Below, piece after piece: positions 1 to 64,000 of a stretch of DNA of 64,000 nt. The translations under genes and the position numbers were made by a program. Origin of the DNA: an uncultured delta proteobacterium (GTDB taxonomy: Bacteria > Desulfobacterota > Binatia > Binatales > Binataceae); contig CAVQAR010000020.1 of the NCBI GenBank assembly GCA_963710425.1, positions 105,941 through 169,940 of the forward strand, in the 5' to 3' direction. How positions within the stretch are numbered: the first letter of the stretch is position 1; the number at the start of each line of letters is the position of its first letter. The notes beneath the pieces are model-generated. The model ran no database searches and was not told the DNA's origin. It saw only the letters and a program-made list of their open reading frames with translations.

Positions 1-135
1 GATCTCGAAGTGAACGCTTGGTACATTCCCGCGGATGTCGCGCGCCAAACGCAGAAGAACTTGGAAAAGTGGAAGCAGGACGGCAAGCTAAAAGCTACCT
101 CCGAAGGATCGCAGTCGCCAAAGGGTACCCAGTAA

Positions 136-1395
<1,260 letters not shown>

Positions 1396-1396
<1 letters not shown>

Positions 1397-2838
1397 TGAA
1401 GCCGCGCGTCCTCAAGTCGCAGACCCCGGAGTTCAAAAAATTTCTGGCCGCGATCCTCGCGCGCCGGGGCGGCGACAGCGCCGGTATCGACAGCGCGGTG
1501 TCGAAGATTATCGCCGACGTGCGCAAGCGCGGCGATCGCGCGCTGATCGATCTTACAGCGAAGTTCGATCGCGTGAAGCTGACCCCCGCGACGCTTCGGG
1601 TGACGCCCGCCCAACGGCATTCCGCGCTCAACCGCATTCCCGCTGCGGATCGCCGCGCGTTGGAACTGGCGGCCGAACGAATCGCGGAGTTCCATCGCCG
1701 CACGATGGAGAAGTCGTTCATCTACCGCGACAAGTCCGGGATGCGGCTGGGGCAGATGGTGCAGCCGATGCGCCGCGTCGGAATTTACGTGCCCGGCGGG
1801 CTCGGCGCGTATCCATCGTCGGTGCTGATGAACGCGATTCCAGCCAAGGTCGCGGGAGTCGCTGAAATCGTGATGGTCTCGCCGCCGTCGTCGGAAGGCG
1901 AGCGGCTCGCGGTGCTGGCGGCTGCGGAAATCGCAGGGGTCGATGAATTCTACCGCGTCGGCGGAGCGCATGCGGTCGCAGCGCTCGCGTACGGGACGGA
2001 GACAATCCGCTCGGTGGACAAGATCGTTGGGCCCGGGAACGCGTACGTGCAAGCCGCCAAGCGGATGGTTTATGGCGTGACCGATATCGACAAGATGGCG
2101 GGGCCGAGCGAGGTGCTGGTGATCGCCGACGATCGCGCGCATCCCGAATGGATCGCAGCCGACCTGATTGCGCAGGCCGAGCACGGTTCCGGCGACGAAG
2201 CGGCCGTGTTGCTGACTACGTCGGCGAGCATCGCGAATCGGGTTGCAGAGGCGATTGAAGTCGCGCTGAAAAGTCTGCCGCGCGCGCGCCAGGTCGAGGC
2301 AGCGTTGGTCAAGCGGGGCGCGATGATCGTGGTTGGCGATCTCAACGAGGCCTTCGATCTTGCCAACGAGATAGGCCCTGAGCATCTCGAGCTCGACCTG
2401 CGCAATCCGTCGCGATGGCTGCCCAAGGTTAAAGCCGCGGGCGCGGTTTTTCTCGGCCCGCTTACGCCGGCGCCGCTTGGCGACTATCTGGCGGGTCCGA
2501 ATCACGTGCTGCCGACCGGCGGCGCAGCGCGTTTCGCCTCGCCTCTGGGTGCATACGATTTCCTGAAACGAACCAGTATAATCGAGGCGTCGATGGGCGC
2601 GATTACGGCGCTGGGACCCACCGTCGCGCACTTGGCGCGGATGGAAGGTTTCGAGGGCCACGCGCGCGCGATGGAACTGCGAGCAGGAGCGATCCCTGCA
2701 TCCAGCATTAAGAAAAATGCAAAACAAACGCAAAATATTACGAAACGAAGCCTAAAACGAGTCCGGACGCGCGACTTGCGCCGGCCAAGGCGAAGCGTAG
2801 CGCCGAAGTCGAGCGCAAGACCCGCGAGACTTCGGTGA
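1396..2838 (+). CDS. hisD: histidinol dehydrogenase HisD; homology ends near 2690 and the ORF reads through an AT-rich segment
   Basis: N-terminal RKRGDRALIDLTAKFD and GPGNAYVQAAKRMVYG...DIDKMAGPSEVLVIAD motifs are typical of HisD. There is no stop codon until 2838. Confidence 0.9.
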
Positions 2839-3383
2839 CGGTCGCGCTCAAGCTTGACGGTACCGGGCGAGGCGAGGCGAAGACCGGCGTTCCGTTCCTC
2901 GATCACATGCTCGAGAGTTTCGCGCGCCACGGATTCTTCGACTTGAAGGTCGAGGCCAGCGGCGATTTGCACATCGATGACCATCACACGGTCGAGGATG
3001 TCGGGATGGTCGTGGGGCGAGCGTTTCGGCAGGCGCTCGGCGACCGCGCTGGAATCAAGCGTTTCGGCGAGGCGACCGTGCCGCTCGACGAGGCCGTCTG
3101 CACCGCGATTGTCGATATCAGCGGGCGCGCGTACCTCGGCTACAACGTCGCGATCAGCCAGGAGCGGGTCGGCAACTTCCAGACCGAGCTGGTCCACGAC
3201 TTCATGAAAGCTCTGACCGACGAGGTCGGGATGAACCTGCATCTCAACCTGGTGAGCGGCCGCAACCCGCATCATATCGTCGAGGCGACGTTCAAGGCGT
3301 TGGCGCGCGCGATGGACCATGCGACGTCCCGCGAGCCGCGGCTTTCAGGCGCGCTTTCGACCAAAGGCACGCTCAGCAGCTAG
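2835..3383 (+). CDS. hisB: imidazoleglycerol-phosphate dehydratase HisB; true N-terminus lies upstream without a canonical start codon
   Basis: LKLDGTGRGE...FLDHMLESFARHGFFDLKV...DDHHTVEDVG motifs. The same frame reads AKRSAEVERKTRETSVTVAL from about 2790, but contains no ATG/GTG/TTG between the stop at 2709 and 2835. Confidence 0.85.
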   Translation: MTVALKLDGTGRGEAKTGVPFLDHMLESFARHGFFDLKVEASGDLHIDDHHTVEDVGMVVGRAFRQALGDRAGIKRFGEATVPLDEAVCTAIVDISGRAYLGYNVAISQERVGNFQTELVHDFMKALTDEVGMNLHLNLVSGRNPHHIVEATFKALARAMDHATSREPRLSGALSTKGTLSS

Positions 3384-3388
3384 ACCAC

Positions 3389-4126
3389 TTGTTCGAGAAG
3401 TTCACCGTTATTCCGTCGATCGATTTGAAGGACGGCCAAGTCGTGCGCCTGCTCCGCGGCGACATGAACCGCGCGACTGTCTATGGCGCCGAGCCAGGCG
3501 AGACTGCGCGGCGTTTCGACGAGGCGGGGGCGACTCTTATCCACATAGTCGATCTCGACGGCGCGATTGCCGGCGCGCCGCGAAATCTCGAGGCGATCGC
3601 GCAAATTCGGGCGTCGGTGAAATGCGCAATCGACGTGAGCGGAGGACTGCGGACAATCGAGGCGGTACGCGCAGCGGTTGCAGCCGGCGCCGACCGCGTC
3701 TCGATTGGATCGGCAGCACTCCTCAATCCTGGACTGGTCCGAGACGCCTGCTCGGAGTTCCCTGGCAAAGTTTTCGGATCGATCGACATTCGCGACGGCA
3801 AATTGGCGGTCAAAGGATGGGTCGAGACGAGCCAGCTGACTCTGACCGAGGCGGCGAATCGATTCCGCGCGGCGTGTGTGACCGCCGCAATCGTGACCGA
3901 CATCGCCCGCGATGGAGCGCAGGTCGGGGTGGACGCGACGCGGATGCAAGAAATTGCCAACGCCATACGGCTTCCGATAATCGCTTCGGGCGGCGTCGCG
4001 AGTCTCGGCGACATCCGCGCTCTTGGGACCCTATTTCAGGCTGGGGTGGTGGGAGTAGTCGTTGGACGCGCGCTGTACGAGGGAAATTTCAGCCTGAGCG
4101 ACGCGTTGGCAGCGGCGATAGGCTAA
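3389..4126 (+). CDS. hisA: 1-(5-phosphoribosyl)-5-[(5-phosphoribosylamino)methylideneamino]imidazole-4-carboxamide isomerase HisA
   Basis: IPSIDLKDGQVVRL...IHIVDLDGA...VSGGLRT motifs of HisA. Confidence 0.85.
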   Translation: MFEKFTVIPSIDLKDGQVVRLLRGDMNRATVYGAEPGETARRFDEAGATLIHIVDLDGAIAGAPRNLEAIAQIRASVKCAIDVSGGLRTIEAVRAAVAAGADRVSIGSAALLNPGLVRDACSEFPGKVFGSIDIRDGKLAVKGWVETSQLTLTEAANRFRAACVTAAIVTDIARDGAQVGVDATRMQEIANAIRLPIIASGGVASLGDIRALGTLFQAGVVGVVVGRALYEGNFSLSDALAAAIG

Positions 4127-4311
4127 AGACTTAAGTTTTAACCGTTCGCTATATCTCGTTTATAATTTCTTATTCTTCTCTTATATTCCTTTTAGCCTGT
4201 TAATTTAGGCGTGGCCTTCATCTTCGGGCACACGCTGGTTGCCAAACGCTCTCTGAGGCAGCGATAGGTCCTTTAGGTTATTTTCGATTGTAGTCGCGAG
4301 TACGAGTTTTC

Positions 4312-4340
4312 TTGACATAGACTCGACGCCTGTAGAGAAT
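4312..4340 (+). promoter_or_regulatory. candidate sigma70 promoter (TTGACA-17 bp-GAGAAT) in the AT-rich region upstream of the Flp pilin genes
   Basis: The hexamers and 17-bp spacing were read directly from the sequence. The 410-bp intergenic region is markedly AT-rich. Confidence 0.3.
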
Positions 4341-4575
4341 GCTGAAGCTGAGTAAAGACATGATTTCACCGTCGCAACCCAACATAACCAATCAAGAGCA
4401 ACCAGCGATAAAGATTGGATGGGTTACTAGGTAAATTTCCGAGTTAGATAACGGTAGATATTTATAACTTGTGGATAGATTCCTCTACAACCAGTTAAAT
4501 TGTCGCAAGGCGCGGGAGCAAATCGGTTCTCGCGTGTAGTTGTTCGAAACACCAAACGGACGGAGGGACACGGAA

Positions 4576-4746
4576 ATGGATCTGATCAGGAAAATGTATG
4601 TGAAGGCAGACGGGTTCGCGCGCGGACAAACGATGGCTGAGTATGCGCTGATTCTCGCAGCGGTCGCAGTCGTGGTTTTCGTCGGCTACCAGACCATGGG
4701 TACGACGATCACGACCTTGCTCGGCAGCGTGGACGGCAAGCTCTAA
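4576..4746 (+). CDS. Flp/Fap-family type IVb pilin (copy 1)
   Basis: Small protein with the GQTMAEYALILAAVAVVV hydrophobic core typical of Flp prepilins. The start could instead be 4540 or 4597. Confidence 0.65.
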   Translation: MDLIRKMYVKADGFARGQTMAEYALILAAVAVVVFVGYQTMGTTITTLLGSVDGKL

Positions 4747-4874
4747 TCGCGGACCGATTGCGGACGATTGAGTAAACCAGGCCGGCGGGGGCTATGCTCC
4801 CGCCGGTTAATCCAGGATCGGAACAAGATTGGCGAAAATCGGCAGTCGCTTAGCCGTACTGCCAAGAGGGGAAT

Positions 4875-5039
4875 ATGTTTACCAAGCTATACGTGAAAGC
4901 GAATGATTTTGCGCGCGGCCAGACGATGGCTGAGTATGCCCTGATTCTCGCGGCCGTGGCGGTCGTGGTTTATGTCGGCTACCAGACGATGGGGACGACG
5001 ATCACGACTCTGCTCGGCAGCGTTGACACCAGCCTCTAG
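4875..5039 (+). CDS. Flp/Fap-family type IVb pilin (copy 2, 54 aa; below the ORF-track size cutoff)
   Basis: Hand-translated: MFTKLYVKANDFARGQTMAEYALILAAVAVVVYVGYQTMGTTITTLLGSVDTSL, nearly identical to copy 1. An AGAGGGGA ribosome-binding site lies upstream. Confidence 0.65.
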   Translation: MFTKLYVKANDFARGQTMAEYALILAAVAVVVYVGYQTMGTTITTLLGSVDTSL

Positions 5040-5069
5040 TCGCGACGACCGACATATCTGAATATCCGG

Positions 5070-6094
5070 TCAGGTTGGGCCCTGTCCGGGTCGCAGCCTG
5101 ACCGGCGTATTCGCGCAGCATCGCGGCATCCGCCCGGCGAACACATCCAGGATGTTGTCAGCGGCGATGGCGGCCATGCTCGCACGGGCGGCGATGCTGG
5201 CGCTGCCTATGTGCGGGGTGAGCACGACGTTGTCGAGCCGGAGCAGCGGATCTTGAGGTGCGATCGGCTCGGGGTCGGTTACATCGAGGCCCGCGCCCGC
5301 CAACCGCCCCGATTTCAGCGCCGCAACCATCGCAGCCTGATCGACGACGGCCCCGCGCGATGTGTTGATTAGAATCGCACCCGGTTTCATAAGGGCAAAC
5401 TCGCGCACACCGATCATGCGACGGGTCTTTTCCGTCAGTGGTACGTGGATCGACACATAGTCCGATCGAGCCAGTAAGCGATTCAGGCTGACCCCGTCGC
5501 GCCGGCAAGACGGACGTCGCGCCTCGGCTTGCGCTTGTCCGACCGATATTTCAGATAGAGCACGCGCATCCCGAAACCCATCGCGCGACGCGCCATCGCT
5601 TGTCCAATCGCACCGAATCCGATTAACCCGAGCGTGCTCGAGTGGATGTCGCGGCCGAGCATCGTCATCGGTCCCCACGTGCGCCACAGGCCCGCGCGCA
5701 CGTGACGGTCGGCCTCGGCGATCCTGCGCGCCGTCGCCATTAACAAGCCGAAGGCAAGGTCCGCGGTGGCCTCGGTCAGAACGCCGGGAGTATGGCCGAT
5801 GGCGATGCCCGCGCGGGTGGCAGCTTCGACATCTATATTGTCCACGCCGACCGCGAGGTTGCTGATGACACGGAGCCGCGGTGCGTTCGCGATCATAGGG
5901 GCGTCGATCTTGTCGGTAACCATCGAGAGTACCGCGTCGGCGTCGGCAAGCGCGGATCGTAGCGCGGAGTCGGGCGGCGGCATCTCCTCATCCCAGACGA
6001 AAACTTGAGCCGCGGCGCACAGGCGCATCAGCGCAGCAGGATCGATCGCGCGAGTGATGAAAACTTTTTTGCGTGGGCGCACCAGACGGGGCAT
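5070..6094 (-). CDS. D-isomer-specific 2-hydroxyacid dehydrogenase (glyoxylate/hydroxypyruvate reductase-like); frameshift in the 5483-5687 overlap
   Basis: ORF 5483..6172 carries the N-terminal catalytic and NAD-binding region (GLIGFGAIGQAMARRA). ORF 5070..5687 carries the C-terminal part (INTSRGAVVD...LTPHIGSAS). Confidence 0.8.
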
Positions 6095-8363
6095 GCGGCG
6101 GACTCCTCGACGGTTCAAATAGCCGTTGGGCTCTGCTATACGCGACAAGCGTGACTGACTCCATCGTTTCATCGGTAATTTCGTCCGCGCGTTCGGGCGG
6201 ACGGACGGTTCTCACGGAAATTGAGAGCAAGCGGATTCTGCATTCGCTCGGCCTGCCGGTCGTCGTGCCGGAGGCGGTTGCGACGGCTGACGACGCGGTA
6301 CAGGCGGCGTCGCGAATCGGCTTCCCGGTCGTGCTGAAAGTTCTGTCGCCGGACGTGACTCACAAGAGCGACGTCGGCGGCGTCGAGTTGAACCTCGCGG
6401 ACGAAGCATCGGTCCGCGAGGCGTTCGATCGAATCCGCACAAGCCTCGCGGCCAAAGCCCGCGACGCGCGCTTCGAGGGCGTCGCCGTGCAGCCGATGGC
6501 GAAGCCGGGCATCGAGCTGATCGCGGGGACGTACCGCGACGATCGATTCGGCGCGATGGTGATGGTCGGCCTCGGCGGCGTGCTGGTCGAAGTGATGAAG
6601 GACACGGCGCTGGCGCTGGCGCCTGTTGGGGGGCGCGAGGCGTCGGCGATGCTCGCGCGGCTTCGCGGCTTCCCGCTTCTGCGCGGCGTCCGCGGCCAGA
6701 CGGGGGTTGATATCGACGCGATCGTTTCGCTGATCGAGACCGTCTCCGGAATCGCGTGGGCGCATCCTGAAATCGCCGAGATGGATCTCAATCCGGTCGT
6801 CGCGTATGAAGACGGGCTCGCGATCCTCGACGCGCGAATCGTCCTCGCCGCCGAGAAGGGCGAGACACGCCAGCCGGACCCGCATCGCGCGGCGCGGCTC
6901 AAAAACCTCGAACGCGCGTTCAATCCGCGCGCGGTGGTCGTCATCGGCGACAAGCGGATGGGCGGCTACATGTGGTTGCGCGCGATGGCGCAACTCAAGG
7001 GCAAGCTCTACTCGGTGCAGATCGATCCCAACGAGATACCGGGAATCGAAGCGATGGGCGTCGAGAATCGCAAAAGCCTCGCGGAAATCACCGAGCCGAT
7101 CGATTACGCGGTCAGCGCCGTTCCGCGGCAGATCGCGCCGCGAATTTTAAAAGATTGCGTCGCGAACCACGTCGGCTCGATCGGATTTTTCACCTCGGGA
7201 TTTTCGGAAACGTCAGAAGAGCTGGGAATCCGGCTGGAAGCCGAGCTGCGCGACCTCGCGATCAATTCGGAAATCGCGCTGGTCGGGCCGAATTGCATGG
7301 GGCTGTACAGTCCCGGCGCGGGGCTGCGCAATTTTCCCGAAGAAAAAGTCGGCGAGGCGGGCGACGTCTGCTTCATTTCGCAGAGCGGTACCCACACGAT
7401 CAATTTTTGCCTGCAGGCGCCGAGCCACGGCATCAAGGTGAACAAGGCCGCGTCGATCGGCAACGTGCTGGTGCTCGAGGCGGCGGATTATATCGACCTG
7501 ATGGCCGCGGACCCGGCGACGCGCGTGATCGGGATGTATATCGAAGGCGTGCGCGACGGGCGGCGATTTTTCGACAGCGTCCGGCACGCGGCCGAGCGGC
7601 ATCCGGTGGTTATCTGGAAAGGTGGGGTGACCGAGGCGGGCGCGCGCGCGACCTTCTCGCACACCGGATCGCTCGCGACGGCCGAGGCGACCTGGCGCAC
7701 TGTCGTGAGGCAGAGCGGGGCGGTTGAAGTGTCGAGCCTCGACGCGATGCTCGACGCGGTCGAGCTGTTCGCGCGCGCCAAGCGCCTCGACGGGCCGGCG
7801 GATGGGGCTGGTCGCGATGACGGGTGGGCAGTCGGTGGTGATCACCGACACGTTCGCGACGGCGGGGCTCGAGATTCCCGCGCTGTCGGAGTCCTCGTAC
7901 GACGAGCTGAAAACGTTCTTCAACATAATCGGCGGCAGCTACCGCAATCCGCTCGACGCCGGCGGCACCATCGGCGCCGGGCATCATCAGGGCAATCTCG
8001 ATCGCATCCTGGAGATTCTCGAACGCGACCCGGTCATCGACGCGATCGTGCTGGAGGTCGGCACCGGACTGCGCGCGGCGCGATGGGCCACGCACGAAGA
8101 TGAAATCACCGGCCTGCTCGACAAGCTGGCGGAATTTCGCCGGGCGATCGACGAAGCCGTTTGCGATCGTGATGCATCCGGCGCACGTCGAGGCGATCGT
8201 CGCGCGGGGCAAGGAACTGGCGCGCGCGCGCGGGCTGGTGGTGTTCGACAGTTTTGAGCGCGCCGCCGCCGCATTCCGGACGGCGTCGGAGTATTGGGCA
8301 AATCGCGCGCGCGCTGGGGAGCTAGGGCCCGGTTCCCTCGCCCGTTCGTCGGGAGAGGGTTAG
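6073..8363 (+). CDS. acyl-/acetyl-CoA synthetase, ADP-forming, fused with the ATP-grasp domain first and CoA-binding/ligase-CoA domains after; two frameshifts (about 7790 and 8160); start uncertain
   Basis: ATP-grasp motifs (ILHSLGLPV, FPVVLKV...DVGGV) are followed by NPRAVVVIGDK...IWKGGVTEAG. The protein continues in ORFs 7724..8257 and 8100..8363. Confidence 0.7.
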
Positions 8364-8371
8364 GGTGAGGG
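8335..8371. repeat. REP-like hairpin CCCTCGCCC-N7-GGGAGAGGG followed by TTAGGGTGAGGG
   Basis: Inverted repeat read directly. It belongs to the family listed in the findings. Confidence 0.6.
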
Positions 8372-8510
8372 ACATTTGTGCGGCGCGATTGCCTGTGGCG
8401 CCGTACATTCTGAATTCAGCAAATTTTGTCCCTCACGCGCCACGCGAGGACGCGCGGCGGCCTCTCTCCACGTGGGGCGAGGCAAAGAGGGCTCGCGATC
8501 ACAAAAATAT

Positions 8511-9904
8511 TTACCGCGGGGGGGCGAGGACTGTCATCACGGTGCCTACGGTGGCGTCGCCGTCGAGGAATGCCAGCCATCTGCCTCTGAGCGACCAGCT
8601 CATTGTGACGATGCCTTGGGCTGGGCCTTCGGCTAAGAGAAACGCGCTGTCGTAGTGCAGTGAGTACGTGACGATTTTTCGCCATGGCACCGGCTTGCTC
8701 GGCGAGAAGATTTGCATCGCGGCTTCATTCGCGCCCTTCGAATACGCCATCGTGCTCTGCGCGAGCATTTCCGGCCACGAGTCGAAGCCCAGCGATTTCA
8801 CATCGATCTGAGTCAGGTCGGCGTGCGCTATCGCGACTTGCGCGACGACCGGCGTTTCGGGACGTTCGATCGCGCGCGTGAACGTGAGATCGCGGTCGCC
8901 CAGCGTGACCGTGTCGCTGCCCGAGGAGAACGACGCCGCGCCAGTCGATGCGCCCATCAGATGTTCGGCCCCGGTCGCGATGTTGTATTTGTACACGCCG
9001 ATCGTGCGGCGCGTCGGGTCGGGGCCGACGTACAGAAACGAGCCTTCGTCCTCCTTGTCCCAATCGAGCACGCGGATCGGCTCGCGCACGTGAAACCTGG
9101 TACAGGTCGCCGCGCGCCGATCAATGATGACCGGCGGAGCGCCCGCGTCGCCCTGGCCGACCGCATAAACCCCGTGCGCACTCCAACTGAGTTTCGACAT
9201 CGGGCACGACAATTTCAGCGGCGCGACAGAACCGGCGCCAGTGACGACAATCAGCTGGAGCCCGTCCGAGCGGGTCGGCGGCGGCTGAACATCCGGCGCA
9301 TCTGGATCGGGCTTCGGCTCCTGCTCGTTGGTTGCCGATTCCTCCGGCGACTCGGGATGGAGCCGCAGAGCGAGCGCGATCGTCGTGTCGTTCAGCCAGC
9401 TAATCGAGGTCGAATCGTACCGGCCATTGAAGCTCGAGATGACATTGCCGGCGCCAGTGGCGATCAGGTCGCGAACGATCACATCGACGCGATCGCCCCC
9501 GCCGCGACCATCGCCGTCGCCAGTGTCAGCCCATTGGGACTCACTGCGACATCGGCGATCGTTCCTTCCTCAGCCGCGGCCGGACCGGTCTCCGCCGCGA
9601 GGATTCGGCCGGTGCGCCACGCGGCGCCGCCCAGGCCATACATGATCGTGTGCCCGCCTTGCGTTCCGACGACGCCAATCTCTTCGCCGTTTTGCATCCA
9701 GATCGGCGGACGCGTGGGAATCGGCGCGAACCCGCTCGGCATCGCGACGTTGGTCAGCACCTTGATGCCGTTGGTGACGGCGAGCGTCGTCGAACGCGCC
9801 ACAAACGGCGGCGGCCCCGGCTTAGGCGCGCTCGTACCAGTCGAGCACGACGCGAGGCTCACGACGGTGAAGGCGAGAATCAGGATCAGGACAGACCTGG
9901 GCAT
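8511..9904 (-). CDS. hypothetical secreted lipoprotein (lipobox LASC). Either two overlapping ORFs or one gene with a frameshift at about 9480.
   Basis: ORF 9479..9904 has an N-terminal signal peptide with a LASC lipobox. ORF 8511..9482 starts at a GTG overlapping its stop. No recognisable catalytic motifs. Confidence 0.45.
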
Positions 9905-9956
9905 CGAAAAGCGGTAGTGTATTTGGACCGACCAAAAAAGGCGACCGATTTAAACG

Positions 9957-11774
9957 ATGAAGAATCCGTTTAGTGAACGATTGTGGATAAGCCGCGAGGT
10001 CCGGCTCGGGATTATTGTCGCGATTCTGTTTTCAATCGGCGCCGTGCTCTGCGCGGCCGGCGATCTGAAGGCCGGATTCGGCGTGATTGCCGTAGCGGTG
10101 GCGATGGTCGCGGCGTTTTATCTCGCCGTGGTCAGACCCGCGCAAATCCCGCGCGATGCCGTCCTGGTAATAAAGCTGGCGGGTCCGATCGAAGAGGACG
10201 TGACTGGCTCGCCACTCGATCAGATCATGCGTCGCGGCGCGATTAGCCTCGATCATCTTCGGTACGCGTTGGAATCGGCGGCGATCGACGACGACGTTCG
10301 CGCGATCGTGGTGGAGATAGCGAGCTTCGGCGCCGGCCTGGCGACCGCGCATGAGGTCCATCGCCTGATGCGCGCCGCTCAACTGGCTGGCAAGCGTGTG
10401 ATCGCCTTGCTGCGCGGCGATGACGCCGGCTTGCGCGAGTACCTGGTCGCGGCGGGCGCGGGTGAGATTGTCGCGAATCCCGACACGATGCTTACGATGC
10501 TCGGGGTCGCGACCGGCGGCGTCTTCCTGAAGAACGCGCTCGACAAGTTGAAAATCCAGGCGCAGACGCTGCAGTGGAAAGAGTACAAGGGCGCTGCCGA
10601 GACGCTCGGCCGCGATACGATGTCGCCGGCGCTGCGCGAGAGCATGGAGTGCATCGTCGCAGACTGGGAGAAAATCCTGGTTGAAACAATCGCGTCGGCT
10701 CGGAAACTCTCTCCTGAAAGAACGCGCGAGCTGATCGCGGCGGGATTCGTTAGCGCAAAGTTCGCAGTCGAGAATAAGCTGATCGATCGCGAGGGCTATA
10801 TCGAGGACCTCCGCGCTGAGTTCGATCCCGAGGCCAAGCGCAAGGTCTTCGTCAACATGGCGCGCTACCGGCGTCATGCAATCTTCACCCGCGAGCGGGG
10901 ACGCCGCGCGCGGATCGCGCTGGTGCACGCCAGCGGCCCGGTGGTTTCGGGCGAGGCGCCTGCGACCGGCGAACATATCAGCGGTGTCGCGACCGCCGCG
11001 CAACTCGATCGCGCTTCGCGCGACGAACGGGTCCGCGCAATCGTGTTCCGGGTGAACTCACCGGGCGGCTCCGCAGTCGGATCGGATTTGGTCTGGCGCG
11101 CAGTTCGCGAGGCGCAGGGTCGCGGCAAGCCGGTCGTGGTCTCGATGGGCGATGTCGCGGGCTCGGGCGGCTACTACGTCGCAGCCGGCGCCGACGCTAT
11201 CGTCGCCGAGCAGGCCACCATCACCGGTTCCATCGGCGTCGTGTACGCGAAATTCAATCTCGGGAGCATGCTCAATGAGCTTGGCGTCCATTTCGATTTC
11301 GTGAAAAGCGCGCCAATCAGCGACGCGATGTCGATGGCGCGCGCGATGACCGATGCCGAACTGGCGCAGCTCAACGAAACCGTGGGACACCTGTACGCGG
11401 CGTTCACCGCGAAGGTCTCCGAAGGCAGGCATCTCAGTGCCGAGCAGGCCGAGGCGGTAGCGAAGGGCCGCATCTGGAGCGGAATCGCAGCAAAGGAGCG
11501 CGGACTCGTCGACGAAGTTGGCGGCCTCTCGACCGCAGTGGCAATCGCGCGCGATCGCGCCCATATCGCTGTGGATAAACGTCATCAAATCGTGACCTAC
11601 CGCGCGGAGCGGCGATGGCTGGATTTTCGCGGCAGCAGTGCAGACCTCACGACCCCGTGGGTAATTCGCGCGGCCGCCAGCACGCTCGGGATTCCGACCC
11701 GTTGGGCGCCCTCGATGCTCGAATTGCTCTTCCGCGGCGGCGTGATGCTGCTGTGCCCGTTCATCGAGTTGTAA
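9957..11774 (+). CDS. sppA: signal peptide peptidase SppA (protease IV, 67K type, tandem S49 domains)
   Basis: N-terminal TM helix and two S49 peptidase domains, with GDVAGSGGYYVAAGADAIVAE...GSIGV. Confidence 0.85.
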   Translation: MKNPFSERLWISREVRLGIIVAILFSIGAVLCAAGDLKAGFGVIAVAVAMVAAFYLAVVRPAQIPRDAVLVIKLAGPIEEDVTGSPLDQIMRRGAISLDHLRYALESAAIDDDVRAIVVEIASFGAGLATAHEVHRLMRAAQLAGKRVIALLRGDDAGLREYLVAAGAGEIVANPDTMLTMLGVATGGVFLKNALDKLKIQAQTLQWKEYKGAAETLGRDTMSPALRESMECIVADWEKILVETIASARKLSPERTRELIAAGFVSAKFAVENKLIDREGYIEDLRAEFDPEAKRKVFVNMARYRRHAIFTRERGRRARIALVHASGPVVSGEAPATGEHISGVATAAQLDRASRDERVRAIVFRVNSPGGSAVGSDLVWRAVREAQGRGKPVVVSMGDVAGSGGYYVAAGADAIVAEQATITGSIGVVYAKFNLGSMLNELGVHFDFVKSAPISDAMSMARAMTDAELAQLNETVGHLYAAFTAKVSEGRHLSAEQAEAVAKGRIWSGIAAKERGLVDEVGGLSTAVAIARDRAHIAVDKRHQIVTYRAERRWLDFRGSSADLTTPWVIRAAASTLGIPTRWAPSMLELLFRGGVMLLCPFIEL

Positions 11775-11808
11775 TCCTCCGCCGCTCTAGCTCGCCAATA
11801 AAAGAAAC

Positions 11809-11837
11809 GGCCGCAGCCCATTGAAGGGACTGCGGCC
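11809..11837 (-). terminator. intrinsic terminator hairpin GGCCGCAGCCC-loop-GGGACTGCGGCC with a U-rich tail on the minus strand
   Basis: Stem-loop read directly. A T-run follows on the minus strand, downstream of OmpA-like copy 1. It may also serve sppA. Confidence 0.6.
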
Positions 11838-11866
11838 GGTAACAGACGTTTCAGTCTCAGCCAGAC

Positions 11867-12550
11867 TTAGTCGTTAGGCACCAGCTCGACGCGCCGGTTC
11901 TGAGCGCGACCCTCAGGCGTGTCATTGGTGGCGACGAAGTTGGTCTTGCCGTAGCCGTGCGGAATCAACTGACTCGACGGGATACCGGCTCTCGTCAGGT
12001 AATCCACGACCGCATCGGAGCGCCAATCTGACAGCTTGAGGTTGTACTCCTCGCCGCCAATCGCGTCGCAGTAGCCGTTGACGTTAATCGTCACGTTCGG
12101 ATTGGCCTTCAGTGTCGAAGCGGCTTCATCCAGAACGGCGGCATCTCCAGGCCGAATCTTCGACTTGTTGAAGTCGAAATGCACTCCGCGCAGCACCAGC
12201 TTCTGCCTAACCGGCGGAGGCGGCGGTGGCGGAGGAGGAGGCGGTGGAGGTGGCGGCGGCGGTGGCGGCGGGGGCGCTGCCTTCGGGGTCAGGTAATAGC
12301 CGAGCAGGCCACCGAGAATAGCGCCCGCGCCTACGCCGATCGGACATCCGATTGCGTACGACGTAGGATCGTCATAGTCAATCGAGGCCGCGATCCCACA
12401 TCCGATACCACCTCCGACGAACGCACCGGCAGCGGCTCCGAGTTCGGTGTTCTGCCTCTGCTCCGGCGTCCACGACGCGCATGACGAGACCGTCAGCAGT
12501 ACGACGGTTGCTCCCGCGCCAATCCAATTTTTCCAAGTACTCACTAGCAC
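11867..12550 (-). CDS. OmpA/Pal-family outer-membrane lipoprotein with glycine-zipper domain, 23-Pro linker and C-terminal OmpA peptidoglycan-binding domain (copy 1)
   Basis: Lipobox (LLTVSSCAS), glycine-zipper segment (GGGIGCGIAASIDYDD...GAGAILGG), P23, then NFDFNKS...NVNGYCD...RRVEL. GTG start with a GGAGGGG ribosome-binding site. Confidence 0.8.
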   Translation of the reverse strand: MLVSTWKNWIGAGATVVLLTVSSCASWTPEQRQNTELGAAAGAFVGGGIGCGIAASIDYDDPTSYAIGCPIGVGAGAILGGLLGYYLTPKAAPPPPPPPPPPPPPPPPPPPPPVRQKLVLRGVHFDFNKSKIRPGDAAVLDEAASTLKANPNVTINVNGYCDAIGGEEYNLKLSDWRSDAVVDYLTRAGIPSSQLIPHGYGKTNFVATNDTPEGRAQNRRVELVPND

Positions 12551-12696
12551 CCCTCCATCAAGTTAAGCGATTCCCGAATCAAGCGTTGAACGATTCTGCC
12601 CTTTTTTCGAAGCCCGGTCTATTAGGATCGATAAGTGTCTCAAACCTAAGCCGCCGTAATAGTGTCGCAACAAACGAAGTCCGAGACGAGAAAAAC

Positions 12697-12726
12697 GGCC
12701 GCAGCCCCATTGAAGGGACTGCGGCC
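12697..12726 (-). terminator. second copy of the same terminator hairpin, downstream of OmpA-like copy 2
   Basis: Identical stem sequence to 11809-11837. Confidence 0.6.
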
Positions 12727-12755
12727 GGTAACAGACGTTTCAGTCTCAGCCAGAC

Positions 12756-13435
12756 TTAGTCGTTAGGCACCAGCTCGACGCGCCGGTTCTGCGCGCGACC
12801 CTCTGCAGTGTCGTTGGTGGCGACGAAGTTGGTCTTGCCGTAGCCGTGCGGAATCAGCTGACTCGACGGGATACCGGCTCTCGTCAGGTAATCCACGACC
12901 GCGTCCGAGCGCCGATCTGACAGCTTGAGGTTGTACTCCTCGCCGCCAATCGCATCGCAGTAGCCGTTGACGTTGACCGTCACGTTCGGGTTGGCCTTCA
13001 GAGTCGAAGCGGCTTCATCCAGAACGGCGGCATCTCCAGGCCGAATCTTCGACTTGTTGAAGTCGAAATGCACTCCGCGCAGCACCAGCTTCTGCCTGAC
13101 CGGCGGAGGCGGCGGTGGCGGAGGAGGCGGTGGAGGCGGCGGCGGTGGTGGAGGCGGCGGAGGCGCTGCCTTCGGAGCGTAGTAATATCCGAGGATGCCA
13201 CCCAGCAGAGCACCCACACCTACTCCGATAGGACATCCGATTGCGTAGGACGTCGGATCGTCATAGTCGATTCCTGCCGCGATACCACAACCGATCGCGC
13301 CACCGACTAGCGCACCGCCGACTGCTCCGCCGGTGACGTACGCGTTTTGCTCTTGCGTCCACGACGCGCATGACGAGACCGTAAACAGGACAATGACGGC
13401 CAGCGCGCTAACCCAATTTTTCCACTTATGCACAG
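12756..13435 (-). CDS. OmpA/Pal-family lipoprotein with poly-Pro linker (copy 2, over 90% identical to copy 1). The listed ORF extends to 13574, but the likely start is the GTG at 13433 with a GGGAGGGG ribosome-binding site.
   Basis: Near-identical protein with P23 and OmpA C-terminal domain. The start context matches copy 1. Confidence 0.8.
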
Positions 13436-13724
13436 GTACCCCTCCCTGGGACTCATACAGTTGCAGATTTGAAACCCCACGAATTGTGCCATTTCTACCG
13501 CGCGAGGTCCATTCGGCCAGCGAAGGCGTCGTATAGGCCGAAATTCGTAATGGCTCGTTCGCAGTGTTCGGCAATCGCGAATTAGGCTAGCGACGATTTG
13601 CCTCTTGCGCTTTATTTTGCTTAACTGCGCGCAACCGAGCACGGTTTGATTGATTTCGGGGGTTGATTGCTTGGTCGCTAATCGGGTTTGACCAAAAAGT
13701 TCTTGATCGCGAGGGGAGGATTCC

Positions 13725-15029
13725 ATGAACATCATTCGATGGGCGAAGTGGCTGATGCCTGCGTTCCTTGGACTGCTCGTGGCCATAGGGTTAGTGGCTA
13801 CCGGGTGCGATGAAGGTGGACACGGTGAAGCGGTCGTCGTCCATCATCATCATCCCACTCCAACTCCTACGCCGGCGCCTAATGCTTGCCTGCCATCCAG
13901 TTCGGTCGGGGTACTAGTCCAGAGCACCAACGCCACCGTCTATGCTCCACAAGGAAATTGGGAGGGTGGTACGGCGGCAGTTAACGTTATACCAATCGAG
14001 ACCAGCAGCGGCGTCGGAACCGGCGGGGCTCCCACTACGGTGGTGACAGGTAGCGTTCCGAATTCCTGCTCTTCTAACTCGAGTACCGGCACGACGATAT
14101 GCACCGGGAACAACACCGACGTGTTCGTGATCAACGGCAGCACTCTTTCCAGCACTCTCACTAGTGGGGCGACGGCCTTTGAAAGCTTCTCCGGCGGCGA
14201 TTGCGAGAACTGCGGTGTAGTGGTGGATTCATCGACCAACAAGGCGTTGATCGCGCTTGGCCTATCAACTGGTGGGCCGGGCGGCTACCAATTCCTCGAT
14301 CTTGCAAGCAACACATTTGAGACGGCGATCCCTGCGGGAACGTCGACTTCTGAAGACGTTTCGATCGATCCCGTCCGCCAATTGGTGTTGTCGCCGAATG
14401 AAGACAACATTTACCAGATCCTCAATGTCTCCGGCGCAACTCCGGCGCTGTTCAATAACGCGAGCTTTTCAACCGCCGGCGAGCCGGATTCGGCGGCCGA
14501 AGACTGCACCACCGGTATTGCTCTGTCCTCGCTCGAAGGCTCAGGCAGCTTGTACATCGCTGATCTGACCCAGGCGGTCTTCACGCCGGGGACGCCCGGT
14601 ACATGGACGGACGCCGCGGCTCAAACGCAGGCCTTCCCCGAATTTGTGGGATTAGCGGCAGGCACCTGCGGAATTGCCGTTGCGCCCGGGTCGCATCTTG
14701 GCGTCGTAGCAGGTGAGTTTGGCGGTAACCTCGAAGGCGTCATTCAGCTGCCGTCCACGTCCGGCACTGGAACGCCCGCGGTCACTGACTGGGTGGCATT
14801 CACCATGCCCAACCTCGCGAGTGGGGCGCCGTTTTCGATGGGTTTCGATCCGCACACGGTAACCGCTTATGTCAGCCCTAACAGTGGTAAGGCATACGGC
14901 GTATTCGAAAACGGCGACTTCAGCTTCCTGGCGGTGGTCGATCTGCAGGGACTGCTGAGCGCGCCGCGAACCGGTCACGTGGTGAACAACCCGCTTCCGG
15001 CCGGAGTCGTAACGTACATAGCGGAGTAA
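13725..15029 (+). CDS. hypothetical secreted lipoprotein (lipobox LVATGC) with a His4-(Thr-Pro)n linker and a Ser/Thr/Gly-rich domain
   Basis: Signal peptide, lipobox, then HHHHPTPTPTPAP and a low-complexity beta-rich sequence. No recognisable motifs. Confidence 0.5.
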   Translation: MNIIRWAKWLMPAFLGLLVAIGLVATGCDEGGHGEAVVVHHHHPTPTPTPAPNACLPSSSVGVLVQSTNATVYAPQGNWEGGTAAVNVIPIETSSGVGTGGAPTTVVTGSVPNSCSSNSSTGTTICTGNNTDVFVINGSTLSSTLTSGATAFESFSGGDCENCGVVVDSSTNKALIALGLSTGGPGGYQFLDLASNTFETAIPAGTSTSEDVSIDPVRQLVLSPNEDNIYQILNVSGATPALFNNASFSTAGEPDSAAEDCTTGIALSSLEGSGSLYIADLTQAVFTPGTPGTWTDAAAQTQAFPEFVGLAAGTCGIAVAPGSHLGVVAGEFGGNLEGVIQLPSTSGTGTPAVTDWVAFTMPNLASGAPFSMGFDPHTVTAYVSPNSGKAYGVFENGDFSFLAVVDLQGLLSAPRTGHVVNNPLPAGVVTYIAE

Positions 15030-15102
15030 CCAGCGCGCACTAACTGAACGGACGAGCAACGTCACATCGACGCTGCTCGTCCGTTCATCGATTTCTTCAG
15101 GG

Positions 15103-16026
15103 CTACAGCGGGGAGCGTTCCAGTTCTTCGCGGATTGAGTACATCTTCTGGCGCGCCTCGGTGATGTAGGCGTCGAGATTTCTGCGATGGTTCGCGAACA
15201 GGCCGTCGGGCGATCCATCCATCACAATTACCGGCTTCAACACCGCCGCCTTGCCCAGTGCGTCGATCGACTCGTCGAACATCGTCTTCAGCACCGGGTC
15301 GTCCTTGAGCTGCCCCGCGTATTCGCGCTCGAGCGCCTGCATCATGTGGTACATCACGTGCGCGTAGCCCTGCGAATGATAAAAGTAATGGTCGCAATCC
15401 CAGCTATGGACCGGGCTGCCGTCGTCCTTGGTCGAGCGGTACAGGTTCGCATGCGCGTCGCCAAGCAGGTCGGTCCACGTCTGGACCAGGCGGACCAGCT
15501 CCACCGCGCGGGTATTGAGCTCGCGCGATGACGGCGGCGTGGTATGCAGGCCGGCGATGTACGCGCGCAGATGCGCGATGCCGTCCTCGTACTTGCCTTC
15601 GGGTGACGGCAGGATCCACTTCTCGGCGTCGTTGCGAAAATCGGTGTCGGCGATCACCAGGTTTGGATCGTACTGATTCGAGGAAACCTTGGTCAGGTGA
15701 TCCTTGAAGACGCGCGTGGTCTCGCGAATCGCCTGGATGATCCCGAGCTGACGATCCGAGTTATTGTCGGCGGCGACTTTCGGACCCCACAGAAAAAAAT
15801 CGTTGGGTCGCCATCCGAAGCCGGTGTGCAGCTCATGGTCCATGATCGCGGCCAGCGTCGATGCGTAAATCTCGCCGGGCGGCGCCGGTTTGTCGGGCGG
15901 GAAAACCTGGTCGATGTCGTAGTCGAGACGATCGTGATGCTTCAGACCGAAATGGAGCGCAAGGTTTCCGCCAATCCAGATCAGAAGTAGGGCGGCAGCC
16001 CCAATAAGAAGTCGGTTCCGGTTCAT
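15103..16026 (-). CDS. hypothetical membrane-anchored protein; N-terminal TM helix after MNRNRLLIGAAALLLIW
   Basis: Long ORF with codon usage consistent with the contig. The start was chosen at the ATG preceding the TM helix. Confidence 0.5.
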   Translation of the reverse strand: MNRNRLLIGAAALLLIWIGGNLALHFGLKHHDRLDYDIDQVFPPDKPAPPGEIYASTLAAIMDHELHTGFGWRPNDFFLWGPKVAADNNSDRQLGIIQAIRETTRVFKDHLTKVSSNQYDPNLVIADTDFRNDAEKWILPSPEGKYEDGIAHLRAYIAGLHTTPPSSRELNTRAVELVRLVQTWTDLLGDAHANLYRSTKDDGSPVHSWDCDHYFYHSQGYAHVMYHMMQALEREYAGQLKDDPVLKTMFDESIDALGKAAVLKPVIVMDGSPDGLFANHRRNLDAYITEARQKMYSIREELERSPL

Positions 16027-16081
16027 CGCGAAGGAGCAGGCATCAAGCGGCGATTCTGCGGACGGAACTATAACACGAAAG

Positions 16082-16891
16082 CTACCTTGCCGCGCGCAGC
16101 GGAAGTACTGCGCCGCTGGCGCTCCTGAGTTCGTCGCGGCTGGTGCCCAATTGCTTGAGCAACGGGAAAACCGCGCGGGTGAGGAAGAGGCGCGGACTGA
16201 TTCCGCCGCCGCCAATTCGAAGGTTCTCGTTATAGTGCGGAAGCAAGCCGTCGCCGGGCATTTTGAAATTAGCGATCACGTACGCGAGGTCCGCCAGCGT
16301 GCCGGCGCGGTCTTCGTCCATCTCGATTTCGATCATCGAGCGGTAGAACCCGGCGTGGGCTGCCTCGTCGCGGCTGACCAGAAAGAAAATTGCCTCGAGC
16401 GTCGCGTCGTCATCGAGTTGCGCGCGATCCTTTTGCACACGATACGCGAGATACGTGACCGATTCCTGTAGCGCGCCGTAGCAACTCATCTGTCGGCGCG
16501 TCGTAAACGGAGCCTTCCACGAACAAGAGAACACCGTTGTCTCCATCGCGTCGAATTGCGCTTGCGAGCGCAGCCCGGAACGAATCAGGTACTCGCGGAA
16601 CACCAGCCCGTGGCGCGATTCTTCGTAGCTCCACGCGTTCTGAAACCATGCGAGTCCGAACACGCCGCGCAACATTTCGTTACCCACCGCAGCGTAGTCC
16701 GGCAGCAACATCTCCTCGGCGCAATACGTCTCGATGCGAATCGCGCGCTCCTCAGTGTTAGCGTCGGGAGAGAGCTTGTCCCACGGCACATCGTCGAACA
16801 GATTCCAGCGGCGCTTGCGTTCCGCAGTCTCGAAGAATTCCATGTACGCGCGGTAAAACTTTTCTTTCGCAGTCATCAGGCGGGCAGTCAC
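16082..16891 (-). CDS. acyl-ACP desaturase-like (ferritin-like di-iron fatty-acid desaturase, type 2)
   Basis: WNLFDDVPWDKL and EESRHG motifs characteristic of soluble acyl-ACP desaturases (DesA1/DesA2-like). Confidence 0.65.
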   Translation of the reverse strand: MTARLMTAKEKFYRAYMEFFETAERKRRWNLFDDVPWDKLSPDANTEERAIRIETYCAEEMLLPDYAAVGNEMLRGVFGLAWFQNAWSYEESRHGLVFREYLIRSGLRSQAQFDAMETTVFSCSWKAPFTTRRQMSCYGALQESVTYLAYRVQKDRAQLDDDATLEAIFFLVSRDEAAHAGFYRSMIEIEMDEDRAGTLADLAYVIANFKMPGDGLLPHYNENLRIGGGGISPRLFLTRAVFPLLKQLGTSRDELRSASGAVLPLRAAR

Positions 16892-16984
16892 TCAGGCAGG
16901 AACTACACTGCAGAGCGTAACACGCCGGTGGATCGAGAGCCTAATTAAAAATGTTATTTATGTGACAAATCGAAAAAAAATCGC

Positions 16985-18256
16985 TCAGAAAATACTTAAT
17001 AAACGTTTAGTTAACGACGTTGTCTTCGAGACATCGGAGGGCGCGAGCAGCGCGATCGTCGTGACTGGCTTGCCGCCCTCGGTCACGTTCGCGGTTCCGA
17101 TTTGCTGGCCCGCTTTCAGTGGTGCTGCGATCGATGCTGGCAAATTGTAATCGACTTTGATCGCGTTGTGCGCGTTGTCACGCTTTATGAAAACTCCTGC
17201 GTCATCGCCCCAAACCGGCTTGATACTGTTGATGTCGGCGTCGGTTACGGCGACGGATTGCGCGATTGGCGCGCCTTTCTTCGCGACCGGATGCATCTCG
17301 TAGTTCAGAAATCCTTGCGACAGCATCTCGGACGCTTCCTTGAAATTCGTCAGCTTGTGCTGAGTGCCCAGCACCACCGCGATCAGCCGCAGGCCGTTGC
17401 GTTTTGCAGTGGCGACCACGCAGAACCCGGCCTTGTCATAGAATCCCGTCTTGAGCCCGTCGCATCCGGGATACGTCCGCACCATGTGATTGGTGTTGCG
17501 CAGGATGAACGTTCCGCCGCGAAACGGCGCTGTGTCGATCGATGACCATCGAATCACGTCGGGATACTTCAGCAGCTCGCGCGCCAGAATCGCCTGGTCA
17601 TACGCGCTCGCAACGTCGGCCGACTCGCCCTTCGATGGCGGCAGGCCGTTAACCGAGTAGTAGTGCGAGTCCTTCATCCCGAGCGCGGCCGCCTTCTGGT
17701 TCATCATCACGACAAACGATTCAGTAGAACCCGCGATATATTCCGCGACCGCGACCGACGCGTCGTTGGCCGAATGTACGACCACCGCCTTCATCATGTC
17801 GTCGAGCGTGAACGTCTCATTTTCTTTCAGATAGACCTGCGAACCGCCCATCTCAGCTGCCTTGGCCGAGGTAGTTACGTTGTCGGTCAGCTTCAGCGAG
17901 CCGTCGTGAAGTTTCTCAGCGACGATCAGCATCAGCATCATCTTGGCGAGCGATGCGGTCGGCCACGGCGCATGATCGTTGGACTCGAAGATGACGGTGC
18001 CGGTGACGGGCTCCATCACGCACGCCTCGGAATACGCGCCCAGCGCGCTGCTCGACGCATTAGCGTTGCTCTCCTCATCAGGAGCCTCGGCCTTCGCAGC
18101 AGCATGATGCCGTCGCGCCGCAATTGCAGAGTAGGGCGATATGATCGCAGCGATCGCAACGATCAAAGCAACAAATCCAAATTTTCGACCAGTGACAGCA
18201 GTGGCGCGGACCGCCGTGCCCGCGGCCGATTCGCCAGATGACGAGAGAACCTTCAT
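16985..18256 (-). CDS. D-alanyl-D-alanine carboxypeptidase (peptidase S11, PBP5/DacC-like)
   Basis: SxxK (ASLAKM), SxN (SANDA) and KTG motifs, with a signal peptide. The start was chosen at MKVL; the ORF track extends to 18292. Confidence 0.85.
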   Translation of the reverse strand: MKVLSSSGESAAGTAVRATAVTGRKFGFVALIVAIAAIISPYSAIAARRHHAAAKAEAPDEESNANASSSALGAYSEACVMEPVTGTVIFESNDHAPWPTASLAKMMLMLIVAEKLHDGSLKLTDNVTTSAKAAEMGGSQVYLKENETFTLDDMMKAVVVHSANDASVAVAEYIAGSTESFVVMMNQKAAALGMKDSHYYSVNGLPPSKGESADVASAYDQAILARELLKYPDVIRWSSIDTAPFRGGTFILRNTNHMVRTYPGCDGLKTGFYDKAGFCVVATAKRNGLRLIAVVLGTQHKLTNFKEASEMLSQGFLNYEMHPVAKKGAPIAQSVAVTDADINSIKPVWGDDAGVFIKRDNAHNAIKVDYNLPASIAAPLKAGQQIGTANVTEGGKPVTTIALLAPSDVSKTTSLTKRLLSIF

Positions 18257-18339
18257 AGCGTACCACCTCCGCAACACATCGACCGAGCGCACGAATATTA
18301 GCCAACAACGTGCTTCGCGGCGAGTGTCGATGCGCGAAA

Positions 18340-18436
18340 CCCTTCTTTTTGGTTCCGCCTCGCGCTACGGGAAGGGGTTACTCCCAATAATCTGGTTCCC
18401 CTTCCCGCTCGGGAAGGGGTTAGGGGTTAGGTTCCT
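18340..18436. repeat. composite REP-like element: two CCCCTTCCC/GGGAAGGGG-type hairpins ending in TTAGGGGTTAGG; about 70 nt near-identical to 34368-34433
   Basis: Read directly and compared by eye with the 34.3-kb copy. Confidence 0.65.
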
Positions 18437-18451
18437 GACTCGGGAAATTCT

Positions 18452-19517
18452 CTAAAAACGGTCGGCGGTCCAGAACACTGATCGCGAATCTGCGAAAATC
18501 TCAAACGCGCGCGCCGAAGCCGCTTCAGGAGCCATCGCGAACCGGCGCGCGAGCTTCTCAGGCGCGAGCATTCGCCACATGTAATTGTTGTCCACGTGAT
18601 GCGCGACGGGACATCCCGCGTCGCCCAGCGCCTTTTCGAGTCGCGGATCGTGCGCGGTATGCGTGACCAGCACTGAAGGCTCGGCAGGCTTCGACGCGCT
18701 GTGCAGCAGACTCGCACGCCGATGATCCCCGACCGTCCGCACCGTGACCGGCACGCCGGACGCCGACTGGCCCAGGTACTTGAACGTGGCGAGCATCGCG
18801 TCAACGCCGTCGGGCAGGTAGCCGTACTCCATCACCATCGAGACGCCGTGAAAGCGCGTGACTCGCGCATACGCCGCGATTCGCGCATCGTCGCGACACA
18901 CGACGAAATAGTCCTCGGAGCCTTCGCCGGGATGGAGCGGCTGATTGCCGGCAAAGTTCAGATTCGCGCGCCAGGCCGAGTCGTCGCGCACTGCGGTTAC
19001 ATTGAAACGTCCACTGTAATTACGATGAATCGCGGCAATCTCGGCGAGGTCGCGCTCAGTTTCGAAACTGTCGATAACGAAACGATCAGCAACGTCGAGC
19101 GTCGCCGCCGCCGCGAGGATGCTGAATTTGCGCTCGACTTCGCGCCATCCGAACATGTTGTAGAACGTAAGCCGTTCCGCGAACAGCAACGATACTTCGA
19201 AGCCCTCGCGCACCATCGTATCGACCGCGAGCCGCATCAGCGCCGACGCAACCCCCTTGTGCCGATACGTCTTCGAGCGTGAAGACCGATCCGATGCCGC
19301 CCATCGGCACCGCCTGCCCGTCGAGATTGATCGCGCGATCGAAAATCTGAACCGTCGAGACAAGTTGCCCACCATCGCGCGCAACCAGGCACAACTCATC
19401 TCGAAACCGCGGATCGAGCCGATTGTACCGCTCGAAAAACGCGCGGTCCCCATACCACCGCGCGAGCAAGTCGAGTACCTCGTCCCGCTCATTATTGTGC
19501 GCAGCCCGAACTTCCAT
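18452..19517 (-). CDS. GNAT-family N-acetyltransferase with a C-terminal domain (Eis-like architecture); frameshift at about 19270-19300
   Basis: ORF 19086..19517 gives the GNAT N-terminal region up to GIGSVFT. ORF 18452..19492 continues with HKGVASALMRLAVDTMVREGFEVSLL, the acetyl-CoA-binding motif. Confidence 0.55.
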
Positions 19518-19551
19518 AATTTTGGTTTTTAACTTAGATCAGCAGACGCGG

Positions 19552-20073
19552 CTATCCTTTTGTGCGTTTGAAATATTCGAACAGACTGCCGAGTCCAACC
19601 ACTACCGCTGGAAGAAGAATCGCAACTGAAATTGGCGGAAAGTCGGCGACAGGAGACATCACTCTTGGCACCACGAAAAAGAAGATCGCAGCAAGTAGCG
19701 TGACTGCAAGCCACTGTCTTACAACGCTGTTAAGCGCCTGGATTTTTGTTTCCTGCGGAAAGGGCCCCGGTTCAGGCCATCGGCCTAGAGACGCACGCGC
19801 AAGGCGGTCCGCGACATAAGAGGGGATTCTAAGTCTTCCCGTCGAAGGATTCCCGAATTGAAGTACGGCACTCTGCCCGAAAAAGTCGTTCTTTCGATTG
19901 ATTCTAATTTCCTCCCACGGCACGAAGAATTTCCGGCAACAGACTCCGAACACTCGCATCATGCCGATCCGTAGACCGGACGGACAGGCACTTATGTTCA
20001 GTATTCGGTTCATGGCAACTCGCCCCACTGAACCGGATAAACTCTTAAGGCTTAGGAGACTCCGTTTCCTCAC
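19552..20073 (-). CDS. hypothetical protein with two C-terminal TM helices, inside a low-GC island
   Basis: ORF in a locally AT-rich segment (about 19.50-20.20 kb). No recognisable motifs. Confidence 0.4.
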   Translation of the reverse strand: MRKRSLLSLKSLSGSVGRVAMNRILNISACPSGLRIGMMRVFGVCCRKFFVPWEEIRINRKNDFFGQSAVLQFGNPSTGRLRIPSYVADRLARASLGRWPEPGPFPQETKIQALNSVVRQWLAVTLLAAIFFFVVPRVMSPVADFPPISVAILLPAVVVGLGSLFEYFKRTKG

Positions 20074-20195
20074 GGTTCGGATACCGAATCATCAAGAAAT
20101 ACCAACCTGAGACCAGTCCCAGGACGGTAGTAATCGTCAGCCACATGAGTACAAAAAAAATTGGGAGGGTTTGCGGCGGTCAGGCTGGAACCCTG

Positions 20196-21188
20196 CTATC
20201 GCAAATCGAGATGGACTGACGTCGGCATGCCGCCGCGGTTGACTGTTAGATCGATCGCGGTCGCCGTTTTCACGGCCGAGATCAGGCCCATCGCCTGCAT
20301 CGGATTGGTGACCGGTTGTCCCTGGATCGAGGTCAGCAGATCGCCGTCCTGCAGGCCGATTTGCTCGAAGACCGAGCCCGGCGCGACATTCGAAATCGAA
20401 AAGCCGTCGGTCTTGCCGTTGACGAAATGGGGCAGCGCGCGCATCTGCGAGAAAAACTCCGCAGGATTTTCCATCGTCTGCTGAACTTCGGCGCGGCTGA
20501 CTGCGTACTTTCCGGGACCCAGCTTCTGGATCTTGATTTTGTCGGCTTTGCTATCGTCGCTGTTATCGTTGTCGTCGCTATTGTCGTCGTCGTTGCCGGC
20601 GGCACCAGGACGGCCGAGCCTCTGCAACTTGCGCCGCATCGCCGCCGGGAGACCTCTGAGCATCGGCCCTCGGAACGAACCCGGCACACCCGGCGCACCC
20701 AACTGCGACGACGGCACTTCAGGCATGTCAGATGACGGAATCTCGATCGCGACGCGATGGCCGTTGCGATCGATAATCGCGCGATTAGTCTCGACGCTGA
20801 CCAGCTTGCCCGCGTCGGGGATGTCCTCGCCCACCTGGTAGAGCGATTCGTTGCCGGCCGGGTCTTCGATTATCGCGTACGGCTTCGACTTGCTCGCCAT
20901 CGACGTACCGATCAGCTTGATGTGCAGGTCCTCCTCGACCACCGGCGCCGGCGCGCTGTCCTGCGGCGTCTCGTTGAAGATGTCGCGCTTGACGATCAGG
21001 TCGTAGTAGCCGCGCGTGCGCATTCCGTTGACCGCATTGTGCCTTCCAATCGATACCGGCGCGTCGGATTCATTTGAAATATTGCGCTCGACGATATCGC
21101 GCACACACATCGCCGACACGATCGCCAGCAGCGCGATCAAAACAAAATTCAAAATCGTGACGTGAATCTGCGAGAACCTGAGTTGCAT
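20196..21188 (-). CDS. GspC-like protein (N-terminal TM helix, acidic Asp/Asn/Ser repeat linker, C-terminal PDZ domain); orphan, with no other gsp genes nearby
   Basis: TM helix (ILNFVLIALLAIV), DDDNSDDNDNSDD linker, and PDZ-like C-terminus (GLQDGDLLTSIQGQPV). Confidence 0.5.
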   Translation of the reverse strand: MQLRFSQIHVTILNFVLIALLAIVSAMCVRDIVERNISNESDAPVSIGRHNAVNGMRTRGYYDLIVKRDIFNETPQDSAPAPVVEEDLHIKLIGTSMASKSKPYAIIEDPAGNESLYQVGEDIPDAGKLVSVETNRAIIDRNGHRVAIEIPSSDMPEVPSSQLGAPGVPGSFRGPMLRGLPAAMRRKLQRLGRPGAAGNDDDNSDDNDNSDDSKADKIKIQKLGPGKYAVSRAEVQQTMENPAEFFSQMRALPHFVNGKTDGFSISNVAPGSVFEQIGLQDGDLLTSIQGQPVTNPMQAMGLISAVKTATAIDLTVNRGGMPTSVHLDLR

Positions 21189-22553
21189 TTACAGGATCGC
21201 CTCAGCTCCGTATGCGCATCCTTTGACTAGACGGCCCACGTCGTAGTTCCATTCACCCTTCCACCGGCTAATCACAAAGCTCGCCTGGCTATGTCCGCTA
21301 CGCACCAGGTCCATCAGGCGAAGCAGGTAGATGCTCTCATCCTGACCGCTTTTGTTCAACACCCGCTGCCGTTCGAGGCCCTTGGCCGCCATTTGCATCA
21401 GCTCGTAAGCCAGTTCCTGCAGCTTGATTTTTCCCGCGCGCGCGTCCAGCCCGTGCTTATGCGCCGCGTCGGTGATTTCGCGCCGCTCGCGATAACTCCA
21501 TCCCTTGACCAGGTCCCAGGCGCCCGCGATGCAATCGTCGTCGTACAGCATGCCCTTCAGCAGCGCGGGCAGCGCGAGCATGAACTGCGGCGGCTGGCTG
21601 TCGGCGGTGCGCACCTCGACGTATTTCTTCAGCCGCACTTCGGTAAAAATTGTAGTCAGGTGATTGGTCCAGTCCTCGATGGTGGCGCGTTCGCGTCCAT
21701 GTCCGCGTTCGAGATACTGGCGGAACGTCAGCCCGGGCGGCTGGGTGAGATCGATGTACTCATGGTTGCGAATCAGGAAGTACATCGGCACGTCGAGCGC
21801 GAACTCGGCGTAATCCTCGAACGAACAATCATCGCGGAAGACGAACTCCGGAACGCCGCTGCGCTCGTTGTCGGTGTCGGTCCAGATATGCCCGCGGAAA
21901 CTGTGATAACCGTTGAGGCCGCCGTCGCTCAGCGGCGAGTTCGCGAAAATCGCGTATAGCAGCGGCACGATCCCCATGCTGACGCGCATCTTGCGCATCG
22001 CGTCGCGCTCGTCGCTGTAATCGAGATTGGCTTGCACGCCCGCGGTCTGCTTCATCATGCGCTGGCCGAGTTTCCCCTTGCGCGCCATGTACGGATACAT
22101 GATGTGGTAGCGGGCTTTCGGCAGCAGCTCTATTTGGTCGATACGGCTGACCGGTTGCATCGCGAGGCCAAGCACCGTCGCGTCGATCTGGCTGGTCACT
22201 TCGATCAGCTGTTGTACGTGCTCTGAGAACTCGTCGTAAGCGCAGTGGATACTGTCGCATTGCTCGCCCGACAGCTCGATCTGCCCGCCCGGCTCGAGCG
22301 TGATAGCCGCGCGATCGCCCTTGAGCGCGAGAATATGCCCGTGCTCGTCTTCGGGCTCGAAGCCGTAGTCAGCGGCCATCCGCCGCAGCAGGTCCTCGAC
22401 CCCGCGCGCGCCGGAGTAGGGGATAGCGGTACCGTCGGAAGTGCGAACGATGACCTTTTCGTACTCGGAACCGACCCGCCATTGCGCCCGCGGCTTGCCG
22501 CCCGTCTCGAAGTAGCGAATCAGGTCGTCCTTCTTTTCAAGTAAATCACTCAT
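21189..22553 (-). CDS. gshA: glutamate--cysteine ligase, GCS2 (plant/proteobacterial) type
   Basis: About 450 aa, collinear with plant-type gamma-glutamylcysteine synthetases (RVGSEYEK..., MYPYMARKG, GYHSFRGHIWTDTD). Confidence 0.8.
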   Translation of the reverse strand: MSDLLEKKDDLIRYFETGGKPRAQWRVGSEYEKVIVRTSDGTAIPYSGARGVEDLLRRMAADYGFEPEDEHGHILALKGDRAAITLEPGGQIELSGEQCDSIHCAYDEFSEHVQQLIEVTSQIDATVLGLAMQPVSRIDQIELLPKARYHIMYPYMARKGKLGQRMMKQTAGVQANLDYSDERDAMRKMRVSMGIVPLLYAIFANSPLSDGGLNGYHSFRGHIWTDTDNERSGVPEFVFRDDCSFEDYAEFALDVPMYFLIRNHEYIDLTQPPGLTFRQYLERGHGRERATIEDWTNHLTTIFTEVRLKKYVEVRTADSQPPQFMLALPALLKGMLYDDDCIAGAWDLVKGWSYRERREITDAAHKHGLDARAGKIKLQELAYELMQMAAKGLERQRVLNKSGQDESIYLLRLMDLVRSGHSQASFVISRWKGEWNYDVGRLVKGCAYGAEAIL

Positions 22554-22580
22554 GCATCAATCCGCTGCACTCTTTCCGTT

Positions 22581-22665
22581 TTCCCTCTCCCAGAATGGGA
22601 GAGGATCGAAGGTGAGGGTCCTTGTATAGCGCGCTTCTTTTGCGCGCGACTTAAGATTCTGCTCC
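22581..22665. repeat. REP-like element CCCTCTCCCAGAATGGGAGAGGATCGAAGGTGAGGGTCC plus a conserved AGCGCGC...GCGCGCG...AAGATTCTG tail; second copy at 30776-30842
   Basis: The two copies were compared directly; the one at 30.8 kb lacks its left arm. Confidence 0.6.
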
Positions 22666-22811
22666 TGCCTTGAATTCATCCGCAGAGGTCGCGCAAAAGC
22701 TCTCCTGAAAAGAGGATGCGGCAAGCGCGCTTATAATGGCCCCGCCAAACCTGCGAGGCAAGCACATTCGGAATCACCAAAAATTACATATAGTGTTGCC
22801 TCGTGTGATCA

Positions 22812-24113
22812 ATGGAAGTTGAAGATCTCTCAGCGCGCGACGAAACCGCGAGCGTCCTCGAACCGCCTCGCATCGACACTCCGGCGATGCGTTGGGAGGT
22901 CATGTTCTACTTCGCGATTCTCAACATCGTGATGGGACTTGGCTCGCCGCTCGGCATCGCCGCGATTCCGATTACCTACTTCCTGAAAGACACCCTTCAT
23001 ATGTCGCCGGTGCGCCTCGCGATCTTCCTCGCGCTCGTCTCGATACCGGTATGCGCCGGATTCCTGTTCGGCTTCATCCGCGATCGATGGCGCAGCGCGC
23101 AATGGGGCGATCGCCAATACTTGTTCGTATGCGCATTAGTCGCCGCCGCCGGGTATTTCTGGTTAGCCACTTCCACAATTGACTATTATAAGTTGCTTTC
23201 GATCGTCCTCATCATCGTCGCCGTGTACGTGATGATTTACACGTCGGCACAAGCTCTGATGGCCGGCGTGGCGCGCGCGTACGGGATGACCGGGCGCCTG
23301 AGCGTCGCATTCAGCTTCGGCTACTTCGTTCCCTTGGTGATTTCAGCGCTGGCCGGCGGATGGCTGGTAGCGCATGTGTCGGTGCGCGGCACCTTCCTGA
23401 TCGCGGCCGGCGTGACGATTGTGATCGCGATGCAGTCCTTTTGGCGACTCGACGCCGCAACCGAATTCGAAAGCTCGCTCGTGTTCGCTGAAAAAGGCTT
23501 CGCCGCGATACTCCGGCTCATCCGCCATCGGCCATTGTGGCCCGCCGCCGCGATTTCCTTCCTGTGGAACTTCAGCCCGGGATGGGGCACGCCGATGTTC
23601 TATCACCTGACAGAGCACGTGCGGATTTCGAGCGAACTGTTCGGCACCTTCACCGCGCTGCAGTCGCTATTCTTCCTGCCGACGACTTTGCTCTATGGCT
23701 ACCTGTGCACCCGCGCGCCGCTTTCGCGGCTGCTGTGGTGGGGAACGATAGTCGCGATCCTTCAAGGCCCGATCATGTTCCTGGCGCTGGGACCGGTGAG
23801 CACAATCGTAGTCGCAATCCTCTACGGCCTGTTCGGCGGCTTCGCCACCGCGGCGTATTTCGATCTGATAATGCGCTCATGCCCAAAAGGCCTCGAAGGC
23901 ACCGCGATGATGCTCGCCAACACCTCGATGTTCTCAATCGCCGGCAACAGCGGCAACTTGCTGGGCAGCTGGATCTATTCCACCGGCGGCTTCGCCTCAG
24001 CCGTGATCATCACAACTCTCGCAACCGCGCTAATAGTCCCAGTCCTGCGCGCAGTCCCCCCCGACCTAATCGCCACCCGCGACGGCGAACGCATAGACCC
24101 AAGCGCCGCGTAA
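22812..24113 (+). CDS. major facilitator superfamily transporter (BT1/folate-biopterin-transporter-like)
   Basis: About 12 predicted TM helices. N-terminal PITYFLKDTLHMSP motif resembles the BT1 family. Confidence 0.5.
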   Translation: MEVEDLSARDETASVLEPPRIDTPAMRWEVMFYFAILNIVMGLGSPLGIAAIPITYFLKDTLHMSPVRLAIFLALVSIPVCAGFLFGFIRDRWRSAQWGDRQYLFVCALVAAAGYFWLATSTIDYYKLLSIVLIIVAVYVMIYTSAQALMAGVARAYGMTGRLSVAFSFGYFVPLVISALAGGWLVAHVSVRGTFLIAAGVTIVIAMQSFWRLDAATEFESSLVFAEKGFAAILRLIRHRPLWPAAAISFLWNFSPGWGTPMFYHLTEHVRISSELFGTFTALQSLFFLPTTLLYGYLCTRAPLSRLLWWGTIVAILQGPIMFLALGPVSTIVVAILYGLFGGFATAAYFDLIMRSCPKGLEGTAMMLANTSMFSIAGNSGNLLGSWIYSTGGFASAVIITTLATALIVPVLRAVPPDLIATRDGERIDPSAA

Positions 24114-24131
24114 GAGCTTTTCTTTTCTGTT

Positions 24132-24164
24132 CCCCTTCCCACGATGGGAAGGGGTTAGGGTTAG
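24132..24164. repeat. REP-like hairpin CCCCTTCCC-acgat-GGGAAGGGG followed by TTAGGGTTAG
   Basis: Read directly. Confidence 0.6.
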
Positions 24165-24174
24165 ATGAGTGCCT

Positions 24175-24651
24175 GTAATGCGCGAGCCGAAGCGGTGGAA
24201 GCGGCCGAGTCTTGGTGTCGAGATGGAGCAGGTCACTAGGCGCGGCGTACTCGTAGCGAACGATGGGCGGCAGCTAATCCAACGCGCTCAGCCGGGACAA
24301 TCCGGCCCGCTTGAGCAGGCGGCTTACGGTGGCGAGGCTGAGCTAGAGTTGTGCGGCGATATGCTTCATCAGGAGGCGCTGGCGGCGCAGCGCGATCGCC
24401 TGCTCGACCAATGCTGGCGCCGTAGGGCGACGCAGCCGGTGAGGACGCGAGCTGCCGTAGGCCAGTCCGGCCGGACCTTCGCCGGCAAAACGCCTAGCTC
24501 ACTTGCGCACGGTCTTGTCACTCACACCCACGCTCGCTGCGACGGTCTTCGGCAATTCTCCACCATTCACCCGCATGACGAGTGCGGCTCGACTAAGCGG
24601 TGTGGTACGCGCATTCTGATGAATGTCCATCAGGGAGTAACATCCTGAGTC
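24175..24651 (-). pseudogene. degraded IS481-family transposase N-terminal fragment (HTH region), with internal stops and frameshifts and no catalytic domain
   Basis: Hand-translated minus strand: MDIHQNARTTPLSRAALVMRVNGGELPKTVAASVGVSDKTVRK*, then in other frames ...SSRPHRLRRPTAPALVEQAIALRRQRLLMKHIAAQL*LSLATVSRLLKRAGLSRL...YEYAAPSDLLHLDTK. These match IS481-type OrfAB N-termini. Confidence 0.6.
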
Positions 24652-24769
24652 GGTGTTGAGTTCGCACCTTTCACCTTCCCAGCGTCCTCCCGGAAGGACA
24701 ACCTATTGAAACACCACAGTTAGGTTCCTATCCTGAGCGCAGCGAAGGATCTCGCGCGAAACGCTGTTC

Positions 24770-24830
24770 TTGTACCAAAGTACAATATCCGCCCCTCTCA
24801 AGATCAACGAACCTGTAGCGACTCACTGAA
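24770..24830 (+). promoter_or_regulatory. conserved leader element with perfect palindrome TTGTAC-caaa-GTACAA (copy A), immediately upstream of the secreted-protein gene at 24830
   Basis: About 60 nt shared with 26998-27060 (TTGTACCAAAGTACARTAYCC...CTCA.GATCAACGA.C...ACTCA..GAA). Confidence 0.45.
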
Positions 24831-26955
24831 TGAAAATCGTAGTGGTGGGAGTGGCTTCTTATGCGCAAATGTACGAGCAAACATCTGCTAATCGCGCAGG
24901 TGCGCAACCTGGCACTGGCTGCGAGAGTCTCGCGGCTCTCGTCGTTTTCGCAATCTCGTTGACGCCGCCCGCTTTCGCTGCCGACACCATCGAAGGTCAG
25001 GTGCTCGGCGCAGGCGCGCCGATCGCAAAATCAACCGTGACGCTATGGTCTGCGAGCGCCGACGCGCCCAAGCAGTTGGCGCAAACCCAGAGCGGCGACG
25101 ACGGACATTTCACATTGAGCGCGGAAGGTTCGCCTGACAGCATCCTCTACCTGGTTGCCAAAGGTGGCGAACCGACTGCCCGCAAAGGGAGCGGAGACAA
25201 CCCGGCCATCGCGCTGCTCGCCGTCATCGGCAACAAACCGCCGGCGCACGTCGTCATCAACGAGTTCACGACGGTAGCGTCGGTATGGACCAACGCGCAG
25301 TTCCTCGACGGCACTGCGATCAAAGGTAACCCGCTCGGTCTCCGCATCGCGGCCGGCAACGTGCCCAATTTTGTCGACCTTGAAACCGGTGGCTGGGGAT
25401 CCGCTATCCAGGATCCGCTTAACGGTCCGCAGACGCCGACGATGGCCAACTTCGCCACGCTGGCCGACGCGCTTGCGGCTGCGTGACGCGGGTTACACCC
25501 GACGCGTGTGACAAGCTTTTCGCAGCAGCCACGCCGCCGAAGGGTGGCGCTCCGACCGACACGCTGACGGCGGCACAGTCGATCGCTCGCTATCCATGGT
25601 ACCAACCCGGAAGACTCTTCGCCTTGATCGGCCAGCTCTATCCAATACCGAAGGGCAAGAACATGCGGGCGGTTCCGTTCATGCCGTACCTGAACTACCC
25701 GCCCAGTGCGTGGGTGCTACCGCTGAAATTCGACGGCGGCGGCTACCGCGCGGGCGGCAAGGCCATGTTCGACAGTGAGGGCGACCTCTGGGTCGGCGAC
25801 AACTGGACCGTCGGCTGGCAGGGGCAGGACGCGCTATGGCAGGGCAACGTCAGCGAGTTCGCGCCAAACGGCCGCGCCATCTCTCCGATCACCACGGGCT
25901 TTACGGGCGGGGGAATGGAGGGCGGCACGTTCGGGAATGCGATCGACGCCAAGGACAATGTCTGGCTGGCGAATTACGGGAGCAAGTCCATCGCGGTGTT
26001 CGACAAGAACGGCAAACCGCTGACGCCTCCGGATGGCATCACGTTCGACGGCCGGCTCGGCATGATGCAGGGAATCATCGTCACATCCAGCGGAGACATC
26101 TGGGCCTTGGGCGTCTCGAAGAGCCAGCTCGTCTATTTCCCCAAAGGCGATCTGACCAAGGGCCGGATCGTTTGCGAAGGCAAAAGTGCAGAGCCCTGTA
26201 AGTCGTTTCTGGCGCCATTTCACCTCGCAATCGACCAGCAAGACCGAATCTGGGTGGCCAATAGCGCCATCGATCACGTCACGCGCTTTTCGGCCGCCGA
26301 TCCGAGCAAAGCAGAGAACTTCAAGGTGGGATTCGACACCAGCGGTCTTGCCATCGACAGCCAGGGCAACGTCTGGGTCACAGAGCGGTTCGGTAGCGGG
26401 CTTCTGGGTATGTCGCACTTGGTAGACTTCGATGCGCGCCTGAAGCTCGAAGGTGTCACGAAGGCCTCGGACTACCTGACGAAGACCATGTCGAGGCAGC
26501 GAGGAGGCCGCCACGGGGGCAGCGTTACTGTTCTGCGGCCTGACGGCACCCAATATCCGGGCTCGCCGTTCATTGGCGGCGGTCTCCCCGGACCGTGGGC
26601 TGTGGTCGTTGATGGCAACGACAACCTCTGGATTTCGAACTTCGCGATGCCGAGCAGTCCGATTGTGGAGTTGTGCGGCGCGCGCACCGAGAACTGCCCA
26701 CCAGGTATGAAGACTGGCGATCAGATTTCTCCGCCCGGCGGCTATGTGGGTGGCGGCCTGCAGATGCAGACTGATATAGCTGTCGACCCGGCAGGCAACG
26801 TCTGGGCGATCAACAACTGGCAGGACATCGATAGCTGTGTCGGTACGCCCTGCGAGGCGCTTTCGACTCGCTGCGGCGGCCAAGGCGTAGTGGTCTTCTA
26901 TGGCATGGCCAAGCCGGTGCGCTCACCGCAGATCGGACCAGCGCGGGGTTTCTAG
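24830..26955 (+). CDS. secreted protein with a carboxypeptidase-regulatory-like (prealbumin fold) domain and NHL/beta-propeller repeats. Either two ATGA-overlapping ORFs or one gene frameshifted at 25483.
   Basis: Signal peptide (LAALVVFAISLTPPAFAAD), then GQVLGAGAPIAKSTVTLWSA...DDGHFTL, then repeated ...G.IW.A../..D..GN.W beta-propeller-like segments. Confidence 0.5.
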
Positions 26956-26997
26956 GGACAGACACAGCCAGGATGGAGGCAGACCGCCCTTCCGACG

Positions 26998-27060
26998 TTG
27001 TACCAAAGTACAGTACCCATCCTCCTCACGATCAACGATCATGCACCCAACTCATCGAAC
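26998..27060 (+). promoter_or_regulatory. conserved leader element, copy B (TTGTAC-caaa-GTACAG), upstream of the DUF1254/DUF1214 gene
   Basis: Aligned by eye with copy A. Confidence 0.45.
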
Positions 27061-27094
27061 GGACGACCGCAGAAAGAGGAAGCAAACCCCGCGT

Positions 27095-28561
27095 ATGACA
27101 GAACGAATATTCTTCAGCGGCGGTTTGGCCACCGCCCTCGGCCTGATCCTCATTGCTACCTGCGCGGCCGGTAGCGATGCCATTTCCAACGCTGAGAAGG
27201 CGGAGAAGAACAAACCAGGCATCGCCGAGACGAAAGCCATCGCCGAGGAGGGCTTCATCTACGGCCTGCCCATCGTGATGAATTACGCAGTCATGTATGC
27301 GTTCTGCGTGGACAAAGACTCCGGCCAATACAAGTCGCCTTTCAACTTAATGTATAACGACCATCGCACCTTGACCTACAAGGATACAGCCGTCGTCACG
27401 CCGAACGCCGACACACCGTATTCGATGGTGTGGCTCGACTTACGCGCAGAGCCGATGGTGCTGTCGGTGCCCGCCGTGGATAAGAAGCGTTACTACGCGG
27501 TGATGCTCGCCGACGGCAACACCTACAACTATGGGTACATTGGTAGCCGCGCCACCGGCAACGAAGCCGGCGACTATCTGGTGGTCGGACCCGATTGGAA
27601 AGGCGCGACTCCAACGGGCATCAAGAAAGTATTCCGGTCCGGCACGCAATTCTCGTGGGCGCTCTACCGCACGCAGCTCTTCAACCCGGAGGACATGGCG
27701 AACGTGGTCAAGGTTCAGGACGGATACAAGGTGCAGCCGCTCTCGGCGTATCTCCACCAGCCCGCGCCGCCCGCCGCGCCCGCGATCAACTTCCCGAAGA
27801 TCGACAAGGAAATGGTCAAGACCAATTTCTTCGAGTATCTCGACTTCGCCCTGCAGTTCGCCCCGCCTGGTCCGGAGGAAAAAGAAATCCGCGCGAAGCT
27901 GGCCCGTATCGGGATTGGCGCCGGCAAGACTTTCGATTTCAAGGACCTCGATCTCAAACACAAAATTGAAGTCGGGCTCGGCATGAAAGACGGTGAGAAA
28001 AAAGTCGAAGCCGCAGTCGCGGGCATGGGCAAAGACGAAAACGGATGGCTGGTTGGAGGACTGGCTGGGGGCGATCGCGCCTCTTTCAACGGCGACTGGC
28101 TGAAGCGTGCTGCCGTGGCAAAAGCCGGCATCTACGCGAATGACCCGGCCGAGGCGATGTATCCCTTTACTCGCAAGGATGGCAAGGGCCAGAAGCTCGA
28201 TGGCAGCAAGCACACCTACACGCTCACCTTCGCCGCCGGACAGTTCCCGCCGGTGAAGGCGTTCTGGTCAGTGACGATGTATGACGGCAAGAGCCAGCTC
28301 CTGATAAAAAACCCGATCAACCGCTACCTGATCAACTCGCCGATGCTGCCGAACATGAAGAAGAATGAGGACGGCTCACTCACGATCTATATCCAGAAAG
28401 ATTCGCCGGGCGCGGACAAGGAAGCCAACTGGCTTCCTGCGCCAAAAGACCCCATTTATCTCGTCATGCGTCTTTACTGGCCAAAGACTGAAGCACCTTC
28501 GATTCTGCCGCCGGGCGAAGGCACGTGGATACCTCCGGCAGTGAAGCTGCTGTCGAAATAG
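27095..28561 (+). CDS. secreted DUF1254/DUF1214 two-domain protein
   Basis: Start at an ATG with an AGAAAGAGGA ribosome-binding site and a signal peptide (GLATALGLILIATCAAG). Sequence is collinear with the DUF1254 plus DUF1214 family of about 480 aa. Confidence 0.55.
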   Translation: MTERIFFSGGLATALGLILIATCAAGSDAISNAEKAEKNKPGIAETKAIAEEGFIYGLPIVMNYAVMYAFCVDKDSGQYKSPFNLMYNDHRTLTYKDTAVVTPNADTPYSMVWLDLRAEPMVLSVPAVDKKRYYAVMLADGNTYNYGYIGSRATGNEAGDYLVVGPDWKGATPTGIKKVFRSGTQFSWALYRTQLFNPEDMANVVKVQDGYKVQPLSAYLHQPAPPAAPAINFPKIDKEMVKTNFFEYLDFALQFAPPGPEEKEIRAKLARIGIGAGKTFDFKDLDLKHKIEVGLGMKDGEKKVEAAVAGMGKDENGWLVGGLAGGDRASFNGDWLKRAAVAKAGIYANDPAEAMYPFTRKDGKGQKLDGSKHTYTLTFAAGQFPPVKAFWSVTMYDGKSQLLIKNPINRYLINSPMLPNMKKNEDGSLTIYIQKDSPGADKEANWLPAPKDPIYLVMRLYWPKTEAPSILPPGEGTWIPPAVKLLSK

Positions 28562-28571
28562 AGGTGCAACC

Positions 28572-29528
28572 TTGAAACTTCAATACGCGCGAGTGATTCC
28601 CCTGATAGGACTCCTCGGCCTCCTGGTCGTCGCCAATGCCTCAGCGCAAACCACGCCGAACCCGCCGCCGGTCGATGAGTCAAAGTTACCCGATAACCAG
28701 AAATCAGAGACCGAGGTTAACAAGGAACTCTCGAATCCCATCTCCAGCATCTGGGCTCTCCAGATTCAGGAGAACACCTACTTCATCCATCCCGGTATCG
28801 AGGACAAGTCGAGCCGCAACGCCGTAAGCGTCCAGTTTCAGCCGGTGCTGCCGCTCGCTCTGACTGACGATTGGAATTTGATCACACGCCCAGTGTTCCA
28901 GCTCGTCAACTCAGTCCCCGTGCCAACGCTTACGCGCCGCGGAGTTGGTGTTACTACCAGCCAGGCCGCCGGGGTTGGTATTTATCAGGCGACCGGTTTC
29001 GGAGACACAATCCTCGCGACGCTTCTTTCGCCGAGCCCGCGACTGGCGGGACCCTGGCTGCTCGGCGCCGGACCGACCTTCATCTTTCCGACCGCGACTA
29101 CGACCAACGTCGGCCAGAAAAAATGGCAGCTCGGCCCCGCCGGAGTTTTCGGCCACCTGGGCGAGCACTACATCGTCGGCGTATTTCCGCAGCAATGGTT
29201 CTCGGTCGGCGGAAACGGCTCGAAGCAGACCAGCCAGATGAACCTGCAATACTTCGCTGCCTATTTTCTGCCGCACGGCTGGTCCGTCGGCACTTCGCCG
29301 AACATTCTGATCAACTGGAACGCGAGCGACGGCAACAAGGTGACCTTTCCAATCGGTCTCAACGTATCGAAAGTGCAAAAGCTCGGTATCTTGCCGGTGA
29401 AGTTCGCCGTCCAGGGGCAATACATGCCGGTCAGCCCCTCAGTCTTCGGCCAGCGCTGGAACATCCAGATAGCAATCACCCCAGTCATCCCAAAACTGAT
29501 CAAAGGAAATATTCTGGAAGGCTGGTAA
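28572..29528 (+). CDS. putative outer-membrane beta-barrel protein (MetA-pathway/phenol-degradation-like transporter family)
   Basis: Signal peptide ending in ANASAQ, alternating amphipathic beta-strands, and an aromatic C-terminus (ILEGW). Confidence 0.4.
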   Translation: MKLQYARVIPLIGLLGLLVVANASAQTTPNPPPVDESKLPDNQKSETEVNKELSNPISSIWALQIQENTYFIHPGIEDKSSRNAVSVQFQPVLPLALTDDWNLITRPVFQLVNSVPVPTLTRRGVGVTTSQAAGVGIYQATGFGDTILATLLSPSPRLAGPWLLGAGPTFIFPTATTTNVGQKKWQLGPAGVFGHLGEHYIVGVFPQQWFSVGGNGSKQTSQMNLQYFAAYFLPHGWSVGTSPNILINWNASDGNKVTFPIGLNVSKVQKLGILPVKFAVQGQYMPVSPSVFGQRWNIQIAITPVIPKLIKGNILEGW

Positions 29529-29579
29529 ACAATCCGTCACCAGCCGCACCCGTGCCTTTCTTCCCCTCTCTCTATCAGG

Positions 29580-30774
29580 AGAGCTTTGCGAAACTGGTGT
29601 CCGTATGGGCGCAGCTAGAGCGGATAGACGACTTGGCTGAGGTTCGTGGTTGGGGCTGTGGATTTGGGGTCGGTCGAGCAGCTGTGGGATGCGAGCCTTG
29701 AAGGTTAGGTGAAGTTTAATCATGGATTCAGGCCGTGCTCAGGACCAGCGCCCGTTGAGGTTGATCGCGATGCACATGGTGAGCAGTTGGACCCGATTGC
29801 GCAGCAGCCCGCGATAGCGCACTCGCCGGTAACCATAATGCAGCTTCATTACCGCAAAGGTGCGTTCCACCTGAAAGCGGATCCGGGCCAGCGTCCGATT
29901 GCGCGCGGTCAATTGCGGATCCGGATTGCGCGCAGTGCCCCACCAGGCCCGGCGCATGATGCCATCGGCGATCGCCAACCGCCGCAACAGTTCACGCCGC
30001 CGGCCGCTGTCGTAAGCCTTGTCGGCAAACACTGCACTCTCGTCCCCGCAGATCAGCTGATCGGCCGGCTCACTGTCGTTGGTTTTGGCCCCGGTCAACA
30101 ACACCTTGCGGATGAGGCCGCTGCCGAGGTCCACCGCCACGTGTGCCTTGTAACCAAAGTGCGAGGGTTGGCCCTTGCGCCGGGTCCATTGCGCGTCAGG
30201 ATCCAGCCGCGAGCCTTGGCCCAGATTCTCTCCGCGCTCGCCGGTGCTCGGTTCCTTGACTGCCGCGCGCACCAACGAAGCATCGATCAAGGTGCCGCGC
30301 TTGATCACCAACTGCTGACGCTCGAGTTGGGCGCTGACTTCGCTGAACAGCGCCTCATCCAAACCTCGCGCGGCCAACTGCGCGCGAAAACGGCTGATCG
30401 TGGAATGGTCGGGTACCTGCTGATTGAGCGCCAGCCCCGCGAACTGGCGAAAACTAATTCGATCCTCCAGCGCCGCTTCCAGCTCCGGGTCCGACAGCCG
30501 ATGCCACTGCTGCAACAGCAGCGCGCGTAACATCACGATCGGTGGATACGACGGTCGTCCTTCGCGCGCTGCGTACAACTGCGCCATGCGCTCCGCCAGC
30601 CGCTCCCAATCCACCAGTTCATACACCGCCTCCAGCCAATGCTTGGCCTTGCGCCGCGCGATTATGCTCTCCGCCAAACTCAACTGCCCCATCATCCGAT
30701 GACTCATCGCCCGCTCCTCCTCCGCATCCCTTGCATCAATTTGATCAAAGACACACGAGTTATGCAAAGGTTTC
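29580..30774 (-). mobile_element. IS5-family insertion sequence (1195 bp) with imperfect terminal inverted repeats and a flanking 3-bp direct repeat CAG; inserted into a REP-like hairpin
   Basis: IRs GAGAGCTTTGCGAAACTGGTGT (29580-) and the reverse complement of 30774 (GAAACCTTTGCATAACTCGTGT), 17/22 identical. CAG lies at 29577-29579 and 30775-30777. Confidence 0.65.
29739..30707 (-). CDS. IS5-family DDE transposase (InsH-like N-terminal domain plus DDE domain)
   Basis: WLEAVYELVDWERL...GRPSYPPIVMLRALLLQQWHRLSD (InsH N-terminal domain) and a DDE catalytic region. Start chosen at MSHRMMGQ, inside the IS. Confidence 0.85.
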   Translation of the reverse strand: MSHRMMGQLSLAESIIARRKAKHWLEAVYELVDWERLAERMAQLYAAREGRPSYPPIVMLRALLLQQWHRLSDPELEAALEDRISFRQFAGLALNQQVPDHSTISRFRAQLAARGLDEALFSEVSAQLERQQLVIKRGTLIDASLVRAAVKEPSTGERGENLGQGSRLDPDAQWTRRKGQPSHFGYKAHVAVDLGSGLIRKVLLTGAKTNDSEPADQLICGDESAVFADKAYDSGRRRELLRRLAIADGIMRRAWWGTARNPDPQLTARNRTLARIRFQVERTFAVMKLHYGYRRVRYRGLLRNRVQLLTMCIAINLNGRWS

Positions 30775-30775
30775 C

Positions 30776-30842
30776 AGAATGGGAGAGGATCGAAGGTGAG
30801 GGTCCTTTTCAGCGCGCTCTCCGCGCGCGCTTCAAGATTCTG
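30776..30842. repeat. right half of the REP-like element split by the IS (AGAATGGGAGAGGATCGAAGGTGAGGGTCC plus tail)
   Basis: Matches 22594-22665. Its left arm (CCCCTCTCTC) lies at 29563-29576, on the other side of the IS. Confidence 0.55.
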
Positions 30843-30948
30843 GCTCTTCTCTGAACCGTAGGCCGAGATTACGCAAAGAGCGTTAACAAGAGGGCCTCGC
30901 TCATTATCGCGCAGCAGATGAGGCTCGGCCTGAATTACAAGACAAGAA

Positions 30949-31518
30949 ATGCCACCTGTGAAAGTAATGAGACTTCATCACCTGACGGCGCTGTCATTGC
31001 TCGGCTGGTGCTTGGTATTACCGGCGCCAACTAACGCGAATGCCGAGCCTCAGGTTTTGGCGCAAATCCGTATCGAAGGTAACCAGCGCATCGAAAAAGA
31101 CCCAATACTCATTCACATCCATCAGCAGGCGGGCCAGCCGCTCGATAAAAGCGTGGAAAGTTGGGATCTTCGGTCCATTTACGAAATGGGGTTTTTCAGT
31201 TCTGTCAATGCACATATCGTGTACATCAAGGGTCAACCAGTTCTGGTGTACACAGTCAGTGAACGACCCCAACTCATCGACGTGCGCGTCGAAGGTATGA
31301 AAGCGCTCTCACCCACGGATCCGCGAGTAGTCCAAGCGATCAAGATTCACGACGGATATATTCTCGACCCTATAGCCGTCCGCGAAACAATTGAGAATTT
31401 GAAAACCCTTTACAGGGACGAGGGGTATATCAATGCTCAGGTCACATTCGTTCCAGTCCCACGACCCAACAACACTGCGAACGCCATACTTAAAGTGACC
31501 GAAACACCGCAGCAGTAG
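30949..31518 (+). pseudogene. truncated BamA-like gene: POTRA1-POTRA2 only (189 aa), with no beta-barrel
   Basis: Signal peptide, then IRIEGNQRIEKDPILIHIHQQAGQPLD...LRSIYEMGFFSSV...YTVSERP, which is the BamA POTRA signature. The ORF stops after about 2 POTRA domains. Confidence 0.55.
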
Positions 31519-31555
31519 GGCAAAACAAATAGCCCTGACGCCGCATAGAAGCTTC

Positions 31556-31595
31556 TTCCCCCTCTCCAGAAGGGAGAGGGGTTAGGGGAGAGGTT
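31556..31595. repeat. REP-like hairpin CCCCCTCTCC-agaa-GGGAGAGGGG followed by TTAGGGGAGAGG
   Basis: Read directly. It forms a direct pair with 31787-31825, flanking a 190-bp non-coding segment. Confidence 0.6.
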
Positions 31596-31786
31596 GCCCG
31601 CGATTCGACGTTCGCTACGCAGGTTTCTCCACAAACCTCGCAATAAGTTCAGGGATGAACTGTTCAGCCTGCACGCGCCGCCTCCAACGTGCTATTTGTA
31701 TGCGATCTGCCATGGACAACACTCATAGATGTCCGCACACATCCAACGCACATTATCTTCGCCCGCATGACCCACATTTGGGGTTG

Positions 31787-31825
31787 TTCCCCTCTCCTGA
31801 AGGGAGAGGGGTTAGGGGAGAGGTT
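31787..31825. repeat. REP-like hairpin CCCCTCTCC-tgaa-GGGAGAGGGG followed by TTAGGGGAGAGG
   Basis: Near-identical to 31556-31595. Confidence 0.6.
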
Positions 31826-31974
31826 CCTGGCCACCGTGCGCAACGGCCTCAACTTGCCGAAAAAACCAATTTTGACGGAACGAAGCTACCGGTAGTGATC
31901 CCACCATCCCAAACCACTACTAATGGTATATTTTCCCATTCTGCATCCTCTGCGATGAGACTCAAGAACTCCCA

Positions 31975-33477
31975 ATGCCTCAACTAATACTCGCGATCGA
32001 CCAAGGAACGACTGGCACCACCGTGTTCGTCGTCGATGCGCGCGGGCGGATTCGCGGTCGCGCTTACGCCGAGATTCGGCAGTTCTATCCGAAGCCGGGA
32101 TGGGTCGAGCATGATCCCGAGGAAATCTACCGTTCGGTCGTCACGCTTTCGAAGAAAGCTATTTCGGCGGCGAAGGTGTCCGCATCGGCAATCGCGGGAA
32201 TCGGAATCACCAATCAGCGCGAGACGTTCGTGGTGTGGGATCGGCGCAGCGGACGGCCCGTGTATCGCGCGATCGTCTGGCAATGCCGCCGCAGTGCCGA
32301 TATCTGCGACGCGTTACGCGATCGCGAAGCCGAAGTTGCGCAGCATACGGGTCTGCTCATCGATCCGTATTTCTCCGGCACCAAGCTCAAGTGGCTGCTC
32401 GACAGTAAACCTGAACTTCGCGAGCGCGGTGCGCGCGGCGAGCTATGCTTCGGTAATATCGACGCCTGGCTCCTGTACAAATTATCGCGCGGCGCCGAGT
32501 TCGTGACCGATTACACCAACGCGTCGCGCACGATGATGTTCAACCTCGCGCGGCGCGAATGGGACGACGAGATGCTCGCGATGCTCGGGGTTCCGCGTGA
32601 GATGCTGCCGCGTGCCGTGGGTTCACGCGGTCCGATGGCCGAGGCGGCGGCCGGCACGATCGCGCCGCACGCGATTCCGATCGCGGCGGTGATCGGCGAT
32701 CAGCAATCTGCGCTGTACGGGCAGGGCGCGTTCGTCGCCGGCGATTCGAAAGCGACCTACGGCACCGGCGCATTCCTGCTGATGAACACCGGCGACAAAA
32801 TGGTGCCCTCGAAAAATCGATTGCTCACAACTTCCGCGCTCGGTCCCGCCGGCGAGCCTGCGTATGCGCTCGAGGGTTCGGTGTTTATTGCGGGCGCGGC
32901 CGTGCAATGGCTGCGCGACGGCCTCAAGTTGGTGCGCAAAGCCGCCGACACTTATGCCGAGGCGCGCGCCAGCGTCGCGAAAAATAAAGATCGCACGCAG
33001 CCTTACGTCGTGCCGGCCTTCGTCGGACTCGGCGCGCCGTATTGGGACGCCAACGCGCGCGGCGCGATCATGGGAATCACGCGCGGCACGACTCGCGCCG
33101 ATATCGTGCGCGCGACGCTCGACAGTATCGCCTACCAGGTGCGCGACGTGATCGTCGCGATGGAATCCGACACCGGGCATCCGATGAGCGAGTTGCGCGC
33201 CGACGGTGGCGCCACCGCGAATCGCTACCTGATGCAGTTCCAGGCGGATATCCTTGGCAAGCCGGTGCGCCGCGCAAAGATCGCTGGGACGACCGCAATG
33301 GGCGCGGCGATGCTCGCGGGGCTGGCCGTCGGAATCTGGAAGTCGCCGGACGAAATGCTCGCGCTTATCAAAGGAGCCGACGTCTTCAAACCGAAAATGC
33401 AAATCGCTGAGCGTGAACGATTGCTCGCCGGATGGCATGATGCGGTTACGCGCACACTCACGCGCCCGTCGAATTGA
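31975..33477 (+). CDS. glpK: glycerol kinase GlpK
   Basis: LILAIDQGTTGT...GWVEHDPEEI...FSGTKLKWLLD and a C-terminal actin-like ATPase fold. Full-length at 500 aa. Confidence 0.9.
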   Translation: MPQLILAIDQGTTGTTVFVVDARGRIRGRAYAEIRQFYPKPGWVEHDPEEIYRSVVTLSKKAISAAKVSASAIAGIGITNQRETFVVWDRRSGRPVYRAIVWQCRRSADICDALRDREAEVAQHTGLLIDPYFSGTKLKWLLDSKPELRERGARGELCFGNIDAWLLYKLSRGAEFVTDYTNASRTMMFNLARREWDDEMLAMLGVPREMLPRAVGSRGPMAEAAAGTIAPHAIPIAAVIGDQQSALYGQGAFVAGDSKATYGTGAFLLMNTGDKMVPSKNRLLTTSALGPAGEPAYALEGSVFIAGAAVQWLRDGLKLVRKAADTYAEARASVAKNKDRTQPYVVPAFVGLGAPYWDANARGAIMGITRGTTRADIVRATLDSIAYQVRDVIVAMESDTGHPMSELRADGGATANRYLMQFQADILGKPVRRAKIAGTTAMGAAMLAGLAVGIWKSPDEMLALIKGADVFKPKMQIAERERLLAGWHDAVTRTLTRPSN

Positions 33478-33495
33478 ATCGAGGAATCGAAAACC

Positions 33496-34134
33496 ATGCC
33501 TGAAAACGGAAAACCCTATGTCACCGCGCTCTACCCCGAGCAGCACGATCAGGCCGCCGACTCGCTCGGCCGCGCCTTCATCAACGACCCGACCTTCAAG
33601 GCGATAATTCCGGATATCACCGACCCGGTCGAGCGCGCGACGCATCTCGCGGACCTGTTCCGCGGGATGCTCGCGATCGAGCGCCGCGGTGGACAGCCAG
33701 TGTTCGGGATCATCGACGATAATGGACGCGTCGTCGCCGCCGCGTTGACGGAGGGCGTCGCGCATGCGGGCGCGCTCGGCATGATCACCACCGGACTCGG
33801 CCAGATGCCGCGGATGGTCCGCGCGATCGGAATGGGCGGGCTCTGGCGCGGGCTGAACCTGGTCAGCGTCCTCTCGGACAACCATCCCAAGGAGCCGCAT
33901 ATCTATCTGCAGGTGCTCGGCTGCGACCCGCCATTCCAGGGCAAAGGTTACGGCAAGGCACTGGTCGATCGGCTCGCGCTCGAAGCAAAGGCGCGTCCGG
34001 AAATAGCAGGCGTGTACCTCGAGACCATGACCGAAGCCAACGTCGCGTTCTACAGCTCCAGAGGCTACGAAATTCTAGGCGAGCTGTATCCGCTAGGCGT
34101 CAAAACCTGGCGAATGTATCAGCGCAAGCGGTAG
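33496..34134 (+). CDS. GNAT-family N-acetyltransferase
   Basis: Acetyl-CoA-binding motif QGKGYGKALV and GNAT topology. Confidence 0.55.
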   Translation: MPENGKPYVTALYPEQHDQAADSLGRAFINDPTFKAIIPDITDPVERATHLADLFRGMLAIERRGGQPVFGIIDDNGRVVAAALTEGVAHAGALGMITTGLGQMPRMVRAIGMGGLWRGLNLVSVLSDNHPKEPHIYLQVLGCDPPFQGKGYGKALVDRLALEAKARPEIAGVYLETMTEANVAFYSSRGYEILGELYPLGVKTWRMYQRKR

Positions 34135-34288
34135 GGAGAGATGGGAACGGTTGAATGTGAAACCCCCGGTGGGTTTCACACTTCCTTCGGCGGGGTGACC
34201 CCTGCACCCAGTGATAATCGCAAAATGGCGAGGACGCCATTTCGCTCTCAGGTTCTAGGGAGAGAGCGCTACTCCCTCTGCTTCTGTT

Positions 34289-34433
34289 CCCCCTTTCCGC
34301 GTCGGAAAGGGGGTGAGGGGGATAGGACGATGCGATTCCGACGAAACCTCCTGTTCCCGTGCTGTTGGGAAGGGGTTGCTCCCAATAATCCGGTTCCCCT
34401 TCCCGCGCGGGAAGGGGTTAGGGGTTAGGTTCT
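34289..34433. repeat. composite REP-like element (CCCCCTTTCC...GGAAAGGGGG hairpin plus the 70-nt unit shared with 18368-18436); probable bidirectional terminator between convergent genes
   Basis: Read directly. It lies between the GNAT gene's stop codon and the convergent minus-strand gene. Confidence 0.6.
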
Positions 34434-34434
34434 T

Positions 34435-34716
34435 CTACGCAGCAGTGCGTGGATGAATAGTAGTTACCCGCAATCCTTTGGAGGTCCACCCAACATCAAA
34501 CCCAACAATGTCGCCTTCGCGAATCAAATCGATTCCCGGCATCGTGCCGCCGATGCGCGCGCCCGCGACCGCCACGAACGGAAACTCAAACGGGATCTCT
34601 TTGCCGCTATGCGATCGCACTACGCCGCGGCCGCGCGCGCGGTCGAGCTTGAGAATCATCCCCTGGTAGAAATTTCCCGGAAAGCGCTCGCTGTCGAAAT
34701 CGTTTTCGTCCGCCAC
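34435..34716 (-). CDS. small cold-shock-domain-like (OB-fold) protein, hypothetical
   Basis: Its pattern GRGVVRSHSGKEIPFEFPFV...REGDIVGFDV...KGLRVTTI parallels CspA's GFGFI...VFVH...G..V.F....KG..A..V. Confidence 0.35.
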   Translation of the reverse strand: MADENDFDSERFPGNFYQGMILKLDRARGRGVVRSHSGKEIPFEFPFVAVAGARIGGTMPGIDLIREGDIVGFDVGWTSKGLRVTTIHPRTAA

Positions 34717-34727
34717 TACTTAGGAAG

Positions 34728-34943
34728 CTACGGCATCGACATGCAGGTCTGCAACTCGCCCAACGCCTTGTCGATGTATCCGATCGCGTTGGCCTTATGC
34801 CCGTGATAATCGCTCGCCGCCTGTGCCTGTAGCACGTAGCGCGCATGTTGCAGCTCGTTCATCGCTCGCGAGATTTCAGGATGGCCTGCCCGGAGGAGGT
34901 CCTCCGTAATAGCCAGGGCCTTCAGGCGCCGGACCGAACGCAT
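34728..34943 (-). CDS. small hypothetical protein (71 aa) immediately upstream of the CSD-like gene
   Basis: ORF only. It lies 12 bp upstream of the next gene on the same strand. Confidence 0.3.
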   Translation of the reverse strand: MRSVRRLKALAITEDLLRAGHPEISRAMNELQHARYVLQAQAASDYHGHKANAIGYIDKALGELQTCMSMP

Positions 34944-35208
34944 TGTTGGGATAACTTGGACTAGTCGTGCAAGCAGCGCAGGTCAGCAAGACGCCGAAGA
35001 TGACTCCCCTGGCGAAACATAATCCTTTGACCACAGCAACTTTCCTCCCCGGGAAACTGACTATCGATAGCTTTGCGGATGATCATCTATCGCGCGGCAA
35101 TCTACCACAGCGTCGAATCGAGCGCAGCGACAAAAATGGCGAAGCGTTTCAAATCGCGCGCAAAGCCGATAAATTCTTAAAGACCGGCTACGCGAGCGAC
35201 ATTCAAGA

Positions 35209-35998
35209 ATGGCGATAGTTGAAAGTCTGAAACCGGGCGAGACCGACACTGCGGCGGAGAAATCCGAAACGCTGGCGCTGCGCGGCGAACACTTGAGCAA
35301 GGTTTACGGCGGGCGCGCGGTGGTTGACGACGTCAACGTCGCCGTCAAGCCGGGCGAGGTGGTTGGATTCCTCGGTCCCAACGGCGCGGGCAAGACCACC
35401 ACCTTCTACATGCTGGTGGGACTGCTCAAGCCCGACAAGGGCCGCATCATGTTCAGCGGCGAGGACATCACGACCCTGCCGCTCTATCAGCGCGCGCGCC
35501 GCGGAATTTCCTATCTGCCGCAGGAGCCGAGCGTCTTCCGCAAGCTGACCGTCGAGCAGAATCTGATGGCGGTGCTCGAAACGCTGCCGCTCACCGAAGA
35601 GGAGCGTTACGCGCGCCTGCAAACGCTGCTCGACGAGCTTGGAATCTCGAAGCTGGCGAAGAGTAAGGCCGGCGTGCTGTCCGGTGGCGAGCGCCGACGC
35701 GTGGAAATCACGCGCGCGCTGGTGCTCGATCCGACCTACCTGTGCCTCGACGAGCCGTTCGCGGGAATCGATCCGATCACCGTCGTCGAGATACAGCGCG
35801 TCGTCGTCGTATCTGAAAGACCGCGGCATCGGCGTGCTGATGTCGGATCACAACGTGCACGCGACCTTGTCGATCATCGATCGCGCCTACATCATTCACT
35901 CGGGCAAGATTCTGTTCGAAGGCAAGCCGCGCGACATCGTCGCCAGCGACGCCGTGCGCCAGGTATTCCTCGGCGAGCGATTCAAGCTGGCGAGATAA
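35209..35998 (+). CDS. lptB: LPS export ABC transporter ATP-binding protein LptB; frameshift at about 35805 within a (GTC)n run
   Basis: Walker A (GPNGAGKTT), ABC signature (LSGGERRR), Walker B (LDEPFAGID). The C-terminus (YLKDRGIGVLMSDHNV...) continues in ORF 35639..35998. Confidence 0.85.
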
Positions 35999-36839
35999 TC
36001 AGAAAGGGACGCCGGACGCGCTGAATCCCGAATTTGGCATCGGCGGCGGATAGGTCGGATAGCCGTAGCCGCCGTAGCTCGGCGCGTAGCCGGAACCGAA
36101 TCCGCCGAAGCCCCCGCCGCCTCCGTAGCCTCCGCCGAAGCCGCCGCTGCCACCGCCGAGCGTCATACCGCCGCCCAGCAGCAGCGGGATTATCGTCGTC
36201 AGCATACTCGGCGGGGCGCTGTTGTATTGCTGATACTGCTGGAACTGCTGAAGCTGCTGGCCTTGAGCCGCGTAGGCCTGCGCGTCGGGCGGCAAGTTGT
36301 TCTGATAATCCTGGAGCGAACCGGAAGAGCGCGTACGGATCGGATGCCGTCCGACGGCATCGCATAGCCGGACGACGCTCCCTTAGCAGTCGAGCCTGAA
36401 GTGCCCGCGCTGCCGGCCAGTTCGGGACTGATCTTGATCCGGTTATCGACCACCAGCGACGAGTCCTTCAGATAGTGACGCGCCTTCTGCTCGGCGTCAG
36501 TCTTGCCAAAATCGCTCGCGACGAAACCGAACAGGATGACCTGCTTGCCGCCGCTCGGACTGGTCACGACCTGCGCGCCAACCAGCGGCAACGAATGATG
36601 CTTCAGATAATCGGAGAGACCCTGGCTCTGCGGCGAATCGATCGTACCGCCGGCGACAGTACCCGCGCTCGACGGCGGCGGCATCGAGCCGGAATCGTAG
36701 TTACTCGAGTTCCCGATCGACGACGCGTGGTTGGTGCTGATGCCGTTCGGGTTCTGTATCGGCGTCATGCACGCGGACAAACCCGCGAGAGCGACCGCCA
36801 GCCCGAAGCCCGCCAGGGCATTTGCGATACGACTCATAG
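35999..36839 (-). CDS. BON-domain lipoprotein with a Gly/Tyr-rich C-terminal tail; frameshift in the 36199-36295 overlap
   Basis: Signal peptide and lipobox (LAGLSAC), BON-like segment (VILFGFVASDFGKTDAEQKARHYLKDSSLVVDNRIKI), then GGGYGGGGGFGG in ORF 35999..36295. Confidence 0.5.
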
Positions 36840-37002
36840 GTCGAAGTATAGTCCTGTCCCACTCCCCTAACAATTCGACGAATTTTGGGCGATTTCGTTT
36901 CATTTCGCGAGAACGCTTCGCGTTGCGAGAATGCATTACTCATTCTGCGAGAGGGGGCGCGTCAAATCTAGGCTTTTCGATGGCACGCTCGGTGCAACCT
37001 AC

Positions 37003-37521
37003 ATGACGATGGTACTCAACAAGGAAAACGGGGATCAACTCAATCAAAAGCGCGATACGGCGGAGGTCGAAGCGGCGCTTGCGAGATTGACCAACGAAGA
37101 CTCAAAGCTGGGTGAACGTTTGATCAATGCGGCCGTCGCCGGTGCGGTGGTCGCGCGTCAGCCCGCCGATCCAATGTTGCGAGCCGAAGCGGCCGCAGCG
37201 TGGAACTCGATTAAGCCAGTCATCTCCGAACACCTTAGTTGCCAGAAAGATATCGTGCTCCCGTGGTTGGAGTCGCGAAAGAATTTTCCACCCGACCTAA
37301 TACTGCGCGCCCGCGAGCAGCGCGCCCGTCTGTGCGGCCTGGTGAAAACGATCGACGCATTTTCGTTCATCACGGGGACGGACGAGGAAGTCGCGAAGGC
37401 CGGAACCGCGCTGACCGCATTCGCGGTATGTCTCGACGATCTGATCGACTGTGAAGAACGCGACCTGTTCCCAATGATCCAGCGCAGCCTGTTCGGAGAA
37501 TCCAGCGGCGCCGGCGCATGA
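37003..37521 (+). CDS. hypothetical protein, possibly with a hemerythrin-like (HHE) domain
   Basis: Two H..E/EE..LFP-type segments (ISEHLSCQKDIVLPWLE; LIDCEERDLFPMIQ). Weak support. Confidence 0.3.
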   Translation: MTMVLNKENGDQLNQKRDTAEVEAALARLTNEDSKLGERLINAAVAGAVVARQPADPMLRAEAAAAWNSIKPVISEHLSCQKDIVLPWLESRKNFPPDLILRAREQRARLCGLVKTIDAFSFITGTDEEVAKAGTALTAFAVCLDDLIDCEERDLFPMIQRSLFGESSGAGA

Positions 37522-37548
37522 CGTTCCGCACTCTGTTCTGTCTCGGAA

Positions 37549-37582
37549 CCTGACCCCTAACCCCTTCCCTCGAGGGAAGGGG
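37549..37582. repeat. REP-like hairpin in reverse orientation (CCTAACCCCTAA-CCCCTTCCC-tcga-GGGAAGGGG)
   Basis: Reverse complement of the CCCCTTCCC...GGGAAGGGGTTAGGGGTTAGG family. Confidence 0.6.
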
Positions 37583-37598
37583 AACAATCGTGTGTTAG

Positions 37599-38402
37599 TT
37601 ACTTCGCGTAGCCTACCTCTACCAGGAAATCGCGGACGAGCTGATTGAAGACCGCGGCGTTTTCGAAATAGATCGAGTGACCGCTGCCGGGAACCGTGCG
37701 CATCCGCGAGTTGGGCAGCGCAGCCGCGAGCGCCTTGACGATAGCCGGCCTGATCAGCGTGTCCTCCTCGCCAACCATGCACAGTATCGGCATCGTGAGG
37801 CGACTCTTCACCGCGGCAAGATCGTAGCGCTGGCTGATTATCCGCATGCCCGCGTCGGCGGGAGGGCGCGCGCCCAGATTGCGAACTTCGTCGTACAAAA
37901 ACGCCATCTCGGGATGCTTGGTGAAATAGTCGGCGGCATAGGTCGGCAAGGATCCGATCGGCGGGGACGGATCGACCGGTAACGGCGCACGCGGCGCTTC
38001 GAATTTCATCTCGGGCGTGAAGATTCCGCCCGGCGTGTCCGCCATCACCATCGCGGCGACGCGCTCCGGATGCTCGAGCGCATAGCCGACGATCGTCCAT
38101 CCGCCCATCGATTGCCCGATCAAAACCGCTTTGTCGATCTTCAGATGGTCGAGCAGCGCCGCGAGATCGCTCGAATGCGCGCGATTGAACACGCCGTCGG
38201 GATCGGGTGACAGCCCGAAGCCGCGCTGGTCAACGATGACGCATTCAAACGAGCGCATGAAGTAGGGGACCTGCTGCCACCATGAAAGATGATTGCCGCC
38301 GAGCCCGTGAAGAAAAACAATCGGCGCGCCCGCACCGACGCGCTCATAGTAAAGCGAGAACTTCCCGATCTCCAATCTGCCGGGCGTGATTCGATATTCC
38401 AT
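37599..38402 (-). CDS. alpha/beta-fold hydrolase
   Basis: HGLGGN oxyanion region, nucleophile elbow GQSMGG, and a C-terminal His. The ORF track extends to 38483; MEYRIT was taken as the start. Confidence 0.7.
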   Translation of the reverse strand: MEYRITPGRLEIGKFSLYYERVGAGAPIVFLHGLGGNHLSWWQQVPYFMRSFECVIVDQRGFGLSPDPDGVFNRAHSSDLAALLDHLKIDKAVLIGQSMGGWTIVGYALEHPERVAAMVMADTPGGIFTPEMKFEAPRAPLPVDPSPPIGSLPTYAADYFTKHPEMAFLYDEVRNLGARPPADAGMRIISQRYDLAAVKSRLTMPILCMVGEEDTLIRPAIVKALAAALPNSRMRTVPGSGHSIYFENAAVFNQLVRDFLVEVGYAK

Positions 38403-38510
38403 TGGCGATTCTCCGTGATGCGCGTCCTTGACTGCCATACTGTTGTTATGTGAGATACATACTGTTGGTATGTAATTCCACAACGGCTCGCGTGTAACAG
38501 GAGGCTAGCA

Positions 38511-39371
38511 ATGAAAGCAGCAGAGTTCCATCAGGCGCGTAAATTCGCGGACACCACCTTCGGCCGAATCGCTTATGTGGAAAAGGGTAGCGGCCCTCCG
38601 GCGCTGTTTATCCACGGCTTCCCGGTCAATGGCTTCGCGTGGCGTGACGTGCTTGACGATCTCGCGCCGGCGCGGCGATGTATCGCGCCCGATCTCATGG
38701 GCCTCGGCTACACCGAGATCAAGGCGGACCAGGACCTCGGCTTCGACCAGCAGGCCGCGATGATTGCCGGATTTCTGGATCGGCTGGGACTGTCGCAGGT
38801 CGATCTGGTCGGCAACGATAGCGGCGCAAGCATCAGCCAGGTCTTCGCGGCGCGATATCCGTCGCGGCTGCGCAGCCTCACTCTTACCAACTGCGAAGTT
38901 CACGACCTATGGCCGAACGCGATGCTCAAGGCGGCGTTCGATCAGTTTGCGGACCCGTCAATCGTGATGGGAATCAAGACGATGGTCAACGCGCCTGCGG
39001 TCGCGCGCCAGGCGTTCGGGTCGGTTTACGAAGATGCGGAGCGAATCCCCGACGAGGCGTTCAAGACCTATTTCGAGCCGCTGGTTTCGTCGGAAGAGCG
39101 GAGCAACAGCATGCGGCGTTTTCTGAGTCTCGGCAATTTGAAGGTGCTGACCTCGATTGCGCCGCAATTGCGCGAGCTCAAGGTGCCGACGTTGATCGTG
39201 TGGGGCGAGGCCGACACCGCCTTCGACCTGAAATCGCCGGAGTGGCTCAAGGACAACCTCGGCAGCGTGCGCCGCCTGATCATGGTGCCGCGCGCGAAGC
39301 TGTTCTTCCCCGAGGAGCATCCCAAACTGATGAGCGTCCTGCTGCAGGAATTCTGGCGCAGTATCAGCTGA
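38511..39371 (+). CDS. alpha/beta-fold hydrolase (haloalkane-dehalogenase/epoxide-hydrolase-like)
   Basis: HGFPVNGFAWR, the nucleophile motif GNDSGA, and a catalytic His near the C-terminus. Confidence 0.7.
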   Translation: MKAAEFHQARKFADTTFGRIAYVEKGSGPPALFIHGFPVNGFAWRDVLDDLAPARRCIAPDLMGLGYTEIKADQDLGFDQQAAMIAGFLDRLGLSQVDLVGNDSGASISQVFAARYPSRLRSLTLTNCEVHDLWPNAMLKAAFDQFADPSIVMGIKTMVNAPAVARQAFGSVYEDAERIPDEAFKTYFEPLVSSEERSNSMRRFLSLGNLKVLTSIAPQLRELKVPTLIVWGEADTAFDLKSPEWLKDNLGSVRRLIMVPRAKLFFPEEHPKLMSVLLQEFWRSIS

Positions 39372-39450
39372 GAAATAAAAAACGGCGGCCTGTTGAGGAG
39401 CGATCGATGCTCCTCGATAGCCGCCGCGATTGCCGTAAGCTTAATCGAAT

Positions 39451-40107
39451 CTAGCGGAGGCGCTGGCCCGGTCGAACTTTGAAGCGGCGCGAGTCTCGTT
39501 GCGTCTTGAGATAAACCACGATGGCGACCGCCGCCACGAACATCACTTCCCAGAACAGCAGAGTGTTGAGGTGATCGAACCGGTCGTACCACACATTCGA
39601 TGAGGAGGCCTCCGGGGTGACCGATGTGCCCACGGCAGTCATAAAGTTGTCGCGCCAGCGGGACATCACCAGCAGGCCGTTCCACACCAAACCGGCTACC
39701 AGCACCACCACCCAGAACAGCACGCCGATTCGCTCCGGAATCCGGCGGCGCACGATGGTGTCAAGCGAACCTGGCTCGGGGCTGATGGTCGGCGCCAGGC
39801 GAGTCGCAATATTGCGAAGGTCCGGGACGGGATCTTCATTCCCGGACTCAGTTATCTCGGGAGGCTTGGGGAAAAGCGTCCTATGATCGATAGTCGCGCT
39901 GCTCGCCTCGCGAATCTGGCGCAGGATGAAAAGCATGTCCTGCTTGCAGGTCAAAGTTCCCAATAGCGCGCATCTGGACAGCGCTTCGAGCTCCTGAGGG
40001 GTAATGCTGAGCCGCGCGATCAGTTCATGATCGTTGCGAATCTGATCGAGGATCGCGCGCTCCGTCTGTGGAGTTAAATCCGGACTGCCCTTTATTTCGA
40101 CTTTCAT
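39451..40107 (-). CDS. hypothetical membrane protein, divergent from the hhyS2-kinase operon
   Basis: ORF with two TM helices in the C-terminal half. Confidence 0.4.
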   Translation of the reverse strand: MKVEIKGSPDLTPQTERAILDQIRNDHELIARLSITPQELEALSRCALLGTLTCKQDMLFILRQIREASSATIDHRTLFPKPPEITESGNEDPVPDLRNIATRLAPTISPEPGSLDTIVRRRIPERIGVLFWVVVLVAGLVWNGLLVMSRWRDNFMTAVGTSVTPEASSSNVWYDRFDHLNTLLFWEVMFVAAVAIVVYLKTQRDSRRFKVRPGQRLR

Positions 40108-40243
40108 AGAGACGGATTTTGACGCCGAACACGGCTCAAAGCAAGACTAAAGAAGACGTGAGCTATATAGGATGTTAAAACATAAGTTAGAGACGCGATA
40201 AGCCGCAATAGATTAAGCATATAGTAAGAATTACCTACATCGG

Positions 40244-40300
40244 GTAGCGAAGGTGTAGCGAAGGTCTACTTATGGTAGCGATTCTGTAGCGAACATCTAC
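40244..40300 (+). promoter_or_regulatory. four 11-bp direct repeats GTAGCGA(A/T)NNT (GTAGCGAAGGT x2, GTAGCGATTCT, GTAGCGAACAT) in an AT-rich promoter region
   Basis: Read directly. About 125 bp upstream of the hhyS2 start. The 11-bp period puts successive repeats on one helix face. Confidence 0.45.
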
Positions 40301-40424
40301 TTTTCGTATGACCAGGGTGACGCCTCTAGTCAGCATCCCGGGATCGCCTGAGTCCCTATCAAGATGCGGCGAGTTGTTGTAATAGGGGAGGGCGCTGGGC
40401 TCTACTGGCGATGACAAAAGCGTC

Positions 40425-41489
40425 ATGCCGGAAAAATCCGCATCGCGATCCGGATTCCTGTCTGCTCCGGAGATCGAGGAAATCGACATCCTCTGGATCA
40501 CCGCCGGTCTCGGATGCGACGGCGACACGATCGCGATGACCGGCGCGACTCAGCCGAGTATCGAAGACCTGCTCTTGGGCGCGATGCCCGGTATTCCGAA
40601 GGTCACGCTCCACAATCCGTTCCTCGCCTATGAAAATGGCGACGAATTCCTCGCGCCGTTTCACCTGGCCAGAGCAGGACGCCTCGAGCGTCCTTTTATT
40701 CTCGTGGTCGAAGGATCAATTCCCGACGAGACCAACAAGGCCGAGGGCTACTGGGCTGCGATGGGAACCGACCGCGCGACCGGCCAGCCGATCACGACTT
40801 GCAAATGGATTGACGATCTCGCGCCCAAGGCGTGGGCCGTGATCGCGGCCGGCACCTGCGCGACCTACGGCGGAATCCATGCGATGCAGGGCAATCCTAC
40901 CGGTGCGATGGGCCTGCCCGATTACCTCGGATGGAATTGGAAGTCGGCGGCCGGCGTCCCGATAGTTTGCGTGCCCGGTTGTCCCGTGCAGCCCGACAAC
41001 TTCATGGACACGCTCTACTATCTGCTCTGCCAGGCCGCCGGTCATGCGCCCATGATTCCGCTGGATGAAGCTCTGCGCCCGCGATGGCTCTTCACGCAGA
41101 CCGTGCACGAAGGATGCGACCGCGGCGGATACTATGAGCAGGGCGACTTCACCCTGAGTTACGGCGAACCGGCGTGCATCGTGAAACTCGGATGCTGGGG
41201 CCCGGTGGTTCACTGCAACGTCGGCAAGCGCGGGTGGATGGGCGGCGTCGGCGGATGCCCCAACGTCGGCGGCATCTGCATTGGCTGCACGATGCCGGGG
41301 TTTCCCGACAAGTTCATGCCGTTCATGGACGAGCCGCCGGGCGCGAAGTTGTCGTCGTCCGCCGTTCTGATGTATGGACGCGCGGTTCGGGCGTTGCGGC
41401 GCTTCACGATGGAATCGCTCGACAAGGAACCCGAATGGCGCCATCGCCCAGCGCAACCGGAAAATTCGATGGCGCGCAAACCAAAATGA
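40425..41489 (+). CDS. [NiFe]-hydrogenase small-subunit paralog (Tat-less, group-1h-like) with no partnering large subunit
   Basis: Complete FeS-ligand set (GCDGD; CxPGCP; HEGCDRGGYYEQGDF; CIVKLGCWGPVVHCNV; GGCPNVGGICIGC). About 75-80% identical to the operonic small subunit at 56605-57654. No large-subunit gene is adjacent. Confidence 0.85.
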   Translation: MPEKSASRSGFLSAPEIEEIDILWITAGLGCDGDTIAMTGATQPSIEDLLLGAMPGIPKVTLHNPFLAYENGDEFLAPFHLARAGRLERPFILVVEGSIPDETNKAEGYWAAMGTDRATGQPITTCKWIDDLAPKAWAVIAAGTCATYGGIHAMQGNPTGAMGLPDYLGWNWKSAAGVPIVCVPGCPVQPDNFMDTLYYLLCQAAGHAPMIPLDEALRPRWLFTQTVHEGCDRGGYYEQGDFTLSYGEPACIVKLGCWGPVVHCNVGKRGWMGGVGGCPNVGGICIGCTMPGFPDKFMPFMDEPPGAKLSSSAVLMYGRAVRALRRFTMESLDKEPEWRHRPAQPENSMARKPK

Positions 41490-43057
41490 CGACAGCTCGC
41501 AAACTTGAGCCGGTGCAAGCGCCGGAGATCGAAGCGCTTCGCGAGCGGCATCTTGGTCAGACTCAGTCAGAGGCCCAGGCCGTCCTCGAAATGATGGCGC
41601 AAGTCTTCGACCTTGGCGTTTCGACGTTTCGCTCGTTCAATGCGCCGTCGCCAAAGGAGCCGCGGCGGCTGGCGCCGGTGACCGAGGGTCACGACGCGAT
41701 CGTAACCGTAGATGACTCCGCTATCATAACCTCCTTCAGCGACGCGGCCGAGAAGACCTTCGACTACCCGGCCCGCGCCGTCATCGGTAGGCCGCTCGCG
41801 ATTCTCTTCGACTCCGCCGGAATACCGGCGCCTTCAATCTCGGCGGGAAGTCGGAACGAGCGACTGCGTCTCGGCATCCCGCTCGACGCAGTGGGAAAGC
41901 GTCGCGAAGGAACTACGTTCGCGATGGAGATGAGCAGTACCGCGGTCGAGATTGGCGGCGAGCGGCGCTTCGTCATGGTGGTGCGCGATGTAACCGAGCG
42001 CGATCGAGCCGAATCGGAACGGCGCAAGGCCGAGGCCCGCTTTCGCTCGCTGGTCGAGCAGATTCCCGCCGTCACTTTCATGGGATCGCTCAACGAAGAC
42101 AAGAATGAGTTTTACGTCAGCCCGCAGATCGAAGCCTTGTTGGGCTTCTCGCAGGACGAATGGCTGAGCGATCCGTTTCTGTGGTTCAACCAGCTTCATC
42201 CCGACGATCGCAACTACTGTAACCAGGAATTTGCGCGCGGCTGTGTCACCGGCGGTCCGTTTCGCGCCGAGTTTCGCGCGCTGACCCGCGACGGCAAGGT
42301 GGTGTGGGTTCATGGCGAGGCTCGTGTCGTGCGCGACGAGGACGGACGCCCGATGTTTATCCAGGGCGTTGCCTACGACATCACCGAGTCGAAGCGCGCG
42401 GAGGAGACGGTTCGCGCCGGCGCCGAACAGCTCAAGGCCTCGCTCGAAGAAAAGGAGGTCCTGCTGAAAGAGATTCATCACCGGGTGAAGAACAATCTGC
42501 AGGTGATCTCGAGTCTTCTGAAATTGCAGGCGACCCACATCGAAGATCCCGCCGCGCTGGAAATGTTCAACGAGAGCCGTCATCGAATTCAGACGATGGC
42601 GCTGGTGCACGAGAAGCTTTACCAATCGGAAAGTTTCTCGCGGGTGGATTTCGGCGAATACGCGCGCAGTCTTTCGTCCCTGCTGGCCAGCACCTATCGC
42701 GACAAGGCTGCGCGCCTGGCGCTCAAAACCGAGATCGAGGAGGTATCGCTCGGCGTCGATATCGCGCTGCCGCTGGGACTCATCATCAACGAGCTGATTT
42801 CCAACTCGCTGAAGTACGCGTTCCCCAATGGCGGCGAAGGAGAAGTTCGGATCGGAATAAATCGCGTCGGCAACGACCAGCTACAGTTGATAGTCGCAGA
42901 TAACGGCATCGGCTTTCCCGCTAACGTCGATTTCCGCAAAACCGAAACCCTGGGGATGCAACTGGTGCTCGCGCTCTCTGGACAAATCGGCGGCAGCGTC
43001 GAACTTCGCTCCGACGCGGGAACTGAGTTCAGAATCCTGTTCCGCCCGCGAGCCTAG
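41486..43057 (+). CDS. sensor histidine kinase with two PAS domains and an HWE/HisKA_2-type kinase core, translationally coupled (ATGA) to the small-subunit paralog
   Basis: PAS segments, an H-box (EIHHRVKNNLQVISSLL), and a C-terminal HATPase with LIVADNGIGFP. The start ATG overlaps the upstream TGA. Confidence 0.8.
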   Translation: MTTARKLEPVQAPEIEALRERHLGQTQSEAQAVLEMMAQVFDLGVSTFRSFNAPSPKEPRRLAPVTEGHDAIVTVDDSAIITSFSDAAEKTFDYPARAVIGRPLAILFDSAGIPAPSISAGSRNERLRLGIPLDAVGKRREGTTFAMEMSSTAVEIGGERRFVMVVRDVTERDRAESERRKAEARFRSLVEQIPAVTFMGSLNEDKNEFYVSPQIEALLGFSQDEWLSDPFLWFNQLHPDDRNYCNQEFARGCVTGGPFRAEFRALTRDGKVVWVHGEARVVRDEDGRPMFIQGVAYDITESKRAEETVRAGAEQLKASLEEKEVLLKEIHHRVKNNLQVISSLLKLQATHIEDPAALEMFNESRHRIQTMALVHEKLYQSESFSRVDFGEYARSLSSLLASTYRDKAARLALKTEIEEVSLGVDIALPLGLIINELISNSLKYAFPNGGEGEVRIGINRVGNDQLQLIVADNGIGFPANVDFRKTETLGMQLVLALSGQIGGSVELRSDAGTEFRILFRPRA

Positions 43058-43887
43058 CGCTCCTTTTCAGCCACTGCGGCCTTTTTTTCGCGCAAGAACG
43101 AATACCATTCACTCATTCCGTCGCCCTTGAGCACCGAGACTTGAAGAATTTTGAGCGCCGGATTGATCTGGCGCGCATAGCCGACGCATCGATCGACATT
43201 GAACGGCACGTACGGAAGCAAGTCGATCTTGTTGAGAATCATCACGTCGGCCGCGCGAAACATATGCGGATACTTGAGCGGCTTGTCGTCGCCCTCGGTC
43301 ACCGATGCGATCACGATCCGCGCGCTCTCGCCGAGGTCGAACAGTGCCGGACAAACCAGATTCCCAACATTTTCGATCATGAGAACGGACCCGGGCGGCG
43401 GCTTCAGCCGCTTCAACGCATCGGCGATCATCGCGGCGTCAAGATGACATCCGCTGCCGGTGTTAATCTGAACCGCACGGCATCCGGTCGCGCCGATTCG
43501 CTCCGCGTCGAGCGTGGTTTCCTGATCTCCCTCGACCACGCAGATAGGAATTTCAGCGCCAAGCTCGCGAATCGTACGCTCGAGCAGCGACGTCTTGCCC
43601 GCACCCGGCGAGCTCATCAGGTTGAAGGCTAAAATTTCGCGACCTTCGAGCCAGCCTCGGTTATGCTCGGCGTGATGATTGTTTTTCGCGAGAATATCCT
43701 GCTCGAGCTGAAGCGTGCGCGAGTTCGGGTGTTCGTGCGCCTCATTATGATCGTGATGATGATGCTCATGTCTATCGTGCGAGTGATCATGATGATTTTC
43801 GTTATGAGAGTGGCTGCCGTCGTGGTTCGCTGAAACAACCGTCAACCGCGTTTCGGCGCCATTGGAGCATCCGCAGGTGGAACACAT
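43054..43887 (-). CDS. hypB: hydrogenase nickel-incorporation GTPase HypB with a His-rich N-terminus
   Basis: CxxC N-terminus, His-rich stretch (HDHSHDRHEHHHHDHNEAHEH), and a G-domain (SSPGAGKTSLL...ENVGNLVCP). Confidence 0.9.
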   Translation of the reverse strand: MCSTCGCSNGAETRLTVVSANHDGSHSHNENHHDHSHDRHEHHHHDHNEAHEHPNSRTLQLEQDILAKNNHHAEHNRGWLEGREILAFNLMSSPGAGKTSLLERTIRELGAEIPICVVEGDQETTLDAERIGATGCRAVQINTGSGCHLDAAMIADALKRLKPPPGSVLMIENVGNLVCPALFDLGESARIVIASVTEGDDKPLKYPHMFRAADVMILNKIDLLPYVPFNVDRCVGYARQINPALKILQVSVLKGDGMSEWYSFLREKKAAVAEKER

Positions 43888-43888
43888 T

Positions 43889-44224
43889 TCAGACTACCTC
43901 GACTGATCGTATTTTCAGTTCCTGTCCGCTGAGCATCGCCAGGTTCGCGCTTCCACACGGGCACAATGCGATCGTGTCGATCAGCTCGACCTGCTGCGCG
44001 CAATCACGGCATCGCGCCCGGCCCGGAGTTTCCTCGATTTCGAGCTGCGCGCCCTCCATCACCGTGCCCTCGGCACAAATATCGAAACAGGCGCGCACCG
44101 CATCAGGCACCACTCCAGAAAGTTTGCCGATCACAAGCACCACGCGCAGGACCTTCTCTCCGCGAACGTGGTCCGCGACGCTCTCGACGATGCTCTCTGT
44201 GATCGCCAGTTCGTGCATTCTCAA
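43889..44224 (-). CDS. hypA: hydrogenase nickel metallochaperone HypA
   Basis: MHELAITESIV N-terminus and a C-terminal CxxC...CPCG zinc site. Confidence 0.9.
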   Translation of the reverse strand: MRMHELAITESIVESVADHVRGEKVLRVVLVIGKLSGVVPDAVRACFDICAEGTVMEGAQLEIEETPGRARCRDCAQQVELIDTIALCPCGSANLAMLSGQELKIRSVEVV

Positions 44225-44230
44225 TCCCGG

Positions 44231-44620
44231 TCACTCTCGCATCGCCGAGCGCCCCTGCATCATCAGTCCGCCAACCATCGCGACGCCATTCGCGATCAGC
44301 GCCTGGATTTCGGGTGATTTCGAAAGCATCTGCCACGCGTCCATCAAAGGCCGATTGCCCGAGAAACTCATTATCGTCTCGGCCAGGTGTCCGTTGCCCG
44401 ACAGCATGCTGCCGAGCGTCTCGGCCACCGACAGCTTCCCTTCCTCGAAGGTGCTCTGGAAGATCGAGGTTCCGGTCGCGAGCATCCCCTTGAATTCTTC
44501 GGAGTTGACGATCGTCTCCCACGCCTTGCGCAGCTCGTCGAAACGCTCAGGACCCTCTTTCGCCCCCAGCACGTAACCGAGCATGAAACCCAAAAGCGCA
44601 CCCATTGAACTAGTCCTCCC
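44231..44620 (-). CDS. small hypothetical protein (about 125 aa) read in-frame as a C-terminal extension of the HypF ORF
   Basis: HypF homology ends near ...GQVAIAASE. The ORF then continues into MGALLGFMLGYVLGAKEGPERFDELRKAWE..., unrelated to HypF. Confidence 0.3.
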   Translation of the reverse strand, partial: GRTSSMGALLGFMLGYVLGAKEGPERFDELRKAWETIVNSEEFKGMLATGTSIFQSTFEEGKLSVAETLGSMLSGNGHLAETIMSFSGNRPLMDAWQMLSKSPEIQALIANGVAMVGGLMMQGRSAMRE

Positions 44621-46875
44621 TCGCGAGCGCCGAGTCTCAGACGCGGCTATCGCAACTTGTCCAAAACTGATTCCCGCGTCATTGGTCGGGACCTGCCGAT
44701 GCGTCAGCACGTTGAATCCCACGTCCTCCAGCAATCCAACCGTCCGTCGTAGCAATAACTGGTTTTGAAATACGCCGCCGCTGAGCGCGACCAGCGCCAA
44801 TCGGCGCGCGCGCCCGATCGCGATGCATGCGTTGAGGATCATCTGCGCTATCGAATTGTGAAAACGAGCGGCAACGACTGCAATAGAAGCGCCGGCCTGC
44901 AGATCGTTCACCACTGCGCGCACCAGGTCCTTGCCGCGAATTTCAAACGGCATCGCCGATGAAACCGGGACTTCGTAAGCGCCGTCTTCCTCGAGCGACG
45001 CCCGTTGCTCAAGTTCTATCGCCGCCTGCCCTTCATAGTTGATCGTGTCGCGCACCGAAAGGATCGCCGCGACCGCATCGAACAGCCGGCCCGCGCTGGA
45101 AGTGCGCGGCGAGTTCGTATTGCTCCGCATGAGCGCGGAAATCTGCCGCCATTGATCCGCATGCCGCGCGACAACTTCCAGCTGCTCCGGAATAGTTTCA
45201 CCGTAGGCGTGATGCAGGTACGACGCCGCCATTCGCCACGGCTGTTTGATAGCCGCAGTCCCGCCCGGCATCGCGACGGATTCAAGATGGCCAACGCGCT
45301 CAAACTTCGCCAGGTCCGCGATCAGAAATTCGCCGCCCCAGATTGTGTTGTCGAGCCCGAACCCAAGCCCATCGAATGCAACTCCAATAGACGGCCCGTG
45401 CACGCCATTGTCGGCGAGGCATGCGGCAATGTGCGCGTGATGATGCTGCACGGCGACCAACTCGACGCCCTTCAACTCGAGCGCATATTTCGTGGACAGG
45501 TACTCCGGATGCAGGTCATAAGCGACTACCTGGGGATCGATATCGAACAGCCGTCGAAAATGATCGATACCCTCGCGGAACGATCGCAGGGTTTCGAAAT
45601 TTTCCAGGTCGCCGATGTGATGTGATACGAAAGCATGCTGCCGTTTCGCGACGCAAAACGTGTTCTTGAGCTCGGCGCCACAAGCCAGGATCGGCCGCCG
45701 CAGTTTGAACGGAAGCTCAATAGGCTGCGGTGCGTACCCCCGCGAACGGCGCACCGGAACTTCCCGCCCTCGCGAAACCCGCACGACGCTATCGTCAGTG
45801 CGAATATGAATCTGCCGATCGTGAATCAGGAAATAATCTGCGATGGGCGAAAGCCGCTTCGCCGCTTCATCGTCCGTGTACGCAATCGGTTCGTCAGAAA
45901 CGTTGCCGCTGGTGAACACGATCGGCGCGTTGACCGATTCGCATAAGAGATGATGCAGCGGCGTGTACGGCAACATCACACCGATGAATCGATTCGACGG
46001 CGCCACCGAATGCGCCAGATTGGCGTCGAATTTGCGCTCGAGCAGGACAACGGGACGGCGCGGACTAGTCAGCGCACGCTCTTCCACCTCATCAATCGCC
46101 GCCAGTTCGCGTGCCGCCGTCAGATTCGGCGCCATCACGGCAAACGGCTTGTCCTCACGATGCTTGCGCGATCGCAGCACTTCACCGCATCCTCATCCGA
46201 CGCGAGCGCCGCAAGATGATAGCCGCCGAGGCCTTTCACCGCGAGAATTTTTCCAGCTCTCAACAGCTCGGCAGCTTTGCGAATCGGATCGCCAGCCTGT
46301 GCGATTCCATTTCGATCGATCAAACGCACAGCAGGGCCGCATGCCGGGCAGCAAACCGGCTCCGCGTGGAATCGCCGATCGGACGGATCGTGATATTCGC
46401 GCGCGCAGTCTGCGCACATCGGAAACTCGGCCATCGTCGTCAGCCCGCGGTCGTATGGCACGCCGCGAACGACCGTGAATCGCGGACCGCAATTGGTGCA
46501 ATTGGTGAACGGGTAGCGATAGCGCCGATCAAGCGGATCGAAAATCTCGCGGATGCAGTCGTCGCAAGTCGCGATGTCGGGAGAAATCAAAACCTGCCGC
46601 TCGCCATCGACCTGGCTCGCCAGTATCGCAAATTCCGATCGTTTCGCGACCGGAATCAGCTCGGCCGTCACATTCAGTATCGATGCAAGTGGCGGCGCAT
46701 CGGTCACCAGCCGCGAGCGGAACTCCGCGACGTTCGCGACGCTTCCCTCGACCTCGATCGCGACGCCGTGCAAGTCGTTGACGATCGAACCGCCGAGCCC
46801 CAACTTTTGCGCGAGGCCGAAAACGAACGGCCGAAACCCTACCCCCTGCACGATTCCATCAATCCTGATACGCAT
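44600..46875 (-). CDS. hypF: carbamoyltransferase HypF; frameshift in the 46135-46180 overlap
   Basis: ORF 46135..46938 has the acylphosphatase domain, two Zn-finger CxxC pairs and the start of the YrdC domain. ORF 44231..46180 carries YrdC and the Kae1-like domain. Confidence 0.85.
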
Positions 46876-46946
46876 CGCCACGCGATTCCGAGGTTCGTGA
46901 GGTAACGATTGGGAGACAGTGTGTTCAGCCGGTCGCATTCCCGTCT

Positions 46947-47231
46947 CTACTCAGATTTTTTCGGCATGGGCGGCTCCATGTCCGCGAGTGGGTAAATTTT
47001 GAAGCGCGAATAGTTGAAGACCGGCGATCGCGCAAGCAGCATGTCAAGTTCCTCGTTGGAGGCGACGTCATAAATCCACGCGCCGCCATGCTGACCGGGA
47101 ATGTGGTAGCGCGAGATCACCTTGCCCTGTTTCATCAACGGCTCGGCATACTCCGGCATCGTGAGCACCGACTTCAGGACCTCGCGCGAGAGCAGCGAGA
47201 TCTCGATTCGCCAAATCACCAGGAACTTCAC
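46947..47231 (-). CDS. small dimeric alpha+beta-barrel-like protein (muconolactone-isomerase/DUF3303-like) between hypF and hypC
   Basis: MKFLVIWRIE...GAWIYDV.S.EEL..LL...P pattern. Weak support. Confidence 0.35.
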   Translation of the reverse strand: MKFLVIWRIEISLLSREVLKSVLTMPEYAEPLMKQGKVISRYHIPGQHGGAWIYDVASNEELDMLLARSPVFNYSRFKIYPLADMEPPMPKKSE

Positions 47232-47494
47232 GACGCATCCTCGTCGGCCGGGTCCTCGTCACCGCCGGTGTAGTCCCAGAGCGCCGACATCTGGTTGCGC
47301 GCAGTTTGCTCGTCGATTTTTTCCATCGCAAATCCCGCGTGAATCAATATCCAATCGCCCGGTACAAGTTTTTCGTCGCGCAAAATTCCGATGTTGATGT
47401 TGCGCGTCATGCCGGCGACATCCACCCGCGCGAGGTCCGGATGCCCGTTCTCATCCGCGAGCTTCACGATCCGGCCGACAATTCCAAGGCACAT
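47228..47494 (-). CDS. hypC: hydrogenase assembly chaperone HypC (copy 1)
   Basis: N-terminal MCLGIVG motif, 88 aa. Confidence 0.85.
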   Translation of the reverse strand: MCLGIVGRIVKLADENGHPDLARVDVAGMTRNINIGILRDEKLVPGDWILIHAGFAMEKIDEQTARNQMSALWDYTGGDEDPADEDAS

Positions 47495-47512
47495 CTTGAA
47501 TCACGCTCCCGG

Positions 47513-48595
47513 CTAGCAGATTCGCGGCAACGCCTCGCCGAAGGGCAAATCGAGCACGCGATCGCCGCCGACTGGAGTGCGCAGAATTACGAAGTCCTGA
47601 TGTTCTTCGGTGACCCGTCCGATCAAATTCGCCTCGCGGCCCAGCGGATGCCGGCGCATTGCTGCAAGGACTTCCTCCGCACGCTGTTCGGGGACGAACG
47701 CGACCAACTTGCCCTCGTTGGCGACCAGCAGCGGATCAAGTCCGAGAATTTCGCAGGCACCGCGAACCGTGTCGCGAATCGGAATCGAAGTTTCATCGAC
47801 CTCAATTCCAAGATGCTGGCGCGACGCGATTTCAACCAGCGTCGCGGCGAGGCCGCCGCGCGTCGGATCGCGCATCGCATGAATCTCGGGACACACCGTG
47901 AGCATTTCGCCAGCCAGCTCGTGCAGCGCTGCCGTGTCACTCTCGAGTGCGCCGTCGAATTCGAGTCCTTCACGCGTCGAGAGAATCGCAACTCCGTGGT
48001 CTCCGATCGTTCCCGACAACAGGATCGCGTCGCCGGGGCGAACGTTGCGCGACGACAGGTTGATTCCCGGCGGCACCACGCCGATGCCGGAAGTGTTTAT
48101 GAAAATCTTGTCGCCGCTGCCGCGGCCGACGACCTTGGTGTCGCCGGTCACGACCTGAACCCCGGCGCGCTCGGCGGCTCTCCGGGCCGACGCGACGATC
48201 CGTTCGAGATCAGCGATCGGCAGTCCTTCTTCCAGGATGAACGCAAGCGAAAGATAGAGCGGCTTGGCGCCGCCCATCGCCAGATCGTTGATCGTGCCGT
48301 TGACCGCAAGCTCGCCGATATCGCCGCCCGGAAAAAAGATCGGCGTGATCACGTACGAGTCGGTCGTGAAGGCGATTCGCGAGTTCCCGATGGCAAGGAT
48401 TGCCTGATCGTCGAGCGCTTCGAGCGCCGAGTTTCGGAACGCGGGAAGAAATATCTGCTCGACCAATCGCGAAGTCAATTTTCCGCCGCTGCCGTGACCC
48501 AACAGGATTTCCGGCGTGTCACTTATGGGCAGCGGACACTGCGCGAATGGCGTCGCAGACGAACTCTCGATGGCGCGGCCGTTGGATGATGACAT
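47513..48595 (-). CDS. hypE: hydrogenase maturation protein HypE (PurM-like carbamoyl dehydratase)
   Basis: PurM-like fold motifs and a C-terminal ...PRIC cysteine. Confidence 0.9.
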   Translation of the reverse strand: MSSSNGRAIESSSATPFAQCPLPISDTPEILLGHGSGGKLTSRLVEQIFLPAFRNSALEALDDQAILAIGNSRIAFTTDSYVITPIFFPGGDIGELAVNGTINDLAMGGAKPLYLSLAFILEEGLPIADLERIVASARRAAERAGVQVVTGDTKVVGRGSGDKIFINTSGIGVVPPGINLSSRNVRPGDAILLSGTIGDHGVAILSTREGLEFDGALESDTAALHELAGEMLTVCPEIHAMRDPTRGGLAATLVEIASRQHLGIEVDETSIPIRDTVRGACEILGLDPLLVANEGKLVAFVPEQRAEEVLAAMRRHPLGREANLIGRVTEEHQDFVILRTPVGGDRVLDLPFGEALPRIC

Positions 48596-48604
48596 CTGAC
48601 TGCC

Positions 48605-49765
48605 TTATGGGTGCGCTTTTCCGTTCGACTCAGCACGGTCTTCATTGAGTGTCGTCTTGGAGGCTGCGCGTTGCTTGTCGAGGTAGCGGCCGTATTGATA
48701 GTAGGCGGCGCAGGCGCCCTCCGCGGAGACCATGGTCGCTCCGAGCGGGCGCTGCGGAGTGCACTCCTTGCCGAACGCGGGACAATCGGAAGGCTTGCGC
48801 GCGCCGCGCAGAATCAACCCGCTGATGCATGTTTCGGATTCGCGCGTCGCGATCGATTCGACCTCGAAAATTCGCTCCGCGTCGTGATCGCGATACTCGT
48901 CGCGCAGCCGATAGCCGGACTCCGGAATCGGGCCGACTCCGCGCCAATTGCGATCAGCCACCTCGAATACCTTCGAGATCAAGTCAACCGCCGGACGATT
49001 GCCGTCGCGCGCGACCGCCCGCACGTACTGATTCTCGACTTCAGCGCGACCTGCTTCGAGTTGGCGGATGGTCATCAAAATTCCTTCGAGCAGGTCGATT
49101 GGCTCGAAGCCAGTGACGACGATTGGAACGTGAAAGCGCTCGCACAGCGCTTCATATTCGCGGTATCCGACCACCGCGCAGACGTGCCCTGGTCCAAGGA
49201 ATCCCTGCACGCGATTGTCAGGGGCCTGCAGTACGGCCGCCATCGCAGGTGGAACCAGCACGTGCGATACCAGCATCGAGAAATTCTTCACGCCCTCGAG
49301 CTTTGCGCGATACACACTCATAGCGTTGGCCGGCGCCGTGGTCTCGAAGCCGACGCCGAAAAATACAACTCGCTTGTCGGGGTTGTCGCGCGCTATCTGG
49401 AGTGCGTCGAGCGGTGAGTAAACCACGCGCACGTCGGCGCCACGGCTCTTCAAGGTCAGCAGGTCGCCGCGCGAGCCCGGCACTCGCAGCATGTCGCCGA
49501 ACGAGGTGAAGATCACATCGGAGTGACTCGCGATTGCGTGCGCCTTGTCGATCATCTCGAGCGAGGTGACGCAGACCGGGCAACCGGGGCCGTGCACCAG
49601 CTCGATGGATTCAGGGATCATCCGGTCAATCCCGTAGCGAACGATCGAATGGGTCTGGCCGCCGCATACTTCCATCAGTACCCAAGGACGCGTCGCGGTT
49701 TTGGCGATCTCTTTGGTCAGGCTCGAGGCGACGGCGCTGTCGCGATATTCGTCGAGGTATTTCAT
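48605..49765 (-). CDS. hypD: hydrogenase maturation protein HypD
   Basis: [14 protein letters not shown] and CPVC motifs. Confidence 0.9.
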
Positions 49766-50031
49766 GACGGCTTGCTCCTCGCGCGATTGTCGTCGGTCAG
49801 TTCCGAAGTTTGTCCAAGGTCTTCGAGTATTCGATACGAGCGCTCCGCTTCTTCGCGATCGATTTTGGAAATCGCAAAGCCGACGTGGACCACGACGAAG
49901 TCTCCGACGCCAGCTTCGGGAACGTATTGCAGACAGACCTGCCGGGTGATTCCGGCAAACCTGACGCTGCCGACGCGCAAACCGTTTTCGTCGCGCGCCG
50001 AGACGACTTCACCGGGTATTCCGAGACACAT
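49762..50031 (-). CDS. hydrogenase assembly chaperone HypC (copy 2)
   Basis: N-terminal MCLGIPG motif, 89 aa. Its stop overlaps the hypD start. Confidence 0.85.
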
Positions 50032-50043
50032 AGGCTGCCTCCG

Positions 50044-50556
50044 TCAAGATTCGAGCTGCGCTATCACCAATCCTCGAAGCTTCACATCCGGATAAACCTG
50101 GAGCATCAAAAACTTCGGCGGCTGGAGCCCGAAGTTGCGGATGTCAATTGTCTGCTCGCCCTGGAACTCGACCGTGTTGGCATCGACAATTCGCATCCGC
50201 ACGTCGCCCGTGACCGCGCTGGTCTGTCCGCGCAGCGACAGTTCGCCTTGCACTCGATAGGTAGTGCCCGAATCAACTGCCTTCACGCTGATTACCTTGC
50301 CGCGGACGCGCGGGTACTTGCGCGTCTCGAGCTTACTCGTCAATTCGCGATCGTAGAGACCGTTGCCGGTCTTCAGCAGCGACGCGTCGAGTTCGACACT
50401 GCCGCTCACCGGCGCATTCGCATCGAGATGCCCATCGACGATCGTCATTTCCAAAACACCCTCGAGGCCGGTGGTTTCGACTTTGATCGGATGCAAGCTC
50501 GAACGCGCTTCCGCCCAGATTTTCGAACGTTCAGGCACCAGGCGGTATCTCGCCAT
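50044..50556 (-). CDS. YceI-like (lipid/polyisoprenoid-binding beta-barrel) protein, hydrogenase-cluster associated
   Basis: About 170 aa, with a pattern consistent with the YceI family. Weak support. Confidence 0.35.
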   Translation of the reverse strand: MARYRLVPERSKIWAEARSSLHPIKVETTGLEGVLEMTIVDGHLDANAPVSGSVELDASLLKTGNGLYDRELTSKLETRKYPRVRGKVISVKAVDSGTTYRVQGELSLRGQTSAVTGDVRMRIVDANTVEFQGEQTIDIRNFGLQPPKFLMLQVYPDVKLRGLVIAQLES

Positions 50557-50599
50557 CTCAAACTCCTCTCATCGCGCGAGCGAAACAGTCGCGCGCGCT

Positions 50600-51202
50600 C
50601 TACATCTCGCGAATCTGGATGTAGCGTGCGATGTCGGGCAGCGAGGTCACTACCACGTACGCGACTCCGAGAAGCACCGCGGTCGCAATTAGTTTCTTAA
50701 ACATTGGTTCTGACTCCTTTCGTGGTTTCGATTCGATCAGCTCGATCACTTCATCAATCAGTTCTCGCACAACCGATATCGCTTCGTCGACTGCGCGGCT
50801 CACCAACTCGCTGAGACCGATTCTCTCGACCAGATCCGCCGGCTCGCATCCGACCACCAGCACCCTGCGCACTCGTCCGCCAAGCGCAGCGAGCGTCGCG
50901 AGGACCGCGTCGGGATTCATCGTGTGCGCGTCGGTCGCAGGATTGACCGGATCGTGCTCGAGGTCGGGCTCGATCAGGTAGATCGTTCCCGGTTCATCGC
51001 CACGCTGCACGGCATCGATCAAAATGAGCGTGTCGTAGCCTTCGAGCAGTTGAAACGCGAGATGCATCCCGCGAATCCCGTAGTCTTCGACTTCGACGCC
51101 TGGTGGAAACGTCTCACCGCTCAAACGTCGCGCGACCTCGACTCCGAAGCCGTCATCAGCGAGAAAAATATTCCCGACGCCCGCCACCATTACCCGGTTC
51201 AT
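50600..51202 (-). CDS. hydrogenase maturation endopeptidase (HycI/HupD/HoxM family) with an in-frame C-terminal extension containing a TM helix
   Basis: MNRVMVAGVGNIFLADDGFG...VVGCEP core. A C-terminal ...MFKKLIATAVLLGVAYVVVTSLP extension follows. Confidence 0.75.
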   Translation of the reverse strand: MNRVMVAGVGNIFLADDGFGVEVARRLSGETFPPGVEVEDYGIRGMHLAFQLLEGYDTLILIDAVQRGDEPGTIYLIEPDLEHDPVNPATDAHTMNPDAVLATLAALGGRVRRVLVVGCEPADLVERIGLSELVSRAVDEAISVVRELIDEVIELIESKPRKESEPMFKKLIATAVLLGVAYVVVTSLPDIARYIQIREM

Positions 51203-51215
51203 CGCGGCACCTGCG

Positions 51216-52592
51216 TCATCGGTTGACCTCGAGCGGCTCGACCTCGTCTGGATAGAAGTAGAGGAAGCGGCCGTGGGTCTGCATGAAGTCGGCGGCCGGA
51301 TCGTCTTCGAGCGTGACCGCGAGGTATTCGTTTTCTTCGACGTCGAAGTACACGGCCTCGACCCGCGCGGTTTTGCCAGCGAGGAACATGTCCTGTGCAT
51401 CCGACCGTCGCGGACCCGGGCGCAAGCGTACGCGAGATCCCTTCGAAACTGAAACCTCGCCGACCTGTACGCTGTCGGTCTCGGGAGATACGGACGCATC
51501 GGCGCCGGGATCCCACCACGGCGGCGGTTCGGCCGGAGTAGGGCGCTCGTCATCGGTCTGCGTTTCGTCCTTGGTAGTGGCGGCGCGCAGATATCTGAAA
51601 GCGCCGTGCAGGCGGTCGAGAATTTCCGGCGGCATATCGTCCACTCGATCGATTATCGCCGCGGCGCGCGGATCGGTCGCGCGCGCCTGGCGCTTCTCGT
51701 CGTCGGTGAGAGTCATGGTGCGTAGCGTGAGGATTTCGTCAATTTCGGTCGCGTCATAAAGATCGCCAGGACTCTCGGGCGCGATTTGCGGATAGTCGTA
51801 AAGAATGATCGGCGATGACAGCAGCACGTCGCGGTCGCCGTCTTCGCCGACCATCACCGGCCAGGTGCGCACGTTCGAGCATTTCTGTGCGGAGGCCTTC
51901 GCCCATTCCGGCGGATCGATCAGCGATACAAACTTGCCGCGTTTCACCTCGAGCAGTGCGTGGACGCCGATCAGCGAAGACCGCATCACGATGTCTCTCG
52001 ACGCGCCCGCGTCAGGCCAGACCGTTACGTTCTCGATTCGCAAGCGAAGCTTGCAGAGCGCGGGAGATTGATGGGCGACCTCGCAAGAGAGATGAATCGT
52101 TCCATTGATGGCGGTGGTTTCGCGAATGAATCGTCCGACGCGCCGTCCCGATCGAGTGACGATCTCTTCGGTCGTGCGGGACGCGGGAAACTCGAAGAGA
52201 ACGAGGCGCTCGCCGTGCGCAAATTCCGACGACTCGACAAAATCGACATCGCGCTCGATCGCTTCGTCCCAGCTGGTCCAGAGTTCCCCTTCAGCTTCGA
52301 GCGTTTCGACTTCCTCAAACGTGTCCGCTTCGGGGTCGATTAACTTTTCGACGATGCGGCGCTGGATTTGCAGAAATCTGACTTTGCCCGCAATCTCGAA
52401 CGCGCCTTCGATCAGACATTCGGTCTGCGACCATGAATGCTCGCAGCCGCCTGCCTCGCTCCATTCGCGCGGCGCCAGCACGCCGAATTGCCATCGGACC
52501 TGATTTTTCCCCGACGATGCCCGATACGGATACAGCACGTATCCTTCGTAGAGAACGGCGTCGGCAATCTTGCGCGCGCGCTCGATACTCAT
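51216..52592 (-). CDS. conserved hypothetical protein of the hydrogenase cluster (458 aa)
   Basis: Long ORF co-oriented with the structural genes. No recognisable motifs. Confidence 0.5.
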   Translation of the reverse strand: MSIERARKIADAVLYEGYVLYPYRASSGKNQVRWQFGVLAPREWSEAGGCEHSWSQTECLIEGAFEIAGKVRFLQIQRRIVEKLIDPEADTFEEVETLEAEGELWTSWDEAIERDVDFVESSEFAHGERLVLFEFPASRTTEEIVTRSGRRVGRFIRETTAINGTIHLSCEVAHQSPALCKLRLRIENVTVWPDAGASRDIVMRSSLIGVHALLEVKRGKFVSLIDPPEWAKASAQKCSNVRTWPVMVGEDGDRDVLLSSPIILYDYPQIAPESPGDLYDATEIDEILTLRTMTLTDDEKRQARATDPRAAAIIDRVDDMPPEILDRLHGAFRYLRAATTKDETQTDDERPTPAEPPPWWDPGADASVSPETDSVQVGEVSVSKGSRVRLRPGPRRSDAQDMFLAGKTARVEAVYFDVEENEYLAVTLEDDPAADFMQTHGRFLYFYPDEVEPLEVNR

Positions 52593-53258
52593 TGGTACCG
52601 CTCCCGCGCATCATGCAGCAGCGTCTCGACGACTTCGTCCCAGGTTGCGAGCGCGCGGCTGGTCTTGAACTTCATCAAGTCCGACAGCGTCTCGCGTCGC
52701 AGGCGCAGCCATCCGCTGTTCGGAAAATAGTGATCGATCATCTCCTGCCACACGCTGCACCGGCAGGCGATAACCCGCCTCCTTGCTCCACGGAATCTGG
52801 CTGACCTGCATTCCGTGTTCGCCTTTTTCGAACACGCTGCCGCTGAACATCATCAGCAGCGCGATGTCGCCGCTTTCGAGCGAATGTAGATATTTTGCGG
52901 CGGCGATTTCAAAATCGTAGGTGCATGCGACCGGTAACTCGACTTCGGTCTCGCCGCGAAAGCTGGGAATCGTGGCCGACAGATGCGTCCACAGAAACGG
53001 CTTCATCGTGTCGCCCCATCGCGGAGTCTCGCCGAACAGCTCGGCCAGGCGCGCTTCTTCGACGGGGGAGTATTGGCGGCGAAGCGGCTCGATGCGAATC
53101 TGGCAGCGCAGCACGATATTGTGGATGAAGATGCCGGTGGTCTCCTCGATTTTCAGCGCGAACATCAGCGTCGGCACGGCCGCATGCCGCTCGGGACGCG
53201 CGCCCACGATCTGAAAGTTCAATTCACTCAATCGCGGAACTCCGCTCGTTGTGGTCAC
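52592..53258 (-). CDS. conserved hypothetical protein of the hydrogenase cluster; frameshift at about 52790
   Basis: ORF 52611..53258 loses plausibility after ...QIPWSKEAGY. Hand translation of the +1 frame gives ...WQEMIDHYFPNSGWLRLRRETLSDLMKFKTSRALATWDEVVETLLHDARERYQ*, ending at an ATGA overlap with the next gene. Confidence 0.45.
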
Positions 53259-53910
53259 GGCAACGCGCGCGCAGGCTCGAGAAGAAGCCCTCGATTTCGC
53301 GCCACACTTCTTCCCCGCCGTCGAAACCCTTCCAGTAGCGACGAACCTTGCCGGTCAGTTCGTAACAGGCGTCGATCGGCACGATGAAGCATTGGAATCG
53401 ATCTTCGCCTCGGCGCCGATAGATGAGCAGCGCTTCGACGTCGGGCGCGAGTTCCCGCAACACCGGATTGTTCGCGACCAGTTCGTCCCATGCCTCAGGG
53501 GGCACCATCGATTCGGTGGCGCCGGCGGGGCTCGGATAGAATGCGGTGATTTTCTTCATGCCGGAGTTGTAGAAGAAAAACGCCATCCCGACCGGGATTT
53601 GCATCGCGTCCCAATCCGCGTTGCTCAAGTGAAACGAGTTGAGATTCAGGACGCGGTCCGGCACCGCGCGATATTTTCCCTGCGCCGCTCCGTCGTGCGT
53701 GAAGAGCAGGTAGCATGCGCGGCAACTGCACATGAGTGTGCGGCTCTCGACGTTGACGACGTGCGAATGCTGCTCAACGATCGGCTGTCCGCACATCTCG
53801 CAAACTTCGCCCGCGCGCCGCTTGAGCTTCGGCTCGAGAAAGCGTTTCAACGCATTCGGCGCGTCCGCGATTCTGCCGTTTCTCTCGCCAACCATGCTCA
53901 TCTCCATCAA
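53224..53910 (-). CDS. Cys-rich (CxxC...CxxC) conserved hypothetical protein of the hydrogenase cluster
   Basis: CEMCGQP...CSCRAC zinc-ribbon-like N-terminus. Confidence 0.5.
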   Translation of the reverse strand: MMEMSMVGERNGRIADAPNALKRFLEPKLKRRAGEVCEMCGQPIVEQHSHVVNVESRTLMCSCRACYLLFTHDGAAQGKYRAVPDRVLNLNSFHLSNADWDAMQIPVGMAFFFYNSGMKKITAFYPSPAGATESMVPPEAWDELVANNPVLRELAPDVEALLIYRRRGEDRFQCFIVPIDACYELTGKVRRYWKGFDGGEEVWREIEGFFSSLRARCRDHNERSSAIE

Positions 53911-54773
53911 TTCATGAGCGGAGCAGCGATCGCGACTCTCACTCCGTCCTGATCTTCGAGCAAGGGCACTGGCTCAAGATGCAATCCGCGGCTCTCGGTC
54001 GATCGGCCGGCCAGACGCGGGTCATAATTCTTGTTGCACGATGGACAGACCACCAGGCTGTGAGTCACGTTGCCGCCGCCCATCGCGGAACCGCATGCCG
54101 GGCACGCGTCGCGATACGCGTAGAGTTGCCCTTCGACCCGGCACAGCACGATTCGCGATCCCATCGCTTCGGTCGAAGTGAGAAGGCTGGCGGGAAATCC
54201 GTTTTGGTCGCCAATCGATACCCATGTCGGCTCGATCTCGGCTGCTCGCTCGCGCGGAGATTTGGATTCGGTGACGCCTTCGACCTCGATCGTCGAAGCC
54301 TCGGGCGCCGCCTCGCGAATCGCAGTTTCCACCGCGAGCTTTACAGTCAACAGCGACGACGGGCATCCGTCGCAGCTACCTTTCATCCGCAGTCGCACCA
54401 GGCCGGTATCCAGACTGAGATCGACGATCTCGACGTCGCCGCCGTGCGATCCGAGATACGGCCGCACGCGCTCGAGCGCCTCGCGCACACGGGTTTCGAA
54501 GTCCTTGGGATGCAACCCATGCAGGATCAGCAGGCTCGAGACCAAATCGTCGGCAGCGAGTTGCGCGCGCAAACGCTCGCCGGCGCTGCCGTCCGCGGCC
54601 GCGATCTCGTCGATGCGCTTGAGACCTTCGCCGTAGAGATGCACCACGGAGCGGACGATCTCCTCGACTCGTTCCCACACCGGCGGACTCGCCATCGAGC
54701 GAACCTCCTCGAGCAGCGGCTCGATTCGTTCGCTGAGTTCGCGCAACTTCCCCTGATCTCCCCGACGCGCCAT
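53907..54773 (-). CDS. NifU-like (Fe-S scaffold C-terminal domain) protein with a C-terminal Cys-rich (Rieske/zinc-ribbon-like) region, hydrogenase-associated
   Basis: GSHGGDVEIVDLSLDTGLVRLRMKGSCDGCPSSLLT NifU C-terminal motif, then CPACG...CPSC. Start chosen at MARRGD, overlapping the hhyL stop. Confidence 0.6.
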   Translation of the reverse strand: MARRGDQGKLRELSERIEPLLEEVRSMASPPVWERVEEIVRSVVHLYGEGLKRIDEIAAADGSAGERLRAQLAADDLVSSLLILHGLHPKDFETRVREALERVRPYLGSHGGDVEIVDLSLDTGLVRLRMKGSCDGCPSSLLTVKLAVETAIREAAPEASTIEVEGVTESKSPRERAAEIEPTWVSIGDQNGFPASLLTSTEAMGSRIVLCRVEGQLYAYRDACPACGSAMGGGNVTHSLVVCPSCNKNYDPRLAGRSTESRGLHLEPVPLLEDQDGVRVAIAAPLMN

Positions 54774-56542
54774 CAGTCGCCCACTGTGTTCATCATCGTC
54801 GGCGAGTGGATTTTCTTCAGCACCTTCCCCTTGCCGACGTACATGTGCACGCCGCACGGCAGGCACGGGTCGAAGCTGCGGACGGTGCGCATAATGTCTA
54901 TGCCTTTGAACTTGTCGGGACCGTTCTCCTCGAAAATCGGCGTGTTCTGCACGGCGTCTTCATACGGTCCCGGCGTTCCGTAGACGTCGCGCGGATTCGC
55001 GTTCCACGGCGTTGGCGGATACGGATGATAGTTCGCGATTTTGCCGCCGCGAATCACCATGTGATGCGACAGCACGCCGCGCACCGCTTCAGTGAAGCCG
55101 CAGCCGATGCCTTCGTCAGGCACTTTGAATTGCTCCCAGGTCTTGGTGTGACCCGCGCGCACTTCGGCCAGCGCCTTCTCGGTGAAATGGAGCGCGCACG
55201 CGGCCGCGTAGGCCTGGAAGTAAGTTCGCGCGCGGTCGCGCTCGATCGTGTTCGACCACTTCGGCATCTTCCACTCGAAATCGACGGGCCCCTTGGTCGC
55301 GCTCTTGGGCAGGTGGATCTGGACGCTGTTGCCGGTCGCCTTGACGTAGTCGTTATTCACCAGTCCCGACAGCGCAGTCGACCACAAACGCGCGATTGGC
55401 CCGCCGCCGGTGTCGAGCGCCAGGTGATCCTTGCCGTCGAACCATCGTGGCGACATGACCCAGCTATACTTGCCGTCGAAATCGCGCTTCTGAGGCTTGG
55501 GCACGGTGTGTTGATTCCACGGATGCCGGCGATCAACTGGATTGCCGAGCGGGTCTTTGGTTACGAACATCTCCTGGTCTTCCCAATCGTCGTAGAAGGA
55601 ATGACCGAGCAGAATCCGAATCCCGAGATTTATTTTGACGAGATCGTTAGTGACCAGTTTGCCGTCAACCACGATGCCCGGGGTGACGAACATCTTGCGT
55701 CCCCACTCGGTCATGTCCCGGTAGTTGAAATTGCAATATTCGGGATCCTGGAACGAGCCCCAGCAGTTGAGCAGGATTCGCCGCTTGCCGACTTCTTCGT
55801 AGCCGGGCAGGGCGGTGTAAAAGAAATTGAACAGGTCGTCGTGCATCGGAACCGCGCGCTTGAGGAACTCGACGTAGCGCATCAGGCGCGTCAGGTAGTC
55901 GGTGAAAAGCTGGACGGTCGCTACTGTGCCGACGCCACCAGGATAGAGCGTCGAAGGATGCACGTGGCGTCCTTCCATCAGGCAGAACATCTCGCGCGTG
56001 TAGCGGCTGACCTGCAATGCTTCGCGGTAGAATTCGCCCTCGAGCGGATTGACCGCCTTCATAATGTCGCCAATGGTGCGATAGCCGTGCGCGGCGGCGC
56101 CCGGCGCTTCGGCCTTGACCGCTTTCTCCCACAGGCCGGGATTGGTCTCGCGCACCATCCGCTCGCAGAAATCCACTGCGACCAGGTTTTCTTGAAAAAT
56201 GTTGTGATCGAACATGTACTCGGCGGCTTCGCCGAGATTCACAATCCATTCGCCGAGATGCGGCGGCTTCACGCCGTACGCCATGTTCTGCGTGTAGCAT
56301 GAACAGGTCGCGTGATTGTCGCCGCAGATTCCGCAGATGCGACTCGTGATGAAATGGGCGTCGCGCGGGTCCTTGCCTTTCATGAAGATGCTGTAGCCGC
56401 GGAAGATCGACGACGTGCTATGGCACTCGGCGACCTTTTTCTTGCCGAAGTCGATCTTCGTGTAGATTCCGAGGCTGCCGACGATTCGTGTGATCGGATC
56501 CCAATTCATCTCGACCAGGCCGTCGGTTGTCTTCGTCGCCAT
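54773..56542 (-). CDS. hhyL: [NiFe]-hydrogenase large subunit (likely group 1h/5, Hhy-type)
   Basis: N-terminal RICGICGDNH and C-terminal DPCLPCGVH nickel-binding motifs, plus a C-terminal extension for protease processing. Confidence 0.9.
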   Translation of the reverse strand: MATKTTDGLVEMNWDPITRIVGSLGIYTKIDFGKKKVAECHSTSSIFRGYSIFMKGKDPRDAHFITSRICGICGDNHATCSCYTQNMAYGVKPPHLGEWIVNLGEAAEYMFDHNIFQENLVAVDFCERMVRETNPGLWEKAVKAEAPGAAAHGYRTIGDIMKAVNPLEGEFYREALQVSRYTREMFCLMEGRHVHPSTLYPGGVGTVATVQLFTDYLTRLMRYVEFLKRAVPMHDDLFNFFYTALPGYEEVGKRRILLNCWGSFQDPEYCNFNYRDMTEWGRKMFVTPGIVVDGKLVTNDLVKINLGIRILLGHSFYDDWEDQEMFVTKDPLGNPVDRRHPWNQHTVPKPQKRDFDGKYSWVMSPRWFDGKDHLALDTGGGPIARLWSTALSGLVNNDYVKATGNSVQIHLPKSATKGPVDFEWKMPKWSNTIERDRARTYFQAYAAACALHFTEKALAEVRAGHTKTWEQFKVPDEGIGCGFTEAVRGVLSHHMVIRGGKIANYHPYPPTPWNANPRDVYGTPGPYEDAVQNTPIFEENGPDKFKGIDIMRTVRSFDPCLPCGVHMYVGKGKVLKKIHSPTMMNTVGD

Positions 56543-56604
56543 CTGTCAATCCTCCATCATAGGAGCAAGTTGATTGCCGGAGCGTCAGGGTCGTTGGCGA
56601 TTCG

Positions 56605-57654
56605 CTACCATCGCGGCCGGTAGCCGGTCTTCAGTTCTTTGCCGCGCACGCGCCACTTGGGTTCATCCTCCAGCGTGCTCAGCGTGTACGATCGCAGCGT
56701 TCGAACGACTGACCCAAGGACGTTGGCCATGCGTGTGGAAACTTTGGCGCCCGGAGGTTCATCCATGAACGGCATGAACTTGTCGGGGAAGCCGGGCATC
56801 GTGCATCCGATACAAATCCCGCCGACGTTGGGGCATCCGCCGACGCCGCCCATCCATCCGCGCTTGGGCACATTGCATTTCACCACCGGGCCCCAGCAGC
56901 CGAGCTTGACGATGCATTTTGGCGATCCGTATTCGTCGGCGAAGTCGCCACCTTCGTAGTAGCCGGCGCGGTCGCATCCTTCGTGAACGGTGTTGCCGAA
57001 GAGCCATTGCGGCCGATGCTCTTCGTCGAGCGGAATCATCGGCGCCTGGCCGGTCGCCTGGTAGAGCAGGTACAGGATGGTCTCGGAAAGATTGTCGGGT
57101 TGAATCGGACATCCGGGCACGCAGACGATCGGAATCCCGGCGCCTGATTTCCAATCCCAGCCGAGGTAGTCGAGCACACCCATCGCGCCGGTCGGATTGC
57201 CCTGCATCGCATGGATACCGCCGTAGGTCGCGCAGGTCCCGACCGCCAGTACCAGCAACGCCTTCGGCGCCAGCCGGTCGATCCATTCGCTGGTCGTCAT
57301 TGGCTGTCCAGTCGCCGGATTGTTGCCAAACCCGCACCAGTAGCCTTCTTTCTTGATCGCTTCGTTGGGGATCGATCCTTCGATCACGAGTACGAACGGG
57401 ATCCAACTCGCCGCGCTCGCCCTTGAAGAACCATTCGATGAAGTCGTCGGTCTTATGACCGACCGGCCCGGTCTCGTACGCGATCAGCGGCCAATGAACG
57501 TCAACTTTGGGCAAGCCGGGCAGGGTGCCGAGGACGATATCCTCGATGCTGGGCTGCATCGCAGCGGTAAGCGCAACCGAATCGCCGTCACACGATAGTC
57601 CCGCGTTGATCCAGAGGATATGAACCACGGGGTCATTTCCGTTGGTCGGCATCG
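56605..57654 (-). CDS. hhyS: [NiFe]-hydrogenase small subunit, Tat-less (group-1h-like); frameshift at about 57387-57400
   Basis: ORF 56759..57679 gives the N-terminus from the ATG at 57652 (AAGGAGG ribosome-binding site; HILWINAGLSCDGD). ORF 56605..57387 continues (VIEGSIPNE...) with the full FeS-ligand set. Confidence 0.9.
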
Positions 57655-57796
57655 AGGTTCCTCCTTGTTCAGCCGACAACGGTCAAGGCGTCGCCGGACA
57701 GTCACCGGTATCTGTAGAAAACTTTTACAAGGTTCCCGTTTCTATTTTTTTAGAGTGCGCTATTTCGCTCGCGCTTTTGCTGCACACGAAACTCGA

Positions 57797-57813
57797 CGCA
57801 TCAAATGTGCCAT
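57797..57813 (-). promoter_or_regulatory. sigma54 (-24/-12) promoter TGGCAC-ATTTGA-TGC with consensus GG/GC spacing, about 135 nt upstream of hhyS
   Basis: Minus-strand sequence aTGGCACatttgaTGCg read directly. GG-N10-GC spacing is exact. Confidence 0.6.
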
Positions 57814-57961
57814 GCGATTTTATCTGCTGTCTTCAAAAAGCCTCGCGATCATATGTTTCTGAGGCCGGTCGCTCCCTTGATTGCATCGCTTTTGTTGCGA
57901 CACCCTGCGACACTCGCGCGAAGCGACCGCTCGATCATTTACAGTCTTCAAATCCGCCAAG

Positions 57962-58077
57962 GTCGCGAATGCGCGACAGCTGTCGCATTGTGTCGCGCGA
58001 TGAACAGGGCCGGATCAAAATAGCGGCGAGATTCACGATCAGAGCGAGCGATAGCTGTAGCGTGATGTCGCGCGACA
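57962..58077. promoter_or_regulatory. cluster of GTCGCG/CGCGAC palindromes (GTCGCGaatgCGCGAC; TGTCGCattgtGTCGCGCGA; TGTCGCGCGACA); candidate enhancer sites for the adjacent sigma54 activator
   Basis: Perfect inverted repeats read directly, 150-270 bp upstream of the sigma54 promoter. Confidence 0.45.
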
Positions 58078-58085
58078 GATGGCTG

Positions 58086-59048
58086 TTAGCGGGCCAGTCG
58101 CCGATAAACCGTCGAGCGATGGATTCCGAGCCGGCGTGCAGTTTCGGACACGTTGTTGTTGGACGCCTCGAGCACCGCTTTTATGCCGTCGGTGCGATGT
58201 CCGTTGTGATGCCCATTGCTGTGTCCCTTGTGCAGAGCGTCGGCCTTCGATCCTTCGATGCTGCGATCGATCCATAGCTCGGCGGGCAAGTCGCCGGCTG
58301 TAATCCGATCCTCGGCCGAGGCGAGAATCGCCCGCAACATTATATTGCGCAGCCCGCGCGCGTTGCCCGGCCACGCATACGGGCAGGTCCTGAGCGCCGT
58401 CCAGACTTCGTCCTCGACTTCGCCGAGGAAGTGGAGTTCCTCACGCAGGCATTTTTCCGCGATCGGCCGCAGGTCGTCGCGTCGTTCACGCAGCGGCGGA
58501 ATTTGAATCACGAGACAGTTGAGCCGATAGAGCAGATCCGATCGCACGCGCTGTTCCGATTCGAGCTGCTCTACCGTAATGTTCGACGCCGCAATCACAT
58601 TCACGTCGGCATGAACCGGCCGCGTACCGCCGACGCGGACGAAATCTCCAGTCTCCAGGAACCGCAGCAGGACGCTCTGCGCAGTCGGCGGCAGATCCTG
58701 CAACTCGTCAAGAAAAAGGGTTCCGTTGGTGGCCGCGTCGATCAATCCACCGCGCGCCTGGCGGTCGGCGCCAGTGAACGATCCCGCCTCATAGCCGCAC
58801 ATTTCTGCAATCGCCAAATCGCCGCAGAGCGTGCCGCAATTTATCGCAACAAAAGGACCTTCGCGGCGCTGGCTGGCATTGTGAATGGAATGCGCGAAAA
58901 GCTCCTTGCCAGTTCCCGACTCGCCCACGATCAACGTCTGAAAATTGCTCTCGGCCGCTCGATGAGCGAGCCGAATAGCGCCTTGAATTGAGTCGCTGGT
59001 ACCCAGGATGTCGTCGAAGCTGAAATGAGCGGGCCAAGCATGCATCAT
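58086..59048 (-). CDS. sigma54-dependent transcriptional activator (AAA+ domain plus Fis-type HTH) with no N-terminal receiver or sensor domain
   Basis: Walker A (GESGTGKE), GSFTGA (GAFTGA-type) sigma54-contact motif, and a C-terminal HTH (ETARRLGIHRSTVYRRL). The AAA+ domain starts about 20 residues from the N-terminus. Confidence 0.85.
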   Translation of the reverse strand: MMHAWPAHFSFDDILGTSDSIQGAIRLAHRAAESNFQTLIVGESGTGKELFAHSIHNASQRREGPFVAINCGTLCGDLAIAEMCGYEAGSFTGADRQARGGLIDAATNGTLFLDELQDLPPTAQSVLLRFLETGDFVRVGGTRPVHADVNVIAASNITVEQLESEQRVRSDLLYRLNCLVIQIPPLRERRDDLRPIAEKCLREELHFLGEVEDEVWTALRTCPYAWPGNARGLRNIMLRAILASAEDRITAGDLPAELWIDRSIEGSKADALHKGHSNGHHNGHRTDGIKAVLEASNNNVSETARRLGIHRSTVYRRLAR

Positions 59049-59125
59049 TGTTAGCCTCTCGCCGCCGAAAGAAGCCCCCAAGATCGGCCCCGAGTATGCT
59101 ACCTTGATCCAAAGACGTCAACGCA

Positions 59126-59872
59126 ATGAGCACCCAGCTGGCGCGAGTACTGATAGTCGAAGATGAGAGCATCACCGCGCTCCACATCAAGACTATCCTC
59201 GACGCCAAGGGCTACGCTGTTCCCGCGATCGTCGGGAGTGGCGACGAAGCTATCGAGATGGCCGGCGAGCTGAACCCCGATCTCGTTCTGATGGACATCA
59301 GGCTTCGCGGCAACGTCGATGGTATCGAGGCGGCTGGGGCTATCCGCAGCAGGTTCAACGTGCCGGTGGTCTATTTGACCGCGTACGCCGATACCGAAAC
59401 TTCGGAACGCGCTCGTCTGACCGAGCCCTATGGCTACTTGCTCAAGCCTTTCGACGAACGCGAGCTGATGATCGTGGTCGAGATGGCGCTGTATCGGCAC
59501 AAAATGGAACGCAAGCTGAAGGAGAGCGAGCGCTGGCTCACTGCAACCCTTCGCAGCATCGGAGATTCGGTTATCGCAACCGACGCCGAATGGAAAATCC
59601 GATTCATGAATCCGCGCGCCGAGAGTCTCACCGGATGGGCCGCCGACCTCGCGATCGGACGCGAGTTGGCCGAGGTGGTTCGCGTCTCACTCACCGCGAA
59701 TCCGCGGCCGCTGTCGCCGAGCCTCGCATTGAACGGCGGCGGCATGGCAGAAGGGATCCTCACCACTCGCGACGGCAGCGAGATCGCAGTCGAGGAAAAC
59801 AGCACCACCATTCGCGACGAGCGCGGCCGCGTGATGGGCACCGTCATCGCAATTCGAAAAAAGCGCACTTAA
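59126..59872 (+). CDS. response regulator with REC plus PAS domains and no DNA-binding output
   Basis: REC motifs (VLIVEDE, phospho-acceptor D in LVLMDIRL, KPF) followed by a PAS-like region. Confidence 0.75.
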   Translation: MSTQLARVLIVEDESITALHIKTILDAKGYAVPAIVGSGDEAIEMAGELNPDLVLMDIRLRGNVDGIEAAGAIRSRFNVPVVYLTAYADTETSERARLTEPYGYLLKPFDERELMIVVEMALYRHKMERKLKESERWLTATLRSIGDSVIATDAEWKIRFMNPRAESLTGWAADLAIGRELAEVVRVSLTANPRPLSPSLALNGGGMAEGILTTRDGSEIAVEENSTTIRDERGRVMGTVIAIRKKRT

Positions 59873-59913
59873 GTCAGATTCCATCCGCCGTCATCTCGGC
59901 GGGCGCGACGGCC

Positions 59914-60351
59914 ATGCACAGCTTCAGATCGCTCCTTTCGACCTCGACCAATCTTCGCAGCGTTGTATTCATTCGCGTAGCCGTCGGATTAATTTTCTTC
60001 ACCCAGGGAATCTTGAAATACACCGATCCGCACATGGGCGTGATGCGGTTTATGCGCATCGGATTTCCGATGCCGGCCTTCACAGCTCACTTCGTCGGCG
60101 CCTTCGAGATCGTCTGCGGATTGTTAGTCACTCTCGGGCTGGCCACCAGGCTCGCGAGCGCGCCGTTGTTGATCGTAATTCTAACGGCAATCGCGACCAC
60201 CAAGATTCCCGAGTTGTTCCATCCCAACCAGGGCTTCTGGTTCATGGTGAGCGACGCGCGAGCGGACTTCGCGATGACGATGGGCTTGCTATTCCTGCTC
60301 AGCGTTGGCGCTGGCTCATGGTCACTCGACGCCAGGATTTGGGGCGAGTAA
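59914..60351 (+). CDS. DoxX-family membrane protein
   Basis: About 146 aa with 4 TM helices and a DoxX-like pattern. The ORF track starts at 59590 in overlap with the regulator; the start was chosen at MHSFRS. Confidence 0.5.
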   Translation: MHSFRSLLSTSTNLRSVVFIRVAVGLIFFTQGILKYTDPHMGVMRFMRIGFPMPAFTAHFVGAFEIVCGLLVTLGLATRLASAPLLIVILTAIATTKIPELFHPNQGFWFMVSDARADFAMTMGLLFLLSVGAGSWSLDARIWGE

Positions 60352-60355
60352 AGGA

Positions 60356-63300
60356 TCAGCCGAGTACGATTTTCACCTGATGCGTGACGCCGTCGTCGGC
60401 GAGTTCGATTTGCGCTGGCCGTTGCGCGAGTAGTTTGCCGTCCAACTCGACGCTGCTCACTCCGCGACTGACGTTGTGCGGGTTGGTGACCGCGATTTCA
60501 TAGCGCGTCGATCCGTAGCGATAGACAATCTCGAAGCCCGGCCATTTTCGCGGGATGCATGGATCGATCACCAGCGTTTTGCCGCGGAGACGAAAGCCCA
60601 AAATCCATTCGAGGCCGGCACGATACATCCAACCCGCCGATCCCGTGTACCAAGTCCATCCGCCGCGACCGACGTGCGGCGGCATCGAGTAAACGTCGGC
60701 GCAGACGACGTAAGGCTCGACTTTGTAGCGATGGATTCCCGCGCGTGTGTTCGCATGATCGATCGGGTTCAGCATCGAGAAGAGATCGCCGGCCTTGTCG
60801 CCGTCACCGAGCATCGCAAATGCGATCACGGACCACATCGCGCCATGCGTGTACTGTCCGCCGTTCTCCCTGATGCCGGGTGGGTAGCCCTTGATATAGC
60901 CCGGGTCGAGCGGCGTGTGATCGAATGGCGGTGTGAACAGCAGCACGAGGCCGTCGTCGCGCTTGACCAGGTATTCATCGACCGAGGCCATCGCTGTGGC
61001 CGCGCGATCCGGGCTCGCCGCGCCGGAGATTACGCTCCACGACTGCGCTATCGAATCGATTCTGCATTCGAGATTGCCCGCTGAGCCGAGCGGCGAGCCG
61101 TCATCGAAATAACCGCGCCGATACCAGTTGCCGTCCCATCCATCGCGCTCGAGCGACGCCGCAAGCGCTGTCGAGTGTGCTCGCCACGTCGAAGCGCGTG
61201 CGTTGTCGTTGCGAATTTCCGCCAATGGCGCGAACAGTTGCAGCGTCGTGTAGAGGAACCATCCGAGCCAGACGCTCTCTCCCTTGCCCGCCTCGCCGAC
61301 GCGATTCATGCCATCGTTCCAGTCGCCCGACCCGAACAGCGGGATCCCATGGACGCCGACCGCGAGGCTTTGCGTCGAGACCGCGCGCGCAATGCTCGAA
61401 TAGCGTGCCGCTCTGCTCGGAAACCGTCGGCTGAAAAAACGATTCAACTTCGCCCGGATGCAGTTCCGGTCCGTCAAGGAATGGAATCTTTTCGTCGAGG
61501 ATGCCGGCGTCGCCCGTCGCCTCTATATAATGAGCGACCGCGTACGCCAGCCAGACTCGATCGTCGGCGATACGCGTGCGGACTCCTTGGCCCGCTGGCG
61601 GCAGCCACCAATGTTGCACGTCGCCGGCGACGAACTGGCGCGACGCCGCGCGAAGCAGGTGCTCGCGCGCAATCGAAGGCCGCGCCACCGTCAACGCCAT
61701 CACGTCCTGAAGCTGATCGCGAAAGCCGTACGCGCCGCTGGCCTGGTAAAATGCCGACCGCGCCAACACTCGGCACGCCAGCGTCTGATACAGCAGCCAG
61801 CGGTTGAGCATGATGTCCATCGAGCGGTCGGGCGTCTTGACCTGAACCGCGCCCAGCAAGTCGTCCCAGTATTGCTTGACCGTGGTCAGCGCCGAATCGA
61901 GATCGGCGGTGCGATATTTTTTATGGCGGCTATCGCATCGGCCCTGCTCGCCGCCTCGCCGAGAAGGAAACTGACTTCGGTCTCGGCGTTGGGCCGGAGA
62001 GAGATCGTCGTCTGCAGCGCGGCGCAGGGATCCATCGCGGCGCCGGATTTTGGGACGAGTCGATTGCCGGCGGCAAGTGCCGCGGGATTGTCGAGCGTGC
62101 CGTTACGGCCGAGAAAGCCGGTCCGGTCCGCGGTTGACGACGTTTGCTTGCCGCGCAAATCCGCGAAAGCGGTGCGGTTCCCGTATTCGACGCTGAAAGA
62201 ATTGCGCGCCAGTATCGCACGGGTCTCCGGCTCGATCTCCGTGACGATGTACGGTGCCGACGCGCCGCGCGACGTGCCCAGCACCCATTCCACGTATGCG
62301 GTTACCGACATTCGCCGCGCACGCGGCGAGAGATTGCGGATTTTCAGCGTCGAAATCTTGACCGAGTCGTCCACCGGCACGTATTGCGTCAGCTCGAGCG
62401 CGACGCCATGCGAGGTGTGCTCGAACACAGCTGTAGCCGTGCCCGTGACGCACGACGTAAGGCGCCGAATCCTCGCGGATCGGAAGCGCGGTCGGTCCCC
62501 ACAGCTCGCCGGTGTCGAGGTCCTGAACGTAGATCACCTCGCCGGGCCGGTCGCTGACCGCATCGTTCGACCATTGCGTAATCTGATGCTGCTGGCTGTT
62601 GATCGCCCACGTGTAGCCGCTGCCCTCGACCGAAACCTGGAAGCCGAACGATTGATTCGCGATCACGTTGATCCACGGCGCCGGCGTCCACTGCCCCTCG
62701 CCAAGGATCGTCACGTACTCGCGGCCGTCCTCGGCAAATCCGCCGAGACCGTTGAAAAATTCGAGCTCACGCCTCGGCGTCGAAGACGCGACTCGCTGCA
62801 TCGCGCGAGTCCGCCGCAGTGGCGGACTTGTCGCCGGTGCGAACATCTCCAACCGTTTGACTTGATCAGACAACCTGCCGCGGCGGCTCAGCAACACCGC
62901 CCGCGCCACCGTCTGCAACACGCTTCGAAGCTCGGCCGAAACCAGGTCGGCGCGCAGCACGAACACATTTCCGGGCGCACTCGCTCCCTCAGATCGTGTC
63001 GGAATAGTCCGGACCATGCCCTCGAGTGCGCCCTGCAATTCCTGATGGTACGACGGCGGTCGTTCGTTAACGATCACTAGGTCGACTCCCAGCCACTTCA
63101 TCCGCCAATATTCATGCGCGCGCACCAACTCGCGCACGATCTCCACATCCTCGATTTCGTCGATGCGAACCAACACGATCGGCAGATCGCCTGAAATGCC
63201 GGCCGGCCACAGCTTCGACTGTCCACCCTCGCCGCGCCGCAGCAGGTCGGACGAAGGCCGCAGCGTCGGATCGGAATACAGCACGCGATTGGCGATACGT

Positions 63301-64000
63301 TGAAAAAGATGCGCCTCGTCCGCATCGACGCGCAGATGATGCAATTGCACCTGCGCCTGCGTCCACGCGAGCGTCACCGCGCGCTCGAACGCGCTCGGGT
63401 CGCGATGCTTATCGACGAGGTCGAGTGCGTCGGCCCGCGTCGGCGCGATGATCGTCCAGAACGCGACGCGCGCGGTCGCCCCCGCCGGGATTCGCAGCCG
63501 CCGGCGAACGCTGAAGATCGGATCGAGCACTGTGCCGACGGTGTCCGACAGCGGACGTCCATCGATCACCGAAACAGCGTCGCAGACATCGCGGCCGCGC
63601 CCGAGAAATCGCGCGCGATCGGTCTCGAACTGAATCTCGCCCACCGACTCGCCCTCGGCCACCGCCAGATGCGCCGCCCAGACCGGCACTTCGTTCGGCG
63701 ACGCGTAGCCGCCGCGTCGCCAGTATCGCGCCAACCTCGGCGTCGAACTCCGTCTGCACGAACATCTTGGAGAATGCCGGATGCGCCGTGTCCGACGCCT
63801 CGGTCGCGAGCACGATTTCCGCGTACGAAGTCAGCTCGACTTCGCGGACGCGGTTGCCGAGATTCGAAATCGAGACGCGCCGCACTTCGGCGTTGTCCTC
63901 GGGCGACACCGCGACCTCGAGCGTCGTCGTCATGGTGCCGTCGCGCCGCACGATCACCGCGCGGTCCTCTGAGAACTCGACCTGGTAGCTGTCCGCCTCG
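60356..64000 (-). CDS. C-terminal part of a giant GH94-family (cellobiose/cellodextrin-phosphorylase-like, NdvB-type) multi-module protein; several frameshifts; continues beyond the window end
   Basis: ORFs 60356..61477, 61101..61859, 61886..62428, 62103..63734 and 63409..63957 each carry GH94 segments ([11 protein letters not shown] in the (alpha/alpha)6 barrel; repeated N-terminal beta-sandwich modules) and are co-oriented. Confidence 0.6.

Follow-up and report, generated by a model that had tools for sequence, protein, structure and literature searches.

The repeats called BoxC reportedly go back to Bachellier in the 1990s, and the PIT elements are said to have been described by Hoyne and Maher in 2000. 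According to Holder et al. (2015, PMC4666352), both correspond to the triplex motif TMECO, which is present in 23 copies in E. coli K-12 and in 3610 copies in 262 proteobacterial genomes. When isolated, the strand carrying the E. coli motif forms a stable triplex in vitro, as observed by CD and NMR, and the motif blocks polymerases in vitro. The triplex was not detected by DMS footprinting in E. coli in vivo, and the duplex outcompetes it once the complementary strand is present. Furthermore, rearrangement is more frequent at loci that carry the motif among 56 E. coli strains (PMC4666352). Kaplan et al. (2016, PMC5100583) described this E. coli sequence, in which a C-rich arm precedes GGGAGAGGGTTAGGGTGAGGG on the 5' side, under the names HPG1 and HPG2, which are intergenic, lie near 3' ends, and are found more often in convergent than in divergent spacers (six versus one).

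The DNA analyzed here (hereafter the window) is a stretch of 64,000 nucleotides from a bacterium that probably belongs to a poorly studied, Binatus-like lineage. It is ordinary chromosome, with aroA, hisD/B/A, peptidases, OmpA-family genes, and a [NiFe]-hydrogenase/hyp cluster. To our knowledge, nearly all work on BoxC, PIT, and triplex-motif repeats has been done in E. coli, and the abundance of such repeats in a candidate-phylum-level lineage bears on questions about their function and spread that have stood since the 1990s.

Architecture of the window repeats

Between 8.3 and 37.6 kb, the window carries 10 to 13 repeat units in eight intergenic regions, which corresponds to approximately one unit per 5-6 kb across 8-38 kb, and shuffled sequence carries none. 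The hairpin pattern CCCTTCCC-N3-8-GGGAAGGG has four matches and CCTCTCC-N3-8-GGAGAGG has three, each compared with 0 in 100 dinucleotide-preserving shuffles, and TTAGGGGTTAGG with at most two mismatches has 15 matches against a shuffle mean of 0.86. A first-pass annotation of this DNA had proposed a family of dispersed intergenic hairpin repeats with a G-rich tail. The family is real, every position listed for it holds a unit, and copies are also found far outside the window. The count of at least 10 intergenic loci given there needs to be lowered to the eight regions mentioned above, given that the units at 31559 and 31789 share one spacer, and those at 34289, 34353, and 34396 share another. 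Copies do occur in both orientations, as had been claimed, but this rests on a single minus-strand unit (37549-37582), and the remaining 11-12 units are on the plus strand. The long composite described as more than 90% identical between two sites was recovered as 66 nt at 95% identity (18369-18434 versus 34367-34432).

Each unit begins with a C-rich arm (Y), followed by a loop of 3-7 nt, a complementary G-rich arm (R), a linker of 1-6 nt, and a third segment (H). The linker is TTA in most copies and TGA or ATCGAA in others. The third segment is the mirror image of R, wherein G stays G, and A either stays A or is replaced by T. Thus, GGGAGAGGG-TTA-GGGTGAGGG is found at 8335, GGAGAGGGG-TTA-GGGGAGAGG at 31559 and 31789, GGAAAGGGGG-TGA-GGGGGATAGG at 34289, and GGGAGAGG-ATCGAA-GGTGAGGG at 22583 and 30781, whereas the design shared by 18398, 34396, and 37549, GGGAAGGGG-TTA-GGGGTTAGG, has one imperfect position. 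The tail noticed in the first reading is therefore present, but it is more diverse than the short list offered there, ranging over TTA-GGGTGAGGG, TGA-GGGGGATAGG, ATCGAA-GGTGAGGG, and a degenerate GGGTTAGAT at 24158. The individual features are as follows.

8335..8371, plus strand: type A core, CCCTCGCCC / loop GTTCGTC / GGGAGAGGG / TTA / GGGTGAGGG; near-identical to 'type A mm' among the TMECO sequences of E. coli (Table 1, PMC4666352), with which it shares the G.A mismatch in the stem
8378..8436, plus strand: lineage-specific extension of the type A long unit, with a second GC hairpin (8378-8406), ATTCTG (8407-8412), and GTCCCTCAC (8428-8436), a sequence complementary to the third strand and its flank
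18352..18392, plus strand: degenerate first unit of a composite, with a decayed C-arm, GGGAAGGGG, TTA, and the spacer CTCCCAATAATC; corresponds to a 42-nt block missing from the ortholog in the related genome L023
18398..18431, plus strand: type B core, CCCCTTCCC / GCTC / GGGAAGGGG / TTA / GGGGTTAGG
22583..22661, plus strand: type E long unit, with core 22583-22618 (CCCTCTCC / CAGAAT / GGGAGAGG / ATCGAA / GGTGAGGG), a GC hairpin (22628-22648), and AAGATTCTG (22653-22661); L023 has an empty site at the orthologous position
24132..24166, plus strand: type B hairpin with a degenerate third strand (GGGTTAGAT); adjoins an IS481-like fragment
29563..29570, plus strand: C-arm fragment, the left part of a type E copy that an insertion sequence has split
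29579..30774, ends approximate, minus strand: IS5-like insertion sequence, outside the repeat family, with a DUF772 + DDE_Tnp_1 transposase (29739-30767) and imperfect terminal inverted repeats; lies in the loop of the type E copy
30775..30842, plus strand: right part of the split type E long unit, with the remainder of the loop, GGGAGAGG, ATCGAA, GGTGAGGG, a GC hairpin, and AAGATTCTG; 34 nt are 100% identical to 22590-22623
31559..31593, plus strand: type C core, CCCCTCTCC / AGAAG / GGAGAGGGG / TTA / GGGGAGAGG
31789..31823, plus strand: type C core, 97% identical to 31559-31595
34151..34216, plus strand: associated but separate element with two hairpins, present in multiple copies; a triplex core lies downstream of it here and in the loci L086, L101, and L076
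34289..34326, plus strand: type D core, CCCCCTTTCC / GCGTC / GGAAAGGGGG / TGA / GGGGGATAGG; a perfect mirror design of 10 triads
34353..34390, plus strand: degenerate first unit of the second composite
34396..34429, plus strand: type B core, CCCCTTCCC / GCGC / GGGAAGGGG / TTA / GGGGTTAGG
37549..37582, minus strand: type B core whose third strand, GGGGTCAGG, has two imperfect triads

In both composites, the C-arm of the first unit (18352-18392 and 34353-34390) has decayed. As had been noted in the first reading, mobile elements adjoin some of the copies. One copy of type E was indeed hit by the IS5-like element listed above, and the copy at 24132 adjoins the remnant of another element at 24499-24630 on the minus strand. 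We take this remnant to be an IS481-like N-terminal fragment, which is an assignment made by eye from its peptide rather than from a profile match.

A scanner written for class II purine-motif intrastrand triplexes (in the style of ITxF, with the triads C:G*G, T:A*A, and T:A*T) finds seven strict three-segment motifs in the window, with stems of 9-11 nt and no more than one imperfect triad. All seven are on the plus strand, and none occur in 60 shuffles. When up to two imperfect triads are permitted, the number rises to 10, compared with a shuffle mean of 0.3. The hairpins alone, modeled as single-stranded DNA with ViennaRNA, which leaves the third strand out of the calculation, have predicted free energies of -9.4 to -13.3 kcal/mol with z-scores of -2.0 to -4.2.

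This architecture also invites comparison with the mirror repeats that form H-DNA. The G-rich arm, the linker, and the third segment together make a purine mirror repeat, and the triads are the same. Unlike in H-DNA, the additional 5' pyrimidine arm allows all three segments to come from one strand, such that no supercoiled duplex is needed, and the stems are only 8-11 nt long.

Relation to BoxC, PIT, and TMECO elements

A full-text literature search with the tail of the copy at 8335 leads to the reports of Holder et al. (2015; PMC4666352) and Kaplan et al. (2016; PMC5100583), and this tail occurs 13 times in Table 1 of the former. Of 5426 complete E. coli genomes, 5409 contain matches to the exact 43 nt of this copy (CCCTCGCCC..GGGAGAGGGTTAGGGTGAGGG), which align over 41-43 nt with 91-93% identity and number a median of 16 places in each genome. 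The copy is almost the 'type A mm' sequence of Holder et al., even in its G.A stem mismatch. A type B copy has no match in the E. coli genomes, and the sequences of the local variants do not occur in the searchable literature.

The published strict TMECO pattern, CCCTCNCCC-N3-6-GGGNGAGGG-N3-GGGNGAGGG, has no match on either strand of the window, and a single match (8335-8371) is obtained when a first loop of 7 nt is permitted. Six of the seven strict copies fall within all ITxF limits (stem of 6-15 nt, at most one mismatch, loops of 1-6 nt), and the seventh, at 8335, has a loop of 7 nt. The order of segments that defines a class II triplex, namely a 5' pyrimidine stem, a purine stem, and a 3' reverse-Hoogsteen stem, is present in all seven strict and all 10 relaxed copies.

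The comparison with Rfam suggested in the first-pass annotation gave no match to the whole window at gathering thresholds, and no Rfam family corresponds to the repeats. Noise below threshold was seen at 34050-34480 (Chlorobi-1 at 19.7 bits with a cut-off of 50, and sbcD at 20 with a cut-off of 40). The further claim made there, that the repeats match no catalogued family, has to be given up, because their architecture, and in one copy also the sequence, is that of the BoxC, PIT, and TMECO elements; a match of this kind had itself been named as the finding that would overturn the claim. The units are therefore fresh members of this published class of intrastrand triplex motifs, and what is new are the local stem variants.

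The parallels are extensive. Both sets have a C-rich stem, a loop, a G-rich stem, a 3-nt linker (TTA), and a mirror G-rich stem, and both are numerous, strictly intergenic, and present at loci that vary between related genomes. There are also differences. The main stems of the window (CCCCTTCCC, CCCCTCTCC, CCCCCTTTCC, and CCCTCTCC) and the linkers TGA and ATCGAA are not those of E. coli, and the host belongs to a Binatus-like lineage rather than to the proteobacteria. In addition, the cores in the window reside within long units of 80-120 nt and in a 42-nt tandem form, and the window lacks the inverted pairs of type A and type B copies, such as the published pair that is present in the hrpB-mrcB spacer of K-12.

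Overall, the repeats probably are BoxC/PIT/TMECO-type class II intrastrand triplex motifs, which is to say non-coding, non-autonomous, structure-prone repeats of 35-40 nt with a high turnover. By analogy with the E. coli motif, the local variants would fold and behave in the same manner, and we infer that the fold is what is selected or propagated.

The third-segment mirror rule

From 1.6 Mb of fetched loci, about 389 perfect 9-bp pyrimidine/purine hairpins were collected, a total arrived at because each such hairpin reads identically on both strands. Approximately 90% of these hairpins are flanked on one side by a third segment that forms at least eight of nine triads under the mirror rule. 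Among asymmetric stems, the mirror rule holds 221 times, compared with 80 times for a direct-repeat control. There are at least 10 independent stem designs, each with its own matching third strand, including GGAGAAGGG with GGGATGAGG, GAAAGGGGG with GGGGGATAG, and GGAGGAGGG with GGGTGGAGG. Third strands form an average of 8.68 of nine triads with their own stems, versus 7.0-8.0 when they are swapped between designs. Some of this covariation between stem types could have come from a few successful master copies rather than from selection on each copy.

A different reading of the same G-rich segments is that the G-rich arm and the tail form a G-quadruplex that competes with the hairpin and the duplex, and that this switch regulates transcription, a model already put forward for the E. 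coli motif. The copy at 8335, which has four G3 tracts separated by 3-nt loops, has the required sequence, as do 59 of 61 foreign copies of the GGGGAGGGG type, and CD measurements are reported to show that the E. coli motif switches in an ion-dependent manner (PMC5100583). Four G3 tracts are likewise what HPG1 and HPG2 need, and here the window repeats differ. Only one of 10 window copies is a canonical G-quadruplex motif (four tracts of G3 or longer, loops of 1-7 nt). Among foreign copies the figure is 76 of 127, but it depends strongly on the type of stem, falling from the value given above to 15 of 45 for GGAGAGGGG and 2 of 20 for GGGAAGGGG, whereas all of these copies obey the mirror rule. 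Furthermore, a quadruplex could form whether or not the A and T residues in the tail mirrored the arm, but in at least 10 designs they do so. The constraint shared by the family is therefore triplex-type mirror symmetry and not the quadruplex or an alternative hairpin, and a quadruplex-based switch seems very unlikely.

Two additional interpretations of the tail were considered and set aside. An attenuator-like arrangement, in which the tail would pair with the C-arm to form an alternative hairpin, is not compatible with a tail that is a mirror copy rather than a direct copy of the G-arm. Similarity to telomere-like (TTAGGGG)n sequence extends to two repeats at most, and is confined to type B.

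The triplex rule does not explain every conserved feature. It leaves aside four features that are conserved across phyla. One is the imperfect triad that 18 of 20 foreign copies of the dominant local variant, type B (GGGAAGGGG / GGGGTTAGG), retain; the others are the TTA linker, the two T residues on the 5' side, and the G.A mismatch that is also present in E. coli. The last two of these suggest either some further constraint besides the triplex, for instance that a protein recognises the element, or shared ancestry. Alternatively, the repeats could be sites bound by a conserved DNA- or RNA-binding protein, with the three-segment symmetry being the recognition rule of that protein, and all four features, including the 5' TT (1.5 and 0.9 bits), would be in line with this. 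However, there is no candidate for such a protein, the positions of the copies relative to promoters are inconsistent, and the existence of at least 10 stem sequences would demand either many proteins or recognition by shape. We consequently give this proposal little chance of being correct. Several natural stem variants that keep a mirror third strand constitute a covariation series that can be used to discriminate among a triplex, a G-quadruplex, and a simple hairpin.

Gene context, distribution, and turnover

Genes in the window were mapped by using GC3 together with Pfam matches. The earlier observation that copies tend to sit after stop codons or between convergent genes is borne out, in that six of nine loci are within ~45 nt of a stop codon. 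Four of the nine are between convergent genes and one is between divergent genes, which fits the pattern noted in E. coli by Kaplan et al. (PMC5100583). Across the lineage to which the window belongs, there are 41 strict motifs, none of which are inside genes, with 12 in the sense and 11 in the antisense orientation, and with 12 in convergent and six in divergent spacers; this tally puts a few spacers of the window in the wrong class because small genes in them had gone undetected. A tally over all phyla gives 15 sense versus 26 antisense and 18 convergent versus eight divergent copies, but these are approximate values from a crude ORF caller that places 35 of 127 copies 'inside' ORFs, and thus the lineage tally was given more weight.

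Such positions would be expected if the repeats acted at the RNA level as REP-like elements, in which a GC-rich hairpin of 9-11 bp at mRNA 3' ends serves as a barrier to exonucleases or as a terminator without a U-tract, possibly in both directions between convergent genes. The excess of convergent over divergent spacers, both here and in E. coli, and the proximity to stop codons are in agreement with this idea, and the hairpin is identical in both orientations. Also, sites resembling canonical terminators are scarce, with eight between 18.1 and 38.0 kb compared with 18.3 in shuffles, so the organism may use other signals. None of these eight sites is a repeat copy, the tails of the repeats are G-rich, and no copy is followed by a T-run. 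The balance of sense and antisense copies also counts against the terminator function that had been suggested for the repeats, and earlier work found neither promoter nor terminator activity for the PIT elements of E. coli (cited in PMC4666352). Moreover, there are copies in divergent promoter regions (such as 22583), RNA does not support triplexes of the purine motif (PMC4666352), and a role for the hairpin alone leaves the conserved, covarying third segment without an explanation. Therefore, we regard an RNA-level function as unlikely, although the symmetric hairpin by itself may have some role in either orientation. These repeats should be annotated neither as REPs nor as terminators, and an ORF whose 3' end is the TTAG of the linker should not be trusted.

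Pattern searches reveal many further copies in other genomes. In species-representative genomes, CCCCTYYCC-N3-8-GGRRAGGGGTTAGGGG is present in at least 118 stretches, versus a rough expectation of ~0.1 under uniform composition. Among the matches listed are Cyanobacteria (including Nostoc linckia NIES-25 and Calothrix), Alphaproteobacteria (Mesorhizobium, Hyphomicrobium, Devosia, and Sphingomonas), 'delta proteobacterium' MAGs, Candidatus Binatus, Myxococcaceae, Bacteroidota, Chlorobi/Ignavibacteria, Chloroflexota, Planctomycetota, Acidobacteriota, CPR lineages, and Clostridia. The motif is also found in 80 IMG/VR contigs. A plasmid search with type B yielded weak partial matches, none of which are on mobilisable plasmids. 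In metagenomes, the exact composite has no match, whereas a looser 19-mer has 18. Chance accounts for 17 of these, which are unrelated, and the remaining match, L215, is genuine. Across phyla, conservation falls to background within 2-3 nt outside the core, except for a 5' (G)TT. This GTT flank, together with same-strand arrays such as L171, raised the possibility of integron attC sites, which was rejected given that GTTCCCC does not resemble the GTTRRRY core and L171 is a plain tandem repeat of 336 nt.

A bolder possibility is that the triplex core is the functional module of an undiscovered mechanism that operates across phyla. This might be a system for mobilising or copying single-stranded DNA that reads the three-strand fold and itself passes between phyla, or a signal read by a universally conserved machine such as the replisome, RNA polymerase, or a repair factor. 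The 91-93% identity between E. coli and a Binatus-like MAG over 43 nt, with the G.A mismatch, 5' TT, and TTA linker in common, points in this direction, as do the fixed imperfect triad of type B, the presence of copies on contigs classed as viral, and the wrapping of one core in different lineage-specific surroundings. We consider this proposal to be speculative and rather improbable.

Another proposal, raised in the first-pass annotation, is that the repeats form a REP or REPIN family moved in trans by a RAYT (a Y1 HUH transposase) encoded elsewhere. The window repeats do resemble the REP/BIME and REPIN-RAYT families of Enterobacteria and Pseudomonas in being short, GC-rich, extragenic palindromes that mostly follow stop codons, occur in mosaics, and occasionally serve as targets for insertion sequences. 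They are present in multiple copies with presence/absence polymorphism, and inverted pairs of two linker types exist in other lineages and in E. coli. HUH enzymes, including the TnpA proteins of IS200/IS605 elements and RAYTs, recognise folded single-stranded DNA, which would be favorable to this idea. However, the foot of the hairpin lacks a GTAG-like tetranucleotide (the flanks are ..GGTT, ..TGTT, ..TTTT, and ..TCTT), no window spacer contains an inverted doublet, and no Y1_Tnp domain is encoded among the ~50 ORFs that cover the window. In addition, the repeats have a third mirror segment that REPs lack, and their core is common to many phyla, unlike REP families, which are specific to a RAYT lineage. 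Mobilisation by a RAYT is accordingly highly improbable. Broader similarity exists to MITE-like repeats (ERIC, Correia, RUP, and Nezha), which are likewise non-autonomous, multi-copy, intergenic, and polymorphic for presence or absence. In the repeats studied here, neither terminal inverted repeats nor a clear target-site duplication can be defined, and the core is much shorter. We know of no cognate transposase for triplex-motif repeats.

The gain and loss of copies can be followed in related genomes. The nearest relative found is the Microflora Danica MAG MFD05377.bin.2.158 (L023), labeled 'uncultured delta proteobacterium', which has 81-83% nucleotide identity over ~6 kb and is syntenic with the window from 15.8 to 22.6 kb. 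At 18.35 kb, this relative has a single unit where the window has a composite with an additional 42 nt. The unit of ~120 nt at 22.57 kb is missing from the relative, which has a different unit elsewhere in the same spacer. At 18.4 kb, the orthologous cores are identical in stem, linker, and third strand, whereas the flanking genes are ~82% identical, although this is a single case. Similarly, in a syntenic set of IMG/VR contigs (L121-L197), the same spacers are empty in some members and carry one or two motifs in others. The pairs in these contigs often consist of a TTA-linker and a TCG-linker copy in inverted orientation, which resembles the pairing of type A and type B in E. coli. The spacers at filled and empty sites are too diverged to establish the ends of the element, but weak direct repeats are seen at 22.57 kb (ATCCGC) and at 18.35 kb (tggtt).

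The triplex reading that we favor offers a possible source of this turnover. The G-rich strand would be exposed as single-stranded DNA during replication or repair, or when transcription displaces it. Its first two arms could then pair into a hairpin of 8-11 bp, and the third segment could fold back onto the purine arm, with which it would form reverse-Hoogsteen G.G:C, A.A:T, and T.A:T triads. This fold might stall polymerases, and such stalling would explain local deletion, duplication, and rearrangement, and thereby the observed turnover. Copies would then persist mostly in 3' intergenic spacers, where they are least harmful. The link between the motif and instability is correlative. The suggestion that the family marks recombination hot spots agrees with the published instability of the E. 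coli loci and with the gains and losses seen here, but this agreement falls short of proof.

The window variants and the longer units that contain them are common to the L023 MAG, its sister MAGs, and Candidatus Binatus (phylum Binatota), and on this basis the window is tentatively assigned to the same lineage. Types A and E, in particular, reside within long units of 80-120 nt composed of the core, a second GC hairpin, and ATTCTG, which are common to Binatus-like MAGs. On the metagenome contig L215, the composite exists as an intact tandem array with a period of 42 nt, with the third strand last. The mosaics of this lineage, the 42-nt tandem form, and the filled and empty sites can all be used to work out how copies originate.

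Larger units built on the triplex core

In two stem variants of the triplex core, types A and E, a conserved extension made up of a second GC hairpin and ATTCTG follows on the 3' side. Core and extension together form long units of 80-120 nt that are common to Binatus-like MAGs, as revealed by an alignment (A3) of the window copies with those at fetched loci L023 (the nearest relative found), L055, L066, L076, L098 and L109.

3' extensions of types A and E in the window (alignment A3)
8378-8436
22628-22661
30811-30842

In type A, the third strand together with its flank (GTGAGGGAC) is matched by a complementary sequence downstream, GTCCCTCAC (8428-8436), which gives that strand an alternative Watson-Crick partner.

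Triplex cores are also found on IMG/VR contigs. Contig L171 (43% GC) carries a 336-nt tandem repeat at 10245-11986 (5.2 copies, 90% identity), each unit of which holds a CCCCTCTCC-type core within a conserved flank of its own (gagtaagccgg..tgagtt). In this repeat, to which contigs L119, L129, L155 and L176 are related, the triplex core is packaged in yet another lineage-specific way. A separate family of syntenic IMG/VR contigs (L121, L125, L134, L137, L141, L153, L163 and L197; 68-90% identical) has a conserved gene cluster in common. The cluster carries a viral classification, and we would guess that it may be a prophage or gene-transfer-agent-like region of Alphaproteobacteria. Triplex motifs occupy the intergenic spacers of this cluster variably, often as an inverted pair of one TTA-linker and one TCG-linker motif.

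A conserved two-hairpin element

The conserved element AATGTGAAACCCnCGGTGGGTTTCACgCTTCCTTCGGCAGGGGTGACCCCTGCACCCAGTG, about 60 nt long, forms two hairpins with stems of 10 and 7 bp and is represented by eight copies in the window and five related loci.

Copies of the AATGTGAAACCCnCGGTGGGTTTCACgCTTCCTTCGGCAGGGGTGACCCCTGCACCCAGTG element
Window 34151-34216, +
L076 2564-2622 and 4447-4508
L086 975-1053
L101 727-791
L109 665-727
L150 4030-4093 and 5760-5818

Among these eight copies, compensatory changes occur at three pairs of the hairpins, and every cell is paired except one, where the window copy has a 1-nt gap. The element has no match in Rfam. A triplex core lies directly downstream of it in the window, L086, L101 and L076, and the element could represent either a small RNA specific to the lineage or a further module of the mosaic repeats.

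Gene calls, strand bias and expression signals

Triplex repeats can give rise to spurious ORF calls or lengthen them. Several mechanically called ORFs enter a repeat and end at the TAG within its TTAGGG linker.

ORFs ending in a repeat linker
8100-8363, +
18141-18455, +
23537-24178, +

Cumulative GC skew across the window (1-64000) rises to about 14 kb and then falls, and the G-rich strand is the + strand in 11 of 12 repeat units; in this single 64-kb window, these features could reflect a replication-related strand switch. Between 18100 and 38000, canonical intrinsic-terminator-like sites (8 versus 18.3 +/- 4.7 in shuffles) and sigma-70-like promoters (2 versus 6.8) are both rarer than in shuffled sequence, and the organism probably relies on other signals.

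A repeat of 46 nt, its two copies 80% identical, includes the palindrome TTGTACCAAAGTACA and may serve as a shared operator or leader.

Copies of the 46-nt repeat
24770-24815, +, just 5' of the ORF start at 24830
26998-27043, +, just 5' of the position near 27041 where a DUF1254/DUF1214 gene probably has an internal start

Other genes in the window

Additional genes
4577-4747 and 4876-5040, +, tandem small ORFs (56 and 54 aa)
11867-12550 and 12756-13574, -, tandem OmpA-family genes (region 11817-13574)
30949-31518, +, 189-aa ORF with POTRA repeats only
44231-46938, -, hypF, apparently split into two overlapping ORFs
46135-46938, -, hypF N-terminal part (acylphosphatase, zf-HYPF)
44231-46180, -, hypF C-terminal part (Sua5 and Kae1-like domains)

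The two small ORFs, 80% identical in DNA, sit where the sequence is unusually rich in AT (4.1-4.6 kb). They share a ..GQTMAEYALILAAVAVV.. motif and may resemble Flp/Tad-type pilins. The OmpA-family pair contains a duplication at 889-nt spacing (300 nt at 95% identity), with long GGC/GGT tracts encoding glycine-rich linkers. For the hypF split, a frameshift, a sequencing error and a programmed feature are all conceivable; the rest of the hyp/[NiFe]-hydrogenase cluster (40-57 kb) is intact. The POTRA-only ORF adjoins the IS5-like insertion sequence and is possibly a truncated BamA/TpsB-type gene.

Follow-up and report, generated by a model that had tools for sequence, protein, structure and literature searches.

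Results

A group 1h small-subunit paralog overlaps a sensor kinase gene

The 64-kb stretch of DNA analysed here (the window) encodes, at 40425..41489 on the forward strand, a 354-residue protein, SSU2, which is a complete, Tat-less paralog of the small subunit (SSU) of group 1h [NiFe]-hydrogenases, with the Pfam domains Oxidored_q6 (75 bits) and NiFe_hyd_SSU_C (79 bits). Its best match among solved structures is HofK (PDB 5AA5_A; E=4e-171, residues 14–341); the next-best solved small subunit reaches 8e-42, and all solved ones except HofK lie, in round terms, at 1e-41 or worse. The FeS-ligand positions of HofK and SSU2 align at twelve of twelve sites, including the Cys-x2-Asp proximal-cluster motif (GCDGD). 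The N-terminus, MPEKSASRSGFLSAPEIEE, is without a twin-arginine (RRxF) motif, and absence of a Tat signal is usual for group 1h small subunits. The Pfam hits, the HofK alignment and the N-terminus thus bear out the initial annotation, which had described a complete, Tat-less small subunit with every FeS ligand; its open reading frame at 40425 also stands, with 354 rather than 355 residues, while its estimate of 75–80% identity to hhyS drops to a measured 68% (222/328) against the operonic HhyS after repair of a frameshift. Over a trimmed alignment, SSU2 is 72% and HhyS 69% identical to HofK. The dN/dS of SSU2 is 0.05–0.08, a sign of strong purifying selection, and its sequence is that of an intact small subunit with three FeS clusters.

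Domains, similarity to HofK, ligands and the missing Tat signal all place SSU2 in group 1h; what it lacks is an adjacent cognate large-subunit (LSU) gene. As initially supposed for this paralog, no large-subunit gene adjoins it, and the sole one in the 64-kb window, hhyL, is 13.3 kb away. GTAGCGA direct repeats lie upstream of SSU2; they were found just in the window and in its 98%-identical twin contig, and were dropped as a conserved operator since they are confined to these two.

The next gene, at 41486..43057 on the forward strand, encodes a cytoplasmic sensor histidine kinase of 523 residues with PAS_9 (70–171), PAS_3 (209–296), HisKA_2 (329–404) and HATPase_c domains. Its ATG at 41486 overlaps the SSU2 stop codon (TGA, 41487–41489), and the ATGA overlap reported before can be read directly in the sequence, as ccaaaATGAcgaca. 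Two PAS domains had likewise been called correctly, whereas the earlier assignment of the core to the HWE family gives way to its sister family HisKA_2, which is the better assignment (101 bits, cut-off 22.3, versus 28 bits for HWE_HK, cut-off 22.8; HATPase_c scores 45 bits). The phosphoacceptor box, EIHHRVKNNLQ, is of the HHRVKNN type found in the HisKA_2/HWE families and is followed by a GHKL ATPase. The nearest NCBIfam model for the core is PhyK, at 128 bits against a cut-off of 750; the kinase is not PhyK itself, though its core is PhyK-like. Its N-terminal helix motif is SEAQAVLEMMAQVF, and the consensus of this amphipathic helix among the related sensors is AExxLxxLAxxF. The dN/dS of the kinase is about 0.10. 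Cys253, considered as a clue to a PAS cofactor, is invariant in Binatia-like kinases and not across the family, and we infer no cofactor from it.

Convergent with the kinase gene, three maturation genes follow on the reverse strand: hypB (43054–43887, Pfam cobW), hypA (43889–44224, Pfam HypA) and hypF (44231–46938, HypF domains over two open reading frames, frameshifted at ~46180). The structural hydrogenase genes, also on the reverse strand, are hhyL (54773..56542, 589 aa, Pfam NiFeSe_Hases), the only [NiFe] large-subunit gene in the window, and the operonic, catalytic hhyS (56605..57652), which carries a +1 frameshift. HhyL contains the motifs RICGICGDNH and DPCLPCGVH and is 97% identical to HhyL of a related locus (L003), against which the C-terminal part of hhyS has a dN/dS of 0.035. 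We regard hhyL as a candidate trans partner of SSU2.

The small-subunit–kinase region is free of the indels seen elsewhere in the window

Several genes in the window are broken. One surplus C in a run of C near 57397–57400 interrupts the operonic hhyS, hypF is split at about 46180, and a GH94 gene at 60356–63957 is fragmented too. Over 21.6 kb, 22 indels, most of them of 1 nt, separate the window from a 98%-identical contig (L001), in which hypF is intact (755 aa) and hypB is broken. Weighing the hhyS frameshift against five relatives and against the pattern of indels relative to L001, we consider the breaks in hhyS, hypF and the GH94 gene most likely to be sequencing or assembly indels, probably long-read errors. 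An exact-sequence look-up of the window's HhyL found no record. Inside 40425–43057 there is no indel relative to L001, where the SSU2 reading frame is intact and of equal length. The initial annotation had named mis-assembly of the locus as grounds for abandoning its proposal; this did not hold, as the SSU2-kinase pair recurs in many independent short- and long-read assemblies (MEGAHIT, SPAdes-type and long-read) from many samples.

The pair is conserved in the neighbourhood of group 1h hydrogenase genes

Conservation of the gene neighbourhood had also been proposed as a check, and kinase homologues do adjoin hydrogenase small subunits, in dozens of loci; the pairing is shared by many soil bacteria. 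Kinase orthologs at 55–99% identity lie next to SSU2 or SSU2-LSU2, with the order SSU2-kinase in L001, L003/L004, L087 and L090–L093, and SSU2-LSU2-kinase-REC/PAS in L005, L006, L007, L088 and L096–L098. Across the Binatia-like group, the spacing between SSU2 and the kinase is -4 to +16 nt. An acidobacterial version, on an 8.4-Mb contig (L170), consists of SSU2, a PAS_3/HisKA_3 kinase and a REC-GerE regulator, followed by hhySL.

A search of genome contigs with the full kinase alignment keyed on the generic HHRVKNNL motif, and one true ortholog (L007) was among the matches listed. Scanning metagenomes with the PAS_3 region alone gave 80 loci, of which 68 were informative after removal of 12 cut by a contig end. 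The sensor directly follows a group 1h hydrogenase or hyp gene in 63 of these 68, the upstream gene being an LSU-less SSU (24 loci), an SSU-LSU pair (8) or hypA/hypB (31); nothing lies within 1.6 kb upstream of the sensor in five of the 80.

Additionally, SSU2 and the kinase form one polypeptide in two independent assemblies, P0166 (761 aa, ENA) and P0361 (763 aa, JGI). These natural fusions are 90% identical, stay in frame through a diverged linker and include no LSU part. No further fusions were identified among the representative-library matches to the fusion protein, which were swamped by multi-PAS proteins, and two candidates, P0405 and P0472, were rejected, both being dCache-HAMP kinases. 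An AlphaFold2 model of the natural fusion (mean pLDDT 66.8, pTM 0.49) placed the FeS domain and the linker/helix below 50, too poor for docking.

Kinase-linked small subunits form a separate clade

A tree of small subunits is split, at 97% bootstrap, into clade I, with the catalytic HhyS and HofK, and clade II, with SSU2 and all kinase-linked small subunits. Some clade II proteins are the one small subunit encoded in a complete hydrogenase operon, and one member of the clade (L172) stands alone, without a kinase. Adjacency of a hydrogenase subunit and the sensor is found in more than 30 loci, in addition to the two fusions. Every architecture of the sensor family retains the N-terminal helix motif and PAS_3, and the sensors that occur with clade II subunits keep both even where the core differs (HisKA_2 versus HisKA_3). 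Together, these data support SSU2 and the kinase as a putative conserved functional unit tied to group 1h hydrogenase clusters.

The relatives form a reduction series from SSU2-LSU2-kinase-REC/PAS through SSU2-kinase to the SSU2::kinase fusion. In L005, L006, L007 and L088 the same kinase is preceded by a complete second hydrogenase; the LSU-less state is derived, and the LSU appears to have been lost in at least two SSU2 subclades. The LSU2 of these relatives is 70–72% identical to HhyL, which makes it a 1h type, and large subunits related to LSU2 are of the ordinary 1h kind and occur widely. Since LSU2 and the clade II enzymes have all Ni-Fe cysteines and the C-terminal extension, like ordinary catalytic 1h hydrogenases, the ancestral SSU2-LSU2 need not have been a dedicated sensor. 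Among the best 120 LSU2 matches, which saturate at 74–78% identity, none is a second LSU on a contig with an LSU-less SSU2.

In 23 LSU-less SSUs, 129 of the 133 sites conserved in LSU-bound subunits are retained (97%), and every change at the four varying sites is conservative. The Cys/His/Asp ligand positions common to HofK and HhyS are all kept in SSU2 and in 23/23 of the LSU-less SSUs, and the degree of conservation in this set equals that of catalytic HhyS.

A REC-PAS protein and a sigma54 activator are the likely output

Flanking the hhyS region, 16 kb from the kinase, are genes for a single-receiver REC-PAS protein (59126..59872, forward strand, 248 aa, Pfam Response_reg and PAS) and a sigma54 enhancer-binding protein (58086..59081, reverse strand, 331 aa). 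The latter consists of AAA+ and HTH domains only (Sigma54_activat 25–192, 183 bits; AAA_lid_14; HTH_8), with the motifs GESGTGKE and GSFTGA (a GAFTGA-type loop) and without a receiver or other sensory domain. Catalytic motifs are all kept in the kinase, the REC-PAS protein and the activator. Given the distance within the window, pairing of the kinase with these two proteins rests on orthology with relatives. REC-PAS orthologs (57–67% identity) are encoded directly 3' of the kinase in L002, L005, L006, L007, L088, L095, L097, L099, L100 and L148, and activator orthologs (62–74% identity) lie beside the kinase or REC-PAS gene in L005, L006, L087, L099 and L100, and 4 kb off in L002. Both are directly beside the kinase in L005, L006, L099 and L100, and partly so in L002 and L087. 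The REC-PAS receiver is closest to PhyR-type receivers, below cut-off, as is the PhyK match of the kinase core. The REC-PAS protein is the probable phospho-acceptor of the kinase and, together with the sigma54 activator next to hhySL, the likely output of the SSU2-kinase unit; the earlier suggestion that the kinase signals to these two proteins thereby gains support at the sequence level, as their orthologs adjoin the kinase in relatives.

A candidate sigma54-type -24/-12 promoter, TGGCACATTTGATGC (TGGCAC-N6-TGC), lies at 57798..57812 on the reverse strand and begins about 160 nt 5' of the start codon of hhyS. The pattern has two matches in 64 kb, against 0.48 expected, and equivalent GG-N10-GC elements are found upstream of hhyS in L003, L002 and L006. 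A cluster of TGTCGC/GCGACA half-sites at 57897..58077 provides candidate activator-binding sites; within it, at 58066–58077, TGTCGCGCGACA occurs as a perfect palindrome, which the window has nowhere else. The arrangement TGTCGCGCGACA-N4-5-TGCGACA also occurs upstream of hhyS in L002, L003, L005 and L006, and is absent from L007 and L088, two loci at which no sigma54 activator was detected either.

Discussion

We propose, with a probability of about 0.7, that the high-affinity group 1h (Hhy) hydrogenase is controlled by a two-component pathway to which SSU2 and the kinase provide the input. SSU2 would bind the kinase through the helix/PAS_3 region, and the redox state of its FeS relay would gate kinase autophosphorylation, as HoxB does for HoxJ; it is from this analogy that we infer that SSU2 binds, what is sensed and in which direction control runs. 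The electron source would most likely be H2 split at a large subunit. SSU2 is encoded without an LSU of its own in the window, and nevertheless retains 97% of the residues that LSU-bound subunits conserve. Part of the HhyL pool is therefore its probable partner, in which case the catalytic large subunit would be time-shared. The kinase would phosphorylate the REC-PAS protein, which would modulate the receiver-less sigma54 activator in trans, and the activator would drive the candidate sigma54 promoter of hhySL. H2 is not a self-evident signal, since atmospheric H2 is constant, and the conservation of LSU-less SSU2 could reflect constraints of fold, clusters and kinase binding instead of LSU binding.

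An LSU gene is absent from the operon here and in 24 metagenome loci, which would also suit a stand-alone FeS redox sensor that binds no LSU and reports redox or energy status (e.g. starvation) rather than H2. In such a sensor, redox exchange with cellular carriers, or damage from O2, would set the state of the three clusters, which the kinase would then receive. The seeming loss of the LSU in at least two subclades and the fusion proteins without an LSU point the same way, as does what is known of high-affinity hydrogenase expression, which tracks carbon starvation and not H2 (PMC13289019, PMC8027828). However, a lost interface should relax dozens of surface positions, and just 4 of 133 vary, all conservatively, in the 23 LSU-less SSUs, which are conserved as strongly as catalytic HhyS. 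We also know of no hydrogenase small subunit that is stable or functional without its large subunit, and we consider sensing by SSU2 on its own unlikely.

Less probable by far is that SSU2 serves as an alternative catalytic small subunit, forming with HhyL an isoenzyme of different electron exit or potential, and that the neighbouring kinase, not physically coupled to it, merely regulates SSU2 or is co-regulated with it. SSU2 is indeed as similar to the characterised, catalytic HofK as HhyS is, clade II includes the sole small subunits of complete operons, and the relatives of LSU2 are ordinary and widespread. Nevertheless, physical coupling of SSU2 and the kinase is favoured by the in-frame fusions from two independent assemblies, by genes that overlap or lie no more than 16 nt apart, and by a helix and PAS_3 that are conserved with clade II subunits although the kinase cores differ. 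With hhyS, hypF and the GH94 gene frameshifted, the window is error-prone, which might suggest a decaying duplicate or an assembly artefact without function, but the SSU2 reading frame is intact and of equal length in the 98% contig, its ligands are all conserved, and the arrangement recurs across assembly types and samples; we rejected both notions on the indel, site-retention and dN/dS evidence and give them almost no credence.

The pairing of SSU2 with a kinase, which initially looked like a different solution, is not wholly new. Supplementary section SI-2 of Giguere et al. 2021 ISME J (PMC8027828) describes an extra acidobacterial hhyS copy beside a two-component system, with reference to Greening et al. 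2015 PNAS; there the case takes up two sentences and a qPCR result, without mechanism, phylogeny or distribution. Like the locus described here, the acidobacterial module has an extra 1h SSU copy, ~65–70% identical to its own hhyS, without an LSU, beside a kinase and near hhySL, and the acidobacterial-type L170 shares the N-terminal helix and PAS_3 sensor and the clade II small subunit. The window matches it in the 68% identity, the kinase adjacency and the presence of hhySL, and differs in its wiring. The kinase core is HisKA_2 (PhyK-like) and not HisKA_3, and in place of the DNA-binding NarL/GerE regulator (REC-GerE in L170) the output consists of REC-PAS and the receiver-less sigma54 activator. 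The module here lies 13–15 kb from hhySL instead of about 3.6 kb upstream, has overlapping stop and start codons and comes from a Binatia-like lineage.

Group 2b regulatory hydrogenases, HoxBC-HoxJ-HoxA in Cupriavidus necator/Ralstonia eutropha and HupUV-HupT-HupR in Rhodobacter capsulatus (PMC13289019), similarly combine a Tat-less small subunit with a cytoplasmic PAS kinase and end in a sigma54-dependent activator of uptake-hydrogenase genes. SSU2, in contrast, groups phylogenetically with 1h, its best solved relative being HofK, and its operon has no dedicated HoxC/HupV-type LSU. The kinase here is of the HisKA_2 family, the activator lacks a receiver and would be reached through a separate REC-PAS protein, and the proposed target scavenges H2 with high affinity and is insensitive to O2. 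HofK itself, from the actinobacterial-type group 1h enzyme HofK/HofG of Ralstonia eutropha (PDB 5AA5), shares with SSU2 its length class, the Cys3Asp proximal motif and the remaining ligands, but is catalytic, encoded next to its large subunit and in clade I, whereas SSU2 is in the kinase-linked clade II. Since the activator consists of nothing beyond AAA+ and HTH domains, its control must come from another protein, presumably REC-PAS. Sigma54 activators without sensory domains that are regulated in trans include PspF (by PspA) and HrpRS (by HrpV); NifL-NifA may be compared. The likeness in domain content is an analogy, and we claim no homology of REC-PAS to PspA, HrpV or NifL.

Group 1h hydrogenases account for much of the soil sink for atmospheric H2. 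In M. smegmatis, neither the signals that govern synthesis of the high-affinity hydrogenase nor the regulatory proteins involved have so far been identified (PMC13289019). This locus and its many relatives suggest a concrete, testable regulator of group 1h hydrogenase synthesis, a small-subunit paralog with putative physical coupling to a PAS kinase, with named downstream partners (REC-PAS and the sigma54 activator here, a NarL-type regulator in Acidobacteria) and candidate promoter and operator sites. The culturable carriers Acidobacteriaceae KBS 83, Edaphobacter aggregans and Pyrinomonas methylaliphatogenes open the hypothesis to genetics now. If SSU2 works with HhyL, this would be the first [NiFe] large subunit common to a catalytic and a sensory small subunit; if it works alone, a hydrogenase small subunit would for the first time be seen to function independently of an LSU. 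A more far-reaching possibility, to which we give somewhat worse than even odds, is that HhyL is shared by HhyS, feeding the respiratory chain, and by SSU2, through which a sub-population feeds the kinase, with the cell measuring flux through its own hydrogenase, the relatives being evolutionary intermediates and the sensors with N-terminal helix and PAS_3 an unrecognised, widespread class of regulators coupled to hydrogenases. The sensor would then have discarded its private large subunit, and there would be, de facto, a new 'histidine-kinase-linked group 1h' functional class in the atmospheric-H2 oxidation of soil bacteria.

A small-subunit paralog overlaps a sensor kinase gene

The small-subunit paralog of the window (SSU2; 40425..41489, + strand) is a 354-aa open reading frame with both hydrogenase small-subunit Pfam domains, whose closest solved relative is HofK (PDB 5AA5_A, E=4e-171), which serves as small subunit in the R. 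eutropha group-1h ('actinobacterial-type') hydrogenase; no other solved small subunit scores better than 1e-41. All Cys, His and Asp cluster ligands are kept, including the GCDGD proximal motif, and a twin-arginine signal is absent from SSU2, as expected for group 1h. The initial annotation of a complete, Tat-less small subunit is thereby borne out; the 75-80% identity to hhyS that it proposed falls to 68% against the repaired operonic HhyS. The described gene overlap is likewise present, with the SSU2 stop codon (TGA, 41487-41489) overlapping the start codon (ATG, 41486) of a soluble 523-aa kinase, encoded on the same strand to 43057. Its Pfam domains are PAS_9, PAS_3, HisKA_2 and HATPase_c, so that the two PAS domains stand and the proposed HWE assignment gives way to HisKA_2 (101 bits vs only 28 for HWE_HK).

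Divergently upstream of SSU2 lies a 218-aa open reading frame (39451-40107, - strand) that matches no Pfam family and is hydrophobic in its C-terminal half; in L001, a 98% identical relative locus, it is called as two short frames because of indels. An AT-rich stretch at 40150-40300 carries four GTAGCGA direct repeats (40244, 40255, 40275 and 40286; spacing 11/20/11), found also in L001 and absent upstream of SSU2 in L090, L003, L087 and L138, which may be an operator specific to this lineage or what is left of an insertion.

Downstream of the kinase, on the - strand, lies the catalytic cluster, consisting of hypB, hypA, hypF, hypC, hypE, hypD, genes for a HycI-type protease, DUF6084, DUF5947 and a NifU-Rieske protein, hhyL (54773-56542) and hhyS (56605-57652), the last split by a frameshift. 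Compared with five relatives, hhyS is broken by a single additional C within a run of Cs at about 57397-57400; hypF is broken at ~46180, with a further site at ~44639, the HypF C-terminus reads through into the next small open reading frame, and a GH94 glycosyl-hydrolase gene at 60356-63957 is fragmented. Over 21.6 kb, 22 indels (about one per kb) separate L001 from the window, mostly of 1 nt and many inside genes; hypF is intact and hypB broken in L001, and similar fragmentation is seen in relatives from 'contig_N'-style ENA assemblies. Because this pattern is typical of uncorrected long-read assembly, we treated the single-base hhyS, hypF and GH94 frameshifts as presumed assembly errors rather than pseudogenes. 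Despite its frameshift, the hhyS fragment has a dN/dS of 0.035, and no indel between window and L001 was found in 40425-43057.

The sensor is consistently linked to group-1h hydrogenases

Kinase orthologs (55-99% identity) are located directly after SSU2 in L001, L003/4 and L087, and directly after SSU2 and a second large subunit (LSU2) in L005, L006, L007 and L088, while a 48% ortholog stands at the end of the hhy-hyp operon of L089. A metagenome scan with the PAS_3 region as sole query returned 80 loci, which were sorted by what immediately precedes the gene of the PAS protein: a small subunit with no large subunit between (24 loci), a large subunit (8), HypB or HypA (31), a contig end (12) or nothing within 1.6 kb (5). 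A group-1h hydrogenase or hyp gene directly precedes the sensor in 63 of the 68 informative loci, revealing the conserved neighbourhood for which a search had been suggested. The PAS_3 signature and an N-terminal helix motif, AExxLxxLAxxF(P), which reads SEAQAVLEMMAQVF in the window, are common to all upstream-gene classes, and both are also kept where the kinase core is HisKA_3 instead of HisKA_2, as in L170 (acidobacterial-type, 8.4-Mb contig), with the gene order SSU2, kinase, REC-GerE, hhyS, hhyL, nifU and onwards.

The small-subunit and kinase genes are tightly linked, as would fit physical coupling of their products. Within the Binatia-like group they overlap or are separated by no more than 16 nt, and two retrieved proteins are SSU2::kinase fusions (P0166, 761 aa, from a long-read ENA assembly; P0361, 763 aa, from a JGI assembly). 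These are 90% identical and in frame across a diverged linker with small indels, a pattern that would be hard to explain as an error.

Kinase-linked small subunits form a separate clade

A bootstrapped neighbour-joining tree of 54 full-length small subunits splits, at 97% bootstrap, into clade I, containing HofK and the operonic HhyS of genomes also bearing SSU2, and clade II, containing every kinase-adjacent small subunit, 23 without a large subunit and eight followed by a second one. Clade II also takes in the sole small subunits of operons ending with a related PAS protein. Small subunits lacking a large subunit fall into at least two subclades. One, Binatia-like, comprises the window, L001, L003, L087, L090, L093, L138, L002 and L100; its sister consists of SSU2s retaining LSU2 (L005, L006, L007, L088 and L098), a position suggesting that the large subunit was lost secondarily. 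LSU2 is 70-72% identical to HhyL and keeps both Ni-Fe cysteine motifs and a C-terminal extension. Going by the names that kinase and large-subunit relatives bear, the window most likely derives from a Binatia/Binataceae soil bacterium.

In L007 (a Candidatus Binataceae MAG, short-read assembly), LSU2 (8163-9808), between SSU2 and kinase, has two compensating frameshifts ~700 nt apart in an otherwise conserved reading frame, and could be in the course of loss or reflect an assembly problem. L172 has a clade-II small subunit (P0008, 8001-9032) beside ffh, rpsP, trmD and rplS on a 2.1-Mb contig, with no kinase, large subunit or hyp gene within 8 kb. Of 39 clade-II small subunits, 87% have an extra cysteine (SSU2 residue 126; TTC[EK]W, about 40800-40802), which is absent from HofK and from clade I, where Ser, Asn or Thr stands instead; beyond it, the clades can be told apart only at V314 and S331, both in the C-terminal helix. 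All three residues are candidate determinants of kinase coupling.

Small subunits without a large subunit remain constrained

We took 133 alignment sites with conservation of 96% or more among 29 small subunits partnered with a large subunit, and checked them in 23 small subunits lacking one, at a threshold of at least 90%. Retention was seen at 129 sites, the four exceptions being A/G, S/T and V/I changes, and overall conservation in the partnerless set equals that of catalytic clade I (mean pairwise identity 0.777). Purifying selection is evident in dN/dS values of 0.05-0.08 (SSU2) and roughly 0.10 (kinase). When both small subunits are compared across one and the same pair of genomes, the divergence of SSU2 exceeds that of HhyS by a factor of 1.6-2.3, whether LSU2 is present or not.

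That constraint on SSU2 has not relaxed is our chief reason for inferring continued engagement with a large subunit, presumably HhyL. That SSU2 borrows HhyL, which would then serve both HhyS and SSU2, is a tentative proposal to which we give somewhat less than even odds. None of the best 120 LSU2-like proteins lies on a contig with an SSU2 lacking its large subunit, which is weak evidence against a second large subunit. An SSU2 acting alone would accord with the missing gene at these loci, and is unlikely given the retained sites.

Between the window and L003, synonymous divergence is ~1.9 for SSU2 and kinase and only ~0.6 for hhyS and hhyL, so that the sensor genes of these two genomes resemble each other far less than the catalytic pair does; recent hhySL exchange or strong codon constraint are possible explanations.

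Candidate output genes accompany the sensor

In the window, genes for a receiver-less sigma54 activator (58086-59081, beyond hhyS) and, divergent from it, a REC-PAS protein (59126-59872) flank hhyS rather than adjoining the kinase. In L005, L006, L007, L088, L095, L097, L099, L100 and L148, a REC-PAS gene immediately follows the kinase, and in L002 it is fused to an additional kinase; these relatives' REC-PAS proteins are 57-67% identical to that of the window. A receiver-less sigma54 activator, 62-74% identical to that of the window, is adjacent in L005, L006, L087, L099 and L100. The kinase core is nearest PhyK and the receiver nearest PhyR, both with scores below family cut-offs, which is only consistent with a cognate pair.

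Upstream of hhyS we found a candidate sigma54-type promoter, TGGCACATTTGATGC (57798-57812), one of two matches in 64 kb (0.48 expected), with equivalents in L003, L002 and L006. Farther upstream, a cluster of TGTCGC/GCGACA half-sites includes the window's only perfect TGTCGCGCGACA (58066-58077); this arrangement is conserved in L002, L003, L005 and L006, and was not found in L007 and L088, where no sigma54 activator was detected. The other TGGCAC-N6-TGC match of the window (36981-36995, +) is found at the beginning of a 196-aa open reading frame (36931-37521) that has neither an annotation nor a Pfam match.

Discussion

Sensory hydrogenases in HydDB are confined to groups 2b, 2c and [FeFe] group C (PMC5037454), and a survey of Binatota genomes reported group 1h hydrogenases and no sensor (PMC8262859). 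Giguere et al. 2021 (PMC8027828) described an 'additional copy of hhyS ca. 3,600 bp upstream' in two Acidobacteria, 'as observed in P. methylaliphatogenes'; this hhyS homolog showed a 13-fold stationary-phase induction in KBS 83 and no expression in E. aggregans. This kind of hhyS homolog and kinase had therefore already been noticed, and never analysed, so the novelty claimed in the initial annotation was overstated. New here are the Binatia-like variant with its HisKA_2 kinase, REC-PAS protein and sigma54 activator; the split between clades I and II; the reduction series, including LSU2-containing and fused forms; the diagnostic helix and PAS_3 sensor signature, with its breadth; and the constraint test on SSU2s without a large subunit.

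The interpretation first proposed is supported in part, the best reading being a sensory module probably feeding the REC-PAS protein and sigma54 activator (probability about 0.7). In L088 (4846-7121) and L170 (9111-11758), SSU2 occurs with a PAS-HisKA_3 kinase and a REC-GerE (NarL-type) regulator, a set that replaces, or adds to, the HisKA_2/REC-PAS/sigma54 route in some relatives. Judged from gene content, relatives would connect one hydrogenase-derived input to different outputs.

Follow-up and report, generated by a model that had tools for sequence, protein, structure and literature searches.

The closest described counterparts of the locus analyzed here are the H2-sensing cascades HoxBC-HoxJ-HoxA of Cupriavidus necator and HupUV-HupT-HupR of Rhodobacter and Bradyrhizobium, which resemble it in pairing the gene of a hydrogenase-like sensor with that of a PAS histidine kinase and in having as output an activator of the NtrC family (HoxA or HupR) that acts on hydrogenase genes. 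Sigma-54 RNA polymerase requires an ATPase activator for promoter opening, and the control of such activators by other proteins is illustrated by PspF-PspA of E. coli, the paradigm of an activator governed in trans by its partner; by NifL-NifA of Azotobacter vinelandii, wherein the PAS-containing NifL, encoded beside NifA, controls NifA by contact and relays redox and energy status; and by HrpR/HrpS-HrpV of Pseudomonas syringae, in which receiver-less sigma-54 activators are restrained by a small partner. High-affinity group 1h hydrogenases (Hhy) account for much of the removal of H2 from the atmosphere. The hydrogenase activator of C. necator and B. japonicum works at sigma-54 promoters, and a 2026 commentary on the mycobacterial enzymes Huc/Hhy describes what turns them on, proteins and signals alike, as unidentified (PMC13289019). 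In the literature searched, neither a sigma-54 or activator link for Hhy nor a prior description of the circuit proposed below was found; the circuit looks like a previously undescribed one, and it likely parallels HoxBC-HoxJ-HoxA with different parts.

The window (the whole 64-kb stretch of DNA that was analyzed) carries on its minus strand the small-subunit gene hhyS (56605..57652) and the large-subunit gene hhyL (54773..56542, identified by Pfam and structure search), followed on the same strand, down to 43054, by genes for an hhyE-like NifU-Rieske protein, DUF5947 and DUF6084 proteins, a HycI-like protease, and hyp functions. The enzyme is assigned to group 1h by its large-subunit match (5AA5 leads the solved structures with 1097.6 bits, the next match scoring 161) and by its accessory genes, the set of hhyE, DUF5947, and DUF6084 having been described for acidobacterial group 1h operons (PMC5900883). 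The assembly is indel-rich, and hhyS is interrupted by a 1-nt insertion near 57401, a frameshift that, if real, makes the regulated gene a pseudogene; hypF and a GH94 gene are frameshifted as well. The account that we favor, and regard as fairly probable as a whole, is that hhy is controlled by sigma-54 and by the receiver-less activator encoded immediately upstream (here termed ACT), with input from a PAS protein, a histidine kinase, and an orphan HhyS paralog (SSU').

The operon of hhyS, hhyL, and accessory and hyp genes would be transcribed from a predicted sigma-54 promoter, TGGCACATTTGATGC (57812->57798, minus strand). The near-consensus -24/-12 element that the initial annotation had placed before hhyS is present: it has the exact GG-N10-GC spacing, differs from the consensus at one position (its -12 element being ATGC, not TTGC), is conserved across lineages, and ends 146 nt upstream of the hhyS ATG (57652). 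The predicted transcription start, at about 57786, gives a 5'UTR of about 134 nt (57653..57786, minus strand) with blocks that close relatives share (CGCGAGCGAAAT at 57762-57773 and AGAAAC-N15-GTTTTCT at 57716-57743); a structured RNA was not detected in it, the fold being non-significant (z = -0.65). As the match in the window alone is not significant (2 elements with at most one mismatch vs 4.2 expected, and 4 vs 5.5 with a looser pattern), the case for the promoter rests on cross-lineage conservation. An 18-nt promoter block is identical in loci L086 and L087, equivalents stand upstream of hhyS in L084, L096, L109, L115, L165, L168, and L169, with the perfect consensus TGGCAC-N5-TTGC in L165, and the promoter has been kept among lineages whose activators are 60-66% identical and whose flanking sequence has diverged. 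Searches detected no sigma-70-like promoter upstream of hhyS, no IHF consensus between the enhancer sites and the promoter, no terminator between ACT and hhyS, and no RpoN box in the 64-kb window or in the fetched activator-family loci.

Between this promoter and the activator gene lies a cluster of repeats (57897-58077). The GTCGCG palindrome had been proposed as the informative unit, but this hexamer shows no enrichment over the window (190 observed vs 172 +/- 12 expected) and was therefore rejected in favor of the half-site TGTCGC, arranged in 10-bp-phased repeats: 7 of its 68 copies in the window fall inside the cluster, where ~0.19 would be expected (Poisson estimate ~1e-9), and all three window matches to GCGACA-N4-GCGACA (at most one mismatch) are found there as well. 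From the original set of GTCGCG/CGCGAC palindromes, the perfect 12-mer TGTCGCGCGACA is real and conserved, whereas the middle one, GTCGCG-N4-CGCGAC, is not conserved; GTCGCGAATGCGCGAC is located at 57962-57977. The proximal putative enhancer site, TGTCGCAGGGTGTCGC (57897..57912, minus strand), comprises two half-sites 10 bp apart and is conserved in L086, L087, L081, L096, and L109; its start lies 100 bp upstream of that of the promoter, a spacing that is 100-102 bp across four cassettes. Repeat comparison delimits a distal putative set B, TCGCGCGACA-caat-GCGACA-gc-TGTCGC (57973..58000, minus strand), which includes the 14-bp perfect palindrome GCGACAGCTGTCGC (57973-57986) and is the counterpart of the distal site in the L087 hhyS cassette, and a distal putative set A (58048..58077, minus strand), in which the 12-mer (58066-58077) is followed by N4-GCTACA. 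Set A, an 82% copy of set B, begins 9 bp past the activator stop codon; the 12-mer also lies directly 3' of the activator stop codon in L084, L086, L087, and L115. The conserved proximal site and the 14-bp palindrome had been overlooked by the initial annotation.

Together, these elements form a cassette of constant order (distal TGTCGCGCGACA-N4-GCGACA, proximal TGTCGC-N4-TGTCGC, then -24/-12) that is found upstream of hhyS in about eight lineages (the window, L086, L087, L084, L096/L095/L104, L109, L115, L165, L168, and L169) and upstream of two other genes, namely the SSU'-kinase operon in L081 and a 312-aa gene in L087. In a three-way alignment of close relatives, islands of conservation coincide exactly with the cassette elements, with divergence between them. 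The motif GCGACA-N4-GCGACA has 36 matches in 186 kb of ACT-family loci, some of them redundant, whereas 1.17 Mb of unrelated activator loci yield 6 (~38-fold), and the 12-mer has 8 matches vs 0 in the same comparison. The control loci are those of the 35-44% identical relatives that a scan of genome contigs with the family alignment returned, a scan saturated by generic activator motifs; metagenomes were then searched with a family-specific sub-alignment. By these comparisons the putative enhancer cluster is conserved and specific to ACT-family loci. We infer that ACT most likely binds the TGTCGC half-sites, in 10-bp-phased pairs, through its Fis-type HTH, docking at the distal block (duplicated here) and at the inverted proximal block, from which it would loop to the promoter. 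A very improbable alternative is that the repeats are operators of another protein, for example a repressor, or that hhyS is expressed by read-through or from a sigma-70 promoter, the -24/-12 match being incidental. The chance-level promoter count in the window and the terminator-free interval between ACT and hhyS would suit such a reading, which is countered by the exact GG-N10-GC element in 12 cassettes with otherwise unrelated flanks (perfect in L165), by the enrichment of the repeats in ACT-family loci, by the status of ACT as the sole DNA-binding protein consistently encoded at these loci, and by L087, where the cassette keeps with its downstream genes despite an inserted gene.

ACT (320 aa; 58086..59048, minus strand; open reading frame 58086-59081, likely ATG at 59048) would be the ATPase that opens the hhyS promoter. 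It is classed as an AAA+ sigma-54 activator by its Pfam domains (Sigma54_activat, PF00158, residues 14-181, E = 5.9e-54; AAA_lid_14, 187-262; HTH_8, 289-320) and by its motifs, which include Walker A GESGTGKE, LFLDE, and a loop reading GSFTGA in place of GAFTGA, the loop by which such activators contact sigma-54; the protein runs from the AAA+ domain through the lid and a disordered linker to the Fis-type HTH. Across 22 family members there is no variation at F91, T92, or G93 and little at A94 (at least 90% conserved), G[SA]FTGA is present in nearly all, and most HTH positions are invariant. The family comprises ~80 protein clusters, all of 310-350 aa with a common N-terminus, and ACT lies in an hhy/hyp cluster in all 14 loci that have enough flank. 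Its neighbors in the window are the genes for REC-PAS and DoxX proteins and hhyS, and it is preceded by a sigma-70-like promoter candidate, TTGACG-17-CATACT (59093..59121, minus strand), found by consensus match only.

The initial annotation had described this activator as PspF-like and devoid of receiver or GAF domains, a description borne out by Pfam, which finds no domain N-terminal to the AAA+ domain, and by the uniformly short family. A receiver hidden by a frameshift, named beforehand as one observation that would overturn that description, is excluded: the open frame extends no further than a stop immediately upstream of 59081, and the divergent REC-PAS gene is intact and starts 77 bp away. 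The nearest REC-containing relatives of ACT are only ~42% identical. The AlphaFold model (pLDDT 80.9) has TM scores of ~0.85 to the AAA+ domains of FleQ, NtrC1, and PspF and an rmsd of ~2.5 A to PspF(1-265), and ACT shares with PspF an AAA+ domain and HTH, the lack of an N-terminal regulatory domain, and a length of ~320 aa. By sequence, nevertheless, ACT is PspF-like in architecture only, as it scores 199.4 bits against TIGR02974 (cut-off 443.55) and 173.3 against PRK11608 (cut-off 529), no PspA-type gene was found among its neighbors, its regulon is a hydrogenase, and its candidate partner is a PAS protein. Membership of the NtrC, PrpR, NifA, and FhlA families was likewise rejected, ACT falling below the curated cut-offs for all of them. 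FhlA, the activator of E. coli formate hydrogenlyase, also serves a [NiFe]-hydrogenase with sigma-54 and gives a weak NCBIfam match to ACT (172 bits vs a cut-off of 830), but it bears large N-terminal formate-binding GAF domains.

An activator that does its own sensing is judged quite unlikely. In that scheme ACT would respond to redox state through family-specific cysteines, such as C84 beside the GSFTGA loop, or would take up a nucleotide second messenger on its AAA+ domain in the manner of FleQ, and the PAS protein would be an accessory. C84 is invariant, where Phe occupies the position in the aligned structure 6jdi and in a related PAS-AAA+ activator, C200 and C222 are nearly invariant, and FleQ is among the closest solved AAA+ domains; the argument for a ligand or redox site is, however, one of residue conservation alone, and it leaves the linkage of kinase, REC-PAS, and SSU' genes unexplained. 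Since ACT is without a sensor of its own, its activity is instead probably set in trans by a PAS protein, which here would be the product of the divergent gene. That REC-PAS protein (248 aa; 59126..59872, plus strand), a candidate ACT partner or adaptor from its Pfam domains and co-occurrence, retains canonical receiver residues, and its PAS domain is the more strongly conserved of the two. The PAS proteins that travel with ACT take REC-PAS, degenerate-REC-PAS, and PAS-only forms, and their co-occurrence with ACT spans four gene arrangements, including divergent, convergent, and intervening ones; the partner is PAS-only in L165 and L168, the L165 copy being 57% identical to the PAS domain of the window. 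Contact between this partner and ACT, and its sign, are proposals, inhibition being likelier than activation because NifL-NifA and PspA-PspF work in that way. NifL-NifA (complex 9QQ6) resembles the pair in placing a PAS protein beside a sigma-54 activator, and NifA is among the sequence and structure matches of ACT; unlike ACT, NifA has its own GAF domain, and NifL is a large PAS-PAS-kinase-like protein rather than a REC-PAS or 123-aa PAS protein. HrpR/HrpS differ further, being a hetero-hexamer of two paralogs with an unrelated partner and a type III secretion regulon.

A search for Rosetta-stone (fission/fusion) support for the pairing found none: no REC-PAS/sigma-54 AAA+ fusion protein occurs among the best 120 REC-PAS homologs. 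Nor does the PAS domain of the window resemble the one in a PAS-AAA+ relative. It is also conceivable, although unlikely, that nothing regulates the ACT protein itself, output instead following the amount of ACT (as for HrpR/HrpS-type activators) or sigma-54 availability, and that the PAS protein and kinase act on another target, the hydrogenase or an ECF sigma factor being examples. Consistent with this are the sigma-70-like promoter candidate before ACT, the five family loci in which no PAS gene was found within the fetched flanks (L082, L084, L112, L115, and L170), the generic and very large REC-PAS family (~5,100 matches), and the ECF sigma gene that adjoins REC-PAS in L081. Linkage of the PAS protein to ACT nevertheless survives all four arrangements and the loss of REC, a persistence difficult to account for unless they share a function, and the SSU'-kinase operon of L081 stands behind an ACT-type cassette, an arrangement that ties the ACT and kinase modules together.

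The promoter, enhancers, activator, and REC-PAS partner of the earlier reading have each gained independent comparative support. A further module of the window had been overlooked, namely SSU' (40425..41489, plus strand) and a PAS-PAS-HisKA_2/HWE histidine kinase (41486..43057, plus strand; Pfam/NCBIfam-type domain search), the kinase start overlapping the SSU' stop codon (ATGA). SSU' is 67% identical to HhyS over 328 aligned residues, retains the cysteine motifs in the alignment, and lacks the HhyS C-terminal TGYxPRW tail. The module lies 15 kb from ACT in the window; the kinase is linked to REC-PAS and ACT in L081, L094, L102, L105, L111, L167, L169, and the P0040 locus, and overlapping genes form kinase-REC-PAS or SSU'-(LSU')-kinase-REC-PAS operons in L102, L105, L111, L167, L169, and the P0040 locus. 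The HhyL paralog LSU' is part of the operon at two of these (L167 and the P0040 locus), and the sensor paralogs, 73% identical to HhyL and 63-68% to HhyS, derive from group 1h. The kinase is similar to PhyK, and the receiver of REC-PAS to that of PhyR, a known type of pairing. Because the HisKA_2 kinase and REC-PAS are co-operonic in several lineages, following a small-subunit paralog, phosphorylation probably still contributes to the pathway, one step ahead of ACT. REC-PAS would thereby receive phosphoryl input from the kinase, and SSU', translationally coupled to the kinase gene, is a candidate hydrogenase-derived iron-sulfur sensor of redox or H2. No ACT-type cassette precedes the SSU'-kinase operon of the window, which has four copies of GTAGCGA there instead; this repeat was not seen in L081, L102, or L113.

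The operons of L167 and the P0040 locus, which run small subunit, large subunit, kinase, regulator, recall the Hox and Hup systems. The differences are several: the sensor paralogs here descend from group 1h, not group 2b, the window has the small-subunit paralog only, the kinase is of the HisKA_2/HWE type, and the target hydrogenase is a high-affinity enzyme of group 1h. In addition, HoxA and HupR carry the receiver on the activator itself, whereas ACT is without REC and the functions are split between a REC-PAS or PAS-only protein and an AAA+/HTH protein. The boldest reading of the locus is put forward tentatively and with less than even confidence. It is that Acidobacteriota and relatives in soil control their group 1h hydrogenase, the scavenger of atmospheric H2, by a sensory pathway not recognized before: a group 1h paralog (SSU' and LSU' in some lineages, SSU' alone here), docked to the HisKA_2 kinase, senses H2 or redox, and the kinase signals through the REC-PAS or PAS-only adaptor, which gates receiver-less ACT on phased TGTCGC repeats. 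If true, it would add a second regulatory hydrogenase, independently evolved, beside group 2b, and a split response-regulator, PAS-gated design would join the known controls of sigma-54 activators. The locus supplies a testable model composed of a promoter, a 6-bp half-site with conserved grammar, a dedicated activator family, and a candidate signal chain starting with hydrogenase paralogs. An 'hhyS homolog' is already on record, with measurements, for cultured Acidobacteria (PMC8027828), so that this model may be testable in isolates.

The loci of one receiver-less activator family, that of ACT, the AAA+/HTH sigma-54 activator adjoining hhyS, are specifically marked by a sigma-54-type promoter and by TGTCGC repeats in phase, both of them conserved. 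Members occur in hhy/hyp clusters in all 14 loci with sufficient flank, and show conserved linkage to genes for a PAS protein, for a HisKA_2 kinase and for paralogs of hydrogenase subunits. The relevant genes of the window (hhyS, hhyL, the accessory and hyp genes, and ACT) lie on the minus strand. hhyS (start ATG at 57652, preceded by GGAGGA) is followed by hhyL (56542->54773), a NifU-Rieske hhyE-like gene, DUF5947 and DUF6084, and farther downstream by a 458-aa ORF and genes for a HycI-like protease, hypD, hypE, an MIase-like protein, hypF, hypA and hypB, ending at 43054. HhyL belongs to group 1h, its top solved relative being 5AA5, the C. necator actinobacterial-type enzyme (1097.6 bits, with the next match at 161). 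Upstream of hhyS, a 433-bp intergenic region separates it from the activator gene (58086-59048; reading frame open as far as 59081), 77 bp from which a REC-PAS gene (59126-59872) diverges; the opposite end of the same cluster holds a pair (40425-43057) encoding SSU', an HhyS paralog, and a PAS-HisKA_2 histidine kinase. Relative to L086 and L087, two of the ACT-family loci from other lineages (L-numbered, with the P0040 locus), hhyS carries a 1-nt insertion near 57401 that splits it into two frames (57387-57401; GGATCCCG versus GGA-CCCG). hypF is broken into two overlapping ORFs (44231-46938), a GH94 glycosyl hydrolase lies in at least four pieces (60356-63957), and the SSU' gene of L081 is likewise frameshifted, a pattern that suggests assembly indel errors, possibly from long reads, rather than true pseudogenes, though a real one is conceivable.

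The proposed -24/-12 element (TGGCACATTTGATGC, 57812->57798, minus strand) has exact GG-N10-GC spacing and lies 146 nt from the hhyS ATG, giving a predicted 5'UTR of about 134 nt. Judged within the window only, such matches are indistinguishable from chance (2 found, 4.2 expected; 4 versus 5.5 for a looser pattern); the sole other match with at most one mismatch, TGGCACGCTCGGTGC (36981-36995, plus strand), falls where the overlapping ORFs 36199-36936 (minus) and 36931-37521 (plus) meet. The palindromes that the initial annotation described as GTCGCG-type are present, including the 12-mer TGTCGCGCGACA (58066-58077) and GTCGCGAATGCGCGAC (57962-57977), but the GTCGCG hexamer is not enriched in the window; enrichment is seen instead for the TGTCGC half-site, of which 7 of 68 window copies fall within 57897-58077, together with all three window matches to GCGACA-N4-GCGACA. 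A repeat finder additionally returned two direct copies of a 28-nt stretch (57973-58000 and 58048-58075) that agree at 82% and, at 57897-57912 and 57981-57996, two 16-nt stretches in inverted orientation. No sigma-70-like promoter was detected upstream of hhyS; a candidate (TTGACG-17-CATACT, 59093-59121, minus) lies upstream of ACT, in the 77 bp that separate it from the divergent REC-PAS gene, and as no terminator separates ACT from hhyS, read-through could supply basal hhyS transcription. The 5'UTR contains blocks (57716-57773) common to the window, L086 and L087 (CGCGAGCGAAAT, with the inverted repeat AGAAAC-N15-GTTTTCT); because the RNA fold of this UTR is not significant (z = -0.65), these blocks may serve as an operator in the DNA or bind a protein as RNA.

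Comparison with family loci, drawn from metagenomes and by exact protein look-up, supports the sigma-54 assignment. Wherever hhyS is present in the fetched loci, its upstream region bears the same three-part cassette: a distal site (TGTCGCGCGACA-N4-GCGACA), an inverted proximal site (TGTCGC-N4-TGTCGC) and a GG-N10-GC sigma-54 element. The last reads TGGCACATTTGATGC in L086 and L087 as in the window, CGGCATCGCGTTTGC in L084, TGGCATYGCGATTGC in L095/96/104, TGGCATCCCAATTGC in L109, CGGCACGCAATCTGC in L115, TGGCACTGCCATTGC (a perfect consensus) in L165, TGGCATTGGCATTGC in L168 and TGGCATCGACATTGC in L169. The activators of cassette-bearing lineages are merely 60-66% identical to that of the window, and the DNA between the elements does not align; among three close relatives, conservation is limited to the distal and proximal sites, an 18-nt promoter block, the ribosome-binding site and a pair of blocks in the 5'UTR. 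Four cassettes place the proximal site 100-102 bp from the promoter, and two place it 145-153 bp away. In the family loci (186 kb, a set that includes some redundant loci) GCGACA-N4-GCGACA turns up 36 times and the 12-mer 8 times; 1.17 Mb around unrelated activators contains 6 copies of the former and none of the latter. The cassette likewise precedes the SSU'-kinase operon of L081 (promoter TGGCACGCACGATGC), and L087 bears a second one upstream of a 312-aa gene set between ACT and hhyS (promoter CGGCACACATGATGC); it thus behaves like the mark of a regulon that can move between genes, not like something tied to the 3' end of the activator. The inserted gene of L087 (5727-6920), whose product has a hydrophobic, signal-peptide-like N-terminus, has a full cassette of its own (TGTCGCGCGACA-N4-GCGACA, then TGTCGCAGCTTGTCGG, then CGGCACACATGATGC). 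The duplicated distal site of the window (sets A and B) corresponds to the pair of distal sites in L087, as might be left by a loss of the 312-aa gene from the window.

The architecture ascribed to ACT, that of a receiver-less, PspF-like activator, was recovered: Sigma54_activat (residues 14-181), AAA_lid_14, a linker and HTH_8, with nothing N-terminal of AAA+ and GSFTGA as the GAFTGA motif. Its AlphaFold model (pLDDT 80.9, disorder limited to the GSFTGA loop and linker) reaches a TM of about 0.85 against the AAA+ domains of FleQ, NtrC1 and PspF. The likeness to PspF is one of architecture only, and ACT falls below the PspF family threshold; it is a member of none of the curated NCBIfam activator families. 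A hidden receiver is excluded, since the ORF is closed, the upstream DNA is an intact opposite-strand gene and all family members are short. The family is sharply bounded (about 80 clusters, 56-91% identical, all 310-350 aa), and beyond it the next matches, at about 42%, are REC-NtrC proteins of the usual kind. Invariant positions comprise the N-terminal W-x-A-x-F-S-F-D-D-I-L-G, F91/T92/G93 of G[SA]FTGA and most of the HTH.

ACT is joined by a PAS partner of one of four kinds: REC-PAS encoded divergently (window, L081, L085-L094), REC-PAS encoded convergently (L097-L111), a degenerate-receiver form between ACT and hhyS (L095/96/104/109), and a PAS-only protein of 123-129 aa that has lost the receiver (L165:9012-9383 and L168:9049-9438), the L165 copy being 57% identical to the window's PAS domain. 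Comparison of match lists suggests that ACT and REC-PAS share further contigs; no PAS gene was found in the fetched flanks of five family loci (L082, L084, L112, L115, L170). Invariant residues cluster in the PAS domain and linker, and the receiver keeps its canonical acidic, Thr and Lys positions save in the degenerate clade. Given the PAS-only proteins and the L095/96/104 clade, in which the receiver is without its phospho-acceptor region, the PAS domain emerges as the conserved core.

In L102, L105, L111, L167, L169 and the P0040 locus, an operon that starts with the PAS-HisKA_2 kinase gene ends in REC-PAS; the kinase most closely resembles PhyK, and the receiver that of PhyR. Upstream of the kinase lies SSU', which forms its own clade (77-81% identity within it versus 63-68% to HhyS) and keeps the cysteine-containing motifs visible in alignment with HhyS, without the C-terminal TGYxPRW tail of the latter. 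In L167 (9965-14698) and the P0040 locus, which has a separate hhySL pair nearby, an HhyL paralog (LSU') intervenes, forming an SSU'-LSU'-kinase-REC-PAS operon with four-base overlaps where gene calls were available. LSU' of L167 shares 73% identity with HhyL and retains the two [NiFe] cysteine motifs (RICGICGDNH and DPCLPCGVH), and the SSU'-LSU' pair is a candidate group-1h-derived sensory hydrogenase. The window has no LSU'; its orphan SSU' is translationally coupled, through an ATGA overlap, to a PAS-PAS-HisKA_2 kinase. L081, L102 and L169 show linkage of the SSU'-kinase pair with REC-PAS and ACT. Upstream of the window's SSU' (40244-40292) lie four GTAGCGA repeats, two 11-bp-phased pairs in a 27-nt imperfect tandem, unlike the TGTCGC sites and not seen upstream of SSU' in L081, L102 or L113.

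A circuit may be proposed in which ACT would bind the TGTCGC repeats, oligomerise and remodel E-sigma-54 at the hhyS promoter, with the PAS protein gating it through direct contact, most likely by inhibition if NifL-NifA and PspA-PspF are apt analogies. The kinase would set the state of REC-PAS, and the kinase might in turn be informed of redox state or H2 by SSU', with or without LSU', much as HoxJ is by HoxBC. Judged from sequence, the promoter-plus-activator core is very probable, while the full chain from sensor to promoter has an even chance at best and perhaps only one in three. What the initial annotation observed is confirmed, and its interpretation is supported with two corrections: TGTCGC half-sites replace the GTCGCG palindromes as the putative enhancer unit, and a kinase and hydrogenase paralogs are added to the chain of signals. 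Nearest in logic are the HoxBC-HoxJ-HoxA and HupUV-HupT-HupR cascades, from which the ACT circuit differs in its sensor of group 1h descent, its HisKA_2 kinase and a regulator split into adaptor and receiver-less activator. Searches of the literature found nothing that ties Hhy to sigma-54 or to any activator; RT-qPCR measurements exist for an 'hhyS homolog' noticed in Acidobacteria, for which no function was proposed (PMC8027828). The proposed circuit bears on how atmospheric-H2 oxidisers control their hydrogenases.

Two further features were observed in other family loci. In L081, the leader of about 350 nt from the sigma-54 promoter to SSU' contains a strong GC hairpin (CCCCTTCCC-tttta-GGGAAGGGG, 10040-10075, minus), perhaps an attenuator, perhaps a repeat element. 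In L165, a second near-perfect sigma-54 element (TGGCACCGCTTTTGC, 5017-5031, minus) lies about 50 nt upstream of a gene for a 931-aa PAS/HisKA/REC hybrid kinase near the hydrogenase cluster.
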